Virus record (IMG/VR): IMGVR_UViG_3300030616_000016
Span: 167,648-231,647 of that record
Direction: 5' to 3' (one strand)
Length of the DNA: 64,000 bases
Below are positions 1-64,000 of this stretch, in pieces (positions within the stretch are counted from its first letter, which is position 1; every line of letters starts with the position of its first letter). The notes below the pieces were generated by a model. That model saw only the letters and a list, made by a program, of their open reading frames with translations, ran no database searches and was not told where the DNA came from. The position numbers were made by a program, and so were the translations under genes.

Positions 1-1
1 G

Positions 2-814
2 ACTGAAGAAATCATTCGTTATTCTCAGTTTGACATTATGAACCTGCACATCCGTGCTTGCGGTCGTGCTCTTGCACGTCACAAAGAAACAAAGGTTGCT
101 AATCACATTCGTAGTCTCGGTGTGACATCCTTTGATAACTCGGACAATGCCTATCAGAACACAAGTGGTCGTGATACGGCAGGCGCAGCCAATGGTGCTT
201 TCACCCTTGACGACCTGCTAACAATGTACGGTCAGCTTGTAAACGCCGGCTTTGTTCCCAATACCCTTATCATGAATCCTCTCGCATGGCTGATCTTTGC
301 TAAAGATCCTGTTATGCGTCATATGTTCATGACAGGTAATGGTGGACAGTTCTTCCAGAACTTCCAGGGTGGCGTTGGTTATGTATCTGAGTTCGAGAAC
401 AAGTCTTTTGGTGCCGGCAATGTTGGCCATAGCGCAGGTCTTGGCAAAAACGTTGCTACAACATACACCAATGTTCCGACTCTGGTTGGTGTTCCTTTTA
501 ACATCGTTGTTAGCCCTGCAATTCCGTACAACACAAGCGATAATACGACAGATATTATTATGTGTGATCGGAATAACCTGGGTCTCATGATTGTTGACGA
601 AACAGTTCAGTCCGACCGTTGGAATGATCCGTCATTTGATATCATGAAGATCAAGTTCCGCGAAAGATACGCTATCGCGATTCTTAACCAGGGACAGGCA
701 GTCCGCGTTGCTAAGAATGTTAAGGTCACGAAACATTATGACCTTGAAAACATGCTTACATGGCAGGCTGGATCTGGCGAGCTGGCAGACCCTGGAACAA
801 CAGCTCTGTACTAA
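2..814 (+). CDS. Major capsid protein (HK97 fold), C-terminal part; gene starts upstream of the window
   Basis: The frame is open from base 2 (TEEIIRYSQFDIMNLHIRACGRALARHKE). It has MCP-type motifs PNTLIMNPLAW and KIKFRERYAIAILNQGQA, and is followed by a strong terminator and neck/tail genes. Confidence 0.88.
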   Translation, partial: TEEIIRYSQFDIMNLHIRACGRALARHKETKVANHIRSLGVTSFDNSDNAYQNTSGRDTAGAANGAFTLDDLLTMYGQLVNAGFVPNTLIMNPLAWLIFAKDPVMRHMFMTGNGGQFFQNFQGGVGYVSEFENKSFGAGNVGHSAGLGKNVATTYTNVPTLVGVPFNIVVSPAIPYNTSDNTTDIIMCDRNNLGLMIVDETVQSDRWNDPSFDIMKIKFRERYAIAILNQGQAVRVAKNVKVTKHYDLENMLTWQAGSGELADPGTTALY

Positions 815-835
815 TCATTTGATTGGTGCCTCAAT

Positions 836-871
836 AGCCCGCCCGCCAAACGGCGGGTGGGCTTTCTTTTT
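836..871 (+). terminator. Rho-independent terminator after the MCP
   Basis: Stem AGCCCGCCCGCC / GGCGGGTGGGCT (one G-U pair), loop AAAC, followed by TTCTTTTT. Confidence 0.9.
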
Positions 872-895
872 GTCAACAGATTGGAGCTATCTAAT

Positions 896-1321
896 ATGAA
901 CAGCAATGAAAATGAAATTCCGATTAGCGACATTGATCCAACGCCATATTTTCAACAAACTATGAATGTTTCAGATGTTCTCGCTTTACCTTTGGTTCAT
1001 TTTATAGATGCAGTGAATGATGGGAATTGGACAGACTTTGCATTGTCGAGATTAAAAGAAGAAGAGATTTCTAATCAGAATAGAGAAAGATACATTAATA
1101 TTATTAATGAAAGAATAAAAACCACTCAGTCAGATGAGGGTCCTACTGAGGCTTATGATGAAGCTTCTGATGAGCTTTTACTTAAGGATGGCAAGGCCTT
1201 TATAAAGAAAGACGGTGAATTGGTTCCGTATACTACTCCTGGTCTTCAAAAGAGAATGGAGAGCCTGGAAGAGGAACTGAACTGTGAAGAAAGAAAACGC
1301 AGAGCTATGGAGCTTCTATAA
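896..1321 (+). CDS. Hypothetical acidic protein (141 aa)
   Basis: ATG at 896 is preceded by GGAG at 883-886. The ORF-track start at 857 lies inside the terminator. The stop abuts the next gene. Confidence 0.7.
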   Translation: MNSNENEIPISDIDPTPYFQQTMNVSDVLALPLVHFIDAVNDGNWTDFALSRLKEEEISNQNRERYINIINERIKTTQSDEGPTEAYDEASDELLLKDGKAFIKKDGELVPYTTPGLQKRMESLEEELNCEERKRRAMELL

Positions 1322-2830
1322 ATGGATATAATAAGATCTGTACCCAGCAATGGTTCTAATGATGTTTCTCCTAACATAACTCTTTATGTATCATTAAGTA
1401 AGAACCTTGATTCTTCTACGGTTAACGCTGGTACGGTTCTGCTCACTAATCTTGATACCAATGAAGTTCTTAGGTCAGAAATAACACTTAATAAAAATAC
1501 TATCAGCATTCTTCCGTCCATTGTCATGGACGAATTTACATCATATCGTTTGGATCTTATAGGAGCGGATGCAGATTCTCCAGGTGGTTGTATAGTAGCT
1601 GCAGATTCTACATACTTGGATGAAACTCTTTCTATATCCTTCCAGACATCTGAATATGTAGCTTCAGCTCAGACTATTGTTCCAGAGACAACAACGTTTT
1701 CTGGCGGATCCACATCTGGATCTGGTTCAGAATCAAGTGGCTCTGGTTGTTCTTACGCACCAACTGCAACAACTCCTAACAACGACGCAGATGGTGATGG
1801 AGTCACAGATGGTTATCAGGTAGTAGAAGATGCCTCAAATGACATGACATACGCATATGAGAATGATCTTTATGTTGTGGATGCTACTCCTTGTGATGGT
1901 GCTTCTGATATTCTTCCTGAAGATGTTAATGCTGAATCATCTATTGTAATACAGTTTAGTAGACCAATAGATGAAGAGACTGTTGCGTCTGCTTTAACTA
2001 TTAAACAACATCCCATAGGCGGATTAAGGTTTGCAGGCACATCAGAAGAAGATATAGCGGAAAGAGCTGCTTCCACTTCCAATGACCTATTTTGCATTAC
2101 TAATAGGCGGGATTATATCAATCCATCATATGACATATCTGTTTCAAATGAGTATCTGACAATTGATTTGACAGACGATCCTGTTAGACTCAATTCTGAA
2201 GTCAATGTCACAATATCACGTAAGCTTCAGTCTACAGCCGGCGACTCTGGTAATCAGGTATTCTTAAAAGAAACTTCGCACATTGACTTTACGACTGTGT
2301 TATTCCCTCTGTATGTTGATGTTGAAGAAATTAGACTAGAGCTTGCCGAACTAAGCGTTACTGCAACAGATGAAATTATTAATAGGCTTGTTCTTGTTAA
2401 TAGTATTGCTGCATGGAATACAGCATGCCAGGGATTCGAATTCTGCAATCCACCTGGTGCTGCTATCGGCTATGCAAAAGCCAAAACGGCTCTTGACATA
2501 TTTGATATGTCGCAGACTCGTGGTATTATGAACCCAGGTATATCTAAGTCATTAGGTGATTTTAGTATATCCTACAAAGGCAATGCTAGATATAGGACTC
2601 CTAAAGAAGATGAACTTGCACAAGATGTTAAAGATGCAGCTAGCTGGCTTAAAAGGACTTACTGCACTAAACGAGCTAGCAGCACTGCCGTTAAAGGCAG
2701 AACAGCTGCTACAACACAAGGTGATTTTAGACGTAGAACATGGCGCAAGACTGGATGGACGCCCAATAGGGCAAATACTAAATCTGAGAGGCAATATAGA
2801 TTGCCAGGCTCAGGAGACTACTGGTCATAA
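1322..2830 (+). CDS. Ig-like (Big_5/SbsA-type) domain protein with C-terminal head-tail adaptor-like domain
   Basis: Two Ig-like repeats begin IIRSVPSNGSNDVSPNITLYVSLSKNLDSSTV and VVDATPCDGASDI...IVIQFSRPIDEETV. The C-terminal YVDVEEIRLEL...KSLGDFSISY is typical of neck adaptors. The gene follows the MCP. Confidence 0.65.
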   Translation: MDIIRSVPSNGSNDVSPNITLYVSLSKNLDSSTVNAGTVLLTNLDTNEVLRSEITLNKNTISILPSIVMDEFTSYRLDLIGADADSPGGCIVAADSTYLDETLSISFQTSEYVASAQTIVPETTTFSGGSTSGSGSESSGSGCSYAPTATTPNNDADGDGVTDGYQVVEDASNDMTYAYENDLYVVDATPCDGASDILPEDVNAESSIVIQFSRPIDEETVASALTIKQHPIGGLRFAGTSEEDIAERAASTSNDLFCITNRRDYINPSYDISVSNEYLTIDLTDDPVRLNSEVNVTISRKLQSTAGDSGNQVFLKETSHIDFTTVLFPLYVDVEEIRLELAELSVTATDEIINRLVLVNSIAAWNTACQGFEFCNPPGAAIGYAKAKTALDIFDMSQTRGIMNPGISKSLGDFSISYKGNARYRTPKEDELAQDVKDAASWLKRTYCTKRASSTAVKGRTAATTQGDFRRRTWRKTGWTPNRANTKSERQYRLPGSGDYWS

Positions 2831-2841
2831 GGAATATTAAT

Positions 2842-3198
2842 ATGAATGATGAAGTTAAGAAAATTGCAGAGCAAAAGCAGCCGGATATGGATATTTATTC
2901 TACACCTGATCTCAATCAGGCAGTTGTCTTAATGGAGAAAGGCCACGCGCTTTTTGACATAGACAAAAAGTCCATAAGACCAAGGAAGACAGCAAGAAAG
3001 GTCCAGAAGTATAAAATCGTATTCTTGTTTGAGAATACTGATAAGCTCAGAAAAGATATCTGCGCATATGTTTCTGGTAACTGTATGATAGACGCTCAGT
3101 CTTTGCTTGGAAGGTTAAGATCCACAAGAGCTATGGTCGAGTCGGCATCGTCCAGTATGATGTCCTTATCGGAGATGGATAATGCAGAAACCAATTGA
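2842..3198 (+). CDS. Small protein, DUF5659-like
   Basis: The pattern YSTPDLNQAVVLMEKGH...KIVFLFENTDKLRKDICAY resembles DUF5659. RBS AAGGA. Confidence 0.5.
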   Translation: MNDEVKKIAEQKQPDMDIYSTPDLNQAVVLMEKGHALFDIDKKSIRPRKTARKVQKYKIVFLFENTDKLRKDICAYVSGNCMIDAQSLLGRLRSTRAMVESASSSMMSLSEMDNAETN

Positions 3199-4234
3199 TG
3201 GATTTGTGCCGACTAGAGTTGGTCGGAAGAACTCTATCGACAATATTCATTTTATAGATACTCCTTTCTATCGCCCTTACTGGAGCCATATAGAAAAGAC
3301 TGGGCCTGCACCAAGAGCCAGAGCTCAAAGACAGGCTACAGTTGATGATTTTCTTGATTTTATTTATATTGGACTCAAGACTTATCAGGGTTATTGGGAA
3401 AGCCATGGTACAAATCCATACATGGTCTACTTTCCTTTTGCTTTATCTCTTGACAAAGGCGATAAAGTGTTTAATATTAAACAGAGATGCAATTATTCAA
3501 ACAGTGACAATATTGTTGCGTATACAATTAAGTCTCTGGTTAGAAGCGCAGGACAAAATGTTGTCTTACTTGATGGCAATGAAGCGCCCCATAAAGATGA
3601 CACTTTGATTCTAGATGAATCCTCGAATAAGATAGCCGACTTTCATGTTGGCTATCCTAATTCTGAGATCGGTCATCAGTATTTTACTGAAGACCAGCTA
3701 AGTGAGAATGCGGCGAATCCTTGGGTCGACACTATCACTTATAGAATCCTTAAAACAGAACCAGCTGGCGCTAGGGATCTGTTTCAAGGAAGACGCGAGT
3801 ATAAACCAAGGGTGATGGAAACTCAATATGAATCATTGCAGGGCAGAAATGTTGAGTATCGTGTCCAGTCATTCGATAGCAATATTCAATTCGATTGCTG
3901 GGCCGAGACTAATGAACGTGCCGAAAACCTCGCGAGTTGGTTCAGGTACTTCATGAATCTGTATATTCCTATCTTCCAGGAGAATGGCGTTATTCAATGC
4001 ATATTCCTTGGAAAGATGGAGGATATACATGTTACAAGATGGCGCGACGACATTATAGCAAGATCTCTTGTATATGGTGTCAGAACCCAAGAAGTAACAG
4101 CTTATGACGTTGGAGTGTTTCATTCACTAAGAGCTGGCTTTGATCTTGGTATTGATGGAAACCTCGAAACTATAAGCATTCTGAAAGACGATCTGCCTTC
4201 GCCATCTAATGAATTAAGTGGAGTAATAATATGA
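3182..4234 (+). CDS. Tail terminator / tail completion-like protein
   Basis: C-terminal FDSNIQFDCWAETNERAENLASWF...RSLVYGVRT fits the tail-terminator fold. The gene is immediately upstream of the sheath. Confidence 0.6.
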   Translation: MQKPIDGFVPTRVGRKNSIDNIHFIDTPFYRPYWSHIEKTGPAPRARAQRQATVDDFLDFIYIGLKTYQGYWESHGTNPYMVYFPFALSLDKGDKVFNIKQRCNYSNSDNIVAYTIKSLVRSAGQNVVLLDGNEAPHKDDTLILDESSNKIADFHVGYPNSEIGHQYFTEDQLSENAANPWVDTITYRILKTEPAGARDLFQGRREYKPRVMETQYESLQGRNVEYRVQSFDSNIQFDCWAETNERAENLASWFRYFMNLYIPIFQENGVIQCIFLGKMEDIHVTRWRDDIIARSLVYGVRTQEVTAYDVGVFHSLRAGFDLGIDGNLETISILKDDLPSPSNELSGVII

Positions 4235-4298
4235 ATATAACCGTGTTCTTAGTGACGCGTGAGTAAAACAACCCTCAAACATACTGGAGGCTAATAAT

Positions 4299-5648
4299 AT
4301 GGCTTTAGAAAATCTTCCAAGGGTTGACGTCACAGTTAATGATGGTGGACTAAGACTTTCAAGACCTATTGCAGGTCCGAAAGTTACTTTACTTGGTGTA
4401 ACAACATCAACCAATCTTGATCTTTTTGAACCTTACCTGGTTCCTGATATCGAGACTGGGTTTACTGCTGCGGCAGAATCTACTGGTCGTCCTTCAGAGC
4501 TTAGTAAAGCTCTTGAGGAAGCCTATGCTGGTGGAGCGCGCGCTGTAGAGCTTGTTAAGATTGCTGATACTTCTAACGAAGCATGCACTCTTGATCAACG
4601 TTATGCAGCTCTTGATAGCGCGTATGATGTTCTTGCTAATACGGAAGTTGACGTAGTTGTTCCGGTTAGTGCTTACATTGACAATCCAGCTGCAAGCGGT
4701 GATTTTGCTTATCAGCTAGCAGATTTCTGCTACAATACTACTGCTGTTAATCGTTCTGCAATTGGCGTTATCGATCATAGAAACGCTGCTCAAATTGCTA
4801 GCGATGAAGATGGTTCTGGTATTGATGTTGACCAAGGTACACCTACACTGACCCAGATTGAAACCTGGGTTTCTGCGCTCGAAAACTTTACGTATTGTTC
4901 GAGCTTTGATGGCGTTACCGACAGCAACAGTGATAACTTGCCTGACGCTTACAAGTACTGGGCTACGACAGATCATCTGCCAGCCCTTTCTGGTGCCGGC
5001 ACAGTTATCACAGATAACAGAAACAACCCGATTGACATCGGTGCTTATATTAGTGTGACAGCTATGAACGCACGCTATTATAACTCTTCTGCTCAATATC
5101 TATATCCATCAACGTCTTATTACAATGGAAATGGTGCTGCGTACTATGCAGGAAAGATTACATCTCTTGTACCACACAGTGCTACAACCAATAAGACGCT
5201 TGAGAATATTCTTGAGCAGAGAACTATGTCCTTAAGTCAGGTGAATAGAATTGTGGGAGCGAGATTCGTTACCACAGCTCTGAAACCTAAGGGCATTGTG
5301 GTAGCTAGAGGCATTACTGGCGCTTATAATATCTCTTCATATGCCAGATCAGACTTTGTTAATCTGACCACTGTACGTATAACTCATGAATCTATACGTG
5401 TAACCAGAGAGACAGCTGATCCGTTCCTTGGCGAACCAAACACAGCTACAAACAGAGCATCGCTTGAACAGGCTCTTGATGTTGCTTATGGTAAGCTACA
5501 GGAAAATGGCGCACTGCAGAGATATCAGTTCAGTCTGACAGCGACACCAAGCCAGCAGGTACTTGGTGAGGCCAGCCTTAGCTTAACTCTTGTTCCTGCA
5601 TTTGAACTGGTCAAGGTTACGACTGTAATCAGCCTTGCACCCGCATAA
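4299..5648 (+). CDS. Contractile tail sheath protein
   Basis: N-terminal LPRVDVTVNDG. C-terminal sheath domain LTTVRI...FLGEPN...LTLVPAFELVKVTTVISL. GGAGG RBS. Precedes the tube gene. Confidence 0.92.
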   Translation: MALENLPRVDVTVNDGGLRLSRPIAGPKVTLLGVTTSTNLDLFEPYLVPDIETGFTAAAESTGRPSELSKALEEAYAGGARAVELVKIADTSNEACTLDQRYAALDSAYDVLANTEVDVVVPVSAYIDNPAASGDFAYQLADFCYNTTAVNRSAIGVIDHRNAAQIASDEDGSGIDVDQGTPTLTQIETWVSALENFTYCSSFDGVTDSNSDNLPDAYKYWATTDHLPALSGAGTVITDNRNNPIDIGAYISVTAMNARYYNSSAQYLYPSTSYYNGNGAAYYAGKITSLVPHSATTNKTLENILEQRTMSLSQVNRIVGARFVTTALKPKGIVVARGITGAYNISSYARSDFVNLTTVRITHESIRVTRETADPFLGEPNTATNRASLEQALDVAYGKLQENGALQRYQFSLTATPSQQVLGEASLSLTLVPAFELVKVTTVISLAPA

Positions 5649-5667
5649 TTCATAGGAGGTAATCAAT

Positions 5668-6360
5668 ATGCCACTTACAGAAGGCAACCTTCCTCGTGAA
5701 AACAGCATCTACACCAGAAGCTATAACAGTTTTGGTGGAGTTGATATGCTGGTAACGTTTGCGGGAAAGGTAATCGGCGAATTACAGGGTATTTCATACT
5801 CTGTAACCAGAGAAAAGGCTCCTCTTTATACTATGGGTAGTGCGGATCCTAGAAGTTTTAGTCGTGGCAAGCGTGGTATTGCTGGCTCACTGATCTTCTT
5901 AGTATTTGACCGCGATGCTCTACAGTGGGGTCTTCGTGAGTCTGGTAAGTTCTTGGCCAATAGATGGGAAGTACAGCAGGCTCAGAGCCTTGCTACTGGT
6001 GAAGGATATTCCTTCTCCAATACAGGCACAGTTGCTGCTGGTCTGAATACCACAAATGATCTGGAATCTGGTCTGTACGACAAGGTTCCGTCAAGAGCAT
6101 GGTATGCTGACCAGGTACCGCCATTTGACATTGTCATCTTGGCGGCCAACGAATATGGTCATCTGGCAAGAATGGAAATCCGTGGTGTTGAAGTTCTTAA
6201 CTCCGGTTCCGGAATGTCAATTGACGATATTACAACTGATCAGAGTTGTACTTTCGTGGCCAGGTCTATCGTTCCTTGGTTTGGTCAGAAGTATGTTAAC
6301 CCAGCCACAGGACAGGTGTCTGAATCTCAGGGTGCAAACCCGAGTTCATTCTCCAATTAA
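5668..6360 (+). CDS. Tail tube protein
   Basis: Motifs SFGGVDM...IGELQGISYSVTREKAPLYTMGSADPRSFSRGKRGIAGSLIF and DQVPPFDIVILAANEYG. AGGAGG RBS. Follows the sheath and precedes a terminator. Confidence 0.88.
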   Translation: MPLTEGNLPRENSIYTRSYNSFGGVDMLVTFAGKVIGELQGISYSVTREKAPLYTMGSADPRSFSRGKRGIAGSLIFLVFDRDALQWGLRESGKFLANRWEVQQAQSLATGEGYSFSNTGTVAAGLNTTNDLESGLYDKVPSRAWYADQVPPFDIVILAANEYGHLARMEIRGVEVLNSGSGMSIDDITTDQSCTFVARSIVPWFGQKYVNPATGQVSESQGANPSSFSN

Positions 6361-6370
6361 GATGTATCCT

Positions 6371-6407
6371 TCCATCCGTGGCATATAGCCACGGATGGAT
6401 CCTTTTA
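6371..6407 (+). terminator. Likely Rho-independent terminator after the tail tube gene
   Basis: Perfect 12-bp stem TCCATCCGTGGC / GCCACGGATGGA, loop ATATA, then TCCTTTTA (short U tract). Confidence 0.75.
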
Positions 6408-6422
6408 TCATGAGTATTGAAT

Positions 6423-7400
6423 ATGGCAAACATAGCTGACTGGATAGCATATAGCGGAAGACCTGGAATAACAGCAGATAGCCAAAGAGCTATAAATCAA
6501 GCTCTTGCAACAGGCAACAATACCCAGTTAAATACCGTCCAAAAGACATTCCTAAGTCCATCTGAATTCTGGGCTGGTTCCGACCACTATAAAATCAACA
6601 CAGAATATAGGCCTGATTGGGCATTGCGCGCAGCAGAAATAAACAATGTTCAAAGGTCAGATACAGTGTCATTTAGTGGGTCAGATATTACCGGTGTCAT
6701 ATGGTTTCCTATATTTGGTCAAGGCGCCGGCTTTGAAATACAAACATTACAGACAGTAACCGTAAATACTTTTAGAGATCTTATTCCTGGCAGAACGCTT
6801 GGGAGAGCTTCTGCTTCTGGCTACGCCAGAGGAACACGTACATGTGCAGGTTCTTTGGTTATGATTATGGCTGAACAAGAACCCTTTGTGCAGTTTGCCC
6901 CAGTTATTGAAGCCAATAGAAATAGTACTGATGCAGGCGACAACCCGATACTGATAGATAGAATTCCTCCATTCTATCTTATCCTGAATGCTACCTCTGA
7001 AGTTCCTCAGGCTTACAACAATAACGGAACTCAAAAAGTTCAGTCAGACGGATCCTATACTGCTCATAGCGGTATCACAGTGCTCAAGAATGTTCACTTT
7101 GTGAGTACCGGCACAACTTACAGCGTCAACGATTTATACACAGAAACAATGTATCAGTTTGTATGTGAAGATGTGATGCCTTTTGCTACTAAAGACGTTG
7201 TTGGTGTTTTGAGAAAGCTTAAGACTAGATTAAACAGCCAGCGCGACAATAATCCAAAAGCATCTCAGAAGGCTAGAGAGGCAATGATTAAACTGCAGGG
7301 CAAAGACAAGATTGATCCTTATTATGAAATAGAAACCTTTTTGACGAGAAATACTGGTGGCCGTGGAGAATTTACTTCTGACGCCGCTAGAGGGTTATAA
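6423..7400 (+). CDS. Tail tube paralog / tube initiator (T4 gp48/gp54-like role)
   Basis: Aligns by eye with the tube: SFSGSDI...LQTVTVNTFRD...GYARGTRTCAGSL...DRIPPF...VHFVSTGTTYSVNDLYTE. ATG at 6423 chosen over TTG at 6417. Confidence 0.75.
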   Translation: MANIADWIAYSGRPGITADSQRAINQALATGNNTQLNTVQKTFLSPSEFWAGSDHYKINTEYRPDWALRAAEINNVQRSDTVSFSGSDITGVIWFPIFGQGAGFEIQTLQTVTVNTFRDLIPGRTLGRASASGYARGTRTCAGSLVMIMAEQEPFVQFAPVIEANRNSTDAGDNPILIDRIPPFYLILNATSEVPQAYNNNGTQKVQSDGSYTAHSGITVLKNVHFVSTGTTYSVNDLYTETMYQFVCEDVMPFATKDVVGVLRKLKTRLNSQRDNNPKASQKAREAMIKLQGKDKIDPYYEIETFLTRNTGGRGEFTSDAARGL

Positions 7401-7402
7401 AT

Positions 7403-8269
7403 ATGTCTCAATATTTTTGTGGTCCTAATTGTAAAGTTATTATGAGCGTTCCTGGTCGCAATGCCAGTTCAATTGAGCTCGACAACGCTTATTCCATAGA
7501 CTACAATAATCAATCAGACAAGCATCCTTTATACGGGTTTAGAGACACAGAATTCTCCGGCATAGCTCTCGGTCGAACCATAGTTACTGGCATGCTAGTT
7601 CTCAATAGAGAATTTAAGAACGAGCTCAGCATTGCTATTAAAGGCGATCTTGGTGCTAATGAAAGACCAGAATCAAGACCTTATGGTAATTATGTTTGGT
7701 TAACTGGGCTTTCCACCGAGCTGCAAAAGGCAAAAGATTTATTGCTCGATCTAAGTTCTACTAATGAGGAAATTAAAAATGAGATAGTGAGTCTTTCTTA
7801 TGCAGCTAAAGAGTTTGGTGTCAATATCAATTTTGCAGATTTCAAATCTATCCTCGCAAGACAACAGCTGGACGAGTTGATAAAAGATATTGAATCTCGC
7901 GATTTAGATGATACAATTAATAATAATACCAATCAGACCGTTAGAGTTATTTCAGAGAAATTAAGGAAAGGATCCTATGGCTTTACTGAAGCCCTTAAGA
8001 ATAAATACTGGAGAAAAGAATCCGACGTAAATAATACTCAAAGGCTAACAAGACCTTCTTCTGAAGATGTTTTTGAATATCTTAGAAAGCATGGTTATGA
8101 TGCTAATCTTGAAATACACTTTGGAGAAGATCAAGAACAATCAAATTATGCTGATCATAAAGAAGTTATTAAAGGCGTTTACTTTACTGGAGACAGAGGC
8201 CAGGCCAACATAGACTCCAGAGAGATAAACAAAGTATATTATTCATTTATTGCTAGAAGCATTGTATAG
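7403..8269 (+). CDS. Second tail tube paralog / baseplate tube initiator
   Basis: YFCGPNCKV...SIDYNNQSDKHPLYGF...IALGRTIVTGMLVLN and the C-terminal IKGVYFTG...YSFIARSI match the tube fold pattern. Confidence 0.7.
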   Translation: MSQYFCGPNCKVIMSVPGRNASSIELDNAYSIDYNNQSDKHPLYGFRDTEFSGIALGRTIVTGMLVLNREFKNELSIAIKGDLGANERPESRPYGNYVWLTGLSTELQKAKDLLLDLSSTNEEIKNEIVSLSYAAKEFGVNINFADFKSILARQQLDELIKDIESRDLDDTINNNTNQTVRVISEKLRKGSYGFTEALKNKYWRKESDVNNTQRLTRPSSEDVFEYLRKHGYDANLEIHFGEDQEQSNYADHKEVIKGVYFTGDRGQANIDSREINKVYYSFIARSIV

Positions 8270-8281
8270 GAGGTGATTAAC

Positions 8282-8401
8282 ATGCCAGGTGGTGATGGAA
8301 GAGGCCCAAGACAAGGCTCATACCAGAGATCTAAAACAGGCAGCAAGGGCAAACGACAGCTTGCTGGACAGAGATGCCCTATGAAGAGCAAGAAGAAGTA
8401 A
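8282..8401 (+). CDS. 39-aa basic Gly/Arg/Lys-rich peptide, DUF5320-like N-terminus (absent from the ORF track)
   Basis: Translated by hand: MPGGDGRGPRQGSYQRSKTGSKGKRQLAGQRCPMKSKKK*. A strong GGAGGTG RBS lies just upstream. The ORF fills the intergenic gap. Confidence 0.7.
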   Translation: MPGGDGRGPRQGSYQRSKTGSKGKRQLAGQRCPMKSKKK

Positions 8402-8455
8402 CACAAATATTAATATCCAAATTAAGATGAACAATTATTATTAAGGAGCATCAAG

Positions 8456-9019
8456 ATGGCAGAAAAGCAAGTAGATAAAATTCCAGGTGAAATGCCTCCA
8501 GTCGAAATGCCTGTTCCGGAAGGAACACAGCAGCTTGCAGAAGATGAAGGCACAGGTCTTCCCAAAGGATTTGGCACCCCAGGTGCATCTGGCGCCCCAG
8601 GGGTACATCGGCCAGAACCATCTCTAAACCCAGAAGAAAAACCAGTAGACACACCTGATGTCAGTCGCGGAGATATTCCAGCCGAGATTCTTGGTCTTGA
8701 GCAATTTCTTCCAGCCGGGCTTACTGTAGAAATGGTTTGGCAATATAAACAGCAGTATGGAAATGTTTATATTGTTGAGGTCTGTGATCAGATCTATCTA
8801 TATCGTGCAATGGCCAAGCCTGAATACAAGAGCATCATGCAGATGGAAGGCGCTACAAGAGAAATGCAGGAAGAAAAGATTGCTGAGAAATGCGTTCTCT
8901 TCCCTGCGCTTGGTATTGAAGGCCTTAGAGTTGGACTGGCTGGTTTGGCATCGACTCTCACAGAGTATATTATGAGAGCCAGTGGATTTGGAGCGATGTC
9001 CACACCAACAAAATTATAG
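8456..9019 (+). CDS. Tail assembly chaperone
   Basis: YKQQYGNVYIVEV...YLYRAMAKPEYK...EKIAEKCVLFP...GLASTLTEYIMRASGF, with a disordered Pro-rich N-terminus. Lies between the tube and tape-measure genes. Confidence 0.72.
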   Translation: MAEKQVDKIPGEMPPVEMPVPEGTQQLAEDEGTGLPKGFGTPGASGAPGVHRPEPSLNPEEKPVDTPDVSRGDIPAEILGLEQFLPAGLTVEMVWQYKQQYGNVYIVEVCDQIYLYRAMAKPEYKSIMQMEGATREMQEEKIAEKCVLFPALGIEGLRVGLAGLASTLTEYIMRASGFGAMSTPTKL

Positions 9020-9028
9020 AGGATATAA

Positions 9029-9793
9029 ATGGGAGAATTATGCGAGGCCTATCTAGGTCCAGAATATCTTCCAGGTCCTCTTATATCGGGTGAATATTTA
9101 AAAGGTGAGGTGGCAGAAGATCCAATTTTGTCACCTCATCTTGCACCTTATATCGCCGCTCTATTAAAGAAGTACGACGATATATTTCATGTTAAGTATA
9201 ATGATCAGGATTTTATAATCCGGCCATTGACTTCAAATGAATATAAGATACTGTGTAAGCTTAGGTTATACTTCGATCCTCAATTAGGGTTCGAAAAGAC
9301 AAGGCCTAGGTTTAGTGTTGTAAGCCTAGAAGATATATTTATAGACTGTATTCTTTATCCTGAGAATGTACTTGATATGGATTTAGATGCATATGTTGTT
9401 GATATGCTTATAGAGACTGCAATACAATATTCGGGATGGGATTCACAGGAGGATATATTTGTAACAAAAGCTCAAATGCAAGCTCATGTAACATCAGATC
9501 TATTAGAGGGCATGTTTACATTTATTAGACGAGCACACCCAGGTCTTGGTGATCGCGATCTTGAAAACAAGAATATTATTGATATAATGAAGTTAATAGC
9601 AAGTGCTGAATTGATATTGGATAAGCCATTCGAGATAGTCACCAAAGATGATAAATCAGATGCTTCTAAAATATCAACCGAAGTTATGATCAAAGAAGAC
9701 TTGGCAGGTCTTAATAAGCTTAATATGCAAGGCTTAAATAAGCCGGAGCTAGAATATGCCCGTAACGCCCAGAGAAGAACAGGAAAGAAGTAG
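9029..9793 (+). CDS. Second tail assembly chaperone (paralog of the upstream gene)
   Basis: LKKYDDIFHV...FIIRPLTSNEYK...DCILYP...LIETAIQYSGW parallels the previous protein. It has its own AGAGGA RBS. Confidence 0.68.
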   Translation: MGELCEAYLGPEYLPGPLISGEYLKGEVAEDPILSPHLAPYIAALLKKYDDIFHVKYNDQDFIIRPLTSNEYKILCKLRLYFDPQLGFEKTRPRFSVVSLEDIFIDCILYPENVLDMDLDAYVVDMLIETAIQYSGWDSQEDIFVTKAQMQAHVTSDLLEGMFTFIRRAHPGLGDRDLENKNIIDIMKLIASAELILDKPFEIVTKDDKSDASKISTEVMIKEDLAGLNKLNMQGLNKPELEYARNAQRRTGKK

Positions 9794-12700
9794 TGGATGG
9801 CTTGGTTATGGCGCGGGATCATTAGCTGTTCTAGCTGGCGCATATATGCTTGGGAAGAATCCAAAGACGCTATACGCAATGGGCGAAACTTTGGACACCG
9901 CAGTATCAGCTATATCAGATGTAACCACCTTTGGTAAGCAACACATAGTAGAAAATCTTAGTAGAATCACTGGCAAGTTCGGTTCTTCCATAGAGACAGC
10001 TGCCAGAAGCCCTTCATCTACAAAAGCACTTAATCCAGAAATATTCAATTCCCTGCAAGGCGCTCTAAGCGCCTGGGAATCTGGCGCCGCAACTACACAG
10101 ACACTTAGAGACGCTCTTGCTGCCAAGTTCTCTAACGTAACGACGGTTAGACCGGGTGTACGTAATCTTCAAGTAAAAGAGATAACACAAGCATTCAGTG
10201 ATATCACTCCTGACGACCCTTTCACTTTATTTGGAAGATCTATAGATAAGAAGGGCGCTGGTCTTCTTAAACAGGCTCAAGAGATAGGAATTGTAGACAA
10301 AGACTGGGTTGCTGACAAAGGCATGTTTATTGATGGTCAGAGATTGGTTGACGCCAATATATTCAGGCCTGAGAAGTGGGGAGAATCTCTTGTAAAAACA
10401 TTACGTGGTGCTACTGGCGGATTCCTTACCGACTCATTACTGCCAAGTACCCATCTTCTTCGAGAGATTCCAGATATAGCTGAGATCTCAACAAAAGGGT
10501 TGGGCAAGCATATAAAAGAGGGAACACTAGATAAAGCCTTTAAGATTGGCGATCAACTTGTTGGTATAACAAAAGATAATTTTGTTGTTGACTTGCCTAA
10601 GCTTCGTGTTGGCCCAGTAGGAAATGCTATTTCTAAGGCACACGCTATAAGAAAGGGGCTTGTAAGACATAGAACAGTTGATGAGATGAAGGAGCTTCTC
10701 GCTTCCAGGGGGCAAGATCTTAATCCGCGTCAAGAAAAGCTATATAGAGCATTAGAAAATAGATTCCTTAGCGAGTATGTTGGCATTGGTCCTCAATACG
10801 CAAGTGAAACGGCGCTTCCAAAGATGCTGCATGGCTGGCTGGCAAAGTTCTACCAGACGGACCTTAAGCCAATATCGATGATTCCAGGCAAGTCATTCGA
10901 TGAGGTATGGGAAAATCTAAGCATTGGTCAAAGAGTCAAGGTTATGGCCAAAGGAGATGTTGATAGCGTCGCCTGGGCCAGAACTTCGATTGCTGGCGAT
11001 CAAGACATTCGATCTTTTGAACAGATACAAGAGATAAAAAGAGCTATCCATGGAGAAAGCTGGGAAGCTGCGCTGGATCCGAGTGGTGAAATATCTAAAA
11101 CAACATCGGTGTTTGGAAGAAGATCAGTAACCAATGCAGAGCAGTTTATGGCAGAAATGCTTGATGAAGAATTCAAGCACACTATGTCACACAACTACTA
11201 TGCCTATGATACTGCTGAACTTGCTGGTAACTGGGCACATACTGTCTTCACGACTCCATTTAGAATAGCATCCAACATGTTTGGATTTGGACTCAAGCAT
11301 GACTCGTTAGGAAAGACTGCGCTCAGAGCCACGGTTGGCATTCCTATGGCCGGATATCTCGCATGGCAGGGAGCAAACTATTTAGATTTTCTTACTGAGC
11401 AGACAACGACATTTAGTCCAATCAAAGGTGTTGCCAGAACATATGCAGAAGCTCAGATAGCCAAACAAAGCATGGCTAATCTTATAGGCATATCATATGC
11501 ATCTAAAACAGCAGAAAGTATGATTGGAATAGATATCGATTCTCCTATTTCCGTTGCGCTTAGAAGCATAGGACTGCCTATACTTGGAGCTAAGATTGGA
11601 CAAAAGATAAATCCTGGAATGGGACGACCTGGTATGTATGTCGGTATTGGGCTAGCCGCGCTTACTTTATCAGACGACCTATCTAGAGATGCAGATGAAT
11701 TAAGAGATATATATGAAGGAAGAAAAGAAGTTCCTGTTAGAAAGTCTCGCTGGTGGATGCTTGGATGTTTTGACCCTCACCAAAGCGTAATGCTTGAAGA
11801 TGGAAGCCTTGTCCATGCAGAAGATGTAGACAGTGGAATGGTAGTCATTAACGATATAGGAGAATATACAGAGGTGACTAATGTCTCTGTAAGAATTACC
11901 GATAAAGACGAGGAGCTAATTTCTATTCTGCCTCATGGATTTCCTTATCCAACAAAAATAACAGGCAATCATGAAGTTCTTGTCCACAGACGTCCTTGTA
12001 TCAAGCCATATACATATAAAACTGGATGTCATCCAAGACGAATCACGAATAGTTCGTGTAGATCTTGTCCGAATGCCTCGCCGGATCTTAATCTGTCATA
12101 TGTCAGAGCCGATGAGCTGAGGCCGGACGACTTTCTTATTCTGCCTAGGCTAAAATGCAACACCTCTATTGGGCTTATCGACCTGTCTGATTACCATGAT
12201 CTATTTGTCATCGATAAAGAAAAAATAGCAGCAGGTCAAAGATTGCATGGTGGTGTTCGGCGTGCTCCAAAAAGCAAATATACTAATAGAATTATACATC
12301 CCGATAAAGATCTCGGTATGCTTTTAGGTTGGGTTTTAGCAGAAGGAAGTAAGCATAGCGACAACTCTATTGAATGTGTGTATAATATTAGTGAAAGCGA
12401 TTTTGCCTTGCAAATGGGTAAAATAGCGCATGCCAAGTTTGGAGCTAGTTATAGCCTATCTGAAAGAGATGGTAGTACTGGGAGAATTGTTATAGGTAGT
12501 AAATTTTTACTCGGTTTTTGTACCAGTGTTGGCATACTGCCAAATAAAACTCCGAACATACGCAGAATGCTAGATTATGGTGAGTGTTTTGTTAAAGGGT
12601 TTGTCATAGGTGCTGTATATGGAGATGGAAGCTATACCGACGGCCATTGGAGATTCAAGGCGAAAAGACTACAGACATGTATTTTCTTGAGAGATATGAT

Positions 12701-15194
12701 CCATGCAGTCGGAGGAGCTGCTTCTATATGTCGAAACTCGTCTATGCTTGAAGGCAAGAGGTTTGATGCGTATTCAGTCACAATAATAGAATTAGATTTT
12801 GCTCTTATTAAGCATTATTATAAAGGAATACCAAAAACCAAGCAGTTAAAATCTGCAATTGGCTGTAAAGACTATGTTTTATATACAATCAGAAGCATAG
12901 TCGCCTCCGATCCTCCTGAAATTGTTTATGACTTCCATGTTAGAGACAGGAATAGCATCTGTTTGCCTGGGCATGTTGTTCACAACTCAGATCCCTTTGA
13001 AGGTGGAGACACTGATTATTACAGGCCTCACCTTATAGCCACAATGCTTTCTGATACCTCTGCCATGGAAGCAAAGTATGGTTCCAAGTCCGCATATTGG
13101 TCTCATGGCACAATGTTCCCTACGCCTCATAATGTATTTGGCTTGAGTATACTGGCTGACCCATACTATGTAGAAAGAAAGCATTACTATGATAGGCCGT
13201 ATCCAATAACAGGAAGATCTAATCTTGCAGAATTTCCTATCTGGGGCAACATACTTGATGCTACTCTTGGAGAGGTTATTAAGCCTACCAAGGTAATGCA
13301 TGAAAATGAACTGGCGCATTATATAACTCAAACCCCTGAGTTCTCTGGAGACAAAGGACTGCAGAGTGTAGCTCAGCAGCTGTCTCTAGCACAAATTAGG
13401 CCTGGTAAGGTGCTGCCAAGAGTAGAAGGAACGCAGGATGACATTGGTCATGCAATATATGACATGACTGAATTTGCTGGATTAAAGGGATTTCTATTTA
13501 CGTCTCTCAAGAAGCAAGTCACTGGAAGCCCTGACTTCTCTGACCAAGGCGCAAGATGGGCTAGTGCAGATGATATTTATAATAAATCTGATGCATACTA
13601 TGATCTACAGCTTGGTGGTATGCTAGGTGCAACCGAGTTCTTCAGAAGATTTTTACCACATAGACAAAACCAAATAGACTATGTTAATCCTCTAAGCAAT
13701 GAAGCTCCGGCATGGCTCCCTGGTAAAAGGTCTGTTTTTGGCGATACAGACTTTATAGATTTCCATAGCTCAGATCCATACACTCGTATCAAGGAGGGGT
13801 CTAAGCGTCTTCCAGGTGCTCAGTATGAAGCTATACACGAACTACATTCTGGTAAAAAAGGCGAATATGATGCTTTTGATAGAATGAAGATATTGGCTGA
13901 TGTCAGCCCATATTCTAATGCCTTCAAGTACTATAAGAACATAGTGGATAAGATGGCTCAGGACGGCCAGCTAGACGGCTATTGGATGGATGAATACCTT
14001 GAAATAGACAGGAGAATTAAAGGAGAAGGACTGCCCGACTTTGAAGCAGAGACAGCAAGTAAAGAGCTTGGTATTTCTGGTGCAGCTGCTGGGACTGCTG
14101 GCCTACTAAATAATCACCTTAGAATACCATGGGTAGGTACTAAGTTAATGAGCATGGATCAAGATCCGCTGGTAGACTATCAAGAGAAGATTTCATTCAA
14201 TAATGACTTCAATGATTGGACTAAACCAATAGACACTATGTTGATGCCATACATGCGCGCACAAAGTGCAAGAGGAGCTATCTCTGGAGCTTTTGGTGGT
14301 GCAACACTAGGTGTTCTTAGCTCAGCTGCTGGAGGTTCATACGCCGGTACTGTAGGAGCTATCGGAGCAGGCGTTGGAACAGTGATGGGATTGGCCGGCG
14401 TTAATGCTCCTGAAAATGAAATCAGAAGAAGGTCTATGGAAGAATACTTCGATAGCTTAGAATATCTGAAGTACAATAAACTAGCTGACAAGGCTGGCGA
14501 ACAAGGCAATATTGCTCTTGCAAATAGATTAAGAAGAATGTCTAAGAGAACCATGGTAGGACTCGACTATTCTCAAGACACAACCTCTTTCTATAAAGCA
14601 GCTTACAGCGCTCTCCCAAAACCGGACAGGCAGTATCTGCAGGCTTTTATCCAGGTTGATCCGGGTAAAAGACCTGAAGTCCTTGACAAAGTTCCAGATT
14701 ATATGCAGCCTATTCTTATGCGTCTATGGAAAGATCCAAAGTCCGAAGCTGATGCCGGCAAGCTATCAAGAGTAGACCAAAACAATAGAGCCCATCAGGC
14801 TGCTTTATCGTATGTAAACAGTCACGGCGGCGTCCCAGATGATGATTCTATGGTATGGCATCCAGATATTAGCATTGAAGATGTCAAACTAAAGACCATT
14901 AAAAATCTTGGTGCTGACATACATAACTTTGGGTTTTGGGGAACTGATGAGCGAGATCTTGAAAGAACGCGGCCTTATATCAAACCCCTTCCATTCTCAT
15001 ATAATACAAACACTTACCAATCTAATAGGTTGAATTTTACTAATAATATGTTACAATATGGTTTTAGCAATGTGTATGTTGATTTGATAAGAAATCCTAG
15101 CAGGCAGCCAGAAAATGTATATTCAATTAATATTCAGAGAAATAGACTTGGTGACATTGCAGGGTTTGACAGCAGGTCTGAGGGAAGGTTCTAA
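9756..15194 (+). CDS. Tape-measure-like protein containing an intein (1812-aa precursor, 1405 aa spliced)
   Basis: Follows the chaperones. Helical and Ala/Gly-rich, with hydrophobic and glycine-zipper segments (WLGYGAGSLAVLAGAY; GAISGAFGGATLGVL...GAIGAGVGTVMGLAG). The intein occupies aa 671-1077. Confidence 0.72.
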   Translation: MPVTPREEQERSSGWLGYGAGSLAVLAGAYMLGKNPKTLYAMGETLDTAVSAISDVTTFGKQHIVENLSRITGKFGSSIETAARSPSSTKALNPEIFNSLQGALSAWESGAATTQTLRDALAAKFSNVTTVRPGVRNLQVKEITQAFSDITPDDPFTLFGRSIDKKGAGLLKQAQEIGIVDKDWVADKGMFIDGQRLVDANIFRPEKWGESLVKTLRGATGGFLTDSLLPSTHLLREIPDIAEISTKGLGKHIKEGTLDKAFKIGDQLVGITKDNFVVDLPKLRVGPVGNAISKAHAIRKGLVRHRTVDEMKELLASRGQDLNPRQEKLYRALENRFLSEYVGIGPQYASETALPKMLHGWLAKFYQTDLKPISMIPGKSFDEVWENLSIGQRVKVMAKGDVDSVAWARTSIAGDQDIRSFEQIQEIKRAIHGESWEAALDPSGEISKTTSVFGRRSVTNAEQFMAEMLDEEFKHTMSHNYYAYDTAELAGNWAHTVFTTPFRIASNMFGFGLKHDSLGKTALRATVGIPMAGYLAWQGANYLDFLTEQTTTFSPIKGVARTYAEAQIAKQSMANLIGISYASKTAESMIGIDIDSPISVALRSIGLPILGAKIGQKINPGMGRPGMYVGIGLAALTLSDDLSRDADELRDIYEGRKEVPVRKSRWWMLGCFDPHQSVMLEDGSLVHAEDVDSGMVVINDIGEYTEVTNVSVRITDKDEELISILPHGFPYPTKITGNHEVLVHRRPCIKPYTYKTGCHPRRITNSSCRSCPNASPDLNLSYVRADELRPDDFLILPRLKCNTSIGLIDLSDYHDLFVIDKEKIAAGQRLHGGVRRAPKSKYTNRIIHPDKDLGMLLGWVLAEGSKHSDNSIECVYNISESDFALQMGKIAHAKFGASYSLSERDGSTGRIVIGSKFLLGFCTSVGILPNKTPNIRRMLDYGECFVKGFVIGAVYGDGSYTDGHWRFKAKRLQTCIFLRDMIHAVGGAASICRNSSMLEGKRFDAYSVTIIELDFALIKHYYKGIPKTKQLKSAIGCKDYVLYTIRSIVASDPPEIVYDFHVRDRNSICLPGHVVHNSDPFEGGDTDYYRPHLIATMLSDTSAMEAKYGSKSAYWSHGTMFPTPHNVFGLSILADPYYVERKHYYDRPYPITGRSNLAEFPIWGNILDATLGEVIKPTKVMHENELAHYITQTPEFSGDKGLQSVAQQLSLAQIRPGKVLPRVEGTQDDIGHAIYDMTEFAGLKGFLFTSLKKQVTGSPDFSDQGARWASADDIYNKSDAYYDLQLGGMLGATEFFRRFLPHRQNQIDYVNPLSNEAPAWLPGKRSVFGDTDFIDFHSSDPYTRIKEGSKRLPGAQYEAIHELHSGKKGEYDAFDRMKILADVSPYSNAFKYYKNIVDKMAQDGQLDGYWMDEYLEIDRRIKGEGLPDFEAETASKELGISGAAAGTAGLLNNHLRIPWVGTKLMSMDQDPLVDYQEKISFNNDFNDWTKPIDTMLMPYMRAQSARGAISGAFGGATLGVLSSAAGGSYAGTVGAIGAGVGTVMGLAGVNAPENEIRRRSMEEYFDSLEYLKYNKLADKAGEQGNIALANRLRRMSKRTMVGLDYSQDTTSFYKAAYSALPKPDRQYLQAFIQVDPGKRPEVLDKVPDYMQPILMRLWKDPKSEADAGKLSRVDQNNRAHQAALSYVNSHGGVPDDDSMVWHPDISIEDVKLKTIKNLGADIHNFGFWGTDERDLERTRPYIKPLPFSYNTNTYQSNRLNFTNNMLQYGFSNVYVDLIRNPSRQPENVYSINIQRNRLGDIAGFDSRSEGRF
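11766..12986 (+). mobile_element. Intein with LAGLIDADG homing endonuclease (407 aa)
   Basis: Block A CFDPHQSVMLEDGS, block B KITGNHEVL, LAGLIDADG blocks LGMLLGWVLAEGS and FVIGAVYGDGS, block F VYDFHV, terminal HN followed by a +1 Ser. The exteins join as RWWMLG|SDPFEGG. Confidence 0.93.
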
Positions 15195-18100
15195 TGCCTG
15201 ACAAGCCAGAACAAAGAAGTGGATCAGTAGCGCCTTGGTTGGTTGGCGGAGGGCTATTAGCTTTTGGTGGGTATCAGGGATATAAGCACTTCGGCCAGAA
15301 GCACTTAGGAAATATGGCAAATAATCTAGGCGATGAGATTAAAGCTGTTGTGCCATCAGTAGAACAAACCGAACAAATAATCAAACCAAGTTCTTCCACA
15401 GAATTCTGGCATAAGTTTGACAGAGCAGGAACTCCTGCAGCTGGCATTGGAGCCACAAATTCATTTATGCATGATATAGTTGATGTCGAAGATGCACACT
15501 ATAAAGGATTCGATGAGATTTTAACTCCTAAGAGAGCTGCTGCTTATAACAAAATTGTGACAGCTCAGCTTACCGACTTTCAGTCTGTTATGAATAATAC
15601 ACACGGAACCAATCTTCTTAATATAGAAGCAATCAACGAGTCTATAAATAGTGCAAATACTGGTTTTATTGATGGCATCAGCGAAAGAGCAAAGAGAAAT
15701 ACAGAAACAGCTGGCTTAATAGGAAGGTCTGATGTAGAAGATATATTTTTTGCTCATTATGGAAGAAAGGGTAAAAGAGCTCAAGAGTTCATTGCAAGAG
15801 AGCAGGCTGCTGTATCACAACTGGAAGATATAGCAAGCCGGCTTACAGCATCAACTGGGCATCAAGTTAAAATACAGGCCATTAACCGCAGCGGTGTAGC
15901 TCCAGAAATAGGGCTCAGAGTAGGTGGCGAGTTTATTTCTATGGGCGCCGCCACTGGAACAAGGCTTCAGTTTGGTTCAAATGTATATCAGGGGCCTCAA
16001 GCCATTCTTGGCAGAACAGCTGAAGGCAGGCTAAAGACCATGACCTTTCATGAAGCTTCTGTAAATGTTCTTGAACAAAAAATGGGCGAGCTAAAAGGCA
16101 TCAAGTCTTCAAGTCAGCTTAGATCCAAGATATCCGGTATATTATCCGAGCCTAGAGAGGCCGCAATCTTTTCTAGTCCTGAAGATAAGATGAGAGCTAT
16201 AGCTGGTGTTCCTGGACAACCTATGAGCGCTGCCGATGTCGCTAGAAGTGGTAACATTGTAACTATGCCGAGTATAGTTAAAGAATCAGGCGCACAAGCT
16301 TCAAGAGATGCTGCTGAAACTCTTAGAAGAATAACTGAATGGGCAGGCAAAGAGGATTGGGACGAGACTACTCGCGCAAGAATGTTTCATATAAAACCTG
16401 GACAAAGGATTACTCCAGAGCGCGTGCTAAGGCATTTCGTTACAGCTGTTAAAGGAGATAAGGTAGACAGACTGACTTTCTCTGCTTTTACTTCTTTGAA
16501 AGCTCTTACGGTTGGAGGGATGCTCACTCCGTTTCAAAACATAGCCAAGGAAGGCGGCGAGGAACTACGCACAGGATTGCTTAGAAAATCTCAATCCGCC
16601 AAATATAAATATAATAAGTATTATGGCTATGGAAGGGAAATGAGACGGCAGAATCTTGCTGGGCTTCTTGCAGGTGAGGGTTCTGAGCGTTTGGCTGGAA
16701 GCGTAAGTGGCAAGGTTCATGCTATAGATAAAGTTCAGAAATTAATTGATGGTGAATGGGTAGACGTTCCAGACAAACTAGTTGGCGCGTTAGGTGGTAA
16801 ATTTTCAGGTGGTTCTGGTGTTATGGCTATTAGTGAGGAATTCGGCGATTTATCTCACGAGTCATCTGGAGATTATATGCTCAAAAAGATAAGCGGCTCT
16901 CCTAACAAGAAAATCAAAGATACAATTAATGAACTTGCAAGAAAGGGCAAGCTAGATGTAAGGAATCTAAAAGCAGCGGGTATTACAGTTCGCAAAAAAG
17001 ATGCTCAGGGGCTATTGCGAACTGAAACAGGAAGCCTGGAATTTAGCCAGGCTGCTTTAAAGCAAGCAAGCGAGACAGAAAACTCTCTGGTTATACCCGG
17101 TAAAAGACTTAGAAAAATAAGTGAATCTGGCTATGCTTTTAGGCTTGGGCCTACTAGTGTTTCAGCTACAAGAGGTACTCGATTTATAGGCAAAGGCTCA
17201 GAGGGAGTTCTTGGTGCTTTGTGGTCAACGAATATTAAACCGGAAGTAAGATCTCAAATGGCTTATGCCACAATACAGAGCCTAATGGAAGAATCAGATA
17301 TCAAATATTCTCGCAATTTAGACGAGTTTGCAGCTACTATATCTGGTGAACTAGATAGAGCCGATCCTAATGCCAGATATTTTAAAGGCGTAGAAGGCAA
17401 TCAAAAAAGATGGCAGCAGCTTACAGATCTAATGACTGAAAGAATGCAGAAAGAAGGAGTAGATAAACGTAGCCTGGATAAGTTTAGAGCATCTATGGAA
17501 GGATATGGTCCTGGTAAGACCATAGAATTTGCTGCTGAGGGTCAACACTACAGAGCTAGAGCTACGACACTAACTGGTACTGCGTTTCCTAGAATGTATC
17601 CTCTTGAAGAGGAGACAGCATTGCATGGTACAGTAGGCAGATATAAATCTGAGTATACAAAGAAGCTGGATGATTTTAATAAAGCATTGGCTGGACATGA
17701 GGACCTTCCTGGTGTTCAAAGATTCATGGAAGCTCAAACAAAGAAACATAGTATTCTTGAAGATGTTTTACGCCACGAATCTGTGCCAGATACACTGATA
17801 AGAAACTTCAATGAAGCTGAAACTCAACAGCTAGAGGCCATAAGAGAAATACAAAGAATGGAAGGCGGTCCAATAAAAGGCATAGAGAAGAAGTTTATTG
17901 CACTCAAAACAAGCGAAGAACAGTTTATGTCCAAGCTTACACAGAGAGCGCAAAGTACTCCACGCAGATATAGACCACAAGACTTTATGATGATGGCTAT
18001 AAAAGCTCATGCTGACCCTGAAAACAGAGACACAGGTGTGCTTGAGTATCTGCTTCGCATGCAGGAAGGTAGCCAGGCTCGCCGCAGCTTTCAAAACGTG

Positions 18101-20698
18101 GCTATGGCAGCTGAGCCTTTATTTGGAACAAGTACCAAACAGATTATTGAAGAAGTAGACAAGGGTATTCTATTTGGCAACAAGGCCTTTAGTTTATCAA
18201 ATCCTGATGACGTCGAACAGCTTAAAGTTATTACCAATGTCATGGGTCAGATTAAAGATGCGGCAGATTCTGCAGACGACGAAGTTGTCAATGCCATGTC
18301 CATACAAGACATTCTTAGAAGATCTAAAGGCCAATTTGAAGCTGCTGGATTAGGAGATGTTAATCCAGAAGAGCTTCTAAGTAAAAATCTTGCTATTACA
18401 GGAATGCCAGAAGGCACGTTCATGGATCTGGAAATTGAACAGGCTCTTAAAACAGGTACTGATAAGTTTCTTGTTTCTTCAAAGAATCAAAGAGAAATGA
18501 TACTTCCATCTCTTGGAGCAACAGGAAGGCTGTTTGGCAAAGGTCCTAATGCTGAAATGATATCTTTGAATGAAATGCGCAGGTCTATACTTGGTGCACA
18601 CCATGGGCTGTCTCTTATGTTAGAAGACGGAGAAAACATAGACGCTCTCAGATCCTCATATGCTACATTTCTTAAATCGCTTGCAGAGGAAAGCCATAAA
18701 ACCGGTTTGTTTGGTAGAGCAGGCGAATTGCAGTGGACTAAAAGCGCGTATCCAAACATCAGACAGTTTGATTTCTCAGATATGAGAAGAATGGATTATC
18801 TTCGTCAGGCTAAGGATTGGGCTGGATACCAGGCAGAAGCTGCTACTGTTCATATAAGCAGAGAAATGGCTGAAGAGTTTGGTGCGCTCGACAAGCTTAC
18901 CAAAAAGGGCGCCGATGATCTTTATGCTCATATGCAGTCTTATCCCGGCCTTACTCCTGGAATGCAGAGGACGGTTAAGCTTAGACTAGATGAAAACCTC
19001 AGAGGCAGGCAAATGAAGGTTGGATATGGAATTGCAATAGCCGGAGCCAGAGACTTTGATGCTGACCGTGTTGCTTTGATGTATCTAGGTGATGAGCATG
19101 AAGTTGTTAGAAATCTTTTGAACAACGATCCTAATTTATCCAAAAGCGATGCCAAGGCTATGGCTCGTAAATTTGTTTCTAGCATGAAGCAAGATTTTAG
19201 AGCAGATGCAGAGTCTATAGCATATCTACAACATTCTGAGATGAAGCTTGCACAGCGCGTTGCAGACGCAAACTTTTTATCAGCAACAAACAAGTTACAT
19301 AAAGATGCTAATGTTAATGCTGTTAGAGATATCGTCAATTATATGGGAAGGATTGATGATGTAGAAATTAAGTCTGGTGCTTACGACGATGAGATTCAGC
19401 GAATTCTATCTAAGCACGATATATCTGGTACAGCCGCAGATACGATGATCGACGTATTTAAAAAGAAGCTTGTAGCATCTAAAGAACTTGGTGTAACTAC
19501 AAACAAGCTTATGATGATGCGTAATACTCTTGCCGATAATATGATTAGAGACAAAGGAAGCAGGCAAGCTACTGATTTCGCGATACAATACTTTCATCAA
19601 ATAACACAGTCTCTTATTAGCGCTAGAAAGCATGGAGAAAAAGGTGATGCTTCTAGAGAATTAATCGAACTTCTGCAAGGTAGATCTGTTGATGGTGATT
19701 TCAAGAACCTTACAAGAGCACACAAGGATAAAATAGGCGAGCTGTTAGGAGAATCTCTTGTTGAAGGCGGTCTTGCTGGAGAGGTAAAAGACAGATGGTT
19801 GTGGAGAAGTGTTGATGAAGGCGTGTATGATTCTAACCAAGTTAAGTGGATAATAGATGAGCAAGCACAAAAGCTAAACGTAAAATCATTCAATGAATTA
19901 AAAGAAACCTTTGTTAACTTGGCAGAAGAAAATCTTAGAAGAAGAAATGAATGGGACGAGTCTAATTTCTTGTTTGAAACAACCATGAAGAAGTCTGGGC
20001 TTGGTAGATTTGCAGAGAGAGGTCAATGGTCTGTTAGACAGTTTATTGAACAGGCTCCTAAGCATATGAAGAAGCTTGGTGCCTTTGTTAAGAAGCAAGC
20101 AGATCTTCCTGAGTTTGCTCGTCTTGTTTCTCATATAACTGGAATCAATGCTATTGCAGCTTATGCTGACGACGCATCAAGGGCTACTATAAGAGAGGCT
20201 GAGAAGACAGCTTCAGATGCTTTAAATTATGCAAAGGCTGGCGATGCAGCTGCTGACATAGCAACTTCCAAAGGTAAATCATGGCTTACCAGACTGTTTG
20301 ATAAGTCAGACGAATACTTGGCTGGATCACCAAAAGCTAAGTACGCACTTGCTGGAGCTGCTATAACAGGTGCTGCTGCCTTCACATTTAGAATGTTTAG
20401 CGACCCGACCATGCCAGCTCCAGAAAGACCTGGTCCAGCCGCTCCGCCTGCTATGCCAATGGATCCAAGACAGCGCGGCATAACTCAATATCAAGGCGCT
20501 CCGCCGGCTCCTGTTTCTCCTTCATATGGCCTTGCAGATAGATTCATATCCTCAGGCTTAAGCGCTGCTCCAGAAATAGCTGTTGCAGAAATGACTAATT
20601 CACTGGACGGGCGTGGTTCTTTTGATATAATGGATCAGAGCCTAAGCGATCCACAATTCCAGGAAGAGTACGAATCGGCTCAGAGAGGTAGGTTTTAA
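15194..20698 (+). CDS. Giant virion protein with a two-barrel RNA polymerase beta-prime-like double-psi-beta-barrel (DFDAD); putative virion RNA polymerase
   Basis: aa ~1160-1300 are collinear with beta-prime motifs: LKSLAEESHKTGLFGR, VHISREMAEEF, HMQSYPGL, GRQMKVGYGIAIAGARDFDADRVALMY. Both termini are hydrophobic. Coupled to both neighbours by TAATG overlaps. Confidence 0.65.
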   Translation: MPDKPEQRSGSVAPWLVGGGLLAFGGYQGYKHFGQKHLGNMANNLGDEIKAVVPSVEQTEQIIKPSSSTEFWHKFDRAGTPAAGIGATNSFMHDIVDVEDAHYKGFDEILTPKRAAAYNKIVTAQLTDFQSVMNNTHGTNLLNIEAINESINSANTGFIDGISERAKRNTETAGLIGRSDVEDIFFAHYGRKGKRAQEFIAREQAAVSQLEDIASRLTASTGHQVKIQAINRSGVAPEIGLRVGGEFISMGAATGTRLQFGSNVYQGPQAILGRTAEGRLKTMTFHEASVNVLEQKMGELKGIKSSSQLRSKISGILSEPREAAIFSSPEDKMRAIAGVPGQPMSAADVARSGNIVTMPSIVKESGAQASRDAAETLRRITEWAGKEDWDETTRARMFHIKPGQRITPERVLRHFVTAVKGDKVDRLTFSAFTSLKALTVGGMLTPFQNIAKEGGEELRTGLLRKSQSAKYKYNKYYGYGREMRRQNLAGLLAGEGSERLAGSVSGKVHAIDKVQKLIDGEWVDVPDKLVGALGGKFSGGSGVMAISEEFGDLSHESSGDYMLKKISGSPNKKIKDTINELARKGKLDVRNLKAAGITVRKKDAQGLLRTETGSLEFSQAALKQASETENSLVIPGKRLRKISESGYAFRLGPTSVSATRGTRFIGKGSEGVLGALWSTNIKPEVRSQMAYATIQSLMEESDIKYSRNLDEFAATISGELDRADPNARYFKGVEGNQKRWQQLTDLMTERMQKEGVDKRSLDKFRASMEGYGPGKTIEFAAEGQHYRARATTLTGTAFPRMYPLEEETALHGTVGRYKSEYTKKLDDFNKALAGHEDLPGVQRFMEAQTKKHSILEDVLRHESVPDTLIRNFNEAETQQLEAIREIQRMEGGPIKGIEKKFIALKTSEEQFMSKLTQRAQSTPRRYRPQDFMMMAIKAHADPENRDTGVLEYLLRMQEGSQARRSFQNVAMAAEPLFGTSTKQIIEEVDKGILFGNKAFSLSNPDDVEQLKVITNVMGQIKDAADSADDEVVNAMSIQDILRRSKGQFEAAGLGDVNPEELLSKNLAITGMPEGTFMDLEIEQALKTGTDKFLVSSKNQREMILPSLGATGRLFGKGPNAEMISLNEMRRSILGAHHGLSLMLEDGENIDALRSSYATFLKSLAEESHKTGLFGRAGELQWTKSAYPNIRQFDFSDMRRMDYLRQAKDWAGYQAEAATVHISREMAEEFGALDKLTKKGADDLYAHMQSYPGLTPGMQRTVKLRLDENLRGRQMKVGYGIAIAGARDFDADRVALMYLGDEHEVVRNLLNNDPNLSKSDAKAMARKFVSSMKQDFRADAESIAYLQHSEMKLAQRVADANFLSATNKLHKDANVNAVRDIVNYMGRIDDVEIKSGAYDDEIQRILSKHDISGTAADTMIDVFKKKLVASKELGVTTNKLMMMRNTLADNMIRDKGSRQATDFAIQYFHQITQSLISARKHGEKGDASRELIELLQGRSVDGDFKNLTRAHKDKIGELLGESLVEGGLAGEVKDRWLWRSVDEGVYDSNQVKWIIDEQAQKLNVKSFNELKETFVNLAEENLRRRNEWDESNFLFETTMKKSGLGRFAERGQWSVRQFIEQAPKHMKKLGAFVKKQADLPEFARLVSHITGINAIAAYADDASRATIREAEKTASDALNYAKAGDAAADIATSKGKSWLTRLFDKSDEYLAGSPKAKYALAGAAITGAAAFTFRMFSDPTMPAPERPGPAAPPAMPMDPRQRGITQYQGAPPAPVSPSYGLADRFISSGLSAAPEIAVAEMTNSLDGRGSFDIMDQSLSDPQFQEEYESAQRGRF

Positions 20699-23600
20699 TG
20701 AATAAAAATATTAAAATAGGTCCAGTACAATTAAGTGTTGACGCTGATAGCTTTTCTATATCAGATAGAAAGGTTAATACAATGGTGCCTGGTCTTCGAA
20801 GTAATATACCAAAGGTCATCAATACAGGAAAGAGCAGGCTCGAATATTCCTTCAGTGCTATATTCGCAAACGAAGAAGAGATCAACACAAAGCTAAGACC
20901 TATTATTGCCTATTTCAAAGCAGTTCCTTTTATTACTGTAAAATCAGATGTATTGAATAAGCTTCTTGCAACTCGTCTTGTATCAAAAGCTGTTGCGAAT
21001 CAAAGCAGCTCCTATGATAAGCTAGGTTCTAATTTTATACAGAATAAACTTATCAGCGATCTTCGTAATGCAATATACGAACATCTTTTAGATCCTATTG
21101 TTAAGAGCTACATGAATTTGACTGTTATAGATAAAACTATAATAGATCAGTTTATAAAAGAAAAACTTGGTGTGTCATTGGATGATATAAATCGACCAGC
21201 TCTAAGAACTCTTGTGTCAAGATATGTAGAGCTAAATTACTATGTGTCTAAGGCCACAATCCCTATCAAGGGTGGATCTAACGAACAGCAGATACGTGAA
21301 TTAAGAAAGCATATAAGAGAAAAACTCGCTGGCCAGCTAAAAGAAAGAGATGTTATAGACAGAGCAAAAACTGCTGGTATAGTACAGGTTGCTGATGCCT
21401 CTGATGTATATGATGGTGACACTTTTGTTGTTAGTGGAACAACATATCGTTTATTTGGCGTAGATGCATTTGAAACAGTAAGACCAGGAACTCAGCTTGG
21501 TCCAGGTCAAGAAAAGAAACCTGAGAAATCATACGCAGCTTCCGCTAAATCCTTTCTTGTAGACAGACTTGTTGGTCAGAACTTTACTCTATCTGAAGTT
21601 GGAACTAGAACATATAATCGTGTTTTAGGAATATGCGAATCCGTATCTCCAAGCCATGGAGAGAATGCTAATGTTGGTTTAGAGATGGTTAGCCAAGGCA
21701 TAGCGCTTCCATCTGGCGTTGCAAGTATGGGTAGATATGCAACTATAGAAAGCTTGCCATATCTCAAAGCTGCTAAAACTGCTGCAGAATCTGGGTTGGG
21801 GATATGGAGTCAATCTGAAATTCAAGTGCCAGAGCTTTGGAGAAAGTATGCACAAAATATTAACAACTTTGCTAATCCGTCAAGTCCGACTGTTTTAGAT
21901 TCAGACATACAAGAATTGACAATAAAGCCTGCATCTGTTCTTAAACAGCTTATCGATTCTTTAATTGAAGAGCTTGAGGGTCGTACTCCTAATATAGGTA
22001 TTAACTTTGTTGCATCTGCTCAGCCAATCTTAGATGCATATGAGCAGAGCATTGTATCTGAAGACAAGAAAAAAGAGGACGTAGATAGAGTTTCTGAGTT
22101 TATTGGATTCCCAGAAGATCTTATCCCGTCATGCTTTGCTGGTATTTCATATTCAGCAGTGCACGATTTACCACAGGCCATACAGGCACAGTTTCATTTC
22201 TCAGTGTTCAATCATGCTCCTTATGGTCCTACTTTTGGCTTCAAGTCTGACGTAGTTCAGCAAAACGGAGTTTCAGCGGTAGTATCAGATCCAGACATAA
22301 CATATTCACGTTTAGTGCAAGGCTATGTTAGCAAGGAATTTTTGGAGGAGCCAGCATCCAAACAATACCTAACAGCATACACGCCAGCTAAAGACTTTAC
22401 CATACACTATAATGATGTAGACACGATTGTTAAGAAGACATCAAAAGCTAAATTAAGAGAGTCAGATATTAAGACTAGCGAAAGAGTGCAGAAGTCAAAG
22501 GAAATGTTGAACAAGCGCGAATCTGTTGTGTTCATAGGGAAGCGAATTACTATATCTCCTGATTCTGGTGAGATAGAAATATCAATATTGGAGGATGAAG
22601 AAAAGAAACAGTCAACTGTACATAAGCTTAATAATATACAAATTGAATCTGTAAGCTGCAACATAACAAATAACATTGTCCATTTACCTATTGAAGCTGC
22701 CGCTATTCCAACTGCTCAACACATTGGAAGAGGTATAGGTTCTGTGTCGTTAGAGATTTCTTCTACAGATGAGAACTCTATGGCTGTTTTTAGAACTCTT
22801 GAGCATGCTATTCAAAATGCAATGCATATATCCAATCAGTATGGAGCTCCTACTTCTTTCAGAATAACTAATCCAACAATTAATTTGTCTGGAGCCAAAG
22901 ACTTTGTTTTCGATAATATAGTTGTTAGCAATGACAGATCAGCTCCAGGTAAGTATAATATGAGGATTAATCTGGTCGAAAGCTTTAATGCCGAGGAAGA
23001 CACAGAAGAGAAATTGATACCTAAGATTGATTTTGATTTCAAGGATGGCTCTGGTGTCGCAAAGAAAGTAGTAGAGGCATTAAAAGAACACGCTGGTAGT
23101 CCATTTTATGACAAGTTTATGTCTACTTTCTTCCCGATGACAAAGCCTAGTAGGTCTGTTTCTTCTGATATAGAAGAGTATGTAAATACATATCCTCTTA
23201 TGCTTCTATTTGCTCACACCCATAAAGACACGCCAAATCCGGTTCTTTTGGATGCATACGGAGAAAATATAGGATTTATAGAAAGCTTTTCTAATATTGT
23301 AAATAGAGTTAAATATGACAACATAACTCCCAAAGCTGTTAATATGAGAGACAATCTCATTGAAAGATTGTATCAAATTGATCGCGCATGGTTCGTAGAT
23401 ATAGCTAGCTCTCTTCCAATAAACATAAGCACTGCAATAAATGAAAGAAATCCTTTTAGCACAGCGTCTTCAGTACAAGATGATGTAAGAAAGTTTAGCA
23501 ACCAGTCAATAGTATTTGACAAGGATAATTATAATCCAAGCTATTTGATAAAAGGAGGTAAGTGGGTCATTGGCCCATGGGGTAAAGGACCAGGCGCTAC

Positions 23601-26600
23601 TGCAGGATCAACAGATGCCATGTTAAATCGCAGAGACTACTTTTTGCAGTTCTTATCTACAAAAGATTTTACCAAAAAGTATTTGTTAAACTTATCACAA
23701 GGTTGTTTTAGTGCTGCATATTATTTCAGAAATCTTTTTGAAGATGAATTAGATAGCAACGAGCAAGCTAAGAAAGCCTTTTATAATTGCATCTCATTTC
23801 TTCTTAGCGAAGCTCTAGAATCTAGTCCTAATTTTGAAGGCTTCTTTGGTGCTTGGATTACAAGACAGGTAGGCCTTTATTCTGAAGACCTAGATAGAAG
23901 TCTTTTGCCCACAAGACAAGAGCCAACTACATTTAATGATCTTAATCTACCTACATATAGAGATGTATTTGGCAAAACAGACTCAGTAGTAATTGAAGAA
24001 AGAAAGAAGTTGATTTCTGACTTGCGTGCTATTAGCATTTATATTCCAGAGATATCATACAATGTAGATACTATATCTAGTCCGTATCAATTTTATTCCG
24101 ACATTGTTACTCAGTATCATGTTGGCAAGAGTAATATTGGCCTTCATATGATTAGCGGTTCTAATTTATATAGATCCCAAGACAAGGCTCTCGATAATGT
24201 ATATGACACTGCAGTAGAAATTTACTCAAAAGAAACTGAGACGATGAAATCTAGGCTGCCTGTTTCTGATGCAGTACTTCCAAGAAATAAAGAGTTTTGG
24301 TCGCGTTTAGACCCAAATGCAATAGCTCGTTCTCCAGATGATGTCGTTGAGCCTGGGTGGATGTATGATCTTCAGTGGGAAGATGTGTCTGATACGGCAT
24401 CTGTTACAATGAACCATCTTAAAAAGGTGCATTCTAATAATGTTAACAAGATATCGCCAATAACAACTAATGACTTAGAAGACAATGACATACTTAACAA
24501 CTATGAAGATCTAACTGTAGGCGATAATTACATAGAAAAGATAAAAGAAGTATCTAGTAAAAAAAGAATGTTCAAAGGGTCGCAAATAGGCGATATTAAC
24601 TTTGCTGAAGTTCCTTTACAGTCTATATCTTCTGTTGATAAGTCTAAAAAGAAGTATCCGTCAAGCGGGACAAGTACTACGACTAACTTGCCTGGTAGTT
24701 TTTCTACTGACTCTATCGATACTGATAGACATACTAACAGATTAACAAGAGATAGATATAAAGACGACAAGATATCTTCTATTAGAAAAGCTTATCCAGG
24801 ATACGCGATATATTTTCTTGAAGAGGATGCAGAGGACTGGGGTTATCTTGATGATTATTACAGGTACGACTCAGTTATATCTTGGGACGTTGTACAATCC
24901 AAAAAAGATATAGACACTGCAGTAGTTAAATTTACTAACTTTAAGGGCGTGTTAAGCAATCAGTCTCCAAACAAAGATCGCCTAAAAGATGAAGTTGTTA
25001 GTGCAACTGAAACTGTTGATGAAAGTATTTCTGAGCCAGTGGATCCTAACTCTGCTTATGAGGGAGACCTAAGTGGTCTAGAAGGGCTGTTAACAGCCTT
25101 TAAGCTTAGACAAGGAACTAGAATTATTATCAAGTCTGGATTTACAACTAAGATTTCTGAGATGGAGACTATATTTACCGGACAAGTGGTCGAAGTATCC
25201 CCTGGAGATATCATCACTGTTATTTGTCAAGGATATGGATCTCAGCTTATGTCTTCCATGAATAAAGAGTTTATGTGGGATGATCATAACTTCCCAGAAA
25301 TATTATCAACGGTTCTTTATGACACAACTTACTTTGGCAAATGGGAGAGATTTGTTGATAGGCTTCCTGGTCAAAGTAAAATGTATAGCGGAACCGTAGG
25401 ATCAATTATTTCTCACAAGCTTATAGGCGATTATTTTCCTAGCACCGCTGATGATAATATATATAGAATAGCAAAACCTCACGATAATTTCTTTAAGTGG
25501 ATGTGGGATTGGGCGTGGGGAACAAATTGGCAAATTCGAGGACCTATTTGGTCTAATATATTGACAATGACAAGATATGTGCCAAATACGATACTAACAA
25601 TTCGTCCTTACGATGGACGAGCTACGCTGATATGGAATGATTATGATGGCTACTATATTGACACTAACCACATAAGCAGTCTTAGTTCTCAAATCGGCCA
25701 TGCTGCCTCGGATTATTTGCTAAGGTCTGGTCTTAAACAAAACGACAACCAGACCAAATCAGAAATGCTTGGTGAGATTTTATCCAATGATATTTTTACA
25801 TCTAATGGATCATCTAGTCCGTATATGAGAAGCGAACAAAGGCTAAGCGATGCCAGGTCAAATTTATACAACCACGGCATATATGATTTTAATGATAAAA
25901 TAGACTTGATTAATGAGGAGCTGATATTAACCATTTTGTCTGATTGGTTCATGGATAAGTTTCTTAAAAATATAATAATTAGTAGTGAAGAGCTATTTTC
26001 AAATCATGTAGTTAAGCTAAGAATGGATTCTACCGTACCAATCTCTATTGAACCTATTCTGAAGACCATGGAAAGACCTAGTCAAAAATATAGCGAAGCT
26101 GTGCCATTTTCTCCGCTTTCTAAGCCTACTGGAAATAGAAAAGTCGAAAGCAAGTTTTATGTGTCTGATGTTAGCGGAAATATTGCAAGGGGTATTATTC
26201 CCATAGCATACTTACTACCAGAAAACGTAAATATTGCTAAAGACAGAGACAATATAAGAATAGATCAAATTAAAAAAATAGTTAGTGCTGTAGTTAGATA
26301 TGCAGAGAATCATCCTGGCATAGGTATCAATATCAAAGACGGCAAAACTATGGATGCTATTATGCAGTCTTTAGATATGGAGAATATCATACCTGGATAC
26401 TTGGCTATGTATGATAGTCGTAATTTCTTAGCTGCATTTGAAATATATCTTCCAATTAGTCGCGAGGTTGTATCGCAGATATTATCGTATTTACTTCCTG
26501 CGATATATGGATCTGTAGACTATGTCAGCAGGAATCCCGGCACATTTTTATCTGACGTAAACAATAGCGCAGATAAACTAAAAGATCCGTATGTACCTCC

Positions 26601-27549
26601 TAATATGAGACCTATAGTCGAAACACACTCTGCGGTTAGTGGTGTAAATATCATTAAAAACAATATTAGAGCTACAATGTCTGAGTCGGCCAATACTGTT
26701 TCTCTCACTAAAGAGGACTCTAATAGTACTATGGAGCTTTCAGTTTCTCCTGGTTTAACAACCAAGCTTGCCAAGTCAATTGTAGACATAAACTGTGAAG
26801 ATGTTCAGGTGAGAACTCAGGCAATATTTGGTGCCCTACAAGAAGAAATGCAGAAAATGTATAGAGGTCTTCTTATTTTATCTGGCAATCCAAGAATTAA
26901 ACCTTATCATTATATTAGAGTAGACGATTATTATAATAGTATGTTTGGATCTATAGAGGTAGATAAGGTTATTCATTCTTTCAATCATAAGAGCGGATTT
27001 ACATCTTCTATTGTTCCTCATATGATTGTTAGAGCCAGAACAGATCGTGGTTATTATGCTGCTATGATGGCAAATGCCGAGGCTGGTTTTAAGACTATGC
27101 TTGGTTTAGGAGCAGCGTTGGCTCTAGCTATAGGTACGTTTGGCATTGGATGGATTGGAATTATAGCTGGTGTTGGCATAGGTATAGGCACTGGAATAAC
27201 AACTAGTAAGTTTCTAGGTCCTGGAGCAGGTCAGCCAGGATGGTTTCTTGGTATACCATACCCCACGTTTTCTGGCCAGGGCTTATTTGATAAATCTAGG
27301 CTCAATCCTGTCAAAATAGCTCCGCTTATATACAAGGGTGCGCCGTATGTTGTTGGGCTTGAGGGATGGGACAATAAACAATGGACATATTCAGAATATA
27401 AACGAGAGCTTATGCGACTATATGAAGCCGGATGGGACAAATTTCATTCGCAAATCTCAGACGCTAAGAACGCTTTGTGGGATGCTGCTGGTGAAGCATA
27501 TCAGGCAGGCCATCATACCGCAGAACATATTTGGTGGAATAGGAGGTAG
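20698..27549 (+). CDS. Giant baseplate hub-like protein with a staphylococcal nuclease (SNase) domain
   Basis: SNase motifs VYDGDTF, YRLFGVDAFET, TYNRVLG, NVGLEMVSQGIA, GLGIWS. Hub-type motifs GTRIIIKSGF...IFTGQVVEV...VICQGYG and SGNPRIKPYHYI...IEVDKVIHSF. C-terminal hydrophobic hairpin. Confidence 0.72.
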   Translation: MNKNIKIGPVQLSVDADSFSISDRKVNTMVPGLRSNIPKVINTGKSRLEYSFSAIFANEEEINTKLRPIIAYFKAVPFITVKSDVLNKLLATRLVSKAVANQSSSYDKLGSNFIQNKLISDLRNAIYEHLLDPIVKSYMNLTVIDKTIIDQFIKEKLGVSLDDINRPALRTLVSRYVELNYYVSKATIPIKGGSNEQQIRELRKHIREKLAGQLKERDVIDRAKTAGIVQVADASDVYDGDTFVVSGTTYRLFGVDAFETVRPGTQLGPGQEKKPEKSYAASAKSFLVDRLVGQNFTLSEVGTRTYNRVLGICESVSPSHGENANVGLEMVSQGIALPSGVASMGRYATIESLPYLKAAKTAAESGLGIWSQSEIQVPELWRKYAQNINNFANPSSPTVLDSDIQELTIKPASVLKQLIDSLIEELEGRTPNIGINFVASAQPILDAYEQSIVSEDKKKEDVDRVSEFIGFPEDLIPSCFAGISYSAVHDLPQAIQAQFHFSVFNHAPYGPTFGFKSDVVQQNGVSAVVSDPDITYSRLVQGYVSKEFLEEPASKQYLTAYTPAKDFTIHYNDVDTIVKKTSKAKLRESDIKTSERVQKSKEMLNKRESVVFIGKRITISPDSGEIEISILEDEEKKQSTVHKLNNIQIESVSCNITNNIVHLPIEAAAIPTAQHIGRGIGSVSLEISSTDENSMAVFRTLEHAIQNAMHISNQYGAPTSFRITNPTINLSGAKDFVFDNIVVSNDRSAPGKYNMRINLVESFNAEEDTEEKLIPKIDFDFKDGSGVAKKVVEALKEHAGSPFYDKFMSTFFPMTKPSRSVSSDIEEYVNTYPLMLLFAHTHKDTPNPVLLDAYGENIGFIESFSNIVNRVKYDNITPKAVNMRDNLIERLYQIDRAWFVDIASSLPINISTAINERNPFSTASSVQDDVRKFSNQSIVFDKDNYNPSYLIKGGKWVIGPWGKGPGATAGSTDAMLNRRDYFLQFLSTKDFTKKYLLNLSQGCFSAAYYFRNLFEDELDSNEQAKKAFYNCISFLLSEALESSPNFEGFFGAWITRQVGLYSEDLDRSLLPTRQEPTTFNDLNLPTYRDVFGKTDSVVIEERKKLISDLRAISIYIPEISYNVDTISSPYQFYSDIVTQYHVGKSNIGLHMISGSNLYRSQDKALDNVYDTAVEIYSKETETMKSRLPVSDAVLPRNKEFWSRLDPNAIARSPDDVVEPGWMYDLQWEDVSDTASVTMNHLKKVHSNNVNKISPITTNDLEDNDILNNYEDLTVGDNYIEKIKEVSSKKRMFKGSQIGDINFAEVPLQSISSVDKSKKKYPSSGTSTTTNLPGSFSTDSIDTDRHTNRLTRDRYKDDKISSIRKAYPGYAIYFLEEDAEDWGYLDDYYRYDSVISWDVVQSKKDIDTAVVKFTNFKGVLSNQSPNKDRLKDEVVSATETVDESISEPVDPNSAYEGDLSGLEGLLTAFKLRQGTRIIIKSGFTTKISEMETIFTGQVVEVSPGDIITVICQGYGSQLMSSMNKEFMWDDHNFPEILSTVLYDTTYFGKWERFVDRLPGQSKMYSGTVGSIISHKLIGDYFPSTADDNIYRIAKPHDNFFKWMWDWAWGTNWQIRGPIWSNILTMTRYVPNTILTIRPYDGRATLIWNDYDGYYIDTNHISSLSSQIGHAASDYLLRSGLKQNDNQTKSEMLGEILSNDIFTSNGSSSPYMRSEQRLSDARSNLYNHGIYDFNDKIDLINEELILTILSDWFMDKFLKNIIISSEELFSNHVVKLRMDSTVPISIEPILKTMERPSQKYSEAVPFSPLSKPTGNRKVESKFYVSDVSGNIARGIIPIAYLLPENVNIAKDRDNIRIDQIKKIVSAVVRYAENHPGIGINIKDGKTMDAIMQSLDMENIIPGYLAMYDSRNFLAAFEIYLPISREVVSQILSYLLPAIYGSVDYVSRNPGTFLSDVNNSADKLKDPYVPPNMRPIVETHSAVSGVNIIKNNIRATMSESANTVSLTKEDSNSTMELSVSPGLTTKLAKSIVDINCEDVQVRTQAIFGALQEEMQKMYRGLLILSGNPRIKPYHYIRVDDYYNSMFGSIEVDKVIHSFNHKSGFTSSIVPHMIVRARTDRGYYAAMMANAEAGFKTMLGLGAALALAIGTFGIGWIGIIAGVGIGIGTGITTSKFLGPGAGQPGWFLGIPYPTFSGQGLFDKSRLNPVKIAPLIYKGAPYVVGLEGWDNKQWTYSEYKRELMRLYEAGWDKFHSQISDAKNALWDAAGEAYQAGHHTAEHIWWNRR

Positions 27550-27551
27550 TT

Positions 27552-28550
27552 ATGCCAGAGAAAGGTAGGGTAACTGAACCCGTACAACAAGACTCAATAA
27601 AATCCCTTCCTGGGATTGAATCTATATCTGTGGAGTACTATAATATAGTACCAGATTCGCTTACTGTAATAAAGAAGAAGCCTAGGTACGATGCAAGAGG
27701 ATGTATAATCCCAGAACCTCCTACCAAGGATATAAAGATCGATATATATAAAAGCGATAGCAGTCTTGTCCAGACGGTTCGTATTAACTGGCCAACAAAT
27801 GGTATTGTACATCTGAGAGCAAATCCAGATGAATATCGAGTCAAAAGAATCACAAAAGGCTATCATAGACACTATGAGATAGAAGCTAAAGAAAATAGTG
27901 AGAAGGCACAAAAGATAGCGTCTATGCAGGAAGTAGAGCCTATGAGAAGCAGCGGTGTCATGTCTAAGGCCAATGTTGGCGTGGATATTTTTGGCACAAT
28001 AGGCCAGCGAATAGAAAGAATAAAGCGCAAGGTTGAAGGCGCCAGAAGTAATAACATGCTTGACAACGACTACGATGAGACTCGTATGACAAAGGTTGGA
28101 GAGCCTGGTGCCATGATTCGTATGCAGTCTCCTGATCTTTTAGGTGAAACTAAAGGCGATCCGGTTGCTATTGATAATCCCATTGATAAAGGAGTAGTCA
28201 AAGCAGAGATGGCGGTTGGCAACATGTTCAAAATGGTAGGAGACACAACGGGATTTAAAAATGTTAGCAAGATAATTAAGCATGGCATAAACCCACAGGA
28301 GATGCAGTGGTCTGATTGGATTGTCAACCCTATGACCAAGTTTCTGCCTTCTACAGCAGTTAAGCCTGTAAAGACATGGATGAGAGCGCTTCTCCCGTCG
28401 GCTCTTATGTTGGGCATGATAGCTGCGATGAAGCATGCTCTTAAAGACGTTAAGTCGCATATGCCACCACAACCCAATTATACTGGCCAGACCAAAACAA
28501 GTGGTGTATTAGGTCAAATAGAAGACTTTGAGAACGAAATAAGGAGCTAA
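27552..28550 (+). CDS. Hypothetical protein at the position usually held by the baseplate spike
   Basis: 332-aa ORF with AGGAGG RBS, between the hub and the gp25-like gene. No motif recognised. Confidence 0.55.
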   Translation: MPEKGRVTEPVQQDSIKSLPGIESISVEYYNIVPDSLTVIKKKPRYDARGCIIPEPPTKDIKIDIYKSDSSLVQTVRINWPTNGIVHLRANPDEYRVKRITKGYHRHYEIEAKENSEKAQKIASMQEVEPMRSSGVMSKANVGVDIFGTIGQRIERIKRKVEGARSNNMLDNDYDETRMTKVGEPGAMIRMQSPDLLGETKGDPVAIDNPIDKGVVKAEMAVGNMFKMVGDTTGFKNVSKIIKHGINPQEMQWSDWIVNPMTKFLPSTAVKPVKTWMRALLPSALMLGMIAAMKHALKDVKSHMPPQPNYTGQTKTSGVLGQIEDFENEIRS

Positions 28551-28552
28551 TC

Positions 28553-28981
28553 ATGGCTGTTGTAAATCAACACGATATATATCTTGATAAAGATCACGAT
28601 ATTATTAAAAGCGGCACAGGCGATATTTCTGTAAGCAATAGTTTTAACGGACTCAAAAATATTGTTAAGTTCAGAGTGCAAACCTCTATAGAAGATTGGA
28701 TTTCTGGCGGTGATTTTGTAGCTGATATTGATAGATTTATTGGTCAGCCAAATAATGAGGACACCGCTCAGCGCATGCAAAGACGCGTAGAGCTTTGTTT
28801 GCTAAGGGATGGATTGATAAATTCTTCTGATCTTAGAGTCGAGATTGTTCCTGTGTCTCCAACAGAGGTTGTTATGTTCGTTCTTATTTCAAATATCAAT
28901 ACCGATGATAATTCTGGTGGATATATGGAGTTACAATTCAAAATTGACTTTACATCTGGCTATATTGTGGGTATAATATAG
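28553..28981 (+). CDS. Baseplate wedge / sheath initiator, gp25-like
   Basis: DIYLDKDHDII...VKFRVQTSIEDW...ADIDRFIGQPN...DLRVEIVPVSP pattern. Directly precedes the gpJ homolog. Confidence 0.8.
   Translation: MAVVNQHDIYLDKDHDIIKSGTGDISVSNSFNGLKNIVKFRVQTSIEDWISGGDFVADIDRFIGQPNNEDTAQRMQRRVELCLLRDGLINSSDLRVEIVPVSPTEVVMFVLISNINTDDNSGGYMELQFKIDFTSGYIVGII
28949..28977 (+). promoter_or_regulatory. Candidate sigma70/sigmaA-type promoter upstream of the baseplate J gene
   Basis: TTTACA (28949-54), a 17-nt spacer, then TATAAT (28972-77). A GGAG RBS and the ATG at 29001 follow. Confidence 0.45.
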
Positions 28982-29000
28982 AAAACCTTGGAGTATAATC

Positions 29001-30149
29001 ATGGCAAGAACAATAGATAAAACTGGTTTAATGAACAGAATGTTGCGAAGGCTAAGCAACAGAGGATTTAATTCTCTTAGTACTGGATCGATGGTGCGTA
29101 CTATGGCAGAGATCTGGGCTGAGGAAACTTCGCAAGTTCTTGAAGATATTGACTTTATAACATCTAGATATATGTTGGCTAATGCTACTGGTGGCTTTTT
29201 GGACATTCTTGGTCAACTTGTTGGATTGCAGCGTACACCGCCAATTACTTCTTCTGTAGATGCTGAAGACGAAATTGTAAAATTCTATACAACAACAGGT
29301 GTTTTATCTGATTACCTGCCTGCGTCTGATGTTTCTGGATTTGCAGAAATACCAGCTGGAACAAGAATATCTGATCCTGACAATGTTGTTGTATATGAAG
29401 TAGAACGCACAATTGTTCCTATGGGAGTATCAGAAATATATGTTGGAGCTAGTGCTGTTGAGACTGGGTCTCATACCACAGTTCCAGCTAATAATCTTAC
29501 AAACCATGACTTAAATATATCCAATATAAGTGTTACGAATACAAGTGCGATATCAAATGGAGCGGATTTAGAGAGCGATGAGAATTTCAGGTATAGAATT
29601 TCTAGATCTCGCACGACTGCAGCTAAGGCTAATGAGACTGCTGTCAGACTGGCAGCGCTTCTTGTTCCTGGTATATCTGATGTTAATCTTAAACCAAATG
29701 TATATGGCCCTGGTACTTTTGAAGTATTGCTTGTTCCAGAAGGCAATGTTGTTACAGAATCACAGAGAACTACAGCTGAGATTAGTATAAGAGACGCCGC
29801 ATCTTTTGGCACGACTATATATATTACAGAGCCGACTTATTTGACTATAAATATGGTTGTTCATGTTACAACCCAAAACATGTCGACACAAAACGACAAT
29901 TCCACTTCACAAGAAACTGCTCTAGGAAATGTTCTGTCATATTTAAGCTCAATACCAATTGGCGGATCTTTTAATCCAGCAGTTCTAGAAAGAAGATTGT
30001 TAGATGGAGATCCTAATCTTATCAATGCAGAAGTAATATTACTATGTATTGATGGTAAACCAGTTCCATCTTCTATATATCAGCTTGATGATAATGAATT
30101 ATTTATGCCTGACCCACAACTATCTAATCCGATACAGGTGCTTATATGA
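29001..30149 (+). CDS. Baseplate J-like wedge protein
   Basis: ATGGFLDILGQLVGLQR, IPAGTRI, VTNTSAISNGADLESDENFRYRI, VPGISDV, GPGTFEV: a canonical Baseplate_J motif series. Confidence 0.92.
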   Translation: MARTIDKTGLMNRMLRRLSNRGFNSLSTGSMVRTMAEIWAEETSQVLEDIDFITSRYMLANATGGFLDILGQLVGLQRTPPITSSVDAEDEIVKFYTTTGVLSDYLPASDVSGFAEIPAGTRISDPDNVVVYEVERTIVPMGVSEIYVGASAVETGSHTTVPANNLTNHDLNISNISVTNTSAISNGADLESDENFRYRISRSRTTAAKANETAVRLAALLVPGISDVNLKPNVYGPGTFEVLLVPEGNVVTESQRTTAEISIRDAASFGTTIYITEPTYLTINMVVHVTTQNMSTQNDNSTSQETALGNVLSYLSSIPIGGSFNPAVLERRLLDGDPNLINAEVILLCIDGKPVPSSIYQLDDNELFMPDPQLSNPIQVLI

Positions 30150-30322
30150 GTAACAATGACAAGATATATGCTAGCGATCTTAATTGTGTTTCATGCGGCA
30201 AACAGGCAGTTGCATTTTGGCCTTGCATTGATCCAGATATAGTTTCTAAACCGTATTGCAGAAAATGTTTAGACGAAATTCAACATGAATTATTAATGAG
30301 AATGATAGATGAAGGAAAGTAG
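30146..30322 (+). CDS. 58-aa zinc-finger protein (absent from the ORF track)
   Basis: Translated by hand: MSNNDKIYASDLNCVSCGKQAVAFWPCIDPDIVSKPYCRKCLDEIQHELLMRMIDEGK*. It overlaps the gpJ stop via ATGA and has two CxxC pairs. Confidence 0.7.
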   Translation: MSNNDKIYASDLNCVSCGKQAVAFWPCIDPDIVSKPYCRKCLDEIQHELLMRMIDEGK

Positions 30323-31847
30323 CTTTAAATATCTACCTACTGCTTATGACCCAGAGACCACTAGGTTGGCTAATAGACTGCCTTCTTGGCATCCAATGAG
30401 AACTAAGAGGATGTCTAGTGTAGGACATCAGCTTATGAACTCTACAATGGGCTCTGGTATGTCTGATATCAACTACAGATATCTTGAAGGCATAGACAAT
30501 ACCTTCTTAGGTACATGTCGTACAGATCAAGTTGGGCCTGTATACGTTAAGACTACAAGTAAAAGACCGTCCAGAAGCTCGTCTAATACAAGAAATATGT
30601 TATTTAATGCCGGCTTCGAATGGGCTCCCAGAATATCTGATAAAGCATGGCAATGGTATACGGTTACTGAGAAGATATCAGATCAGACTACAGCAACAGA
30701 CGCTATAACGAGAGACCATACAAGCTATTATTATGGCGGAACCTCTTTGAAGGTTACTCTGGAGCAAGGATACCAGGCTTATATCATACAAAGCGTTACA
30801 AGAAGTTTTAAGGCCAACGAAACCATAGGCATAAGCGTTATGTATAAGGGTGAAAATACTTTGGTTGGCGATGATGGAATACGTTTATACCTTACTGGCG
30901 AGAAGCTATATGATGGTAGCACCACTCCTACATCTGTTGTATATGGCGACGCCGACACTGAAAATATATTTACCAGGCTGACTGAAGACGTACATTTTGC
31001 ACATGATGTCAACAATGTAAACTTCGTCATCAAGATAGTCAATTCCTCTTCAGGAACTATGACGTACTATATAGATGCTGCACAGATGGAACTTGCCGGT
31101 TCTTCCGGGTGGCATATAAGATACGATGATCCAGTATGGTTTGTTGATACAGAGAACAATGGTCCTTTTGATGTATTCTATTCAGATACATATAAACGCC
31201 GCGTGATTTATTGTTCAACTACAGATGATTTCATGCTGAGAACAGCTCCAACAAGAGCGATCCTCTCCACACTTAGTAGAAACATTAGCCTTCAAACTTC
31301 AACAAAAACACATTCGCGTAAGATAGAGTTTGATCGTAAGTCATGGACTACTGAGTTTAAGATAGAAAGCAATCAGATAGTAAGATTCAACTCATCTATC
31401 CCAGACGAGGCATTTGCTACATACAACCTATATGAACTAAACGATGATAATACGTGGTCTGTTAATAGCAGTGCGACTCTTCACGACTTTGTAATAATCG
31501 GTGAGCTTTTATACATTATTGCATATGAAGATTCACAATATGTCCTAAAGATTTGCAATCCAGAAATGAATGAGCCGGAAGATTCATATATCTATGTAAT
31601 CAATACCATACCGATTGAAGATGATTATGAGATATTAAATAGCTCAGTTTCTTCCCTGTCAATAGTACAAGCCACTGGTAGAGATAATCTATTTGCTCTT
31701 GATGTTGAATATCAAGATGGAAGCGAAACAGATACAGTAAGATTTGGGGTTACTTTAATGTACGACTATTATATATATGATGATACCTCCAACCAAATTA
31801 TTACCAGAGAAAATTATAATAATTATGGAGGCATTATAATAACATGA
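30309..31847 (+). CDS. Baseplate/wedge-associated protein with a carbohydrate-binding (CBM4/9-like) domain
   Basis: RNMLFNAGFE...GGTSLKVT...YYIDAAQMEL jelly-roll pattern. Follows the gpJ homolog. Confidence 0.55.
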   Translation: MKESSFKYLPTAYDPETTRLANRLPSWHPMRTKRMSSVGHQLMNSTMGSGMSDINYRYLEGIDNTFLGTCRTDQVGPVYVKTTSKRPSRSSSNTRNMLFNAGFEWAPRISDKAWQWYTVTEKISDQTTATDAITRDHTSYYYGGTSLKVTLEQGYQAYIIQSVTRSFKANETIGISVMYKGENTLVGDDGIRLYLTGEKLYDGSTTPTSVVYGDADTENIFTRLTEDVHFAHDVNNVNFVIKIVNSSSGTMTYYIDAAQMELAGSSGWHIRYDDPVWFVDTENNGPFDVFYSDTYKRRVIYCSTTDDFMLRTAPTRAILSTLSRNISLQTSTKTHSRKIEFDRKSWTTEFKIESNQIVRFNSSIPDEAFATYNLYELNDDNTWSVNSSATLHDFVIIGELLYIIAYEDSQYVLKICNPEMNEPEDSYIYVINTIPIEDDYEILNSSVSSLSIVQATGRDNLFALDVEYQDGSETDTVRFGVTLMYDYYIYDDTSNQIITRENYNNYGGIIIT

Positions 31848-34800
31848 GCGAACTCAGAGATCTATTTACTATTAAAGAACCTGTGGCGCCTCCCAACAGC
31901 CAGACATATTCACTTGGTGGTAAAGTGCACAGTTCTGTTGTAATGATGGAAGTCAATGGCACAAGATTTGGATCTGCCGCTCAGTTTGCTCATAGACCAT
32001 ATGATTCTGATTGGAATCAGTGGGCATATCCAGTCGATATTACTAATGTAGATACTTTTAATGTAGCATGCGCCGTTTCTACTTCCAATGAAGTTACTTT
32101 TATCAGCGAAGATGCTATTTATAATTACTCTGATACAGATATACAAATTGGCCTTGATGAATCTCTATCTAATGAGCTTCAGCTAGCAACTGATATGTAT
32201 AACGCAGGTCAGCTAACTGCAGGCCAGCTTGCATGTGTGTCAAACGAGCTATCTCTTTCGTCTGTTCTTGGTGAATACTCTGCATCAGGAGAATGGATAG
32301 ATACTGATTATCTATCAGATATTCAGCTATCTATAAGAGGATGGAAAGAAGGCAGAGGGCCATTTGGCTATACAAATGCATCTACAGTTGTTACATCTCA
32401 TCCAGACGCAAATACATTCTTAAATAACGCTATGCAGGTAAATAGTCTTGCGAGCAATGATTATATTGAAAGCCTTGTTGCAGATGGGTATACAACTGGA
32501 GATAGGCTGTGGACTCACCTATTTAGATCAGAATTCTCTTTGGGTGAAGACTATATATCCACTACAGATCTCAGTCTTGTACTAGAATATGAAGGCGCTA
32601 TTGAAGTATTCCTCAATGGCGCATCTGTATATAGAGACAATATGAAGTGTAGCTCTACATTCCCATGGGGATTTTCTGAGTACGCAACAGCAAGGTCTGA
32701 CACTACTACAACTGTTGATCTTAGTAGTTATACAAGTCTTGTACAACAGGGAACAAATACCATAGGCATAGCATTAAAGACTGCAAGTAAAACAGACGAT
32801 AGCGCGTTTGTATCTGCAAAGCTCGAAGGCAGTATATGGAAATATCAATGGTCAGACCCAAAACAAGTTACACTAGAGCTTTCTGATGGAACACAAACAG
32901 AGGAGCTTAATTTCAACTCCTTGGATAACTTCGGTCTAATGATTGACATGGAAAGACTTCCAGGAGAGCACAACGTAGATTATAAAGAAAGAATGCTTAA
33001 TAGCTTAGATCCTGAGCTTCCTTCTAATTCTACTATACTTGGGTTATTAAATGGTATTTCTCATAATCTAGGATTGCCAATAGACACCACAGCTATAACC
33101 ATTGAAGCGAACGACTTATCAGAGAAGCCTAACAATAAGATAGTTACTGGTATGACTGTATATACAAGAAATAACTATTTCTATTTTACAGCTGACCAGT
33201 TTATCAAATCAAACGAGCAGCTAACAATTGATTCCAATTATCCTATAGCTACAATATCTAAGACAGTTGATAGGCTTATTAAGATTACTGATGCAGACGG
33301 CAATATAATTAACGATGCTCTTTATACTACATCTCACGATGGAACAGAAATTGAAATTAACAGCGATCTTTCTTCTGAAGTTTTATATGCTACCTATCAG
33401 TATGCTGAGCGTATAGACATGACTGATATATCTATCCAGGATGTTGTATTATTCATCAACTCTATTCTGTTTGGTACGTCTCTTGTAGCAACGGCCACCG
33501 TTAGCGAAGAGTTCTTTCCTGAGATATATCGTGGAACATGTTCAACTGCCGGCACAACTTATATAGATGACAATATAAATGTTGAGAATCTAAACCTTCC
33601 GTCTCCATCATACATCAACCTTGTTGATGCTGAGAAGCGCAGAAAGGTTTCTAGTATATCAGATGAAAGAATATACTTCGAAGGTTCTTCTCTTGGCACT
33701 TATACTGATGTTGAATACACTCTAAACTATTGTCCGAGTGCGTTCTTTATTCCTCGTACCAGATTTGAAGAGAATGACAATAATACATTATACATACCTT
33801 TATATCAAGTAAGATTGGATCGTATAAACAAAGACATGCTTGAGAAATATTCCAACGTATACCAAGGTCAGTTAAATGATGTTGGCGATATGATTCAAAT
33901 GATTAGGGATAGCATGCATGTAACATGGGACGAACAGGTTGTTGACTTTGATATGTGGGATGCCATAGATAACTTCCTAATGTCTAACTCTGAAATACCT
34001 GGGTTGTATGATATGCCTAAGCAGGCATTTACAACAACCACAACAGATATGATGTCTCCAGATGAATTTAGGCTTGTTGGCGATCCTTCTAATGATTATG
34101 TCGCCCACTTCTTTAATTCGAATGACTTTGTATCTGGGGTTGGTAGCATAGATGATTACGATAGTCCTATTAATCACAGAGACGATCTTGCTCTGTCTGA
34201 CATAGTAGTAGAAACTGATGGGTGGAGACCTAAGTTAAAAACAGGTTATTTCTATATCAGAGACAGAGAATATTATCTATTTGATAACAAAGAATGTAAG
34301 TGGATCAATGATCTTACATGGGTGAAAATACCTGTTCCTTACACAACTGCAAACAACGGACAGTCTGTGCAGCCTAAGGTGCAGGCAGTTTCTATAACGC
34401 ACAATCCTACATCTTTTGTTGTACCAAGTACTTATATTCAAATCAAAGATGACTATATATGGCTGAATATGAGCTTTCTTAATCCCGAAGGATCTCCTGG
34501 GTATACGTCAAATCCTTTTAATTGTACTGTAAATATTAATTATACCTATTATGACCTTGTGGGTCAGAGCATGTCACTAAACTCTTCTGGAGTATCTACG
34601 GTTAATCTATTAAACCTAGACCGCGTATATGTCATGGATCCTTTACCTACAGATGGTGCTCCTATAGTCTTAACAGATCTTAATGCAAGTCCTTCCTCTG
34701 ATTATACAGATAGACATCCTCAGTTTTCTGTTGATACAGAAGGCGCAATTGAATTTCTTGACAGTAAAATAGACCATCAAAACGTAGTATTTGAATGGGA

Positions 34801-34945
34801 ATCTGGCTCTGGCGAATACTATATATCTGACAGAGTGGATTATAATCCTGCTAACAATCCAGAATCTACTGGGTTTCTTGCTATAGAAAATGACCAGTCA
34901 AGCCCTATTGGTGAAGAGTTTGACGGGCCTGGAGGTGTATTGTGA
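31844..34945 (+). CDS. Large baseplate wedge-like protein with a galactose-binding-like domain
   Basis: THLFRSEF...YEGAIEVFLNGASVYRDNM...GTNTIGIAL sugar-binding module. LDNFGLMIDMERLPGEHNVDYKERML resembles the gpI/gpJ-type wedge motif. Confidence 0.6.
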   Translation: MSELRDLFTIKEPVAPPNSQTYSLGGKVHSSVVMMEVNGTRFGSAAQFAHRPYDSDWNQWAYPVDITNVDTFNVACAVSTSNEVTFISEDAIYNYSDTDIQIGLDESLSNELQLATDMYNAGQLTAGQLACVSNELSLSSVLGEYSASGEWIDTDYLSDIQLSIRGWKEGRGPFGYTNASTVVTSHPDANTFLNNAMQVNSLASNDYIESLVADGYTTGDRLWTHLFRSEFSLGEDYISTTDLSLVLEYEGAIEVFLNGASVYRDNMKCSSTFPWGFSEYATARSDTTTTVDLSSYTSLVQQGTNTIGIALKTASKTDDSAFVSAKLEGSIWKYQWSDPKQVTLELSDGTQTEELNFNSLDNFGLMIDMERLPGEHNVDYKERMLNSLDPELPSNSTILGLLNGISHNLGLPIDTTAITIEANDLSEKPNNKIVTGMTVYTRNNYFYFTADQFIKSNEQLTIDSNYPIATISKTVDRLIKITDADGNIINDALYTTSHDGTEIEINSDLSSEVLYATYQYAERIDMTDISIQDVVLFINSILFGTSLVATATVSEEFFPEIYRGTCSTAGTTYIDDNINVENLNLPSPSYINLVDAEKRRKVSSISDERIYFEGSSLGTYTDVEYTLNYCPSAFFIPRTRFEENDNNTLYIPLYQVRLDRINKDMLEKYSNVYQGQLNDVGDMIQMIRDSMHVTWDEQVVDFDMWDAIDNFLMSNSEIPGLYDMPKQAFTTTTTDMMSPDEFRLVGDPSNDYVAHFFNSNDFVSGVGSIDDYDSPINHRDDLALSDIVVETDGWRPKLKTGYFYIRDREYYLFDNKECKWINDLTWVKIPVPYTTANNGQSVQPKVQAVSITHNPTSFVVPSTYIQIKDDYIWLNMSFLNPEGSPGYTSNPFNCTVNINYTYYDLVGQSMSLNSSGVSTVNLLNLDRVYVMDPLPTDGAPIVLTDLNASPSSDYTDRHPQFSVDTEGAIEFLDSKIDHQNVVFEWESGSGEYYISDRVDYNPANNPESTGFLAIENDQSSPIGEEFDGPGGVL

Positions 34946-35130
34946 ATAGTAATGAGTATTATAAAGAATCTAAGCCAGCTAAAGAAAGCACATTTAAGTT
35001 TATTGAATGTCCTTCTTGCGGCACAAAGATTGAAATTAAGCCTAAAGACAACTTCAAGGTATGTGTGCATTGTGGAGCTGAATTGTTACCTAATATATAC
35101 TCTAATCAGAATGACATCATAGAGGGTTAA
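34942..35130 (+). CDS. Zinc-ribbon protein (62 aa)
   Basis: CPSCG...CVHCG. GTG start after a GGAGGT RBS, with a GTGA overlap. Confidence 0.7.
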   Translation: MNSNEYYKESKPAKESTFKFIECPSCGTKIEIKPKDNFKVCVHCGAELLPNIYSNQNDIIEG

Positions 35131-35132
35131 TC

Positions 35133-35732
35133 ATGGCATATAATGGAACCTTAAGAATAGATCTTGAATCTGATATTCTTGCGCCGACTTCATATCTAGT
35201 CATAAGGGTCATGTTTCTTAGCTCAACTGATCCTACTGTGAGGACAGATGTTACAACTCTTGTATCTCTTTCTACAGCCAATGGTAATGCAATCATATAC
35301 AATTCAACAGACTTAGAAAGACCTCTGCTGTATGGAGTATCAGATGGTTCAGATACTATTACGGCAACTATCGGCGCTGCATCTGGTACCAAGTCTATTA
35401 CCGTGGATAGTAGCTGGGATTATGACATCAATGAAAACTTTGATATGGATGGCGACTCATTTAAAGTTCCATATGCAAAGACATCTGGTTATAATAAAGG
35501 ACGCAAGAGGGTTAATCTAGATACAGAAGAAGATGATCAGACCGACGTTATGAGCAATACTACTACCGATACTAACAAGCCCTATTCTATTGGTGTTATG
35601 CCAGATAGGATAGTGGTTAAGCAGACATTTGATTCATCTACTGTATGGACCACAAAATCTAGTGGTTATGGAAGATGGTATGGAAGAAAATTTGGCGTAG
35701 TCGAAGAGCTCGACAAACTGGGAATCGATTAA
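35133..35732 (+). CDS. Hypothetical virion protein (beta-rich, possibly Ig-like)
   Basis: GSDTITATIGAASGTKSITV resembles an Ig strand. C-terminal GYGRWYGRKFG motif. Confidence 0.5.
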   Translation: MAYNGTLRIDLESDILAPTSYLVIRVMFLSSTDPTVRTDVTTLVSLSTANGNAIIYNSTDLERPLLYGVSDGSDTITATIGAASGTKSITVDSSWDYDINENFDMDGDSFKVPYAKTSGYNKGRKRVNLDTEEDDQTDVMSNTTTDTNKPYSIGVMPDRIVVKQTFDSSTVWTTKSSGYGRWYGRKFGVVEELDKLGID

Positions 35733-35747
35733 TTCAGGAGAAGTAAA

Positions 35748-36383
35748 ATGCCATCAGGACAAACAGAACACTTAAAGCTTTCTACCTTTAATAGCGGTGA
35801 AGATGGCTGGGCAGCTGCGATGAATAGAAATCTTCGCGTACTAGACAGCACACTTGCTACTGTATTGAAGGAAACGAATCTAAAAATAGCAGCGGTAGAA
35901 CAGCAAATAGCAAACAGATATATTGATCTTGAGACCTCTCTTCAGACACAGACCGAGGCGTATATTAACAATATATCTAGCGCACAAAGCGCTAGCTATT
36001 CTAATCTTACAGATTATTTTGAAACTGTGATACAGCCTACTCTAGAAACGTTTCTTACTGACATGAATGCTATCACAGCTCAGATACAAGCCGCTCTTAC
36101 TGCTGCAGAAACCACCAGACAAGAAACAAATAGTTCTATATCTGATATGTTTGATCTAATAAACACTCAGTTTGCTGCTGTAAGCGCAGAAATTCAATCT
36201 GAGACAGCTACAGTTAATGCAGCAAAATCTGAGCTGCAGAGCTTACTTGACAGTATAGAATCGGCTTTGAATACACATGTAGATAACCTTAGTAATCCAC
36301 ATGAGGTTGATGCTGACCAAATTGGCGATCTTGGCGATATAATTAAATATCAAGAGCATGAAGACGATGCTGCTTTTCTATAA
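35748..36383 (+). CDS. Short coiled-coil tail fibre/whisker
   Basis: N-terminal fibre-anchor-like QTEHLKLSTF...WAAAMNRNLRVLD, a long heptad region, and the fibre motif HVDNLSNPHEV. Confidence 0.62.
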   Translation: MPSGQTEHLKLSTFNSGEDGWAAAMNRNLRVLDSTLATVLKETNLKIAAVEQQIANRYIDLETSLQTQTEAYINNISSAQSASYSNLTDYFETVIQPTLETFLTDMNAITAQIQAALTAAETTRQETNSSISDMFDLINTQFAAVSAEIQSETATVNAAKSELQSLLDSIESALNTHVDNLSNPHEVDADQIGDLGDIIKYQEHEDDAAFL

Positions 36384-36392
36384 GAGGTAGAT

Positions 36393-37898
36393 ATGAGCGT
36401 TTTAGGTACTACATCAACACTTGGACTAAAACTGTTTAATCCAGGCACTGCATGGTTGGCATTCAATGACAATCTTGACATATTAGATGCATGGTATAAA
36501 ACAAATGTAATAGACGCCGATCCTAGTGATAGAATATCTGACGCGCATGATCAGGTTAAAAAAGCATCAGATTATGTCACTGCGGATTCCGTTTATGTGG
36601 ATGTCCTACAGGCATGGGATGCCAATATACTTAGCTATGAATCTGCTATTATTGAAGACGGTAGTTTAGCATGGACATACCAAATGATTGCAGAAGATAT
36701 TAATTTTGGCTTAAAAGCATCTAAAACCGGCGGCATATTTTACACCAAAATTCCTACTATAGCCAGTAAAAGCTCGTTACGAGATACGACAAAAGATATA
36801 GATTCATTGCCAACATCTCTTCATTACAATTTTGGTCAAGATTATATATCTACTGATCTTATTAAAGCGTTAAATAGTACTGATGAATATGTTCTAGCAT
36901 ATGAGAGCGCTTCTAGTGATTACCAAGATGCATCTGGATCTCCTACGCCAGTATATTTTGATCCTTCTACCACAACTGTTCCTTCAGGGTATCATGGAAT
37001 ACCAGGTATGCTTTGGGATGGGTTTATTTCTGGCGGAACTGAAACAGTTGCTGCTGCTGTTGAGTCCGACGCTTATTCAAATGAATTTGTACCTGGTATT
37101 TCTGGTATAAATGACTATCTTGATGATACTTGGACAACTGGAATCAATGTTGACTTCATGGGAGAAACAGGAAAGATTAGGCCACCTGGATATCTTGACT
37201 ATAGAACTTTTGGTCAGGATATGTATAATGCTACCCTTATGTATAGAATGGCTGTAGAGTATCATTTTGGCACAACAATGCCTAGCAGGTACGCGGATTT
37301 TAGAGATTCAGTTAGCAATGACTTGTACTATAAAAATGATCAGCTTGACTATCTTGTAGATACTAGAATAAACACCGACGTTTCTAATGAACTAAGCGAC
37401 AATATTAGCGAATTAAATGAATCAATTTCTTCTGACTTGCGTCTGGATGGCAATTTTATTCTAAGTGGTGGATATTACGATGGTTATAAGATTGATGATG
37501 CCATAGACATTCTATCTCAAAAGGTAGCTGCACATGCTAATAATGAAATGATGGTTGAAGTTAAAAACCATGATGGTATAATTGGTTATGCAAGCGTGTT
37601 GGTTGATGAAGGAGATGTTAATGGAGTGCACCAGGTTAGATTCTTAGATGATAATATTGGAACTGTAACCGATTCTGATATAATTCCGTTAGGCGCAGAT
37701 AGGGTAGCGGTAGGCGAAAGTGAATCAATGGTTGTTCCAACCGGATGGCATACTCTGGTTGTTATAAACGATAGTTATATGTATATAAAATTTGAAGCTA
37801 AAAACCCGCATTATGTACACGGAGCTCCTGCAAATGAAGATGACCAGGGTATTGTTGATGGACTTAACATAACATATACTTCTGGTGATTCATCTTAG
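36393..37898 (+). CDS. Putative tail fibre protein
   Basis: Shares the anchor-like N-terminus (TTSTLGLKLFNPGTAWLAFNDNLDILD). Acidic composition. GAGGT RBS. Confidence 0.55.
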   Translation: MSVLGTTSTLGLKLFNPGTAWLAFNDNLDILDAWYKTNVIDADPSDRISDAHDQVKKASDYVTADSVYVDVLQAWDANILSYESAIIEDGSLAWTYQMIAEDINFGLKASKTGGIFYTKIPTIASKSSLRDTTKDIDSLPTSLHYNFGQDYISTDLIKALNSTDEYVLAYESASSDYQDASGSPTPVYFDPSTTTVPSGYHGIPGMLWDGFISGGTETVAAAVESDAYSNEFVPGISGINDYLDDTWTTGINVDFMGETGKIRPPGYLDYRTFGQDMYNATLMYRMAVEYHFGTTMPSRYADFRDSVSNDLYYKNDQLDYLVDTRINTDVSNELSDNISELNESISSDLRLDGNFILSGGYYDGYKIDDAIDILSQKVAAHANNEMMVEVKNHDGIIGYASVLVDEGDVNGVHQVRFLDDNIGTVTDSDIIPLGADRVAVGESESMVVPTGWHTLVVINDSYMYIKFEAKNPHYVHGAPANEDDQGIVDGLNITYTSGDSS

Positions 37899-37918
37899 GG
37901 CTCATCTGGAGAATAAAA

Positions 37919-40018
37919 ATGAGTAATGAGAAATTGATAAAAGGCTCACAAATAGATAGCAACCAGATTGAGTCTGGTCATCTTAAGAACAATTCTGTTA
38001 CAGAACAAAAAATATCAGATGGTTCGGTGACTGCTAATAAAATCGCAGATGGTGGTGTTACCAATTCTAAGATAAATACTGTTAATGGATCCAAGCTAGT
38101 AGACGATTCTGTAACTGAAGCAAAACTTGCTACTGCAGTACAGACTAAACTGAATAGCGCAACAGCTAGCGAGATATCTATGGGCGATGCAACAGAGCTG
38201 TTTGGCGTTGGCAGTTCTATCAAATACAGCGAAAATACATCTGATTTATATACAGATTCTACTCCAGCTAATAACTTCTGGCATCCTTCTTACAGTGTAG
38301 CAGCATTCTCGACGGGATCACAGCCATTAGGATATAATGACGCCGACGTTGTTACAACTCTTACAAACACCACAAACAAACAGTTTTATTTTGTTAAAGA
38401 TATTAACATAACTGCCGCGAATATAAGTAATGCGTATGGAATGTACTTTAACTTCCGTTGTGCTTTCAAGGGCATGATATGGGTCAATGGAACTGAGGCT
38501 TTCAATAACCTTGATGCAAGCGATGATGGAACAAAATATACTACGAAGGCTGGTCATACAATAGTTTGCGTCCAGGGAGCGCAGGATTATATTACAACTG
38601 GAATAGCAAATAGAATAGCAATTGTGTACAAGCAAACATCTGGTCAATCTAGCCTGGATTTTGGTGTTAATTTTGGTATGATTACTGGAGGAACTCAAGT
38701 TGTTGGCCTCGAATCGTTTGGCTTCTCTTTTGATATGGACAATATTCAGCAGGGAAGTGCATATAATAAAATATCAGCTGCAGAATATGCTACATTATCT
38801 AGAATACCTTCGGCTGCCGAAGCTGTATTCCTCACATCTACTAAGTCTTCTTCTTATGCAAATGGTGGTGTTGTTTTTGGCGACGATCTATCATCATATG
38901 CAAGTTTAACCGCATTTGCCGCAGATGGCGGCGCAGCTCTAATTGGATTCGATGATTCAGGCTTTGGATTTTCTGCCTCTACTGTTCAGGCTGCTATTGC
39001 CGGCGTTGTTAATAATATTTCATCAAGTATCACATTTGACAATACAACTCCTAGTATCAAAGGTCTTGATTCTACTCCAACTATGCAACAAGGGTTCAAT
39101 AAACTAGGCTACGCAGCCAATATTAACATAGACTCAACACACTTCACTGCCCTTGGAACAGGAAATTACTATATACAAAATGCTCTGAATTATCTACGAT
39201 ATGCATCTGGAATATCTTTTACGTCTACTGGCTTAGGTATAACTGGAGATCCGGCTACTGTGCAGGCACTTGGTACAGCACTAGCTGATCCTGACAATAT
39301 TTCATATGCATATGCCGGCAAGATGACAGCAACTAAGCTTGGTCCATTTGTAAAAGAATTGCGAGACAAAATGGACGATGCCACAAACATAGGATATAGC
39401 GGTAGTGTTGCTGGTTCAAATGTAAAACATGCATTAGATAATCTATCCGTAACCGCTTCTAATGAAATGTACTCCTACGATGGCAATAATGATTTTAGTG
39501 ATGTTCGAACTGCATTTGGAGCACTAGGAGAAACTTTACCTTCAGATTTTGATTCTACTCAATATGCTTTAAGTGTACCGATTGACTTCTTGATGTCTGC
39601 TATGTATCAAGTTCAGCAAGGTGTTCTACCTCACGCTAAATTTTGTGATACGTACAGCGTTGTTGCTCCAGATTCTGCAGAAGATGTATCCAATGACTAT
39701 ACATCGCCAGGTGAAGCAAGCTGGGGAGAGATAGAGATTGATAATATCTACGATACAAGCAATGAATTATGGGAAAACATATCTGCTGTTCTTGATAGAA
39801 CTACTGGACAGATGGATATAGTACATAAACTGAGTGGTGGATCTGGTGTGGTTGCAGGAATAGTGGAAGGAACAAATGAATATAGCACTTCAGTACATGC
39901 ACCAGAGGACTTTGTTGTATCTGACTTTGTGCTTAAGGTCCTCGATAATCAATTTACAGTTGCTTGTCAAGTAGATCAGGGTAAATCATCTAGAATTAAT
40001 GTGAGGTATGGCCCGTGA
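37919..40018 (+). CDS. Tail fibre protein with decapeptide repeats and a sugar-binding-like domain
   Basis: SVTxxKI[AS]DG-type repeats, FYFVKDINI...MIWVNGTE module, and fibre motifs GAALIGFDD...TVQAAI and NVKHALDNL. Confidence 0.7.
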   Translation: MSNEKLIKGSQIDSNQIESGHLKNNSVTEQKISDGSVTANKIADGGVTNSKINTVNGSKLVDDSVTEAKLATAVQTKLNSATASEISMGDATELFGVGSSIKYSENTSDLYTDSTPANNFWHPSYSVAAFSTGSQPLGYNDADVVTTLTNTTNKQFYFVKDINITAANISNAYGMYFNFRCAFKGMIWVNGTEAFNNLDASDDGTKYTTKAGHTIVCVQGAQDYITTGIANRIAIVYKQTSGQSSLDFGVNFGMITGGTQVVGLESFGFSFDMDNIQQGSAYNKISAAEYATLSRIPSAAEAVFLTSTKSSSYANGGVVFGDDLSSYASLTAFAADGGAALIGFDDSGFGFSASTVQAAIAGVVNNISSSITFDNTTPSIKGLDSTPTMQQGFNKLGYAANINIDSTHFTALGTGNYYIQNALNYLRYASGISFTSTGLGITGDPATVQALGTALADPDNISYAYAGKMTATKLGPFVKELRDKMDDATNIGYSGSVAGSNVKHALDNLSVTASNEMYSYDGNNDFSDVRTAFGALGETLPSDFDSTQYALSVPIDFLMSAMYQVQQGVLPHAKFCDTYSVVAPDSAEDVSNDYTSPGEASWGEIEIDNIYDTSNELWENISAVLDRTTGQMDIVHKLSGGSGVVAGIVEGTNEYSTSVHAPEDFVVSDFVLKVLDNQFTVACQVDQGKSSRINVRYGP
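37937..38140 (+). repeat. ~10-aa peptide repeats typical of phage fibre shafts
   Basis: NNSVTEQKIS DGSVTANKIA DGGVTNSKIN ... DDSVTEAKLA. Confidence 0.75.
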
Positions 40019-41034
40019 ACACAAAATTAATATTAAGGATTCATGATAAAGACGGTTCGCCAAGTGAAGGATATCCTATACAAGTATCTTTGTCTAAGCA
40101 TGCCGAAGATTACGATCCAGTTGGTCAAGTGAAAGATAGTGTTACTGGCTATACCAATCAAATGGTAACTGCTTTTACTGATTCTTCTGGTAGGGCGCCT
40201 ATTGAAATACTACCTTTTAATGCATCTACTTTTAAGTCCACAAAGAACTTTGAAACAATAGTGTCTGATGGAGAAGTGGGTGATATTGGATACGAAATGC
40301 CGTTAAGTGCTGAAGTCTTACTTACAGAATCATCTGTGTCTGGTCCTTCTTCTCAATACAAAATAATTAAAATGTCCAATCTATATGCTACAGAAACAAT
40401 TGAAACATCAGGCACTGCTGAAGGATTCTCTGTGTTTGAATTACCAGAAGATAAAAGGCCTTATCCAACAGAGTTTACTTGTGAAGATGTATATAGCGAA
40501 AAGATATATCTATTCCACAATCTTCATCCTGATTATGAGCCAGGCATTAATTTCTTTCCGGGCGATATGTTAAGTGACAGGTTTTTATATAATCTAATGG
40601 CTAATGTTATCTTTATTCCTGATGAGAAAGTTGTTTCAATAGTTGCTAGATATAGAATTAGACCATTTTATGTTGATGGAAATGATCCGACGACGCTAAA
40701 GGTTTACGATCCATCTAGCGATGTTAATTTAGCTCCACAGCAAAATATTTACGACAAGCTTGATAAGTCGATACATAATAATGGCCTGATAAGTAAAGAA
40801 AATGCTCTTAGTTCTATTAGCGTGCAAAGCAAAACAAAGACAGGTGCTTCCTATAGAGATTATGAAGGTAATGAAATAACAGGAAATGTTGATATTTATC
40901 CAGACATAAAACTGTATTTATGGGTAGAATATCCTAACCCAGATGGACCTGCGCCGATAAGAAATGTACATGAAGTATTTCTTCCTGGTCCATTATATGA
41001 CATTAATGAAAGTCAAATATATATGAGAGGTTAA
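40015..41034 (+). CDS. Hypothetical virion protein
   Basis: 339 aa, GTG start with GTGA overlap and GAGGT RBS. The N-terminal HDKDGSPSEGYPIQV...TDSSGRA is Ig/prealbumin-like. Confidence 0.55.
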   Translation: MNTKLILRIHDKDGSPSEGYPIQVSLSKHAEDYDPVGQVKDSVTGYTNQMVTAFTDSSGRAPIEILPFNASTFKSTKNFETIVSDGEVGDIGYEMPLSAEVLLTESSVSGPSSQYKIIKMSNLYATETIETSGTAEGFSVFELPEDKRPYPTEFTCEDVYSEKIYLFHNLHPDYEPGINFFPGDMLSDRFLYNLMANVIFIPDEKVVSIVARYRIRPFYVDGNDPTTLKVYDPSSDVNLAPQQNIYDKLDKSIHNNGLISKENALSSISVQSKTKTGASYRDYEGNEITGNVDIYPDIKLYLWVEYPNPDGPAPIRNVHEVFLPGPLYDINESQIYMRG

Positions 41035-41038
41035 AGAG

Positions 41039-42715
41039 ATGGCATCTGATACTTACACAGTAGCTTTTGGAGCTTTACAACAAACACTAATTAAACCTTA
41101 CAGGCTTAAGTTTAATTGGCATACTATTAACACTAATTACGATGCAATTGCGGCTGAATTTAATCAGCAATATACAACGCTCACGTCTCTTGCTAGTCGT
41201 GTTAGCGCAGTTGAGGCTCCAATAATAACGTCCAATTCATATCCTTTTATGACTGGCACATCATTCCCTATTACTGGCTCGTCTTCAGGTACCGCTCTCG
41301 ATATATCAATTGATTTTATTGATAGACTTTTTGTATTCAATGCCAGTCCTTCACGAGATTATTTTATATCTGAAATACAGGAGATAGTTACTCCCGTTAA
41401 AAGTCTTAAGGTTACAATATCTAGTAAGTACGGTGCTACAACTACTGAAGTATGTTCAGTAACTATTACAAAGACACAAACAGATGCCGGTACTCGCGAA
41501 TTTGCATTCTCTGAAATTAATGATAGCGGCGTATATGGTGGTATTGGAATAGGCGACGATTTTATTACAGCAGTGGGAGCTATAACAGCGTCAAATACAA
41601 CAACATATAGCTATTCAGTATCTAAGATAAATCCTACGTTTGTGCAATATACTTTTGTTGCATCAGAAGAAGCTGAGGCAGGAGTTCATATGCACAGGGT
41701 TCTAGAGCTGCCTGTTGGATCACAGAATGGATCAAATAGGACCTTTACTGCTCCTTACGGTGATGAATGGGAGACAGATTCTATTGCCGTATATCTTAAT
41801 GGCGTAGCATATAGTCCTCTTGAGATAACAAGTAAAACAAGCACAACGTTTACTCTTGGTTCGTCGGTTGGATCCAGTAGATTGCCAGATGCATCCCAAG
41901 CAAGAGAATTAAGAGTGAGTTATATGGTGTGGGTTGGAACGGAAGTTTCTCCTCTTGCTTCTAGCGGACAAAGATTTTACCAACACTTTGCAAGTCTGGC
42001 ATCAAGTGCTACAGAAGATATTTCTCACAAAGCAGATCCTGCCATGCGTAGATTAATTGAAGTATATACATTACACGCTGGCGGAAACTCTGATGGTGTT
42101 ATTAAGGTTGAATTCAATGCTGACACAGCTGACAATTACAATATAGTAGATCCTCCATTCTCAACTTCTACTAATGGAGTTGTTGATGAATATGGTGCTC
42201 ACTTGGCAGATGTTTCTAATGAGTACTATGCAACCGCAGCTGTATCTAATGAACCCATTGATGTTAGTGAAGTGACTAAGATATACGGTGTTAGCGTCGA
42301 CGCGTCTATACCATCATCTACTTATATAAGATGGTTTGCAAGATTCAGCAATAGTGGAGATTTTTATACTCATAATGGAACTAACTGGGCTATTACATCT
42401 ACTGCAGATTGTCAAAACGGTATGACCACCGCAGAACTTGAGGCTCTTTCTCAGTCTGACTGGGAATCTGCTAATGGTTTTAATGCAGGTGTTACCAGCT
42501 ATCTACAATTATTACCATACATGAGCACTAGCAATGATCTATATACGCCTTACCTTCAGAGCTATTCAGTAAGTAACGAGTGGGATGGAACATGGATTAA
42601 AGACGACCAAAGAAATTCTATTAGAGTTTCTATTATTGATGAGGATACCACAAGGATAGCAAATACATCTGCATCCAATGAATACACACTAACCAATATA
42701 TTTATAGCGGAATAA
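41039..42715 (+). CDS. Putative tail fibre/appendage protein
   Basis: Anchor-like NWHTINTNYDAI plus coiled coil, PVGSQNGSNRTFT...SIAVYLNGV beta module, C-terminal TPYLQSYSV. Confidence 0.58.
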   Translation: MASDTYTVAFGALQQTLIKPYRLKFNWHTINTNYDAIAAEFNQQYTTLTSLASRVSAVEAPIITSNSYPFMTGTSFPITGSSSGTALDISIDFIDRLFVFNASPSRDYFISEIQEIVTPVKSLKVTISSKYGATTTEVCSVTITKTQTDAGTREFAFSEINDSGVYGGIGIGDDFITAVGAITASNTTTYSYSVSKINPTFVQYTFVASEEAEAGVHMHRVLELPVGSQNGSNRTFTAPYGDEWETDSIAVYLNGVAYSPLEITSKTSTTFTLGSSVGSSRLPDASQARELRVSYMVWVGTEVSPLASSGQRFYQHFASLASSATEDISHKADPAMRRLIEVYTLHAGGNSDGVIKVEFNADTADNYNIVDPPFSTSTNGVVDEYGAHLADVSNEYYATAAVSNEPIDVSEVTKIYGVSVDASIPSSTYIRWFARFSNSGDFYTHNGTNWAITSTADCQNGMTTAELEALSQSDWESANGFNAGVTSYLQLLPYMSTSNDLYTPYLQSYSVSNEWDGTWIKDDQRNSIRVSIIDEDTTRIANTSASNEYTLTNIFIAE

Positions 42716-42718
42716 AAT

Positions 42719-43228
42719 ATGTCTATTCTTTCTAGGTCTTTCAGCAGCATGGAGCCTGATGTTAGGGAGCACGTAAACGTAATATTAAATGGATCTAGCA
42801 CAGAACCAGCAAGAGGTCACTGGGTATTGATTCTACGTCCTATCATGAATCGTCCGTGTTGCTTTAATAAAACATCAGGTAAATGGGATGAACCGGATGC
42901 TACATGTGAAAACTGTGAAGGCATAGGATATATTGTAGACCATGTTTATGCTAAGGCATACAAGAGTTATATGTCAGGGACAGAGAAAGCTGCTGCGCCA
43001 CAGATATATCATCCACATTCGCTTTCTTATTTTGTTCCTCATGACACTTTCGAATCAATAGCACAGGCAGAGATATCCAGGCTGATTGAGATAAGACTTG
43101 ACAATGATGGTAATATTATTGAGCCTGTTATTAGAGATGTATCATACAATATAGAGACTCCTATTCCTTACAGAGAGGGAGCTGGAATCCAGTATTGGAG
43201 ACTCAATGTAACTAAGGAAGAAATATAA
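42719..43228 (+). CDS. Head closure (stopper)-like neck protein with a Cys cluster
   Basis: GHWVLILR...PCC...PDATCENCEGIGY...YNIETPIPYREGAGIQYWRL resembles stopper-family proteins of large myoviruses. Confidence 0.55.
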   Translation: MSILSRSFSSMEPDVREHVNVILNGSSTEPARGHWVLILRPIMNRPCCFNKTSGKWDEPDATCENCEGIGYIVDHVYAKAYKSYMSGTEKAAAPQIYHPHSLSYFVPHDTFESIAQAEISRLIEIRLDNDGNIIEPVIRDVSYNIETPIPYREGAGIQYWRLNVTKEEI

Positions 43229-44068
43229 ATGCTTAAGCTTGTAAACAGGAATAAGATATCTGATAATGGTGTTGGAATCGCTCTGGTTTCTACCGATAGG
43301 TTTAGCGTACAAAATAATATAAGTACCTTCGATATGTCGTACCAGATTCCAGAAAATAGACTTTCTGGCACTGGCAATCTACGTCTCAATGGTTCAGTTG
43401 AGTACAAGTTTGATCACCAGAGAATAAAGAATATGTTGTTATTAAGCGCAATAGATCTTGAGAGCTCAAATGCTGTTGTGACTAACAAGACTTCTATAAG
43501 AGCAGGATCAGAAAACCCGGCTCCGTTATTTTATAAATACCGTATTGGAAGAGGGTCTAAGTATGTGTTTGTAAGACCTCCAATTGATTCTGATGCCTGG
43601 CGCTCGCTCCTTCTTACTATCAATGATATAGGAGATGGAGATACATTAAGTGCAAGCAACGTGCAGGCATATGCTACTTATATGAAAGATGTTGTATTGA
43701 GCATCAGAGAAAATATAAATATTGTTACAAGAAAGGGCAATCAAACCAATGTGTCTTTTGATATAGGCTTAATCAGACCTGTATATATTGACACTAGCTC
43801 TGAGTATTTTGGTTCTGTGTTTGATGTTACCATATATACATCAGAAAGATGTAACAATGGATTAACATTAATGGTTAATTATCCGGCTTTTATTCCAGAA
43901 AACAATTCAATTAAGACCAATAACCTGGAGGTGTTGAATGCAGAATTGATTCATGAGTTATATGAAGTTTCTTATTCAGATACAGACCAGTTTTATAATG
44001 CAACCTCAGATGATAGTAACACATTCACAAGGAAGCAGTACGCGGTAAAATTTATTATGGATGAATAA
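43229..44068 (+). CDS. Hypothetical virion protein
   Basis: 279-aa ORF abutting both neighbours. No recognised motif. Confidence 0.6.
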   Translation: MLKLVNRNKISDNGVGIALVSTDRFSVQNNISTFDMSYQIPENRLSGTGNLRLNGSVEYKFDHQRIKNMLLLSAIDLESSNAVVTNKTSIRAGSENPAPLFYKYRIGRGSKYVFVRPPIDSDAWRSLLLTINDIGDGDTLSASNVQAYATYMKDVVLSIRENINIVTRKGNQTNVSFDIGLIRPVYIDTSSEYFGSVFDVTIYTSERCNNGLTLMVNYPAFIPENNSIKTNNLEVLNAELIHELYEVSYSDTDQFYNATSDDSNTFTRKQYAVKFIMDE

Positions 44069-44070
44069 TT

Positions 44071-47000
44071 ATGATTAATATTCCTCTCTTCATGAGAAAG
44101 ATCGACAAATATGGGTATACTCTTGTTGAGTCTGGTCTTATAACCAGTTTCACGGCATCCCCCTACCCGCCCTCTGCTTCTGAAACTAATCAAACTGGAG
44201 TTCTTCTTGAGTTTGATATTCCCACCTCAACTTCCCGCCAAACTATCAGATTGTTTAGAGGGCGGACTTTAATAGCTACGATGAGTTCTGATGACATTGA
44301 CTTAAGCAATACCCAAATTGTTATAGATATTGGCGCGCCATTTGGTCAGTCATTAGAATACCATCTTGAAGTTTTCAAGTATGATACGGATCCAACGTAT
44401 CAATACATGACAATTGGATATACAACGCCATCGGTGGCGCCTGTTGCTCCAACTATATCTTCTGTAACCACTATTAGCGATTCTTCTGACAGCACAACAA
44501 AGACCGTGGAGTTAGAGTGGACATATGATCCGCAGTCCAATCCGGCGAAGAACCCAACTCACTTCTTAATTGAAGTAAAAGACGGATCGAATACTCTGTT
44601 TTCTGCTAAGTCTGATTTCTTTAATTACAGATATCTTTATAGAAGAACAGTAAGCCTTAATATAGATAGTAGCAGCAATTCTATTGATGTTGAAGTAAGC
44701 TCTGTTAGAGGTTCTTTATCTGCTACAGACACCGAGGCAGTTTCAATAAATCAATTTAACCTATTGCCGACTCCTACTATCGTCCTAAGTAATCTTGCTA
44801 CCAAGTTTGAGTATAACGAGATGGAAATACCTCTGCTATCATATAGTTTTGACGTAACCATTTCAATGCCTAGTGGTGTTGGCAGTGTAGATAGTTTTCA
44901 TATTGTACCTACAGCTAGTTCAGTGTATTTTGATCCAGTAGATGTTACACCTACGGCTAATTCATTTAGCTTTTCAGAAGACAATATATCTATTACAACC
45001 TTTCCTAATTATACGGTATATGCTGTTGTTAATGATTCTAAAAGCCCAGAAGTAACTAAGCAGTTCTCTATAGCCGATATTCCAAACATTGCAGATACAC
45101 TGGAAGAGGCAAGAGAGATAATGGATGCATTTGTTGCTAATCAAGAAGAGACAAATAAAATATCGACGTATTCTTATGGTATGCCTGCTTCTTTGGGTAT
45201 GCCTGTTCTTTCTGTTTATTACAATGGTTCTTCTATAAAGGACTGGGTAAACAATCAAACAGATGAATATAAAGTTCCATATCTAAGACAATCTGTAGAG
45301 CAGTTCGACAAGACAGAAAATGATACTCTTATGTGGGAAGAAGAAGAGAATAGTGTGTTCAATTTTATTGCTAATAGAAACTATGATTCTAATCCGATTG
45401 TTTCATATAGTAATTCTACGCCTAATTTTGAATTTGAGATTGGTGGGTCTAAGCTTGCAGCGCAGAGATTCACATGGACTGATGATCCTGAGTCCGCTAC
45501 CAATGCTATCCAATCAGTCCAAGTATATCTTGCATATGTATCTGGTCCTGGCGAAGATATATTTGTAGATATCTATTCTGACGCTACAGAAGGAGGCCAG
45601 CACTATCCTGGAACCAAACTCAACTCAACTACAGGAATTATTTCTGGTCATACGAATGCCGAAGCTCAGTTCTATACTTGTACATTTGAAACTCCTGTTA
45701 CTGTTACATATGATACTGATTATTGGATAGTTGTTTGGGCTGACCCAAGCAGAACTAAGTATAAATGGCTTGGATATACTTCAGAAACTATCTTTAGTAG
45801 CACTCCTGCATATTATTCTGCTGCATCTCAGATCTCTAGTAACAGACTAGTTGTATTTGATGAAGACGATAGAGTGAAATATCAGGGAAAGACTTACAAT
45901 CAGGCTTTGGCTGCTAAGGTAGTCGAGCTGGATTCTACTAACTTTTCTGTCAATGGCGATACTGGGTTGTTAGCCACAGGACTTGACTTGTTTACTAAAT
46001 ATGATATCGTAGAAGATCTTGACACATTTATATCCAGACTATGTCTTGAACTTAATATTGACGACAGATCGTATAGTGGTCCTTGTATTATATTTAAGTC
46101 GTTTCCTTCGACGGAAGTTAGCGTCGATTTCTCTGATATAAATACGTCATTATTATCTTCATTTGTGCGAGTTGGAAGCACTGAGTTTCTATATGGAAGA
46201 AACACGGATACAACGAGAGTTTCAGATGTTTCTTCAAAGATTAACGCAGCTCCAGGATATAAATCTTATGTACTCAGCGATATGATTCTTGATGGCGGCG
46301 AGCTTGAGATAAACTTTGGAACTGTGAAATACTATGACGCCGATGGCGATTCTACTATCGACCTAGATGATATTAATCCAGTGGATTATGATGTAGACGA
46401 TATTAGCGTTGGCGTAGATACTACCACAACAGAAACCCATACTACATATGACAATGGATATATAGTTAGAGGCTCAAAGGTTGTTGGAAGATACCTTGAA
46501 AATACAAAAATACACATTCTTCCTCCTTATGAAAATTCTCCTGACATGCCTTGGTACCCAAGAATAGATACAGGAAGATTTAGTATATATCGTAATGATA
46601 GCGTTTTTGAATATAGCATCGCTGAGTATCCGTTTCAGTCTTGGTCTGAAACAAAAGGTGCTCCATATAAAGATGTATGGGGAGAGACGCCGGCCATTCT
46701 TGATTCTAAGACACTTAGATTGAATAGATCTCCTATCGCTGATATGTCTGATATTCACATCACTGTTAATGGTTCGGTATGGAACAATAATGTATTTGAT
46801 GTAGACAAGCAAAATGGAATTATACTACTCAAATCTAGGCTTCCTTCCAATCCTAATATTCAGGTTGACTATTGCTATGTTGAAAATAGCTATGAGTATC
46901 CATTTATTGATATAAACCCAGCTAAGCATCGCAATAGTTCAATTAGAAATAAATATGTTGGCATATTCCTTACACAAATGTATAATGATATTCCATCTGG

Positions 47001-47562
47001 TGAGACTGACAACAATGATTTCTTTACTGGCACTGATGATAAAACATACTTTGGAAGGAGAAGAACGGTATTCCATAGAGTGTTTGATACTTTTGATGAC
47101 ATTAAATCCTTTGCAGACAGCTCTGACAATTCTTTTGTATATCTTCTTGGTTATTACTATGTTACAGATGGCAATATTGAGAATGTTACCATCAAAGATG
47201 CCAGAAGACAGGGTGGAGGATTAAGCACTGATATTTCTAGCAAAGAAGCCATTCGAAAGAATAGGGGCGCTAGAGGATTCTATGATGTTGGATATTTTGA
47301 TGGCGAGCCTTTCTCTGAGTCTCATGTTATTATTAGGCTTCCAGAATATCTTAAAGAACAGATGGATGAAGATAAGATCATCGAGCTTTCTAAGAAGTAT
47401 CTTGCTTTTGGCGTTATGCCTATTATTACTTTCTACAAAGGAACTAGAATAGATGTTTCTAATCCGGATAGCAGCAGTATATTCCCGCTTCCTGAACAAG
47501 TTCCTAGCAATCAGTTAACTGGATATGGTGTAGAATACGGATCAATTTACGGGATAAAATAA
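44071..47562 (+). CDS. Large baseplate/tail protein with FN3-like and beta-sandwich adhesin modules
   Basis: PVAPTISSV...VELEWTY FN3-like start and an AAQRFT...VQVYL...YWIVV module. C-terminal DARRQGGGL...YDVGYFDGEPF...KYLAFGVMPII. Confidence 0.6.
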   Translation: MINIPLFMRKIDKYGYTLVESGLITSFTASPYPPSASETNQTGVLLEFDIPTSTSRQTIRLFRGRTLIATMSSDDIDLSNTQIVIDIGAPFGQSLEYHLEVFKYDTDPTYQYMTIGYTTPSVAPVAPTISSVTTISDSSDSTTKTVELEWTYDPQSNPAKNPTHFLIEVKDGSNTLFSAKSDFFNYRYLYRRTVSLNIDSSSNSIDVEVSSVRGSLSATDTEAVSINQFNLLPTPTIVLSNLATKFEYNEMEIPLLSYSFDVTISMPSGVGSVDSFHIVPTASSVYFDPVDVTPTANSFSFSEDNISITTFPNYTVYAVVNDSKSPEVTKQFSIADIPNIADTLEEAREIMDAFVANQEETNKISTYSYGMPASLGMPVLSVYYNGSSIKDWVNNQTDEYKVPYLRQSVEQFDKTENDTLMWEEEENSVFNFIANRNYDSNPIVSYSNSTPNFEFEIGGSKLAAQRFTWTDDPESATNAIQSVQVYLAYVSGPGEDIFVDIYSDATEGGQHYPGTKLNSTTGIISGHTNAEAQFYTCTFETPVTVTYDTDYWIVVWADPSRTKYKWLGYTSETIFSSTPAYYSAASQISSNRLVVFDEDDRVKYQGKTYNQALAAKVVELDSTNFSVNGDTGLLATGLDLFTKYDIVEDLDTFISRLCLELNIDDRSYSGPCIIFKSFPSTEVSVDFSDINTSLLSSFVRVGSTEFLYGRNTDTTRVSDVSSKINAAPGYKSYVLSDMILDGGELEINFGTVKYYDADGDSTIDLDDINPVDYDVDDISVGVDTTTTETHTTYDNGYIVRGSKVVGRYLENTKIHILPPYENSPDMPWYPRIDTGRFSIYRNDSVFEYSIAEYPFQSWSETKGAPYKDVWGETPAILDSKTLRLNRSPIADMSDIHITVNGSVWNNNVFDVDKQNGIILLKSRLPSNPNIQVDYCYVENSYEYPFIDINPAKHRNSSIRNKYVGIFLTQMYNDIPSGETDNNDFFTGTDDKTYFGRRRTVFHRVFDTFDDIKSFADSSDNSFVYLLGYYYVTDGNIENVTIKDARRQGGGLSTDISSKEAIRKNRGARGFYDVGYFDGEPFSESHVIIRLPEYLKEQMDEDKIIELSKKYLAFGVMPIITFYKGTRIDVSNPDSSSIFPLPEQVPSNQLTGYGVEYGSIYGIK

Positions 47563-47563
47563 C

Positions 47564-49954
47564 ATGGCTTTTGCATTATCAAAGAAATATTTAGAGATGG
47601 CTAAGCAGGATGCTTTGACTCAGCTTGTAAATCATAGAAATCTTATGGGCAACAAGATGTCCGCTAAGCAGCGCGAAGAACTTGTGCGAAGGATGCGCGA
47701 GCAATATTCTGGTCAACAATCTTTTGCAAGTCGCGTTCAATCCGACAAGATCTCTTCTGTTAATATGAACTCTATGTTTCAGGCCGCCTTTGTTGACTTG
47801 CATGTTATTTATTCCGCATTAAATAGCATGGCTGGATCCAGAGAATATAGATCAAGAGAACTTGATAGTAAATATAACAAGATCAGAGGGCTAGTGTTTC
47901 GCTTATCAGAGGAAATTAAGAGGTTAGATATTATTAGACAGTATCCTGAATATGAGAATGTTACAACCTTTGATTTCAATGTGTCTTCTAATCGTTCTAC
48001 TGCTTTTCGTAAAGCACAGGTAACTGATAGCGGATACCTTAGACTGCAAAATGTTAGTAAAATAGATTTTACTAATGATGATGCATGTTCTGTTTCTGTT
48101 AACTATCTGACCAGCGGCTTGACATCTAATTCCGGTTTCAGTCCTTCTCTTATGGTCGATAACAATATCAACAGTTTTTGGTGTGGTACGGTATTATGTG
48201 ATAAGCCAATCACCAACTTTCCAGTCTCTTTAGAGAAAGACTATGAACTGAATGATCAGAGTGATTACACAGCCGGCGGCGCTGTTATATCTGTAGAGGT
48301 TACTCTAGATGCTGCTAGATGGACCAATAACATTCTTATATCTACCATAGGCAAATATCCCGTGAATATTATTCAGGCATCATATATGCCAGAACCTGAT
48401 AGTACATACAGAGAAGTACCTGGGTTCTCTGCAGTATCTCAAGACAACAATCAAATTGAACTTTTCTTTGAGCCTGTTCCAGTATATAAGATCAAGCTCC
48501 TAATTGAACAAAGAAATTACAACAGAGCAAGATACAATCTTCCTACCTCTGTTATTAGCAATAATGTTTTTTGGCAAGAAGTTTTAGATGCAGAGAGTGG
48601 TACTGGGCTTGTTGATCTGTCTGAAGACGTTAGTTCTCATATGCTATCTAATATACAAGCCATGTTGGAAGAAACGTCATATGACTATTCTAACTTTGAA
48701 ACGTCAGAGGGCGTTGGTAAGTTCCTGGAGATTATAGAATCCACTGTGGCAAAATACTCAAACAAAATAGATCATATATCTAGAGATATTTTGAGTAAGT
48801 ATAAGCACAGTTCTGAGTATGTTGATATATATAAAATTGAATACAATCTTGGTATTAAAGACATACAGATTTGCTCTACAGAATATATGAAGACTGGGTC
48901 ATGGGATAGCAAGGAAATGATTAATGCCGATGGTATACTTCAAGCAGAGATACTATCTACTGAAGTCCATCCTGTTATCTTTGTCAATGGAGAATACAGG
49001 CCAGCTACCAGCATCAATTATGATTTTGACTTTGGCCGCAATGTTGTCATCCCTGTTCTTCCTAAAAACTCTGTAGACAATAATAACGAGCTTATAGTAA
49101 AATCTGAGGTTCTTAGATTTGACAAAAGAAATCTAATTGCTAATACTAGATTTCCTGTTGATCTTGATAAGAATTATTCTGTCTATGCGGATAATGTTAA
49201 AGTAAAGACATTTGGTATAAAAGACAATACTAATTATGCTACAATAAGTATATCAGATGATGAGTTTGACCAGCACAAAACGTACTCAATAACGTACTAC
49301 CCTGGAGATAGAAGTGGCTACCCTGTTAGCAAGGTAAGATTAGATGAGCTACCATCTAAGGCTCTTTCTTCTCCTGTAGTATTTCATAACACTGGAGATA
49401 ATAACACCATACTTCTTCCATCTTTCCCTTATATAGAATACGGTGTTATAAACAGTTCGAAGTTCTTTAATAAACCCAATGAGTATGATGGTGTATGGAT
49501 ATATAGTGCAGCAAAGCCAACAGCCCTTGGCATGGACCAAAATGGCGATTTAGTAGCAGCATCTCAAGCCCAGATACAGTCTGGTACATATAGCAAATAT
49601 TTGATCGATGGCATTCACTATGGAAATATTGATTCATCAACAAGTTCTTATTACGAACCTATAAAGGTAACCATAGATGGATCCAAGGCTTATAACATAA
49701 CAGATTATATCGTTGGTCAAAACAAAATAATGCCTGAGACAACACAGCTGAATAGAAAGTTTCAATTTCTTCACTGGCGTAATAAGCTTATTTTTAATTG
49801 TGCTATATCAGATGCAAACATTGAAGTGCTATACTCGACTAAAGCAGAACATATTAAGCTAAAAGCCACACTCTTTAGCAACACAGGAGGAAGCTATAGC
49901 TTTACGCCATCAATAGACGATGTGTCTGTTCTTGTGAGGAGTAGATTTATATGA
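47564..49954 (+). CDS. Structural protein, paralog family A (coiled coil + discoidin/galactose-binding-like domain)
   Basis: Motifs GYLRL, MVDNNINSFW, EYNLGIKDIQI and C-terminal FTPSIDDVSV are shared with downstream genes. Confidence 0.6.
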   Translation: MAFALSKKYLEMAKQDALTQLVNHRNLMGNKMSAKQREELVRRMREQYSGQQSFASRVQSDKISSVNMNSMFQAAFVDLHVIYSALNSMAGSREYRSRELDSKYNKIRGLVFRLSEEIKRLDIIRQYPEYENVTTFDFNVSSNRSTAFRKAQVTDSGYLRLQNVSKIDFTNDDACSVSVNYLTSGLTSNSGFSPSLMVDNNINSFWCGTVLCDKPITNFPVSLEKDYELNDQSDYTAGGAVISVEVTLDAARWTNNILISTIGKYPVNIIQASYMPEPDSTYREVPGFSAVSQDNNQIELFFEPVPVYKIKLLIEQRNYNRARYNLPTSVISNNVFWQEVLDAESGTGLVDLSEDVSSHMLSNIQAMLEETSYDYSNFETSEGVGKFLEIIESTVAKYSNKIDHISRDILSKYKHSSEYVDIYKIEYNLGIKDIQICSTEYMKTGSWDSKEMINADGILQAEILSTEVHPVIFVNGEYRPATSINYDFDFGRNVVIPVLPKNSVDNNNELIVKSEVLRFDKRNLIANTRFPVDLDKNYSVYADNVKVKTFGIKDNTNYATISISDDEFDQHKTYSITYYPGDRSGYPVSKVRLDELPSKALSSPVVFHNTGDNNTILLPSFPYIEYGVINSSKFFNKPNEYDGVWIYSAAKPTALGMDQNGDLVAASQAQIQSGTYSKYLIDGIHYGNIDSSTSSYYEPIKVTIDGSKAYNITDYIVGQNKIMPETTQLNRKFQFLHWRNKLIFNCAISDANIEVLYSTKAEHIKLKATLFSNTGGSYSFTPSIDDVSVLVRSRFI

Positions 49955-51363
49955 ACAAATTATTCTTAGATACAAATTATTCTTTTATAATTCCAAGGCT
50001 TAGTGAGCTTCATAGGTTTATTAGATACAAAGACACGTCTGATGTTAACTCTATGACCGCAGAGGATATATCTAATATTTATCGTCTTATCGGTAAAATG
50101 CAAAAGCCCATGTTTGTTCCTCTAAATTTGAGCTCTATGGATAGACCTACGTCTAAAGACTTCAATGATGAAATGAAACATCTTGAAGGTGACATTGCTG
50201 TGTGCTATCAAGGCATTAAAGACAATACCAAGAATATGAATCTTGAGTTCAACTCCATCTCTACAGATATTGATGATATGATTGAGACAGCTCAAAAAAT
50301 GTTCGAAACGGTAGAGTCCATTAATATAAGCAATGACAAAGACGATGCGGCCACTGTGGTAACTGGTGATGATTTTAATGATGGTAATATGATAGATACC
50401 GAATATGGCTTAGATGCAGACATGTGCCATCTTGATATAGGACAAGGCGGTATTACACTACCATTAAATTCTGAAACTCAGATAAATATAAGCCAAGCCT
50501 CAGTCAAAATAGCTAACGTCAATAAAGACAAAGAAGGTCCTTATGATAAAGGACCTGAGCCTATCAACTTCTTCTATGAAGGTCAGTTTTATGGCAAGAC
50601 CGGAGAAGCTATGCCAGAGGGTGGTTCTTGGGATATAGAAGTTGTTGAGTCAGATGATTCCATACCTTATGACGATAGACTCTTACTTAACACAGTACGC
50701 GGTGACAACAACGACGAAAACCCATCGTTTATAATAGGCTTGCTAAATGGTACGACAATACTAAAAAACAACTCACAGATAACAACACCCAACTTTAGCG
50801 CATCTATTAGTAAACCTCCAGAAGCTAATCTTATGCGATCAAGGATGGCTATGCTAGACAACAATCCTGATACATTCTGGCAGTGCGAGTGGGTTTTTAG
50901 GCCTGGTGTCACAGAGGACGACAATGTTAGGTTAGAGAATATATCTTCAAACTTTCTTGAAGTTACATTGACTATAGACTTAGGTCAGCATTTTAGGATA
51001 AATAAAATCAAGTTAGACCCTGTAGTCTTTGGAGCAAGAGACGATATCGTTATTACTAGAGTAACAACTTCTCGCTCAAGAGATGAATTACCAAAACCTC
51101 TTGATTTTCAAGGGTTTGGTGTTTATAATGAACAGATAACAGATAATAGCAATATCTCTATTGACGATATTGCATATGATGGATCCATATCTCCAGTTGG
51201 GCTAGATAGGAACTGGGGTTGTTCTTGGATATTTGAAATGAGAGAAATTAGATTCATAAACATGACAATAAGACAAAACTCGTTTTATGTTACTCCATAT
51301 CAGACCAAGGAAATTTTCATGTCTAGAACTGCTACTGCCGTTTCTTCACTGGAGGAAGTATGA
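49951..51363 (+). CDS. Structural protein, paralog family A, N-terminal half
   Basis: FNDEMKHLEGDIAVCY, GDDFND, GGITLP, MLDNNPDTFW, LTIDLG, IRFINMTIRQ. Confidence 0.62.
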   Translation: MNKLFLDTNYSFIIPRLSELHRFIRYKDTSDVNSMTAEDISNIYRLIGKMQKPMFVPLNLSSMDRPTSKDFNDEMKHLEGDIAVCYQGIKDNTKNMNLEFNSISTDIDDMIETAQKMFETVESINISNDKDDAATVVTGDDFNDGNMIDTEYGLDADMCHLDIGQGGITLPLNSETQINISQASVKIANVNKDKEGPYDKGPEPINFFYEGQFYGKTGEAMPEGGSWDIEVVESDDSIPYDDRLLLNTVRGDNNDENPSFIIGLLNGTTILKNNSQITTPNFSASISKPPEANLMRSRMAMLDNNPDTFWQCEWVFRPGVTEDDNVRLENISSNFLEVTLTIDLGQHFRINKIKLDPVVFGARDDIVITRVTTSRSRDELPKPLDFQGFGVYNEQITDNSNISIDDIAYDGSISPVGLDRNWGCSWIFEMREIRFINMTIRQNSFYVTPYQTKEIFMSRTATAVSSLEEV

Positions 51364-52040
51364 ATACAAAACAGCAAGTAACCAGAAGTGGCAATAAAAT
51401 AGTAAAGTTCAACTACCTTCAAACTATCGCTGCTTCTTTGGATGACTTTGATCTTAAAGAAAATATAGGCGTAACAGATGGCGGTAATTATTCTCATACT
51501 GTTCATCTTCCTAATCAAGCTCTTGCCAAAACAGGTAAGACGCTGTATAAAGTTATGGGTGCAGCAGATACTGGATGGCAGATAGATAATATTACTGACT
51601 CTATAAGCGAGAATGTCGCAAGATTTCCAATTGGCATAAGAGATATCTATCTTGGCTCTACAAAATATGCGGCCAAAGGCCAGATAGTCACAAAGCCATT
51701 TGAATTCCCTGGTAGTATTGCAAGCGTCCAATTGCATTTAAACTCTTTTATACCATCTGGTTATGATAGAAATTCAAACTGGATTCAGTCTTTTATAATA
51801 GCAGAGTCCAGTAAAATAGAGATAAGACCTGTGAATAGCTTATATGGCTCAGACGAGTCTGTGCCTACCAAGATATATTTTAACAGAGAGCCTGATCAAG
51901 AAGAGAAGCTATCTGAACGAGTAGACACAGAAAGTCCTGTGAACAGGTTACGCGCTGCATTTACTATTTCAAGACCTGGAGATAACGAAAACTCTTCTCC
52001 AATCGTTAAAGGCTTCAGGTTCAAGGTTGAGTTGCTATGA
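51360..52040 (+). CDS. Structural protein, paralog family A, C-terminal half
   Basis: RFPIGIRDIYL...GQIVTKPF and C-terminal SSPIVKGFRF. Has its own GGAGG RBS and an ATGA overlap. Confidence 0.62.
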   Translation: MNTKQQVTRSGNKIVKFNYLQTIAASLDDFDLKENIGVTDGGNYSHTVHLPNQALAKTGKTLYKVMGAADTGWQIDNITDSISENVARFPIGIRDIYLGSTKYAAKGQIVTKPFEFPGSIASVQLHLNSFIPSGYDRNSNWIQSFIIAESSKIEIRPVNSLYGSDESVPTKIYFNREPDQEEKLSERVDTESPVNRLRAAFTISRPGDNENSSPIVKGFRFKVELL

Positions 52041-55000
52041 TCAGTGATACACAATTACAACTTGCTATAAATAAGTCCTACAACGAATTGCTTCCTAAAG
52101 GCAGTGTTCCTCATCCTTATGTTGTGATGAGCAATGCTATGAAGAGGTTTATTGGTGTGCCCAAGTCTTATCCAACAGCCAATCTATTTATGCTAAATAG
52201 AAAGCGTAAGTTTGATAGACAAATGTTTAACAAGTTTATGGATTCTGTAGGATTTGATCTTGAAGTAGCATACTCTGAGATTATATCGTGGTATCAGGAG
52301 GCTATTAACTCTGTACTATCAAGAAATCTGAGCCTGTCATATTTGAGATCTAAGCTTAACGACAACAGAAAATCTATTGATGCTATTCAAAAATCAATTG
52401 CTCATCAGGGTTATGTGCGTGCGTTTGTTGATTCTTTTGATAACACTAACAACATCAATCAAACAGAAACTACAGCAGACACAGACTCAGAACTTGGAAT
52501 TGCTACTCTTGCTGCCAGTCAACAACATACAAATAGAATTAGCATGCGTCATCTGTATAAAGTGTTTTCTCCTAATCTAAAACTAGAGGGCCTTCCTGCC
52601 ACCGCTGTTTTAAGAAATTCTCCGGTTGAGGATCACGGGTTTGACAACGCTCTTATTGATACAGAATCTTCTTGGCTTCAGTCTATTGTTCTTGATTCAT
52701 ACAGCGGGCCAATATCAGCAATTCTTGATATACCTCTAGCAGAAAATGGATCCGTTGATATATCTTTGGTAGAACTTCTGCCAAAAAGAAACAATAAATC
52801 CAGTATAGAAGTTTTTACTAGCGCTGATGGTCAAAACTTTGTACGCTTTGGCCCTGCTTCTTCGTCCAGAGATAGAAGCGTGTCCTTTCATGGCAGTTCT
52901 ACAGCCAGCATATTAAGAATCAAATTTAACAAGCCAAACTATGATTATGCTGGAGATGGTAAGTTCGAATATGTCTTTGGTCTAAAGTATCTTAGAGTTT
53001 TCAATGTTGTATATAGCCAAAATGCTTCTATTGTTTCCAATGCATACACTATTGACGACAATCATAGTATATCCAAGGTGACACTAGAAGCTGATGAGTA
53101 TATTCCACAAGGCACTGATATTGATTATTATATCAAGGTTTTTGGATCAGAAGAGTCTGAATGGTCCAAGATATGCCCTGCTAATAGAAATCAAGAAGAT
53201 GGCCCCAAGGAACTTCTGGTTGGGCCTTCTAGGAATGTAAGTGATTCTATTATAGTAAATTCCGGCGTTATAGAAAGCAACAAGAATGGAATGAAGTTTT
53301 ATAACATTGGAAGTATTCCAGATGATAGGAGCTTGGATTACAAATCGCTTTCTTTATACAGAGGAATAAATGCCTGGAGGCTTGGGTTTGATAAAAACAT
53401 AGCCCACAAGATTGCTAAAGACATATACATAAACTTTAATTATCAAACTCCAGATGGCAAGCAGAGAATCTATGCTTATAGATCAAATGATGCTGATATT
53501 ATTTCAAGCGGCAAACTATTAAATGATAATACTAGACCGCAGGCTGCAATACGCGTTCCTCATAAAATTAACTATAACATGGCTAGTATGACCCTTACAC
53601 CTACAGAAACTAGTCAGCACTTTGTTTATGAGCCTAATTATGCTATAGCCTCTGTTAGAAGACATATGGCTGGGCAAGCAGCCGGCTATTCAACAGACAA
53701 CTCAGAGATACGTGGTAATCGGATGAGATTTGAGTCTAGTGGCCAGGATACATACTTAACAAAGCCTCAAATCAAGCTACTTTCTAATGCCATATCTGAT
53801 GTTATTGACAACAGCATCCCAAACGCTAGCTTTACTCAAACCTCTATTACAAGCCATCTTCAGGTTTATTCATATACAGATTCATCTAATCCAGAACAGA
53901 TAACTGTAATGGAGAAATCATCTGATGGTAGTATTATTGTGGCAGAAAATAGATATAAGGTGCTTGGAACATATTCTGTGACAGATAATGGCGCCATTAA
54001 ATATCCATCTACGTCAGAATTTATAGAAGAGAATGGTCACCAAATATTGAAGGTTGTTGATCCTACATCTACTCCAGAACTTCCATCTGGTCAATCAAGT
54101 ATTGTAAGCGACTGGGCCGCGTTCACAGCTCATTTCTCATCTGCCTCTTCTGACATCTATGTGTTATATGCCAGTCTTGCTTCTAATCCTACAGCTACTC
54201 TCGCTGCTTCTGTGTCCGATGGGTTTATTCTTGTACCAAACTTTCAGCATTCGCAAGTCGATCCAACTATGTTTCAAGATATGAATTTCCCCGTGTCTGT
54301 ATATATCAATACAGCAGACGGAGTTATAGATGATAATTTTACAGCCACTGGAGTTACTAAGGCCACTATTAGCAAAACACTTACTGATGGATCCACGGAG
54401 ATTGGCTATGTAGATGCTCTGATTATTAACAGAAGCGGAGCAAAATCTAGTATTCCGCCAATACAGTCTTCTAATATTAAGACATGGTATATTCTATCAT
54501 CTGATATAACCAATTACGTTGAAAGAATTAATAATGATATTATCACATTCAAAACTGGTCTAGAATTTGATTATGATGACGAGGTCATTGTTAACTATCG
54601 CGCACAGTTTGGTGACAAACTAAAGGTTATTGAGGATAGCGTTGTTCTCAAACCTGAGCCTGGTAGCAGTGTAGTATATCAGCTTGATAAGGATTATAGA
54701 ATAGACCCAGATGAAGGAACTATAAGCATGGTTTCCAGCGGTGCAATTAATAGAGGAAACGTTGGAAAGGTTTATTTATCAATGAATTACACAGAAGAGT
54801 TCAATGACCTTTACATATATGCATCATGGATGCACTCACCTAAAAGCTCTACGATTGATATAAATAGATTTGGAGGATATGTGTCAGAAAACGCATCTGA
54901 TTCTGACAAGGCCGCTGTTAATATAGACATCAATTATGATTCTGGTGAAGTTATCATAATCGATAATAAACAGATAGACAAAAGCTCTTCTGTTGACTTA

Positions 55001-55585
55001 GAAGAAGGCTGGCATAAGATTATCATCAAGACTCCAGATGTAAGTAGAGCAAAGAAGATTATGACGGCTGTTGATTCAGAAGGTAGTTATATCTTCTTTG
55101 CTGGCAAATACTTTGACCAGGCCAGAGCATATAAAGATCCACTGAGATATCTTAGCCCTGATGTATTTTATGATGCCAATAGACTAGGCAATCCAAAGTA
55201 TTTCACAATCGAATCTGATAACTCTATCATTATCTCTTTTAATCCAGGAGATAATGCTATTACTAACAACAAGTTATACAAGGTTTACAAAGGTGAACTG
55301 ACTTCAGGTATGTTTTCTGGAAATCTTATTACAAATCCTGAAAATATTCCTATCATTTTTGAACAATTTATGATACAATATAAGTATCTACCAACTGTAG
55401 CTGGATTCGCTGCAGATGTTGCTGTTGACGCTAGTACTTACAGCACAAATGGCTTTTTACCAGCCACCAGAAATAGATACGTTATTGACAAGGTTTATAT
55501 TAAGGCGGAACTCAATAGATTAAATGGACAGCCGGCAAATAAAACCCCGGTTCTTTTCGGATATAAATTAATGGCAGAGGGTTAA
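52037..55585 (+). CDS. Large structural protein, paralog family A
   Basis: FNKFMDSVGFDLEVAY, DSFDN, GIATL, NALIDTESSW, EYVFGLKYL...ASIVSNAY, C-terminal KTPVLFGYKL. Confidence 0.62.
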   Translation: MISDTQLQLAINKSYNELLPKGSVPHPYVVMSNAMKRFIGVPKSYPTANLFMLNRKRKFDRQMFNKFMDSVGFDLEVAYSEIISWYQEAINSVLSRNLSLSYLRSKLNDNRKSIDAIQKSIAHQGYVRAFVDSFDNTNNINQTETTADTDSELGIATLAASQQHTNRISMRHLYKVFSPNLKLEGLPATAVLRNSPVEDHGFDNALIDTESSWLQSIVLDSYSGPISAILDIPLAENGSVDISLVELLPKRNNKSSIEVFTSADGQNFVRFGPASSSRDRSVSFHGSSTASILRIKFNKPNYDYAGDGKFEYVFGLKYLRVFNVVYSQNASIVSNAYTIDDNHSISKVTLEADEYIPQGTDIDYYIKVFGSEESEWSKICPANRNQEDGPKELLVGPSRNVSDSIIVNSGVIESNKNGMKFYNIGSIPDDRSLDYKSLSLYRGINAWRLGFDKNIAHKIAKDIYINFNYQTPDGKQRIYAYRSNDADIISSGKLLNDNTRPQAAIRVPHKINYNMASMTLTPTETSQHFVYEPNYAIASVRRHMAGQAAGYSTDNSEIRGNRMRFESSGQDTYLTKPQIKLLSNAISDVIDNSIPNASFTQTSITSHLQVYSYTDSSNPEQITVMEKSSDGSIIVAENRYKVLGTYSVTDNGAIKYPSTSEFIEENGHQILKVVDPTSTPELPSGQSSIVSDWAAFTAHFSSASSDIYVLYASLASNPTATLAASVSDGFILVPNFQHSQVDPTMFQDMNFPVSVYINTADGVIDDNFTATGVTKATISKTLTDGSTEIGYVDALIINRSGAKSSIPPIQSSNIKTWYILSSDITNYVERINNDIITFKTGLEFDYDDEVIVNYRAQFGDKLKVIEDSVVLKPEPGSSVVYQLDKDYRIDPDEGTISMVSSGAINRGNVGKVYLSMNYTEEFNDLYIYASWMHSPKSSTIDINRFGGYVSENASDSDKAAVNIDINYDSGEVIIIDNKQIDKSSSVDLEEGWHKIIIKTPDVSRAKKIMTAVDSEGSYIFFAGKYFDQARAYKDPLRYLSPDVFYDANRLGNPKYFTIESDNSIIISFNPGDNAITNNKLYKVYKGELTSGMFSGNLITNPENIPIIFEQFMIQYKYLPTVAGFAADVAVDASTYSTNGFLPATRNRYVIDKVYIKAELNRLNGQPANKTPVLFGYKLMAEG

Positions 55586-55587
55586 TT

Positions 55588-56883
55588 ATGGCAACTGTAA
55601 CAAAAAGAGCTATACCTTTTAGAGGACAAAACAAATCATCAACCCATAGAGATTTCCAAGATGAGGTTGTTAATGATATAATAGCAGCTGAGGCCGATAG
55701 AGCTGCAAACGCTTCTGCTATCAATAATGTTCTTACCGTTTTATCTAAAGAGATGTCTGCTGTTAAGGCATATCTTGCTGAAATGGATGAGAAAGACACT
55801 TATTTCAGAAATCTTTCAACAAATACTGAGCTTGAATATACATATGGATTTAACAGCTCTAAAGATGTGATTTATCATGATGATACCCCAAATGCTAGGA
55901 GATGTATACTCGATGCTGAGTTTGGCGAGCTGCTTCCTCCTAGAAATAATATCGAGAATATGTTCTATAAAGCGTCGCTAGATATGGATGGCGTTGTATA
56001 CCCTAGAAATATATCTTATAGTCTTACTACCGATGAGCCCGCAAGTGCTGAGGTTGATATAGGCGATGTACGCAATGCCTTCAATGGCAACAATATGTCT
56101 CATTGGATTAGAAAGGTTACTCTTCCTATTGAGTCCGACGTTACAAGCGTATCTATGACTCTCACTGTATCAGTGCCTTCAGGTCAGGTGTTTCAACCAA
56201 ATGAAATGTATGTTCTTCCGTTCCCATATAAGGATGTTGAGATAACCAATCTTGAATACGCCACTGATCTGACAGACAATTTTAGAAGTGCTGGAGAACT
56301 TGATAATAGATATGGCAGAAGTGCTGGCGATGGCACAGTTGAGTTTATTCCTATGTATGGCGCTTCTCCATTCATGCTACACTTTTCACCAACTAATATA
56401 GCTCAAATACGCATAACAATAAAACAAGACCATTGGAAAGAAGAGAATGGATACAAGGTGTTTTGTTATGGCGCCCAAGAAATAGGCCTTAGATTTGTAG
56501 ACTATGACAAGACAGACGATCCTGATACGTTTAATCACGAATCAAATAACAATGCGATAATCAAAGTCAATGCTCCGTCTGGATACTATTTCAATCAGCT
56601 TACTTATCTCAAGGCAGAGCCCTGGGATTCAAGTTTTGAGAGCGTCAGATGGCAGGTTGCTACAGACGAAGATTTTACTAATGTTATTTGGAATAATACA
56701 ATGACATTACCACAGGCTAGCTCAGCATCTATTGTTAGTATATCAACAGCTTCTTCTAGTCTATATGTTAAAGTATTGCCTCTTTTTATTAGTGGGTCTC
56801 CTTCAGCGTCCTCGCCATTCTATCCAAACTCACCATCATTTGTAGATATTTTTGCTATGCGATATACACTTAGAAATGCATAG
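55588..56883 (+). CDS. Structural protein, paralog family A (short member)
   Basis: GELLPP, NAFNGNNMSHW, QIRITIKQ, FCYGAQEIGL. Confidence 0.6.
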   Translation: MATVTKRAIPFRGQNKSSTHRDFQDEVVNDIIAAEADRAANASAINNVLTVLSKEMSAVKAYLAEMDEKDTYFRNLSTNTELEYTYGFNSSKDVIYHDDTPNARRCILDAEFGELLPPRNNIENMFYKASLDMDGVVYPRNISYSLTTDEPASAEVDIGDVRNAFNGNNMSHWIRKVTLPIESDVTSVSMTLTVSVPSGQVFQPNEMYVLPFPYKDVEITNLEYATDLTDNFRSAGELDNRYGRSAGDGTVEFIPMYGASPFMLHFSPTNIAQIRITIKQDHWKEENGYKVFCYGAQEIGLRFVDYDKTDDPDTFNHESNNNAIIKVNAPSGYYFNQLTYLKAEPWDSSFESVRWQVATDEDFTNVIWNNTMTLPQASSASIVSISTASSSLYVKVLPLFISGSPSASSPFYPNSPSFVDIFAMRYTLRNA

Positions 56884-56915
56884 TTATTTATAATTTTTAT
56901 TTATGGAGTAATATC

Positions 56916-57443
56916 ATGACAAAGGCAGAACTTTTAGCGGATCTTGCTACACAGTGCAAGACCATTCTTAGTACTGAATGCGTTGAGACTATTGGAGATG
57001 TAAATCGTTATATTTCTAATGTCTTTACCCTCGGGCAAGATACGAATGGACAACCAATAGCACAGAAGCGTAATGTTAATTGGTATGTGTATGATGAGGG
57101 CGGCGCAGGTGAAGAAGCTGCATATGGCGATAAAGATTTTGTTAATCCGGAAGATAAGAATCCAACCGGTTCAGATTTGATGGATATCAATGGTATTTAT
57201 AATAATGCCGATCTACGCAAGAGAGTTACTGGCGTTATTTGTAAGAATATTCGTACTACAGAAGATGATGCCGTCAGTACAGCATGGACAGAAAAGAGCA
57301 GCGGTATTTTAGATTTGTTCATGGCATGGGTTGCCTCTAATGCAACCATTCAGGCTAATGGTGGATCGGCAAGTGATAGTGACCTTGAGTATGTTGTTAT
57401 TACAGAGGCATGGTCCAATGTAGTAACGGCATTAGGGAGCTAA
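56916..57443 (+). CDS. Hypothetical protein
   Basis: 175 aa with a GGAG RBS after an AT-rich spacer. Confidence 0.6.
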   Translation: MTKAELLADLATQCKTILSTECVETIGDVNRYISNVFTLGQDTNGQPIAQKRNVNWYVYDEGGAGEEAAYGDKDFVNPEDKNPTGSDLMDINGIYNNADLRKRVTGVICKNIRTTEDDAVSTAWTEKSSGILDLFMAWVASNATIQANGGSASDSDLEYVVITEAWSNVVTALGS

Positions 57444-57466
57444 GGCAACTACTTGAGGGTTGTTAG

Positions 57467-60400
57467 ATGGCTTACCCAAGAGCATTATATAAAATACCCA
57501 TAACCATCGATCATACGAAAATCGATGAAGACTTGACAGATTGGACTCTTGTATTCGATCAGAGCTTTGCAGGTGTTCTTACTTCTGAGAATGGACCATT
57601 AGATCAAGACGGAAGAAGGTCTATCTTATCAGATGGTGGCGATATCAGGTTTACAAGCGACTCCGCTGGTTCAACTAGATTACCTGTTGATGTTCGCAAT
57701 GTCTCTCTTGATAATGATCCAGCTAACTCAGAATTAGAAATCGCTGTAAAATGCTCTCCCAGCTCTTCCACAGATACTACAATCTACATGTGGTGGGGTG
57801 ATGCTGACGCCACCCTTCCAGCCGCAAATGACACTTACGGGCAGTACAACGCTTATGATTCTGGTTTCATCGGTGTATGGTCGCTGAGTGAAGACCCCGG
57901 TCCCGGCGGTGCGGGGGACATGAAGGACAGAACAAGTAATCAACTCAACGGGACAGCCCACTCTGACTTTACCGATGCCGACTCAGTTGATGCTAAAGTC
58001 GGGAAAGGCGTCAGATTCCAGGCCGGAAATGACGCCATAACTGTTCCTGATTCAGCAATCTTAAATCCGGGGAGTGAAGTTACTGTAAGCTGTTGTGTCA
58101 ACCATGCATCTATAGTTCCCGGTGTGGGTTTGATTATACATGACTACTCTAACTATAAGTATTTGCTGTACAGTACTACTGGAGGCGTGTACTTCTATAT
58201 CAGAACTGCATCGGGAGTTTCGGTCACTCCCGCACGTGGAGTGGCTACAAGCACTTGGTATCACTTGTGCGGGACATTCGATCGATCATTGAGTAGTGAG
58301 CGTCTCAAGCTGTATGTGAATGGTTCTAAGGAACGCTCAGCTACTGGTTACGATCAAGATATTCAGGCTGGTGATCAAGGTCTCCGTTTCGGAGAATGGT
58401 CCGGCCACTTAAACGGAACGCTTGATGAGGTAAGAGTAAGTAGTGTTGCTCGTTCTGCAGCTTGGATGAAAGCTGATTATAATAATCAGTTCAACATATC
58501 CGGCTTTCAGACTTTTGGACCTATCGAAGACCTTCGTGATCATTCAAGTAAGTCTTCTAAGTCTTCTAAGTCCAGTCGTTCGGGAAGCAGTAAATCTTCC
58601 AAGTCAAGTAAATCAAGTTGGAGCAGTGGAAGTTCAATTAGTTCTGTTTCCTCGGTATCGAGTTCAAGTTCAGGGGAATCCAGTTCAAGTTCTGTATCCA
58701 GTTCGGTTTCAAGTTCTTCGTCTACAAGTAGTTCAAGCGTCAGTTCTTCTTCAAAGAGCAGTTCTTCTTCACAGTCTTCAAGCTCTTCTGATTTTTCTTC
58801 ATCAAGTAGTGTTAGTAGTTCATCAAGCAGTGAATCAAGCAGCTCCAGCTCTTCACAATCTTCAAGTTCAGCAAGTAGTGAGTCTTCGAGTTCAAGTGTT
58901 TCTTCTTCAAGTACCAGCTCTTCAAGCAAGTCCAGTGAATCGAGTTCGTCTTCGGTTAGCAGCAGTAGCTCGTCTTCAATTAGTAGCAGTTCAACTAGTT
59001 CGCAAAGTTCGAGTTCTCAGTCTTCTTCGAGTCAGAGTTCTTCATCTTCTGGTAGTAGCGACAGTTCATCATCTTCTTCGGAATATTCTAGTTCGTCATC
59101 TGATAGTAGTAGTTCCAGTAGCGGGTCTAGCGTATCAAGTTCGAGTCAGTCTTCTTCCAGTTCTGCGTCTTCTGGATCTTCAAGTTCGTCTACAAGCAGT
59201 TCTTCAAAAAGCAGTAGTAGTGGAAGTTCAGAATCAAGCTCGTCTTCAACAAGCAGCTCTTCGGTCAGTTCGAGTAGTGCAAGTAGTGAATCAAGTTCAT
59301 CTTCGGATAGTTCTGGATCTTCTGTTTCCAGTAGTAGTGTCAGTTCTAGTTCGCAAAGCAGTGGATCGTCTTCAAGTTCTAAGAGTAGCAGTAGTCAGTC
59401 TTCATCTAGCGTTTCTAGCGATTCGTCTTCAAGTTCTAAGAGTAGTGAATCCAGTAGTTCGACAAGTTCGTCAAGCATATCGTCACAATCATCAAGCAGC
59501 TCTACTTCCTCTTCGAGTCAGTCTTCGTCAAGTGACAGCTCAAGTTCTATTTCTTCATCTTCGCAAAGCTCGCAATCAAGTTCATCTTCTGTGAGTAGCG
59601 AGTCTAGCAGTTCACAGTCAAGTTCTTCTGTTTCAAGTGAATCAAGTAGTTCCAGTGCGTCAAGTAAAAGCTCATCTAGCCAGAGCTCCTCCTCTGAAAG
59701 CTCTCAATCTTCAAGTTCTTCAGATTCATCAGAGAGTTCAAGCTCTAAGAGTTCGTCTTCTAGAAGTAGTGAAAGCTCCTCTTCTTCATCTGATTTTTCT
59801 TCATCTAGTAGTTCAACCAGTTCTGAGAGTAGCGGATCTTCACAATCGTCTAGTTCTCAATCTTCAGATTCTAGTAGCTCGAAGAGCAGCTCTTCAGTAA
59901 GCAGCTCCTCTTCTGAAAGTTCATCTTCTATAAGTTCTTCTTCAGTTTCTTCTGAGTCGTCTTCTAGCTCAGCAAGCAGCGATTCATCAAGCTCAAGCAC
60001 CTCTTCTTCTTCAAGGTCTTCATCAAGTACAAGCTCAGAGAGTTCAGAATCATCTTCTAGCTCCGATAGCAGCAGCTCTTCTGTTTCCAGCAGTAGTCAA
60101 AGTTCTAGTTCAGAAAGTAGTGAGTCTTCAAGTTCATCTAAAAGCAGTAGCTCATCTTCGATGAGCAGTTCATCAACTAGTAGCCAGTCTTCTTCCAGTA
60201 TTTCTAGCGAATCATCTTCTAGCTCTGTTAGCAGCGAAAGTTCATCTAGTCAATCGTCTTCGAGTCAGTCTTCATCGAGTAGCATTAGTAGCGAGTCCAG
60301 TTCTTCTTCAATAAGTTCTGAATCGAGCACATCTTCTTCAAGTACTTCTTCTTCGAGCAGTGAATCAAGCTCCAGTTATTCTTCTGAATCCAGCGAAAGT

Positions 60401-61084
60401 TCATCCTCGGTTAGCTCTGATTCATCTTCTTCTCAGTCCAGCGTAAGTTCCAGTTCATCTAGGTCTTCATCAAGTGTATCTTCCTCAAGCTCTAGAAGCA
60501 GCAGTTCAAGATCATCTGAGTCTTCTTCTAGTATAAGCTCATCTATAAGCAGTTCTTCAGTCTCAAGTCAATCTAGCTCCAGTAGTCGTTCATCTGGTTC
60601 CAGCACGAGCTCTTCAAGTAGATCAAGCAGCAGTCAGAGCAGTAGAAGTTCAACATCGTCCTCCAGTCATAGTTCATCTGTAAGCAGTAGCTCCAGAAGC
60701 TCTGAGAGTAGCAGCTCGACAAGCAGCTCTTCAACAAGTAGCACAAGCTCATCCAGCCAATCAAGTAGTTCTTCTGTTTCTTCCAGTTCTACAAGTAGTA
60801 GTAGTACGTCTTCTGGTAGCTCTGAGTCTAGTTCATCTTCAACGAGCAGTAGTTCAACTAGTAGTAGTCAGTCCTCTTCTAGTGTTGTTTCAAGCTCGTC
60901 AATGTCATCTGCTTCTAGTACAAGCTCAAGCTCAGCATCAAGCAGAAGCTCATCCTCTTCGCCAAAAGCTATTGATATTCCTAGCAAACCTGATATACTT
61001 ACATGTGCAGAGAGAAGGCAAACTCCAAGTAAACCAGATGTGCTTGGAATAGATTTTAGACCAAGCCAACCAAAAGTCTTATAG
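57467..61084 (+). CDS. DUF2341 + LamG (concanavalin-like) adhesin with an ~806-aa serine-rich tail
   Basis: DUF2341 motifs ITIDHTKI...GGDIRFTSD...DTTIYMWWG. LamG motifs TWYHLCGTFD...KLYVNG...LNGTLDEVRVSSVARSAAW. These are followed by a Ser tract. Confidence 0.82.
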   Translation: MAYPRALYKIPITIDHTKIDEDLTDWTLVFDQSFAGVLTSENGPLDQDGRRSILSDGGDIRFTSDSAGSTRLPVDVRNVSLDNDPANSELEIAVKCSPSSSTDTTIYMWWGDADATLPAANDTYGQYNAYDSGFIGVWSLSEDPGPGGAGDMKDRTSNQLNGTAHSDFTDADSVDAKVGKGVRFQAGNDAITVPDSAILNPGSEVTVSCCVNHASIVPGVGLIIHDYSNYKYLLYSTTGGVYFYIRTASGVSVTPARGVATSTWYHLCGTFDRSLSSERLKLYVNGSKERSATGYDQDIQAGDQGLRFGEWSGHLNGTLDEVRVSSVARSAAWMKADYNNQFNISGFQTFGPIEDLRDHSSKSSKSSKSSRSGSSKSSKSSKSSWSSGSSISSVSSVSSSSSGESSSSSVSSSVSSSSSTSSSSVSSSSKSSSSSQSSSSSDFSSSSSVSSSSSSESSSSSSSQSSSSASSESSSSSVSSSSTSSSSKSSESSSSSVSSSSSSSISSSSTSSQSSSSQSSSSQSSSSSGSSDSSSSSSEYSSSSSDSSSSSSGSSVSSSSQSSSSSASSGSSSSSTSSSSKSSSSGSSESSSSSTSSSSVSSSSASSESSSSSDSSGSSVSSSSVSSSSQSSGSSSSSKSSSSQSSSSVSSDSSSSSKSSESSSSTSSSSISSQSSSSSTSSSSQSSSSDSSSSISSSSQSSQSSSSSVSSESSSSQSSSSVSSESSSSSASSKSSSSQSSSSESSQSSSSSDSSESSSSKSSSSRSSESSSSSSDFSSSSSSTSSESSGSSQSSSSQSSDSSSSKSSSSVSSSSSESSSSISSSSVSSESSSSSASSDSSSSSTSSSSRSSSSTSSESSESSSSSDSSSSSVSSSSQSSSSESSESSSSSKSSSSSSMSSSSTSSQSSSSISSESSSSSVSSESSSSQSSSSQSSSSSISSESSSSSISSESSTSSSSTSSSSSESSSSYSSESSESSSSVSSDSSSSQSSVSSSSSRSSSSVSSSSSRSSSSRSSESSSSISSSISSSSVSSQSSSSSRSSGSSTSSSSRSSSSQSSRSSTSSSSHSSSVSSSSRSSESSSSTSSSSTSSTSSSSQSSSSSVSSSSTSSSSTSSGSSESSSSSTSSSSTSSSQSSSSVVSSSSMSSASSTSSSSASSRSSSSSPKAIDIPSKPDILTCAERRQTPSKPDVLGIDFRPSQPKVL
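58544..60961 (+). repeat. Low-complexity poly-serine coding tract (806 codons)
   Basis: Near-continuous Ser punctuated by K/E/D/Q/V/T/R. TCN and AGY codons are mixed, and no long perfect nucleotide repeat was seen. Confidence 0.95.
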
Positions 61085-61096
61085 AGGTGATATATC

Positions 61097-61591
61097 ATGG
61101 ATTTAACATTTAGTTTTGCGGCGCCATCAACACAACCAGGAAGCGATGATGTCACTACCATAAAAATATGGGAAAGTACAGACGCCATTGCTTTTACTCT
61201 TGTAAAGACGGACAGCCTTAGTCCTTCTGACACCACATATACATACACAGATGGATATGTGGACAGATTTTATAGGCTTACGTTTGTTGATGACGATGGT
61301 CTTGAAAGCCCATATTCTGATACAATGTATGGAACCGCGCTGATTAGCAACACAACACTCACAAGTATAGATACTGTAAACACTCAGTTGGCTGAGCTTT
61401 TAGCACTAATTAATGCAAGACCAACAAGAAGAGAAATGACATCTGCTGTAGATGCTTATGGTGATATGCTGAATGAATTGGCCGCGCAGGTTAATACTCT
61501 AAAGAATAACGTGGAAACGCTTCAGAGATCCGTTACTTCTCTTGGACAGACGTTTGCAAATTGGGTAGAGAATCCGCCTTGCCCGCAGTAG
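61097..61591 (+). CDS. FN3-like beta domain plus coiled-coil protein
   Basis: IKIWES...TTYTYTDG...FYRLTFVDDDGLESPYS (FN3-like), then heptads. GAGGTG RBS. Confidence 0.6.
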   Translation: MDLTFSFAAPSTQPGSDDVTTIKIWESTDAIAFTLVKTDSLSPSDTTYTYTDGYVDRFYRLTFVDDDGLESPYSDTMYGTALISNTTLTSIDTVNTQLAELLALINARPTRREMTSAVDAYGDMLNELAAQVNTLKNNVETLQRSVTSLGQTFANWVENPPCPQ

Positions 61592-61600
61592 GAGGTAATC

Positions 61601-62929
61601 ATGGCTATTACATTATGGCAACCAGGAACAACTGGATACCCTGAAGTATCTGACTATGCTAGCTCTAGTGACAGAACAATTGAGACCAAATGGTCTTTTA
61701 TAAGTGATGTTTTATCAGACGAACCATTCGCAGAAGTCGGCCAGGCTATAAATACTTACCATATTAATGCGTTACGTCGCTGTATTGAAATATTAGAAAC
61801 TCACGTACACACTTTTCATCCTTGCTTCGATCAAGCTTTTGGCAATACCGCACAGCAAACATTCCCTGTCTCAATTTCTCAAGACTATCCTAGCTCTACA
61901 TGGACTGGTAAGCACTATGTTGTTTTAGATGATAGCGGTACAGAAATAAGTGCTCCATCCAAAGATGGCACTGATTCAGATGGAAACTATAATCGTAATA
62001 CCACAAGATATGTAAGTCGTGTTGTTCCTGATCTATATACTCCAACTGTTGGTTGTCCCGCAAGCCAAAAGATTAATTACAGACAGTCTGGTACGTACCT
62101 AACCCCCAACTCTACTTATGCTGCCTCTTCTACTCCTGTCGTTACTGCTGACTCTATAAATGCAGATCACATAAATCAATTGCGTCGTGCTGTTGAAAGT
62201 TTAATGAATCATACTCACGACTTTAGATTCAGATTATATCAAGACCCACCTAGTGTCTCTACCAATTTTAGACAATATCTTAACATCATAGGCTCTTTAG
62301 GTGCTCCTGCTCCTCCTTATCCGATTAGCATAGGCAATCCGTCGTCTAACTGGTTCGGTGGTGGTATTAGTAATTCTTCTATCGCTTTGCAGAATAACAC
62401 AGATGAGCCAACAGCTGCTCATGTCAATCATATAAAAGAAGTACTGTTTTATTTATTGAAACATAGACACAAGGACAGTTCGTATTCTACATATGACCCG
62501 AGCTATTGGTTCACAACTGGTGCATGGAGGGCTGTTCAGTATGGCGGTTCTCCGTATTGGTACAAAGCAGGAGCTGGGTCTGGTGGTAACTGGCCTATGA
62601 ATATCTGGCTTCCTGCAGGTAGATATTTGCTTGTATATAAAGACGGACAAATTTATAATACCAGAGGAAACCAATATCCTACAAGAATAAATTATCTACA
62701 AGGTTACCAATTTCCTTCTAGCGTAAGCAATGTTTTGAGTCAAAGCTTTGTCGATGTTGTTTCTCCATTATATTTGAGTTTACAAACAGATGGCTATGTA
62801 TCATTATGGGAATATGATCAGGCAGGAGAAACAGGCGATAACACCGGCCAAATAAATTTCTGGTTATATAAAGAAAGCACATGGCCTAATATACCAGAAG
62901 ACACTGGTGGATTTTATGAGTACATCTAA
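61601..62929 (+). CDS. Putative fibre/adhesin with three HIN-LRR-HxH repeats
   Basis: INTYHINALRRCIEILETHVH, INADHINQLRRAVESLMNHTH, PTAAHVNHIKEVLFYLLKHRH, then an aromatic-rich C-terminal domain. GGAGGT RBS. Confidence 0.6.
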   Translation: MAITLWQPGTTGYPEVSDYASSSDRTIETKWSFISDVLSDEPFAEVGQAINTYHINALRRCIEILETHVHTFHPCFDQAFGNTAQQTFPVSISQDYPSSTWTGKHYVVLDDSGTEISAPSKDGTDSDGNYNRNTTRYVSRVVPDLYTPTVGCPASQKINYRQSGTYLTPNSTYAASSTPVVTADSINADHINQLRRAVESLMNHTHDFRFRLYQDPPSVSTNFRQYLNIIGSLGAPAPPYPISIGNPSSNWFGGGISNSSIALQNNTDEPTAAHVNHIKEVLFYLLKHRHKDSSYSTYDPSYWFTTGAWRAVQYGGSPYWYKAGAGSGGNWPMNIWLPAGRYLLVYKDGQIYNTRGNQYPTRINYLQGYQFPSSVSNVLSQSFVDVVSPLYLSLQTDGYVSLWEYDQAGETGDNTGQINFWLYKESTWPNIPEDTGGFYEYI

Positions 62930-63234
62930 TGGTATATGTTAATAAGTTCGATATCAACAAGAATTCTAATGCTAGAGAACTACAACAGTTCCTTTCTGAA
63001 AACAGCATCAGCTCTGGTAAGATACTTAAAATAGAAAGCATTCCCAGGAACGATGACTTTCTTAGTATTATAATATTCTGGACTGATGAAGATATAAGCA
63101 GCTCTATAGAAGTTGCATTTGAAGAGACAGAGTCACAGGCTACCAGAGCTGTTATAGATGCACGCATAGGCACTGAGAATGACGGTGCTAATAATGGAAA
63201 ATTAATATTAAGAACCGGAATTATTCCGCAATGA
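62929..63234 (+). CDS. Small protein paralogous to the N-terminus of the next gene
   Basis: KFDINKNSNARELQQFLSENSI...IIIFWTD versus KFDIPSNSDAANIQDFMKANDI...VIIFYID. Confidence 0.65.
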   Translation: MVYVNKFDINKNSNARELQQFLSENSISSGKILKIESIPRNDDFLSIIIFWTDEDISSSIEVAFEETESQATRAVIDARIGTENDGANNGKLILRTGIIPQ

Positions 63235-63995
63235 GCTTAAACCAGATCGTTAAATCAGCCAAGTTTGATATTCCGTCAAACAGCGATGCTGCTAATATCC
63301 AGGACTTTATGAAGGCCAATGATATTACAGCATCCAAGCTTGTTGATGTTGAATGTATATATAGAAGCGATAACATGCAGACTGTTATTATCTTTTATAT
63401 TGATGGTGAGCTTGAGGATCTAGTTCAACCAAGAGGCCCTCAGGGACCACAAGGAAAACCTGGCGCTCAAGGTCCAAAAGGAGAGCGTGGAAGATCAGGG
63501 ACTGATGGCGATATATATATGGAGGCAGTCTGTGTATATTACTACAGAAAGATTGATGGATCTCCCGATTATGACTCTGATCCTAACCATGTTTGCTGTA
63601 AATATTTAGATGAGCCGCTAACATTCCCTGATTTCTCTGAAGAAGTAGACGATTGGGAGCCTGGTCAGTATTACGAGACAGACGAGTGGGTGGCTTATTC
63701 AAGCGTTAGGCAATGCGATCCTAACTCTCCATTCGATAACCCATGCTGTCCTCCATGTAAGCCGTGCTTTTCTTCTTATTCGTCATACAGTAGCAACTCA
63801 AGTTCTAACTCATCTTCTTCGAGTATATCTTCGTCAAGCAAAAGCTCTTCTAGCTTTAGCTCGTCAGTTAGCTCTAGCAATTCTTCAAGTAGTAGTTCAT
63901 CTAATTCTTCAAGTAGTAGTTCATCTAATTCTTCAAGTAGTAGTTCATCTAATTCTTCAAGTAGTAGTTCATCTAATTCTTCAAGTAGTAGTTAA
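63231..63995 (+). CDS. Collagen-repeat, Cys-rich, serine-rich protein (3' end uncertain)
   Basis: Eight Gly-X-Y triplets (63435-63506), CC-rich segments, then a Ser tract. The stop arises inside a tandem repeat copy. Confidence 0.7.
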   Translation: MSLNQIVKSAKFDIPSNSDAANIQDFMKANDITASKLVDVECIYRSDNMQTVIIFYIDGELEDLVQPRGPQGPQGKPGAQGPKGERGRSGTDGDIYMEAVCVYYYRKIDGSPDYDSDPNHVCCKYLDEPLTFPDFSEEVDDWEPGQYYETDEWVAYSSVRQCDPNSPFDNPCCPPCKPCFSSYSSYSSNSSSNSSSSSISSSSKSSSSFSSSVSSSNSSSSSSSNSSSSSSSNSSSSSSSNSSSSSSSNSSSSS

Positions 63996-64000
63996 TCTAA
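63879..64000 (+). repeat. 24-bp tandem repeat AATTCTTCAAGTAGTAGTTCATCT (NSSSSSSS), 5 copies, continuing to the window edge
   Basis: Copies start at 63879, 63903, 63927, 63951 and 63975. The fifth copy has TCA>TAA. Confidence 0.95.

What the first reader, a model, noticed from the sequence alone, without database searches (positions are those of the whole stretch)
31844..42715. Recurrent S-N-[E/D]-hydrophobic motif across unrelated outer virion proteins: a possible modification or cleavage sequon
Seen (manual count of SN[ED]): 7 in the 1033-aa protein (TSNEV, LSNEL, VSNEL, ASNDY, KSNEQ, PSNDY, NSNDF); 3 in the 501-aa (YSNEF, VSNDL, VSNEL); 4 in the 699-aa (MSNEK, ASNEM, VSNDY, TSNEL); 5 in the 558-aa (VSNEY, VSNEP, TSNDL, VSNEW, ASNEY); 4 in the 502-aa adaptor at 1322-2830 (GSNDV, ASNDM, TSNDL, VSNEY). 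Single copies occur in the tail terminator (PSNEL) and sheath (TSNEA). That is 23 in ~3300 aa, against a rough expectation of about 3 from composition, usually with a small residue before and a hydrophobic or aromatic residue after. I saw one in the tape-measure-like protein and none in the RNAP-like protein. The codons vary, so the signal is at protein level. Inference: a recognition sequence for a phage-encoded enzyme (glycosylation or another capsid/tail decoration) or a docking motif. It also fits the S/A/G-x-E cleavage rule of phiKZ-type prohead proteases, though those act on head proteins.
Basis: partly seen in the sequence, partly recalled or inferred. Interest (0 to 1): 0.82.

Follow-up and report, generated by a model that had tools for sequence, protein, structure and literature searches.

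The report
Recurrent S-N/G-D/E-hydrophobic word in tail proteins
Five otherwise unrelated outer proteins of an uncultured marine-sediment jumbo phage carry many copies of a four-residue word (Ser, Asn or Gly, Asp or Glu, hydrophobic), kept by selection across a whole phage lineage, which looks like a tag read by a shared but unidentified factor and not like a protease cutting site.

Summary
SNE is the top-ranked of 8,000 tripeptides in the five proteins (p=2e-11). The signal is in frame only and uses all six Ser codons.

The word is longer and wider than reported: [small]-S-[N/G]-[D/E]-hydrophobic. With the hydrophobic residue it occurs 20 times in the five proteins and 3 times in the other 34 ORFs.

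- The enrichment recurs in the same four orthologues of two relatives (42-71% identity).
- A deeper sister clade (~24% identity) uses S-G-[D/E]-hydrophobic instead, including in fibres with no BLASTP match to the window's 501/699-aa proteins.
- It is absent from inner baseplate, sheath and head proteins, from 141 of 149 distant homologues, and from the nearest cultured relative, Bacillus phage 0305phi8-36.
- Composition, homology, tandem repeats, GC content and G/N dipeptide usage do not explain it.
- Sites are conserved islands in variable flanks and turn over between lineages. The N-versus-G choice is clade-wide.

My reading, at 0.4 confidence: a turn-forming short linear motif read in trans by a Ser-modifying enzyme or a shared fibre chaperone. 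N-glycosylation and protease cleavage are disfavoured. A purely structural turn remains a serious rival. No reader gene was found.

The parts
1322..2830 (+). 502-aa Ig-like (Big_5) protein encoded two genes after the major capsid gene. A head-decoration or neck-fibre candidate, not shown to be an adaptor. It carries 4 SN[ED] sites and 1 SGD site.
   Evidence: Sites: GSNDV aa12 (nt 1355-1363), ASNDM aa172 (1835-1843), TSNDL aa253 (2078-2086), VSNEY aa275 (2144-2152), GSGDY aa497 (2810-2818). Sites 253 and 275 are invariant in 4 homologues; site 172 is SGE in P0007; site 12 is not conserved.
31844..34945 (+). 1033-aa peripheral baseplate or tail protein, two genes after Baseplate_J, with a sugar-binding-type beta-sandwich at about residues 220-340. 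It carries 7 SN[ED] and 2 SGE sites.
   Evidence: Sites: TSNEV aa81 (nt 32084-32092), LSNEL aa109 (32168-32176), VSNEL aa133 (32240-32248), ASGEW aa148 (32285-32293), ASNDY aa204 (32453-32461), KSNEQ aa456 (33209-33217), PSNDY aa749 (34088-34096), NSNDF aa759 (34118-34126), GSGEY aa989 (34808-34816).
36393..37898 (+). 501-aa distal tail protein of unknown fold, with 3 SN[ED] sites.
   Evidence: Sites: YSNEF aa229 (nt 37077-37085), VSNDL aa308 (37314-37322), VSNEL aa331 (37383-37391). Site 331 is invariant in three genomes although only 14% of its flanking columns are invariant.
37919..40018 (+). 699-aa tail fibre (N-terminal tail-fibre repeats, phrog_892), with 4 SN[ED] sites, 3 of them followed by a hydrophobic residue.
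   Evidence: Sites: MSNEK aa2 (nt 37922-37930; probably incidental), ASNEM aa514 (39458-39466), VSNDY aa591 (39689-39697), TSNEL aa614 (39758-39766).
41039..42715 (+). 558-aa distal tail protein, with 5 SN[ED] sites and 1 SGD site, all in the C-terminal 170 residues.
   Evidence: Sites: VSNEY aa393 (nt 42215-42223), VSNEP aa403 (42245-42253), NSGDF aa439 (42353-42361), TSNDL aa498 (42530-42538), VSNEW aa512 (42572-42580), ASNEY aa546 (42674-42682).
29001..30149 (+). Baseplate_J wedge protein. It serves as a landmark: the motif-rich genes lie distal to it. It has no motif copies.
   Evidence: Pfam Baseplate_J 3.6e-23; phrog_6; 0 sites. The orthologous inner-baseplate proteins in L002, L003, L006, L008 and L009 are also motif-free.
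34118..34159 (+). Extended 14-aa element SNDFVSGVGSIDDY in the 1033-aa protein. A similar element occurs in the 501-aa protein.
   Evidence: SNDFVSGVGSIDDY (1033, aa759) versus SNEFVPGISGINDY (501, aa229; nt 37077-37118) versus SGEFVPGASGEINS (P0008, aa568).

Best explanation
S-[N/G]-[D/E]-hydrophobic, usually preceded by V/A/T/P, is a selected short linear motif that does not depend on the fold. It marks the peripheral tail proteins, and one Ig-like head- or neck-proximal protein, of an uncultured lineage of marine-sediment jumbo myophages distantly related to Bacillus phage 0305phi8-36.

Position 2 accepts only Asn or Gly. By general structural knowledge these are the two residues that most easily take a left-handed backbone conformation. 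I therefore infer that the word forms a tight turn just before a hydrophobic segment.

I infer that this turn is read in trans by one factor encoded by the lineage, and that the factor's preference moved from Gly (sister clade) to Asn (the window's clade). My leading candidate is an enzyme that modifies the invariant Ser, by O-glycosylation or by acidophilic S-x-[D/E]-type phosphorylation. A shared fibre-assembly chaperone or docking partner is nearly as likely.

Shown: the enrichment, its restriction to a set of proteins, its conservation, its turnover and the clade-wide flavour. Inferred: the turn conformation, the existence of a reader and what kind of reader it is.
For: 1. Enrichment is 8-fold for SN[ED] (23 vs 2.99) and about 20-fold with the hydrophobic residue (20 vs 0.96). 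It occurs in five proteins with no detectable similarity.

2. It replicates in the same four orthologues of L002 (6/4/3/5) and L003 (4/3/3/3). The 9-10 flanking proteins in each hold none, apart from two copies in L002's 512-aa protein.

3. In the sister clade at about 24% identity, S-G-[D/E]-hydrophobic is enriched 15-37-fold. Examples are P0008 (9 vs 0.42), the L008 763-aa fibre (8 vs 0.53) and the L009 733-aa fibre (8 vs 0.35). These two fibres have no BLASTP match to the window's 501/699-aa proteins. The word therefore follows the virion position of a protein, not its fold.

4. Only N or G is enriched at position 2. D, S, T, A, Q and K are not. N and G exchange at homologous columns, for example SNDF = SGDY and SNE = SGE = TGE.

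5. The flavour is clade-wide: N:G is 49:17 in the window clade and 2:45 in the sister clade (Fisher p=1e-14). Locus GC does not explain this (window 0.395, L008 0.401). Nor does overall N or G content or global G[ED]/N[ED] usage.

6. Motif columns are 59% invariant, against 32% for the flanks and 39% overall.

7. There are eight lineage-specific SN[ED]-hydrophobic sites among three genomes, against roughly 1 expected (my estimate; p=1e-5 if 1, 0.012 on the looser estimate of 3). They include three-residue switches such as DRV/SNE/ERV before Tyr.

8. There is no periodicity. The flanks show no common helix or strand amphipathicity.

9. Controls:
- 149 distant homologues show SN[ED] 52 vs 61 expected.
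- The wider S[GN][ED]-hydrophobic word is 90 vs 51 in them overall, and about 55 vs 47 once the eight most enriched proteins are set aside, my sum.
- Phage 0305phi8-36 tail proteins show about 10 vs 5.4, with gp154 and gp155 at 1 each.
- Head and packaging proteins of the same genome show no excess.
Against: - No reader was identified. Pfam and PHROGs name no glycosyltransferase, kinase or chaperone in the 64-kb window or in about 24 kb upstream. The only enzyme seen there is a Methyltransf_21 protein. About 143 kb of the genome was not examined.
- Restriction of position 2 to N or G is exactly what a purely conformational constraint predicts.
- Some sites are positionally conserved down to 24% identity (alignment columns 168, 854 and 1144), as structural residues would be.
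- The only usable AlphaFold model places the sites in mixed contexts: one in a confident strand, two at starts of predicted helices, four in low-confidence segments. A single conformation is therefore not demonstrated.
- I know of no described precedent for such a sequon or chaperone code in phages, and my literature searches found none.
Confidence: 0.4

Rival explanations
1. A purely structural word acting in cis. S-[G/N]-[D/E]-hydrophobic would be a favoured tight turn or bulge, with a positive-phi residue flanked by a capping Ser and an acid, that starts a buried strand or helix in the beta-rich or trimeric domains typical of distal tail proteins. There would be no trans-acting reader. The clade-wide N/G preference would reflect a shared physical constraint, such as trimer-axis packing or habitat.
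For: Only N or G is allowed at position 2. N and G swap at homologous columns. Some sites are positionally conserved at about 24% identity. A hydrophobic residue follows in 20 of 23 sites. The low-confidence 558-aa model places N499-D500 as a two-residue hairpin loop. Unrelated phage proteins show a mild general excess of the word, about 1.8-fold in 0305phi8-36.
Against: The word is enriched 15-35-fold only in this lineage. It is at background in homologous domains elsewhere, in the other beta-rich virion proteins of the same genomes and in 0305phi8-36. The sites have no periodicity or common flank pattern. They turn over by whole-word replacement. GC or composition does not explain the concerted N-versus-G flavour across unrelated proteins. 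The AlphaFold contexts are heterogeneous.
Confidence: 0.33
2. Multivalent ligand-binding sites. Each acid-plus-aromatic word would be a weak binding site for a metal ion or a host-surface glycan, repeated along the fibres for avidity.
For: The word is confined to receptor-side proteins. It pairs an acidic and often aromatic residue (Y/F/W in 11 of 23). The 1033-aa protein carries a sugar-binding-type sandwich. A DxDxDG calcium-type loop lies next to site 172 of the 502-aa protein.
Against: Four residues are too few to form a site. The aliphatic residues L, M and V are as common as aromatics. The word also occurs in the head- or neck-proximal 502-aa protein. Nothing under this idea explains the strict N/G rule.
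Confidence: 0.1
3. Maturation-protease sites of the phiKZ type (S/A/G-x-E, cut after Glu).
For: S-x-E fits the published consensus, as I recall it from Thomas et al. 2012 (not checked here). Ser and the acid are the most constant positions.
Against: Nine of 23 sites have Asp. There are 4-10 internal sites per protein, which would cut conserved tail proteins into small pieces. One site lies inside a confidently modelled strand (site 81, pLDDT about 92). Head, portal-region and capsid proteins are not enriched. The required hydrophobic residue after the acid and the N/G rule are not part of that consensus.
Confidence: 0.03
4. An N-linked glycosylation sequon with Asn as the acceptor.
For: Asn is central in the window's clade, and the proteins lie on the virion surface.
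Against: Gly replaces Asn at homologous sites and throughout the sister clade, with equal enrichment. No site has S/T at N+2. No oligosaccharyltransferase or NGT-like gene was seen in the parts examined.
Confidence: 0.03
5. Chance, composition or after-the-fact motif picking.
For: The motif was chosen after looking at the sequence.
Against: It ranks first of 8,000 tripeptides (p=2e-11). It replicates independently in five other genomes in the equivalent proteins. It survives the dipeptide-level expectation.
Confidence: 0.01

Closest known systems
Acidophilic S-x-E/D phosphorylation motif of FAM20C-type secretory kinases (bacterial CotH kinases share the fold, from my own knowledge)
   Same: Ser followed two residues later by an acid. 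There are many sites per substrate, the sites are scattered and they turn over in evolution. The S-x-E motif is described in papers listed, for example PMC12650399 and PMC4421793; I read titles and abstracts only.
   Different: Here position +1 is restricted to N or G and +3 must be hydrophobic. Asp is as good as Glu. No kinase gene was found. The setting is a phage tail, not a secretory pathway.
Virion protein glycosylation by phage- or virus-encoded glycosyltransferases: mycobacteriophage capsid and tail-tube O-glycosylation (own knowledge, not checked here) and the chlorovirus atypical N-sequons reviewed in PMC9614988 (listed, not read)
   Same: Surface virion proteins carry several short, non-canonical acceptor sites defined by the virus's own enzymes.
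   Different: No glycosyltransferase was found in the roughly 88 kb examined. The acceptor would have to be Ser, not Asn. The word is unlike any sequon I know of.
phiKZ / 201phi2-1 prohead-protease cleavage motif S/A/G-x-E (own knowledge)
   Same: It has the form small-x-acid, and it occurs in jumbo myophages.
   Different: That motif is cut after Glu only, in head and inner-body proteins, usually once or a few times near propeptide boundaries. Here Asp is common, the proteins are tail proteins, there are 4-10 sites per protein, and a hydrophobic residue plus N/G are required.
Two-residue beta-hairpin turns and G1 bulges, which prefer Gly or Asn at the positive-phi position (textbook structural knowledge)
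   Same: N and G are the only residues allowed at position 2. Small and hydrophobic residues flank the word. The word shows a mild excess in ordinary proteins.
   Different: A generic turn preference does not predict a 15-35-fold, lineage-restricted and protein-set-restricted enrichment. It also does not predict a clade-wide N-versus-G flavour.
Dependence of T4 fibre proteins gp12, gp34 and gp37 on the shared chaperone gp57A (own knowledge)
   Same: Several tail-fibre proteins unrelated in sequence depend on one phage-encoded factor. That would explain why only fibre-like proteins carry the word.
   Different: I know of no recognition motif for gp57A. No gp57A-like gene was identified here.
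Asp-box / BNR repeat, S-x-D-x-G-x-T-W
   Same: It has the S-x-D core in a hairpin. One site, SNEWDGTW at residue 512 of the 558-aa protein, is a near match shifted by one residue.
   Different: The other 22 sites lack the G-x-T-W part. Glu is as frequent as Asp.

Membership tests
phiKZ-type prohead protease substrates (S/A/G-x-E) | P1 residue is Glu | tested here: not met
   9 of 23 sites have Asp. The E/D mix is similar in the relatives.
phiKZ-type prohead protease substrates (S/A/G-x-E) | Substrates are head or inner-body proteins, cut at one or a few sites | tested here: not met
   The enriched proteins lie distal to Baseplate_J, or are an Ig-like protein. They have 4-10 sites per protein. 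Capsid, portal-region and terminase proteins are at background.
phiKZ-type prohead protease substrates (S/A/G-x-E) | Mature virion proteins begin or end at the motif | not testable with these tools
   This needs virion mass spectrometry or N-terminal sequencing.
N-glycosylation sequons (N-x-S/T; D/E-x-N-x-S/T) | Ser or Thr two residues after the Asn | tested here: not met
   N+2 is Y/F/W/L/M/V in 20 sites and Q, K or P in the other 3.
N-glycosylation sequons (N-x-S/T; D/E-x-N-x-S/T) | The Asn is indispensable | tested here: not met
   Gly replaces it at homologous columns and across the sister clade.
Bacteroidetes general O-glycosylation motif D-(S/T)-(A/I/L/V/M/T) | Asp before, and an aliphatic or Thr residue after, the acceptor Ser | tested here: not met
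   The residue after the Ser is always N or G. The residue before it is V, A or T, not Asp.
Acidophilic S-x-[E/D] kinase substrates (FAM20C/CotH-like logic) | Acid at +2 from the Ser | tested here: met
   True by definition of the motif. Ser and the acid are the most constant positions.
Acidophilic S-x-[E/D] kinase substrates (FAM20C/CotH-like logic) | A cognate kinase is encoded or available | tested here: inconclusive
   There is no kinase domain in the window or in about 24 kb upstream. About 143 kb of the genome was not examined.
Acidophilic S-x-[E/D] kinase substrates (FAM20C/CotH-like logic) | Phosphoserine is present at the sites | not testable with these tools
   This needs phosphoproteomics of virions.
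Tandem structural repeats of fibre proteins | Regular spacing and similarity between the units that carry the motif | tested here: not met
   Spacings are irregular, from 5 to 421 residues. No self-similarity was found by BLASTP. The flanks show no amphipathic signature. A spacing of 22-24 residues recurs four times but without similarity between the units.
Positive-phi tight turn (type I'/II' hairpin or G1 bulge) | Position restricted to Gly or Asn | tested here: met
   With S before and [ED]-hydrophobic after, only N or G is enriched at the middle position. D, S, T, A, Q and K are at background.
Positive-phi tight turn (type I'/II' hairpin or G1 bulge) | Turn geometry at the sites in a structure | tested here: inconclusive
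   The 558-aa model failed (pLDDT 37.5). The 1033-aa model (pLDDT 62) puts the sites in a strand, at helix starts and in low-confidence segments.
Asp-box (S-x-D-x-G-x-T-W) | The G-x-T-W part follows S-x-D | tested here: not met
   Only the site at residue 512 of the 558-aa protein (SNEWDGTW) comes close, shifted by one residue.

The most novel reading that the evidence does not exclude
The word is a lineage-specific sequon or 'fibre code'. A phage-encoded factor, either a new kind of Ser-directed virion-modifying enzyme or a dedicated fibre chaperone, recognises S-[N/G]-[D/E]-hydrophobic turns on every peripheral tail protein, whatever its fold. New receptor-binding proteins joining the module must acquire the word. 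The factor's specificity co-evolved with its whole substrate set from Gly to Asn in one sub-clade.
Probability: 0.3. Interest if true: 0.85.

Novelty: new variant of a known kind. Interest (0 to 1): 0.62.

Why it matters
If a shared factor reads this word, it would be, to my knowledge, the first sequence 'address' common to unrelated tail-fibre and baseplate proteins of a phage lineage.

It would give a direct handle on two open questions. One is how mosaic, frequently exchanged receptor-binding proteins stay compatible with one assembly or decoration machinery. The other is how widespread virion post-translational modification is in uncultured phages.

The clade-wide Gly-to-Asn shift would be a rare natural example of a recognition motif and its reader co-evolving across a whole substrate set.

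If it turns out to be only a favoured turn, it still gives a simple sequence signature for finding peripheral tail proteins in this poorly annotated 0305phi8-36-like marine lineage. Profile searches name almost nothing there.

Tried and rejected
- **Hidden homology between the five proteins.** BLASTP all-against-all and three hhalign profile pairs found none. The only shared piece is one 14-aa element between the 1033- and 501-aa proteins.
- **Solved-structure relatives.** None were found for any family.
- **AlphaFold of the 558-aa protein with 3 sequences.** It failed (pLDDT 37.5). The ESM Atlas model is also poor (pLDDT 0.45).
- **AlphaFold of the 1033-aa protein with a 99-row alignment.** It is usable only in parts. 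Foldseek identified only a GH2/rhamnosidase/PA14-type sugar-binding sandwich.
- **Tandem repeat or beta-helix rung idea.** The 22-24-residue spacing suggested it. I rejected it because there is no periodicity in any family.
- **Helix N-cap idea.** Rejected because the best N-cap residues (S, T, D) are not enriched at position 2 and the downstream segments are not amphipathic helices.
- **GC-driven choice of Asn (AAY) over Gly (GGN).** Rejected: the window and L008 have the same GC but opposite flavours.
- **Avoidance of Shine-Dalgarno-like GGNGA.** Rejected: G[ED] dipeptides are not globally depleted.
- **DNA-level motif.** Rejected: the pattern is in frame only, absent from the reverse strand, and uses all six Ser codons.
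- **Microdiversity from public runs.** 15 SNPs were found, 12 of them synonymous. One is a synonymous change in the Ser codon of site 498. This is too little to say anything.
- **Genome walk for enzymes.** About 24 kb upstream yielded terminase, capsid and a Methyltransf_21 gene, but no glycosyltransferase or kinase.
- **Literature.** I found no report of this word in phages.
- **Cultured relatives.** There is only a distant match to Bacillus phage 0305phi8-36 (sheath 31% identity). Its tail proteins lack the enrichment.

Full report
**What the window is.** All genes are on the + strand. The window is the last 64 kb of a 231,647-bp IMG/VR contig. The same genome was assembled independently as ENA ERZ27252234 k141_1275754, 231,593 bp. 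Public runs that hold it are marine sediment metagenomes. No cultured phage matches at DNA level. The nearest cultured relative is Bacillus phage 0305phi8-36, with sheath at 31% identity and a similar gene order: sheath, two tube paralogues, chaperone-position genes, three giant proteins, then the baseplate. Landmarks are the sheath at 4299-5648 and Baseplate_J at 29001-30149. The 699-aa protein has N-terminal tail-fibre repeats. The 502-aa protein has Big_5 Ig-like domains and lies two genes after the major capsid gene. The four clustered proteins of the finding are therefore distal baseplate or fibre proteins. The fifth is a head- or neck-proximal Ig-like protein; 'adaptor' is not shown.

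**The observation.** Twenty-three SN[ED] sites occur in 3,293 residues, against 2.99 expected from shuffles and 7.05 under a conservative dipeptide model. To deal with after-the-fact selection I ranked all tripeptides. SNE is first of 8,000 in these proteins (p=2e-11) and SN[DE] is the best of all X-Y-[ab] classes (p=2e-13). Permuted orders of the same residues are not enriched. The DNA pattern is found in frame only (23, against 0 and 2 in the other frames and 0 on the reverse strand), with all six Ser codons. The proteins show no detectable similarity by BLASTP, and the three profile pairs tested by hhalign are also negative.

**The motif is longer.**
- The residue after the acid is hydrophobic in 20 of 23 sites, against a background of 0.32.
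- The residue before Ser is V, A or T in 16 of the 22 sites with full flanks.
- Position -2 is S or D in 14 of 22.
- SN[ED]-hydrophobic occurs 20 times in the five proteins and 3 times in the other 34 ORFs (17,718 residues). With V/A/T in front the counts are 15 and 1.

**It is inherited and selected.**
- The 1033-aa protein has two close relatives (65% and 51% identity), on contigs with the same gene order (L002, L003).
- The same four orthologues are enriched in both: L002 6/4/3/5 and L003 4/3/3/3, against expectations of 0.2-1.2 each. The 9-10 neighbouring proteins hold none, except two copies in L002's 512-aa protein.
- Fifteen of 19 window sites are kept in L002 and 8 of 19 in L003. That is well above what 42-71% identity predicts for three adjacent residues.
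- Motif columns are 59% invariant. Their flanks are 32% invariant and the proteins overall 39%. The sites are conserved islands in variable surroundings.
- Eight SN[ED]-hydrophobic sites are lineage-specific, against roughly one expected (my estimate). Some differ from the other genomes at all three residues, such as DRV/SNE/ERV before Tyr and VAG/NME/SND before Leu or Ile.
- In the 502-aa family, two sites are invariant in four homologues, one becomes SGE and one is not conserved.

**Asn is interchangeable with Gly, and the choice is clade-wide.**
- Within the close relatives, homologous columns read SNE/SGE/TGE, SND/SND/SGD and SNE/SNE/SGE.
- A profile search with the 1033-aa family found 295 relatives. 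The four that match over several domains (P0008, P0009, P0010 and P0013, about 24% identity) carry S-G-[D/E]-hydrophobic instead. P0008 has 9 copies against 0.42 expected.
- At one homologous column, SNDF in the window clade equals SGDY in P0010 and P0013.
- Their contigs (L006, L008, L009) show the same distribution as the window. The inner baseplate proteins have none. The proteins after Baseplate_J have many. These include a 763-aa fibre (8 vs 0.53) and a 733-aa fibre (8 vs 0.35). Neither has a BLASTP match to the window's 501/699-aa proteins.

Counts of S-x-[D/E]-hydrophobic by middle residue x:

| Clade | Middle residue N | Middle residue G | Middle residue D, S, T, A, Q, K |
|---|---|---|---|
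| Window clade | 13-20 per genome, O/E 13-23 | 4-9 per genome | background |
| Sister clade | 0-2 per genome | 4-18 per genome, O/E 15-37 | background |

The N:G split is 49:17 against 2:45 (Fisher p=1e-14). GC does not explain it (window 0.395, L008 0.401). Nor do overall N and G content or general G[ED]/N[ED] usage.

**Controls outside the lineage.**
- The 149 distant homologues of the 1033-aa protein (117,426 residues) have SN[ED] at 52 against 61 expected.
- Apart from the eight most enriched of them, they have about background levels of the wider word, roughly 55 against 47 expected (my sum).
- In 0305phi8-36, 29 virion proteins total about 10 against 5.4 expected, and the distal tail proteins gp154 and gp155 have one each.
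- Head, portal-region and terminase proteins of the window genome are at background.
- Ordinary proteins therefore show at most a twofold preference for this word. That is far from the 15-35-fold seen here.

**Structure.**
- There are no solved relatives.
- AlphaFold failed on the 558-aa protein (pLDDT 37.5). That poor model does place N499-D500 as a two-residue hairpin loop.
- With a 99-row alignment (A6) the 1033-aa model reached pLDDT 62. Residues 1-100, 220-410 and 800-990 are confident. Residues 220-340 form a beta-sandwich that Foldseek matches to the sugar-binding domains of GH2 enzymes, a rhamnosidase CBM and PA14.
- The nine S[NG][ED] sites fall as follows. One lies inside a confident strand (81). 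Two lie at the starts of predicted helices (109, 204). One lies near the end of a helix (133). Four lie in low-confidence segments (148, 456, 749, 759). One lies at the edge of the last domain (989).
- Eight of the nine lie in, or within six residues of, a low-confidence segment. That is suggestive of domain boundaries but weak, and I did no formal test.
- The copies have no periodicity. The flanks show no shared helix or strand amphipathicity.

**Interpretation.** The strict N/G rule points to a backbone conformation that only those residues take easily. The word is therefore probably a tight turn before a hydrophobic segment. This is an inference from general structural knowledge.

A turn preference alone does not explain four things:
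- the restriction to one phage lineage and to one set of virion proteins;
- the appearance of the word in non-homologous fibres occupying the same module;
- whole-word births in single lineages;
- a genome-wide switch of flavour between sub-clades.

These are the hallmarks of a short linear motif read by a common factor. Ser, the acid and the hydrophobic residue are the constant parts, so if something is modified it is most likely the Ser. The S-x-[D/E] logic resembles acidophilic kinase motifs, and O-glycosylation is equally possible. A shared fibre chaperone or docking partner would explain the protein set just as well.

I put the trans-reader reading at 0.40, the purely structural reading at 0.33, ligand-binding sites at 0.10, and cleavage and N-glycosylation at 0.03 each. 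No reader gene was found in the roughly 88 kb examined. The only enzyme seen near the start of the late operon is an FkbM-type methyltransferase (L011:4418-4975), which is a lead and no more.

- Right: the counts, the protein-level nature, the outer-virion restriction and the idea of a recognition or docking word.
- Wrong or unsupported: Asn as the key residue (Gly substitutes), and the protease rule. The protease rule fails because Asp is common, there are many internal sites in tail proteins, and head proteins are not enriched.
- The '1812/1834-aa tape-measure-like and RNAP-like' labels were not tested. By position these proteins correspond to gp145-gp147 of 0305phi8-36.

**Limits.**
- Relatives are few and come from metagenomes.
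- Expectations for relatives are composition-based.
- Site homology in poorly aligned regions is uncertain.
- Clade counts are not phylogenetically independent. The flavour does hold across at least five unrelated protein families in one clade and at least four in the other.
- Only one partly reliable structural model exists.
- About 143 kb of the genome was not inspected.

Noticed in passing
window 57467-61084 (+): A 1205-aa protein with an N-terminal concanavalin-A-like lectin domain (Laminin_G_3, 4e-18) followed by about 800 residues of almost pure polyserine (55% Ser overall). This accounts for SSS being the most over-represented tripeptide in the window. Polyserine tracts are classic O-glycosylation substrates in bacteria, by my own knowledge. 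That may bear on the modification hypothesis.
   Followed up: partly
window 63231-63995 (+): A 254-aa ORF with a short collagen-like G-x-y stretch (Pfam Collagen and several PHROG tail-fibre families), a Cys-rich middle and a polyserine tail that runs to the contig end. Both independent assemblies of the genome break at this same place, in or just after the polyserine-coding tail.
   Followed up: partly
window 1784-1810 (+), residues 155-163 of the 502-aa protein: A conserved DxDxDGxxD loop (DADGDGVTD; DVDEDGVSD, DVDGDGVSD and DLDNDGIND in homologues). It resembles thrombospondin-type-3 or EF-hand-like calcium-binding loops and lies just upstream of motif site 172.
   Followed up: no
window 20698-27549 (+): A 2283-aa protein carrying a staphylococcal-nuclease (SNase) domain at residues 251-372. 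The domain is conserved in the L002 and L008 homologues. The gene sits in the position of 0305phi8-36 gp147, the third of three giant proteins before the baseplate.
   Followed up: no
window 5668-6360 and 6417-7400 (+): Two paralogous proteins (BLASTP 3e-6) hit phrog_9206, which PHROGs labels 'major head protein'. The 0305phi8-36 record carries that same product name for gp140 and gp141, while its notes call them tail tube and tube paralogue. The PHROG label is therefore probably misleading here.
   Followed up: partly
window 34118-34159 and 37077-37118 (+): A 14-residue element is shared by two otherwise unrelated proteins: SNDFVSGVGSIDDY in the 1033-aa protein and SNEFVPGISGINDY in the 501-aa protein. 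P0008 has SGEFVPGASGEINS. It may be a common docking peptide.
   Followed up: partly
L011:4418-4975 (same genome, about 19 kb upstream of the window start): A 185-aa Methyltransf_21 (FkbM-family) methyltransferase gene is the first + strand gene upstream of the terminase and head genes in L011. It was the only recognisable enzyme in the roughly 24 kb inspected upstream.
   Followed up: no
window 38473-42556: A second marine-sediment run (X2) holds a strain variant with 15 single-base differences in 4.8 kb. Twelve are synonymous, including AGC to AGT in the Ser codon of motif site 498 of the 558-aa protein.
   Followed up: yes
window 9029-9793 / 9756-15194 (+): The 254-aa ORF overlaps the start of the 1812-aa ORF by 38 bases. 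It sits where 0305phi8-36 has its two 'tail chaperonin' genes before gp145. I did not check for a programmed frameshift.
   Followed up: no

What the first reader, a model, noticed from the sequence alone, without database searches (positions are those of the whole stretch)
57467..61084. Phage adhesin with an 806-residue serine tract maintained at protein level
Seen: about 2.4 kb of mostly Ser codons, mixing TCN and AGY with no long perfect repeat, so the tract looks old and selected rather than recent slippage. Charge is patterned: Lys-rich at the start (SSKSSKSSK), mostly Glu/Asp/Gln in the middle, Arg-rich near the end. The protein ends in three PS[KQ]P units. Known: streptococcal and staphylococcal serine-rich repeat adhesins are O-glycosylated stalks that project a binding domain. 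Inference: a long, possibly glycosylated tether presenting a LamG lectin, anchored to the virion by the C-terminal PSKP peptide.
Basis: partly seen in the sequence, partly recalled or inferred. Interest (0 to 1): 0.66.

Follow-up and report, generated by a model that had tools for sequence, protein, structure and literature searches.

The report
Phage lectin on 806-serine tether
A 232-kb marine-sediment phage encodes, among its tail genes, a sugar-binding-type domain followed by an 806-residue, 78%-serine disordered tether and a short conserved end-peptide; relatives preserve the serines while the binding domain is swapped between phages, so it looks like an unusually long flexible "fishing line" for catching host cells.

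Summary
Window 57467-61084 (+) is one 1,205-aa ORF with four parts:
- a DUF2341+LamG (ConA-like) cassette, aa 1-355
- a 25-aa Lys-rich motif
- an 806-aa tract that is 77.5% Ser
- a 40-aa tail with three PS[KQ]P units

The tract is not a slippage array. All six Ser codons are mixed at random and the longest exact repeat is 23 nt. The non-Ser spacers follow an X-SS-X-SSSS grammar and exclude Pro, Asn, Cys and Leu. Most of their codons lie at least 2 mutations from any Ser codon.

A related phage keeps the Lys motif, the Ser positions (61/62) and the tail (32/40) through synonymous and TCN<->AGY changes. Its lectin cassette, however, is replaced (26% identity). Our LamG half is 87% nt-identical to that of a different phage lineage.

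So the conserved chassis is C-terminal and the swapped head is N-terminal. I read this as a reversed-polarity receptor-binding tether in the tail module of a jumbo myovirus.

The genome also holds two more Ser-tract fibre genes, tRNA-Ser(UGA) and tRNA-Ser(GCU), at least 5 glycosyltransferases and 3 sulfotransferases.

Modification, virion location and the anchor partner are untested. Full tract length rests on one assembly; independent pieces reach at most 1.6 kb.

The parts
57467..61084 (+). Whole gene, 1205 aa plus stop. GAGGG Shine-Dalgarno-like site at 57455-57459. Tightly packed in a + strand operon.
57467..57886 (+). N-terminal beta-sandwich (about aa 1-140), DUF2341-type half of the cassette. 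About 58% aa identity to P0001.
   Evidence: Homologs carry PF10102. The ortholog P0127 hits PF10102 at E 3.6e-5. AF2 pLDDT is 96-98 over this part. Identity profile. Pfam did not report DUF2341 directly on the target at E<=0.1.
58025..58462 (+). Laminin_G_3 / ConA-like jelly roll (Pfam aa 187-332; structural domain about aa 145-350). About 90% aa and 87% nt identity to the LamG of P0001 from another phage lineage.
   Evidence: 821x-deep P0001-like contig in run X2
58544..58618 (+). Lys-rich onset motif, (SSK)3-SSRSG-(SSK)3-SS, aa 360-384. The 22-aa core is identical in Ser-gene 3 of this genome and in the ortholog of a related phage, but encoded with many synonymous and TCN<->AGY differences.
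58544..60961 (+). Polyserine tract, aa 360-1165, 806 aa, 77.5% Ser. Grammar X-SS-X-SSSS(S). No Pro, Asn, Cys or Leu. Predicted without structure.
60962..61081 (+). C-terminal 40-aa peptide with three PS[KQ]P-type units (two PSKPD[IV]L, one PSQPKVL). 32/40 identical in the relative L022, with 10 synonymous changes. Unique in this genome. Candidate virion-docking peptide (inferred).
56916..57443 (+). Upstream 175-aa gene with no family match. The relative has 201-aa and 53-aa genes here.
61097..61591 (+). Downstream 164-aa gene (small beta domain plus predicted coiled coil). 82% identical and syntenic in the relative L022. Candidate partner, untested in effect.
63231..64000 (+). Second Ser-tract fibre gene. 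It has an N-domain, a collagen-like triplet run, a Cys-rich module and a Ser tract with perfect 24-nt tandem repeats. It runs off the contig end and continues at genome 2-775 with a 190-aa C-terminal domain.

Best explanation
The gene encodes a virion appendage of a jumbo myovirus that works as a very long, flexible, single-chain tether for a swappable glycan-binding head.

The proposed parts and roles are:
- Head: the N-terminal DUF2341+LamG (ConA-like) cassette is the distal binding module.
- Spacer: the 806-residue polyserine tract is an intrinsically disordered, highly hydrated spacer. Its contour length is about 290-305 nm. Its random-coil end-to-end distance is about 26 nm if unmodified (my estimate).
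- Onset element: the conserved Lys-rich motif where the tract begins is a functional element of unknown role, possibly a hinge or a recognition site for a modifying enzyme.
- Anchor: the conserved 40-aa C-terminal peptide, with three PS[KQ]P-type units, docks the chain on a tail or baseplate protein.

The tether would enlarge the capture radius for reversible first contact with host surface or matrix glycans in sediment or biofilm.

Shown here:
- the anatomy
- protein-level selection on Ser identity and spacer position
- conservation of the motif and the tail
- exchange of the head between phages
- the tail-module context
- the same grammar in two more fibre-type genes
- phage tRNA-Ser genes and glyco/sulfo enzymes in the genome

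Inferred only:
- disorder
- virion location
- docking by the C-terminal peptide
- glycan binding
- any O-glycosylation or sulfation of the tract
For: 1. Anatomy. The AF2 model of aa 1-359 has pLDDT 89 and pTM 0.91. It matches lectin-type jelly rolls in PDB and many phage ConA-like proteins.

2. Selection on the tract:
- 127 of 181 spacer codons are at least 2 nt from any Ser codon.
- The one-step neighbours P, N, C and L are absent (expected 16.5, 11.8, 20.9, 7.5).
- Spacers lie 2 or fewer residues apart only 6 times, against 72 expected.
- Against the ortholog fragment L022, the last 80 tract residues have 61 Ser-Ser positions (19 third-base changes and 7 TCN<->AGY switches).
- That block has 1 Ser<->X change, while 13 of 18 spacer residues changed identity in place.

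3. Chassis versus head:
- The relative L015 is fully syntenic; the one flanking gene compared (the 431-aa gene) is 72% identical.
- At the same slot it carries a DUF2341+LamG cassette only 26% identical to ours.
- That cassette is followed by the identical Lys motif and a Ser tract.
- L022 keeps the C-terminal peptide at 80%.
- Our LamG half is 87% nt-identical to P0001, which sits behind the terminase and portal of another phage. The similarity stops just before the Lys motif.

4. Context: tail sheath, baseplate wedge, tail-fibre-like and virion structural proteins lie upstream. A minor-tail-like gene lies just beyond.

5. Independent precedent for a Ser linker tethering this cassette to a virion part. 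P0005 has an N-terminal head-completion-like domain (PF05521, E 3e-4, below cut-off). It also has a Ser-rich linker of about 340 aa and two cassettes, and it sits between capsid and HK97-gp10-like genes.

6. Supply and possible modification:
- tRNA-Ser(UGA) and tRNA-Ser(GCU) are adjacent in the phage tRNA block.
- About 1,117 Ser codons occur in the three Ser-tract genes.
- GT2 and GT4 glycosyltransferases.
- Three sulfotransferases.
Against: - There is no evidence of expression or of presence in virions. No RNA run holds the sequence.
- No trimerisation element is visible, unlike ordinary fibres and unlike Ser-gene 2, which has a collagen-like run.
- Cassette-only relatives (P0004, P0002) and head-module locations (P0001, Desulfofustis phage 'capsid protein') allow another reading: the cassette itself could be the part that sits on the virion.
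- The single complex prediction (C-terminal peptide against 3 copies of the downstream 164-aa protein) gave no answer.
- L015 (5' part) and L022 (3' part) come from two runs (with near-consecutive accession numbers) and need not be one genome.
- The low-pLDDT fold of the tract was made without an alignment, so it is weak evidence for disorder.
- Three of the glycosyltransferases lie beside DNA-metabolism genes. They may serve DNA or host-envelope modification instead.
Confidence: 0.5

Rival explanations
1. The polyserine chain itself is the working surface, and the cassette is the part fixed to the particle. In this reading the chain forms a mucin-like, heavily hydrated brush, possibly O-glycosylated, sulfated or phosphorylated. 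The brush would control sticking of the virion to sediment minerals, EPS or non-host cells, or shield it.
For: - Relatives made of cassettes alone, or sitting in head or neck modules.
- At least 5 glycosyltransferases, 3 sulfotransferases, an acetyltransferase, an oxidoreductase, methyltransferases and a Pkinase-like ORF in the genome.
- A strict spacer grammar that would suit an enzyme recognition pattern.
- Net acidic tract.
Against: - The part conserved between relatives includes the C-terminal peptide (80% identity, with synonymous changes).
- The cassette is replaced between relatives (26% identity) and exchanged with other phages. That is the pattern expected of a distal specificity module, not of an anchor.
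- A free end would not need a conserved tri-repeat peptide.
Confidence: 0.2
2. The protein is not a virion component. It would be a soluble or lysis-released lectin-tether, acting for example on the host envelope or matrix (a decoy, biofilm binder or superinfection modifier). The Ser tract would then be an oversized interdomain linker of the polyserine-linker type.
For: - No recognisable virion-anchoring domain and no trimerisation motif.
- Composition like the polyserine linkers of secreted carbohydrate-active enzymes (PMC2699552, PMC2386152).
Against: - No signal peptide.
- The gene is embedded, same strand and tightly packed, in the baseplate/fibre block between virion structural proteins and fibre-like genes.
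- Two sister Ser-tract genes carry collagen-like and fibre-type modules.
Confidence: 0.12
3. The tract is an assembly artefact, a chimera of low-complexity reads, or a decaying non-expressed ORF.
For: - No independent record spans the whole tract.
- Many short 'joints' appear in low-complexity sequence.
- Other frames are also open across the tract.
- A sister gene breaks the contig in a perfect 24-nt repeat.
Against: - Identical pieces occur in two studies and in an ENA assembly, including 1,623 contiguous bp.
- The frame joins a folded domain to a conserved C-terminal peptide.
- The ortholog in a relative keeps the Lys motif, the tract and the tail under clear purifying selection.
- The spacer grammar and the residue exclusions cannot arise by decay.
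Confidence: 0.04

Closest known systems
Polyserine linkers (PSL) of secreted carbohydrate-active enzymes in Saccharophagus degradans, Teredinibacter turnerae and Cellvibrio japonicus
   Same: - Nearly the same composition: 77.5% Ser here, against averages of 80-83% (PMC2699552).
- It joins a carbohydrate-binding-type (ConA-like) module to the rest of the protein.
- It uses mixed Ser codons and is thought to be a flexible spacer.
   Different: - PSLs average 39-44 residues (PMC2699552). This tract has 806, about 18-20 times longer.
- It is in a phage tail-module protein without a signal peptide.
- It starts with a conserved Lys-rich motif and obeys an X-SS-X-SSSS grammar.
- It ends in a 40-aa peptide, not in a catalytic domain.
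Serine-rich repeat adhesins of Gram-positive cocci (GspB, Fap1, SraP, PsrP)
   Same: A long Ser-rich stalk is combined with a lectin-type binding region. Glycosyltransferase genes are present in the same genome. The function proposed here (projecting a binding domain) is the same.
   Different: - No long signal peptide and no LPXTG anchor.
- No Ser-X dipeptide repeat (family features from my own knowledge).
- The binding domain is terminal rather than lying between two repeat regions.
- It is viral, and nothing shows glycosylation.
Phage receptor-binding and fibre proteins with exchangeable LamG/ConA-like modules (for example the ConA-like virion proteins of cyanophages found by fold search)
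   Same: - A ConA-like jelly roll in a phage structural module.
- A conserved attachment part combined with a horizontally exchanged specificity part.
   Different: - Polarity is reversed: conserved C-terminus, variable N-terminus.
- There is no trimeric shaft. A disordered 806-aa chain takes the place of a folded fibre.
Glycosylated virion proteins of mycobacteriophages (Freeman et al. 2023, cited in PMC12582341; paper not held, content from my own knowledge)
   Same: A phage that carries its own glycosyltransferases and has Ser/Thr-rich targets on virion proteins.
   Different: There the targets are short C-terminal extensions of capsid and tail-tube proteins, and glycosylation was shown experimentally. 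Here it is only suggested by gene content.

Membership tests
DUF2341 + Laminin_G_3 cassette proteins | Laminin_G_3 (PF13385) domain over Pfam's threshold | tested here: met
   E 4.4e-18, 66.3 bits against a cut-off of 27.6, aa 187-332. ConA-like fold in the AF2 model.
DUF2341 + Laminin_G_3 cassette proteins | DUF2341 (PF10102) domain N-terminal to LamG | tested here: inconclusive
   Pfam gave no PF10102 hit on the target at E<=0.1. However, aa 1-359 align end to end (E down to 1e-119) with proteins that carry PF10102, and the ortholog P0127 hits PF10102 at E 3.6e-5.
Polyserine linker (PSL) | About 80% Ser, non-repetitive at the DNA level, placed next to a carbohydrate-binding-type module | tested here: met
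   77.5% Ser, mixed codons, follows the LamG domain. Reference values from PMC2699552.
Polyserine linker (PSL) | Short interdomain spacer (tens of residues) between two folded modules of a secreted enzyme | tested here: not met
   806 aa. The C-terminal side is a 40-aa peptide. No signal peptide and no catalytic domain.
Serine-rich repeat adhesins (SRRP) | Extended N-terminal signal peptide and C-terminal LPXTG cell-wall anchor | tested here: not met
   The N-terminus runs straight into the beta-sandwich. The C-terminus holds the PS[KQ]P-type units and no LPXTG (sequence).
Serine-rich repeat adhesins (SRRP) | Ser-X dipeptide repeat regions flanking a binding region | tested here: not met
   Spacer distances are 3, 5 and 6, not 2. 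There is one tract only, and the binding domain is terminal.
Serine-rich repeat adhesins (SRRP) | Dedicated GtfA/GtfB glycosylation and accessory SecA2/SecY2 export | not tested
   GT4-family genes exist, but orthology to GtfA/B was not examined. SecA2/Y2 was not searched.
Phage tail fibre / receptor-binding protein | Encoded in the tail/baseplate module | tested here: met
   Sheath, baseplate wedge, fibre-like and virion structural genes lie on the same strand around it.
Phage tail fibre / receptor-binding protein | Conserved attachment part plus exchangeable specificity part | tested here: met
   C-terminal peptide 80% identical and Lys motif 100% identical, against a cassette at 26% in the relative. 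LamG half 87% nt-identical to another phage. Polarity is reversed relative to the usual fibre.
Phage tail fibre / receptor-binding protein | Physical presence in the virion; oligomeric shaft | not testable with these tools
   No proteome or EM data. No coiled coil or collagen run in this protein.
Mucin-like O-glycosylated domain | Dense O-glycans on Ser/Thr | not testable with these tools
   Only gene content is available: at least 5 glycosyltransferases, 3 sulfotransferases, an acetyltransferase and an oxidoreductase.

The most novel reading that the evidence does not exclude
The phage makes its own 'viral mucins'. Its glycosyltransferases and sulfotransferases would O-glycosylate and sulfate the X-SS-X-SSSS tracts of three fibre proteins in the host cytoplasm. 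The conserved Lys-rich onset motif would act as the priming or recognition site. The virion would then carry bottle-brush filaments up to about 300 nm long that present swappable lectin heads: a phage-built glycocalyx with reversed-polarity receptor-binding proteins.
Probability: 0.2. Interest if true: 0.85.

Novelty: new variant of a known kind. Interest (0 to 1): 0.62.

Why it matters
If this reading is right, it shows a third way to build a phage adhesin. Folded trimeric fibres and Ig-like decorations are the known ways. Here a single disordered homopolymer-like chain, hundreds of nanometres in contour length, would carry a plug-in lectin.

It would extend polyserine linkers from 40-residue spacers in bacterial enzymes to 800-residue tethers in viruses.

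It also gives a clean natural example of selection for residue identity and spacing without selection for sequence.

The co-occurrence with phage tRNA-Ser genes and with glycosyl- and sulfotransferases makes virion glycosylation outside actinobacteriophages directly testable.

Practically, such tracts break short-read assemblies. Two relatives and a sister gene end in them, so this class of phage protein is probably under-counted in metagenomes.

Tried and rejected
- Complex prediction of the C-terminal 45 aa against three copies of the downstream 164-aa protein: no answer (score 0.09, mark 0.34). This is not evidence either way.
- phmmer of the C-terminal peptide against 1.84 billion representatives: one weak hit (E 1e-4) with repeated DIPSKP-like units. 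It was not informative.
- ESM Atlas look-alike search on aa 340-1205: no usable hit.
- megablast of 24 kb against the phage collection: no match.
- IMG/VR scans with the 431-aa neighbour, the 164-aa neighbour and the cassette found no true relatives.
- The JGI metagenome scan found only the source contig.
- Tract length in relatives could not be measured. The L015 contig ends inside the tract, L022 starts inside it, and a third relative's contig had no DNA on hand.
- Hypothesis that the Lys motif is a DNA-level recombination site: rejected. The three copies differ at many synonymous sites and blastn finds no extended identity there.
- Hypothesis that the tract is a decayed short tandem repeat: not supported by autocorrelation or TRF.
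- Host assignment. The CRISPR-repeat search gave one Deltaproteobacteria MAG with a near-identical type I-E repeat, but no spacer matches either way. This is only a lead.
- Hypothesis that the nearby reverse transcriptase is a diversity-generating retroelement aimed at the fibre genes: no template/variable repeat pair found.
- APS kinase: absent.
- Single-sequence AF2 of aa 342-641: pLDDT 38 and no secondary structure. This is compatible with disorder but weak.
- Papers on PSL definition (Howard 2004) and on mycobacteriophage glycosylation (Freeman 2023) are not held.


Full report
**1. What is there**

The ORF at window 57467..61084 (+) is real and codes for 1,205 residues. A GAGGG Shine-Dalgarno-like site lies 7 nt before the ATG. 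The gene is packed 23 nt after the previous gene and 12 nt before the next.

Residues 360-1165 are the tract: exactly 806 residues, 625 of them Ser (77.5%). Residues 1-359 give a confident two-domain AlphaFold model (71-sequence alignment, pLDDT 89.4, pTM 0.91).
- The first domain is an N-terminal beta-sandwich of the DUF2341 type.
- The second is a Laminin_G_3 jelly roll (Pfam E 4e-18, aa 187-332).

The model matches lectin-type jelly rolls in the PDB, including carbohydrate-binding domain 4 of AbnA and the lectin domain of trans-sialidase. It also matches pentraxin and the lectin-like half of clostridial neurotoxin binding fragments. It matches hundreds of ConA-like proteins of phages as well. 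The last 40 residues carry PSKP, PSKP and PSQP units.

**2. The tract is kept at the protein level and is not a recent slippage product**

- All six Ser codons occur (TCT 163, AGT 160, TCA 119, AGC 101, TCG 46, TCC 36).
- The longest exact repeat is 23 nt.
- TRF sees only 2-3-copy micro-arrays.
- No lag stands out in nucleotide autocorrelation.
- TCN and AGY codons alternate as often as chance predicts: 310 switches against 303.5 expected.

The 181 non-Ser residues are not mutational debris.
- 127 of their codons are at least 2 nt from any Ser codon.
- The one-step neighbours Pro, Asn, Cys and Leu are entirely missing (expected 16.5, 11.8, 20.9, 7.5).
- Two spacers lie within 2 residues of each other only 6 times, against 72 expected.

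The result is a loose X-SS-X-SSSS(S) grammar. The same grammar, and the same absence of Pro and Cys, holds in the tracts of a third Ser gene of this genome and in a relative's ortholog.

A single-sequence AlphaFold run of aa 342-641 gives pLDDT 38 and no secondary structure. That is compatible with disorder but is weak evidence.

**3. Assembly**

The window is the last 64 kb of a single 231,647-bp IMG/VR record, rated 95% complete by CheckV. Two marine-sediment metagenomes from two studies hold the stretch.
- X1 has a contig identical over 58465-60087 (1,623 bp) and further identical pieces.
- X2 has four identical pieces inside and at the end of the tract.
- An ENA contig is identical over 60847-62454.

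No independent record crosses the whole tract. The listed 'joints' have sides of only 20-30 nt in low-complexity sequence, and I read them as cross-matches. The tract is therefore real, but its exact length rests on one assembly.

**4. Genomic setting**

The window is the structural block of a jumbo myovirus. It holds a tail sheath, major-head-like genes, and three giant ORFs of 1,812-2,283 aa. It also holds a baseplate wedge, a fibre-like gene and virion structural proteins, and the target gene follows these.

Both contig ends lie in one perfect 24-nt tandem repeat inside a second Ser-tract gene. So the genome is probably circular or permuted and was broken there.

That second gene has a small N-domain, a collagen-like run, a Cys-rich module, a Ser tract and a 190-aa C-terminal domain.

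A third gene (genome 4443-6401) has, in order:
- a Ser tract
- a domain with a sub-threshold ConA-like CBM hit
- the same Lys-rich motif
- a second Ser tract
- the same Cys-rich module

Only these three genes have Ser tracts. Polyserine is therefore this phage's general way of joining fibre modules. Gene 2 shows the young, slippage-made state and the target shows the old, diverged state.

**5. Relatives decide the polarity**

The 359-aa cassette has many relatives (124 hits). Almost none has a Ser tract.

The closest, P0001 (78% identity), sits behind the terminase and portal genes of a different phage. It continues with other repeats and a second LamG. Identity is mosaic: about 58% in the DUF2341 half, but about 90% aa and 87% nt in the LamG half. 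The similarity ends just before the Lys motif. A P0001-like contig is 821x deep in run X2.

A true relative of the jumbo phage is L015. Its gene order is the same, and the 431-aa neighbour is 72% identical. At the same slot it carries a DUF2341+LamG cassette only 26% identical to ours. That cassette is followed by the identical 22-aa Lys motif and a Ser tract, in which the contig ends.

The three copies of the motif differ at many synonymous sites, including TCN<->AGY.

A second fragment, L022, holds the other end of an ortholog:
- 273 residues of tract
- a C-terminal peptide 32/40 identical, with 10 synonymous changes
- the downstream 164-aa gene at 82% identity

In the last 80 tract residues, 61 of 62 Ser positions stay Ser, with 19 third-base changes and 7 class switches. 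Meanwhile 13 of 18 spacers change residue without moving.

So the conserved part is Lys motif + tract + C-terminal peptide, and the exchanged part is the lectin cassette. That is the signature of a receptor-binding protein, with the usual polarity reversed.

P0005 is an independent precedent for the same design. It has a head-completion-like N-domain (PF05521, E 3e-4, below cut-off), a Ser-rich linker of about 340 aa and two cassettes. It lies between capsid and HK97-gp10-like genes.

**6. Supply and possible modification**

The genome has 21 tRNA genes, including adjacent tRNA-Ser(UGA) and tRNA-Ser(GCU). Between them, the anticodon wobble rules (my knowledge) would cover AGY and most UCN codons. 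The three Ser-tract genes hold about 1,117 Ser codons.

Near the fibre genes, across the contig junction:
- two sulfotransferases
- a GT2 glycosyltransferase
- a hexapeptide acetyltransferase
- a GFO/IDH/MocA oxidoreductase
- a radical SAM enzyme

A second cluster at 36-41 kb:
- two methyltransferases
- a GT2
- a third sulfotransferase
- a GT4

Two more GT4 genes lie at 68-71 kb, among DNA-metabolism genes. A Pkinase-like ORF exists. No APS kinase was found.

This makes O-glycosylation, sulfation or phosphorylation of the tracts possible. Nothing here links these enzymes to the tracts.

**7. Mechanism proposed**

I propose a single-chain tether with the following features:
- Contour length is about 290-305 nm.
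- As a free coil, Rg is about 10.5 nm and the end-to-end distance about 26 nm; it would be longer if glycosylated (my estimate).
- It is fixed by its C-terminal tri-repeat peptide to a tail or baseplate protein.
- It presents an exchangeable ConA-like head for reversible first contact with glycans.

Steps shown and steps inferred are listed under the best explanation.

I put 0.5 on this reading. The rivals are: the chain itself as a mucin-like working surface with the cassette as anchor (0.2); a non-virion lectin-tether (0.12); an artefact (0.04).

**8. Comparison and novelty**

In composition the tract equals the polyserine linkers of Saccharophagus and Teredinibacter enzymes, which are 80-83% Ser and average 39-44 residues (PMC2699552, PMC2386152). 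It is about 20 times longer, viral, and flanked by conserved elements.

It is not a member of the Gram-positive serine-rich repeat adhesins. It has no signal peptide, no LPXTG and no dipeptide repeats.

LamG-bearing phage virion proteins are common. I found no paper describing a polyserine tether in a phage.

I rate it a new variant of known kinds.

- Read laying was given 4,701 letters.
- Only genetic code 11 was used.
- No broken toxin gene is involved. The fold resemblance to neurotoxin binding fragments is the generic lectin jelly roll only.

Noticed in passing
window 63231-64000, continuing at genome 2-775 (L005): Second Ser-tract fibre gene: a small N-domain, a collagen-like run, a Cys-rich module, a Ser tract with a perfect 24-nt (SSSSSSSN) tandem array, and a 190-aa C-terminal domain. 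Both contig ends lie in this array, so the 'linear' record is probably a circular or permuted genome broken by the repeat. The copy number of the repeat is unknown.
   Followed up: partly
genome 4443-6401 (L005): Third Ser-tract gene, 652 aa. In order it has a Ser tract, a domain with a sub-threshold ConA-like CBM hit, the same Lys-rich motif, a second Ser tract, and the same Cys-rich module (DDWxPGxYY...CDPN...CCPPC) as gene 2. Full-length Pfam scans of Ser-tract proteins return nothing; the domains must be scanned alone.
   Followed up: partly
window 62929-63234, 63231-63420; L005 1815-2120: Three paralogous N-terminal domains of about 60 aa (FDIxxNS...). The L005 copy has the domain, the collagen-like run and the first residues of the Cys-rich module, then stops. 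It looks like a truncated or recombined fibre gene.
   Followed up: no
genome 13759-19924 (L005), arrays at 14437-14926, 21249-21968, 22600-22892: The phage carries a type I-E-like set: Cas3 C-terminal/helicase, Cse1, Cse2, Cas7, Cas5 and Cas6e-like. It also has three CRISPR arrays (29-nt repeat, 61-nt period, at least 21 spacers). The only species genome with a repeat matching the search pattern (26-27 of 29 nt identical) is a Deltaproteobacteria MAG (JAHDQN010000049.1, 31 repeats). No spacer matches were found either way.
   Followed up: partly
genome 797-1807, 7045-12024, 36483-41249 (L005, L006, L019): Two clusters of glycan-type enzymes. Together they hold three sulfotransferases (PF13469/PF00685, PF00685, PF17784), two GT2 and one GT4. 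They also hold a hexapeptide acetyltransferase, a GFO/IDH/MocA oxidoreductase and two methyltransferases. Two more GT4 genes lie at 68316-71136. No APS kinase was found.
   Followed up: partly
genome 8381-10546; 43593-45647; 62327-67049: LAGLIDADG-bearing insertions. One is an intein-like insert in a radical SAM gene. One is an intein in a Volactin-type actin homologue (PF25216). The third is a LAGLIDADG ORF lying between the PHP/polymerase part and the HHH part of a DNA polymerase III alpha gene.
   Followed up: no
genome 71438-72586: Reverse transcriptase (RVT_1, E 8e-20) next to RecA and RuvC. No template/variable repeat pair was found within 69-76 kb against the genome, so nothing points to a diversity-generating retroelement.
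   Followed up: partly
genome 99805-100218 (L025): Protein-kinase-like domain (Pkinase, E 6e-8) in a 552-aa frame. It could be a Ser/Thr kinase. No link to the Ser tracts is shown.
   Followed up: no
window 9756-27549: Three consecutive giant ORFs of 1,812, 1,834 and 2,283 aa. Only the last has a family match (an endolysin-like domain near aa 2010-2122). The other two match no PHROG.
   Followed up: no
window 61601-62929: A 442-aa protein with no family match. It carries three spaced copies of a His-rich motif (H-x-N-x-L-R ... H-x-H-x-F), reminiscent of metal-binding fibre repeats.
   Followed up: no
window 57832-58467, run X2: A 716-nt contig at 821x depth in a second sediment study is about 92% identical to the LamG part. 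It continues into P0001-like sequence. So the same LamG module rides in a far more abundant phage of that habitat.
   Followed up: partly
genome 23384-35625: Block of 21 tRNA genes on the minus strand, with tRNA-Ser(UGA) and tRNA-Ser(GCU) adjacent at 31290-31490.
   Followed up: partly
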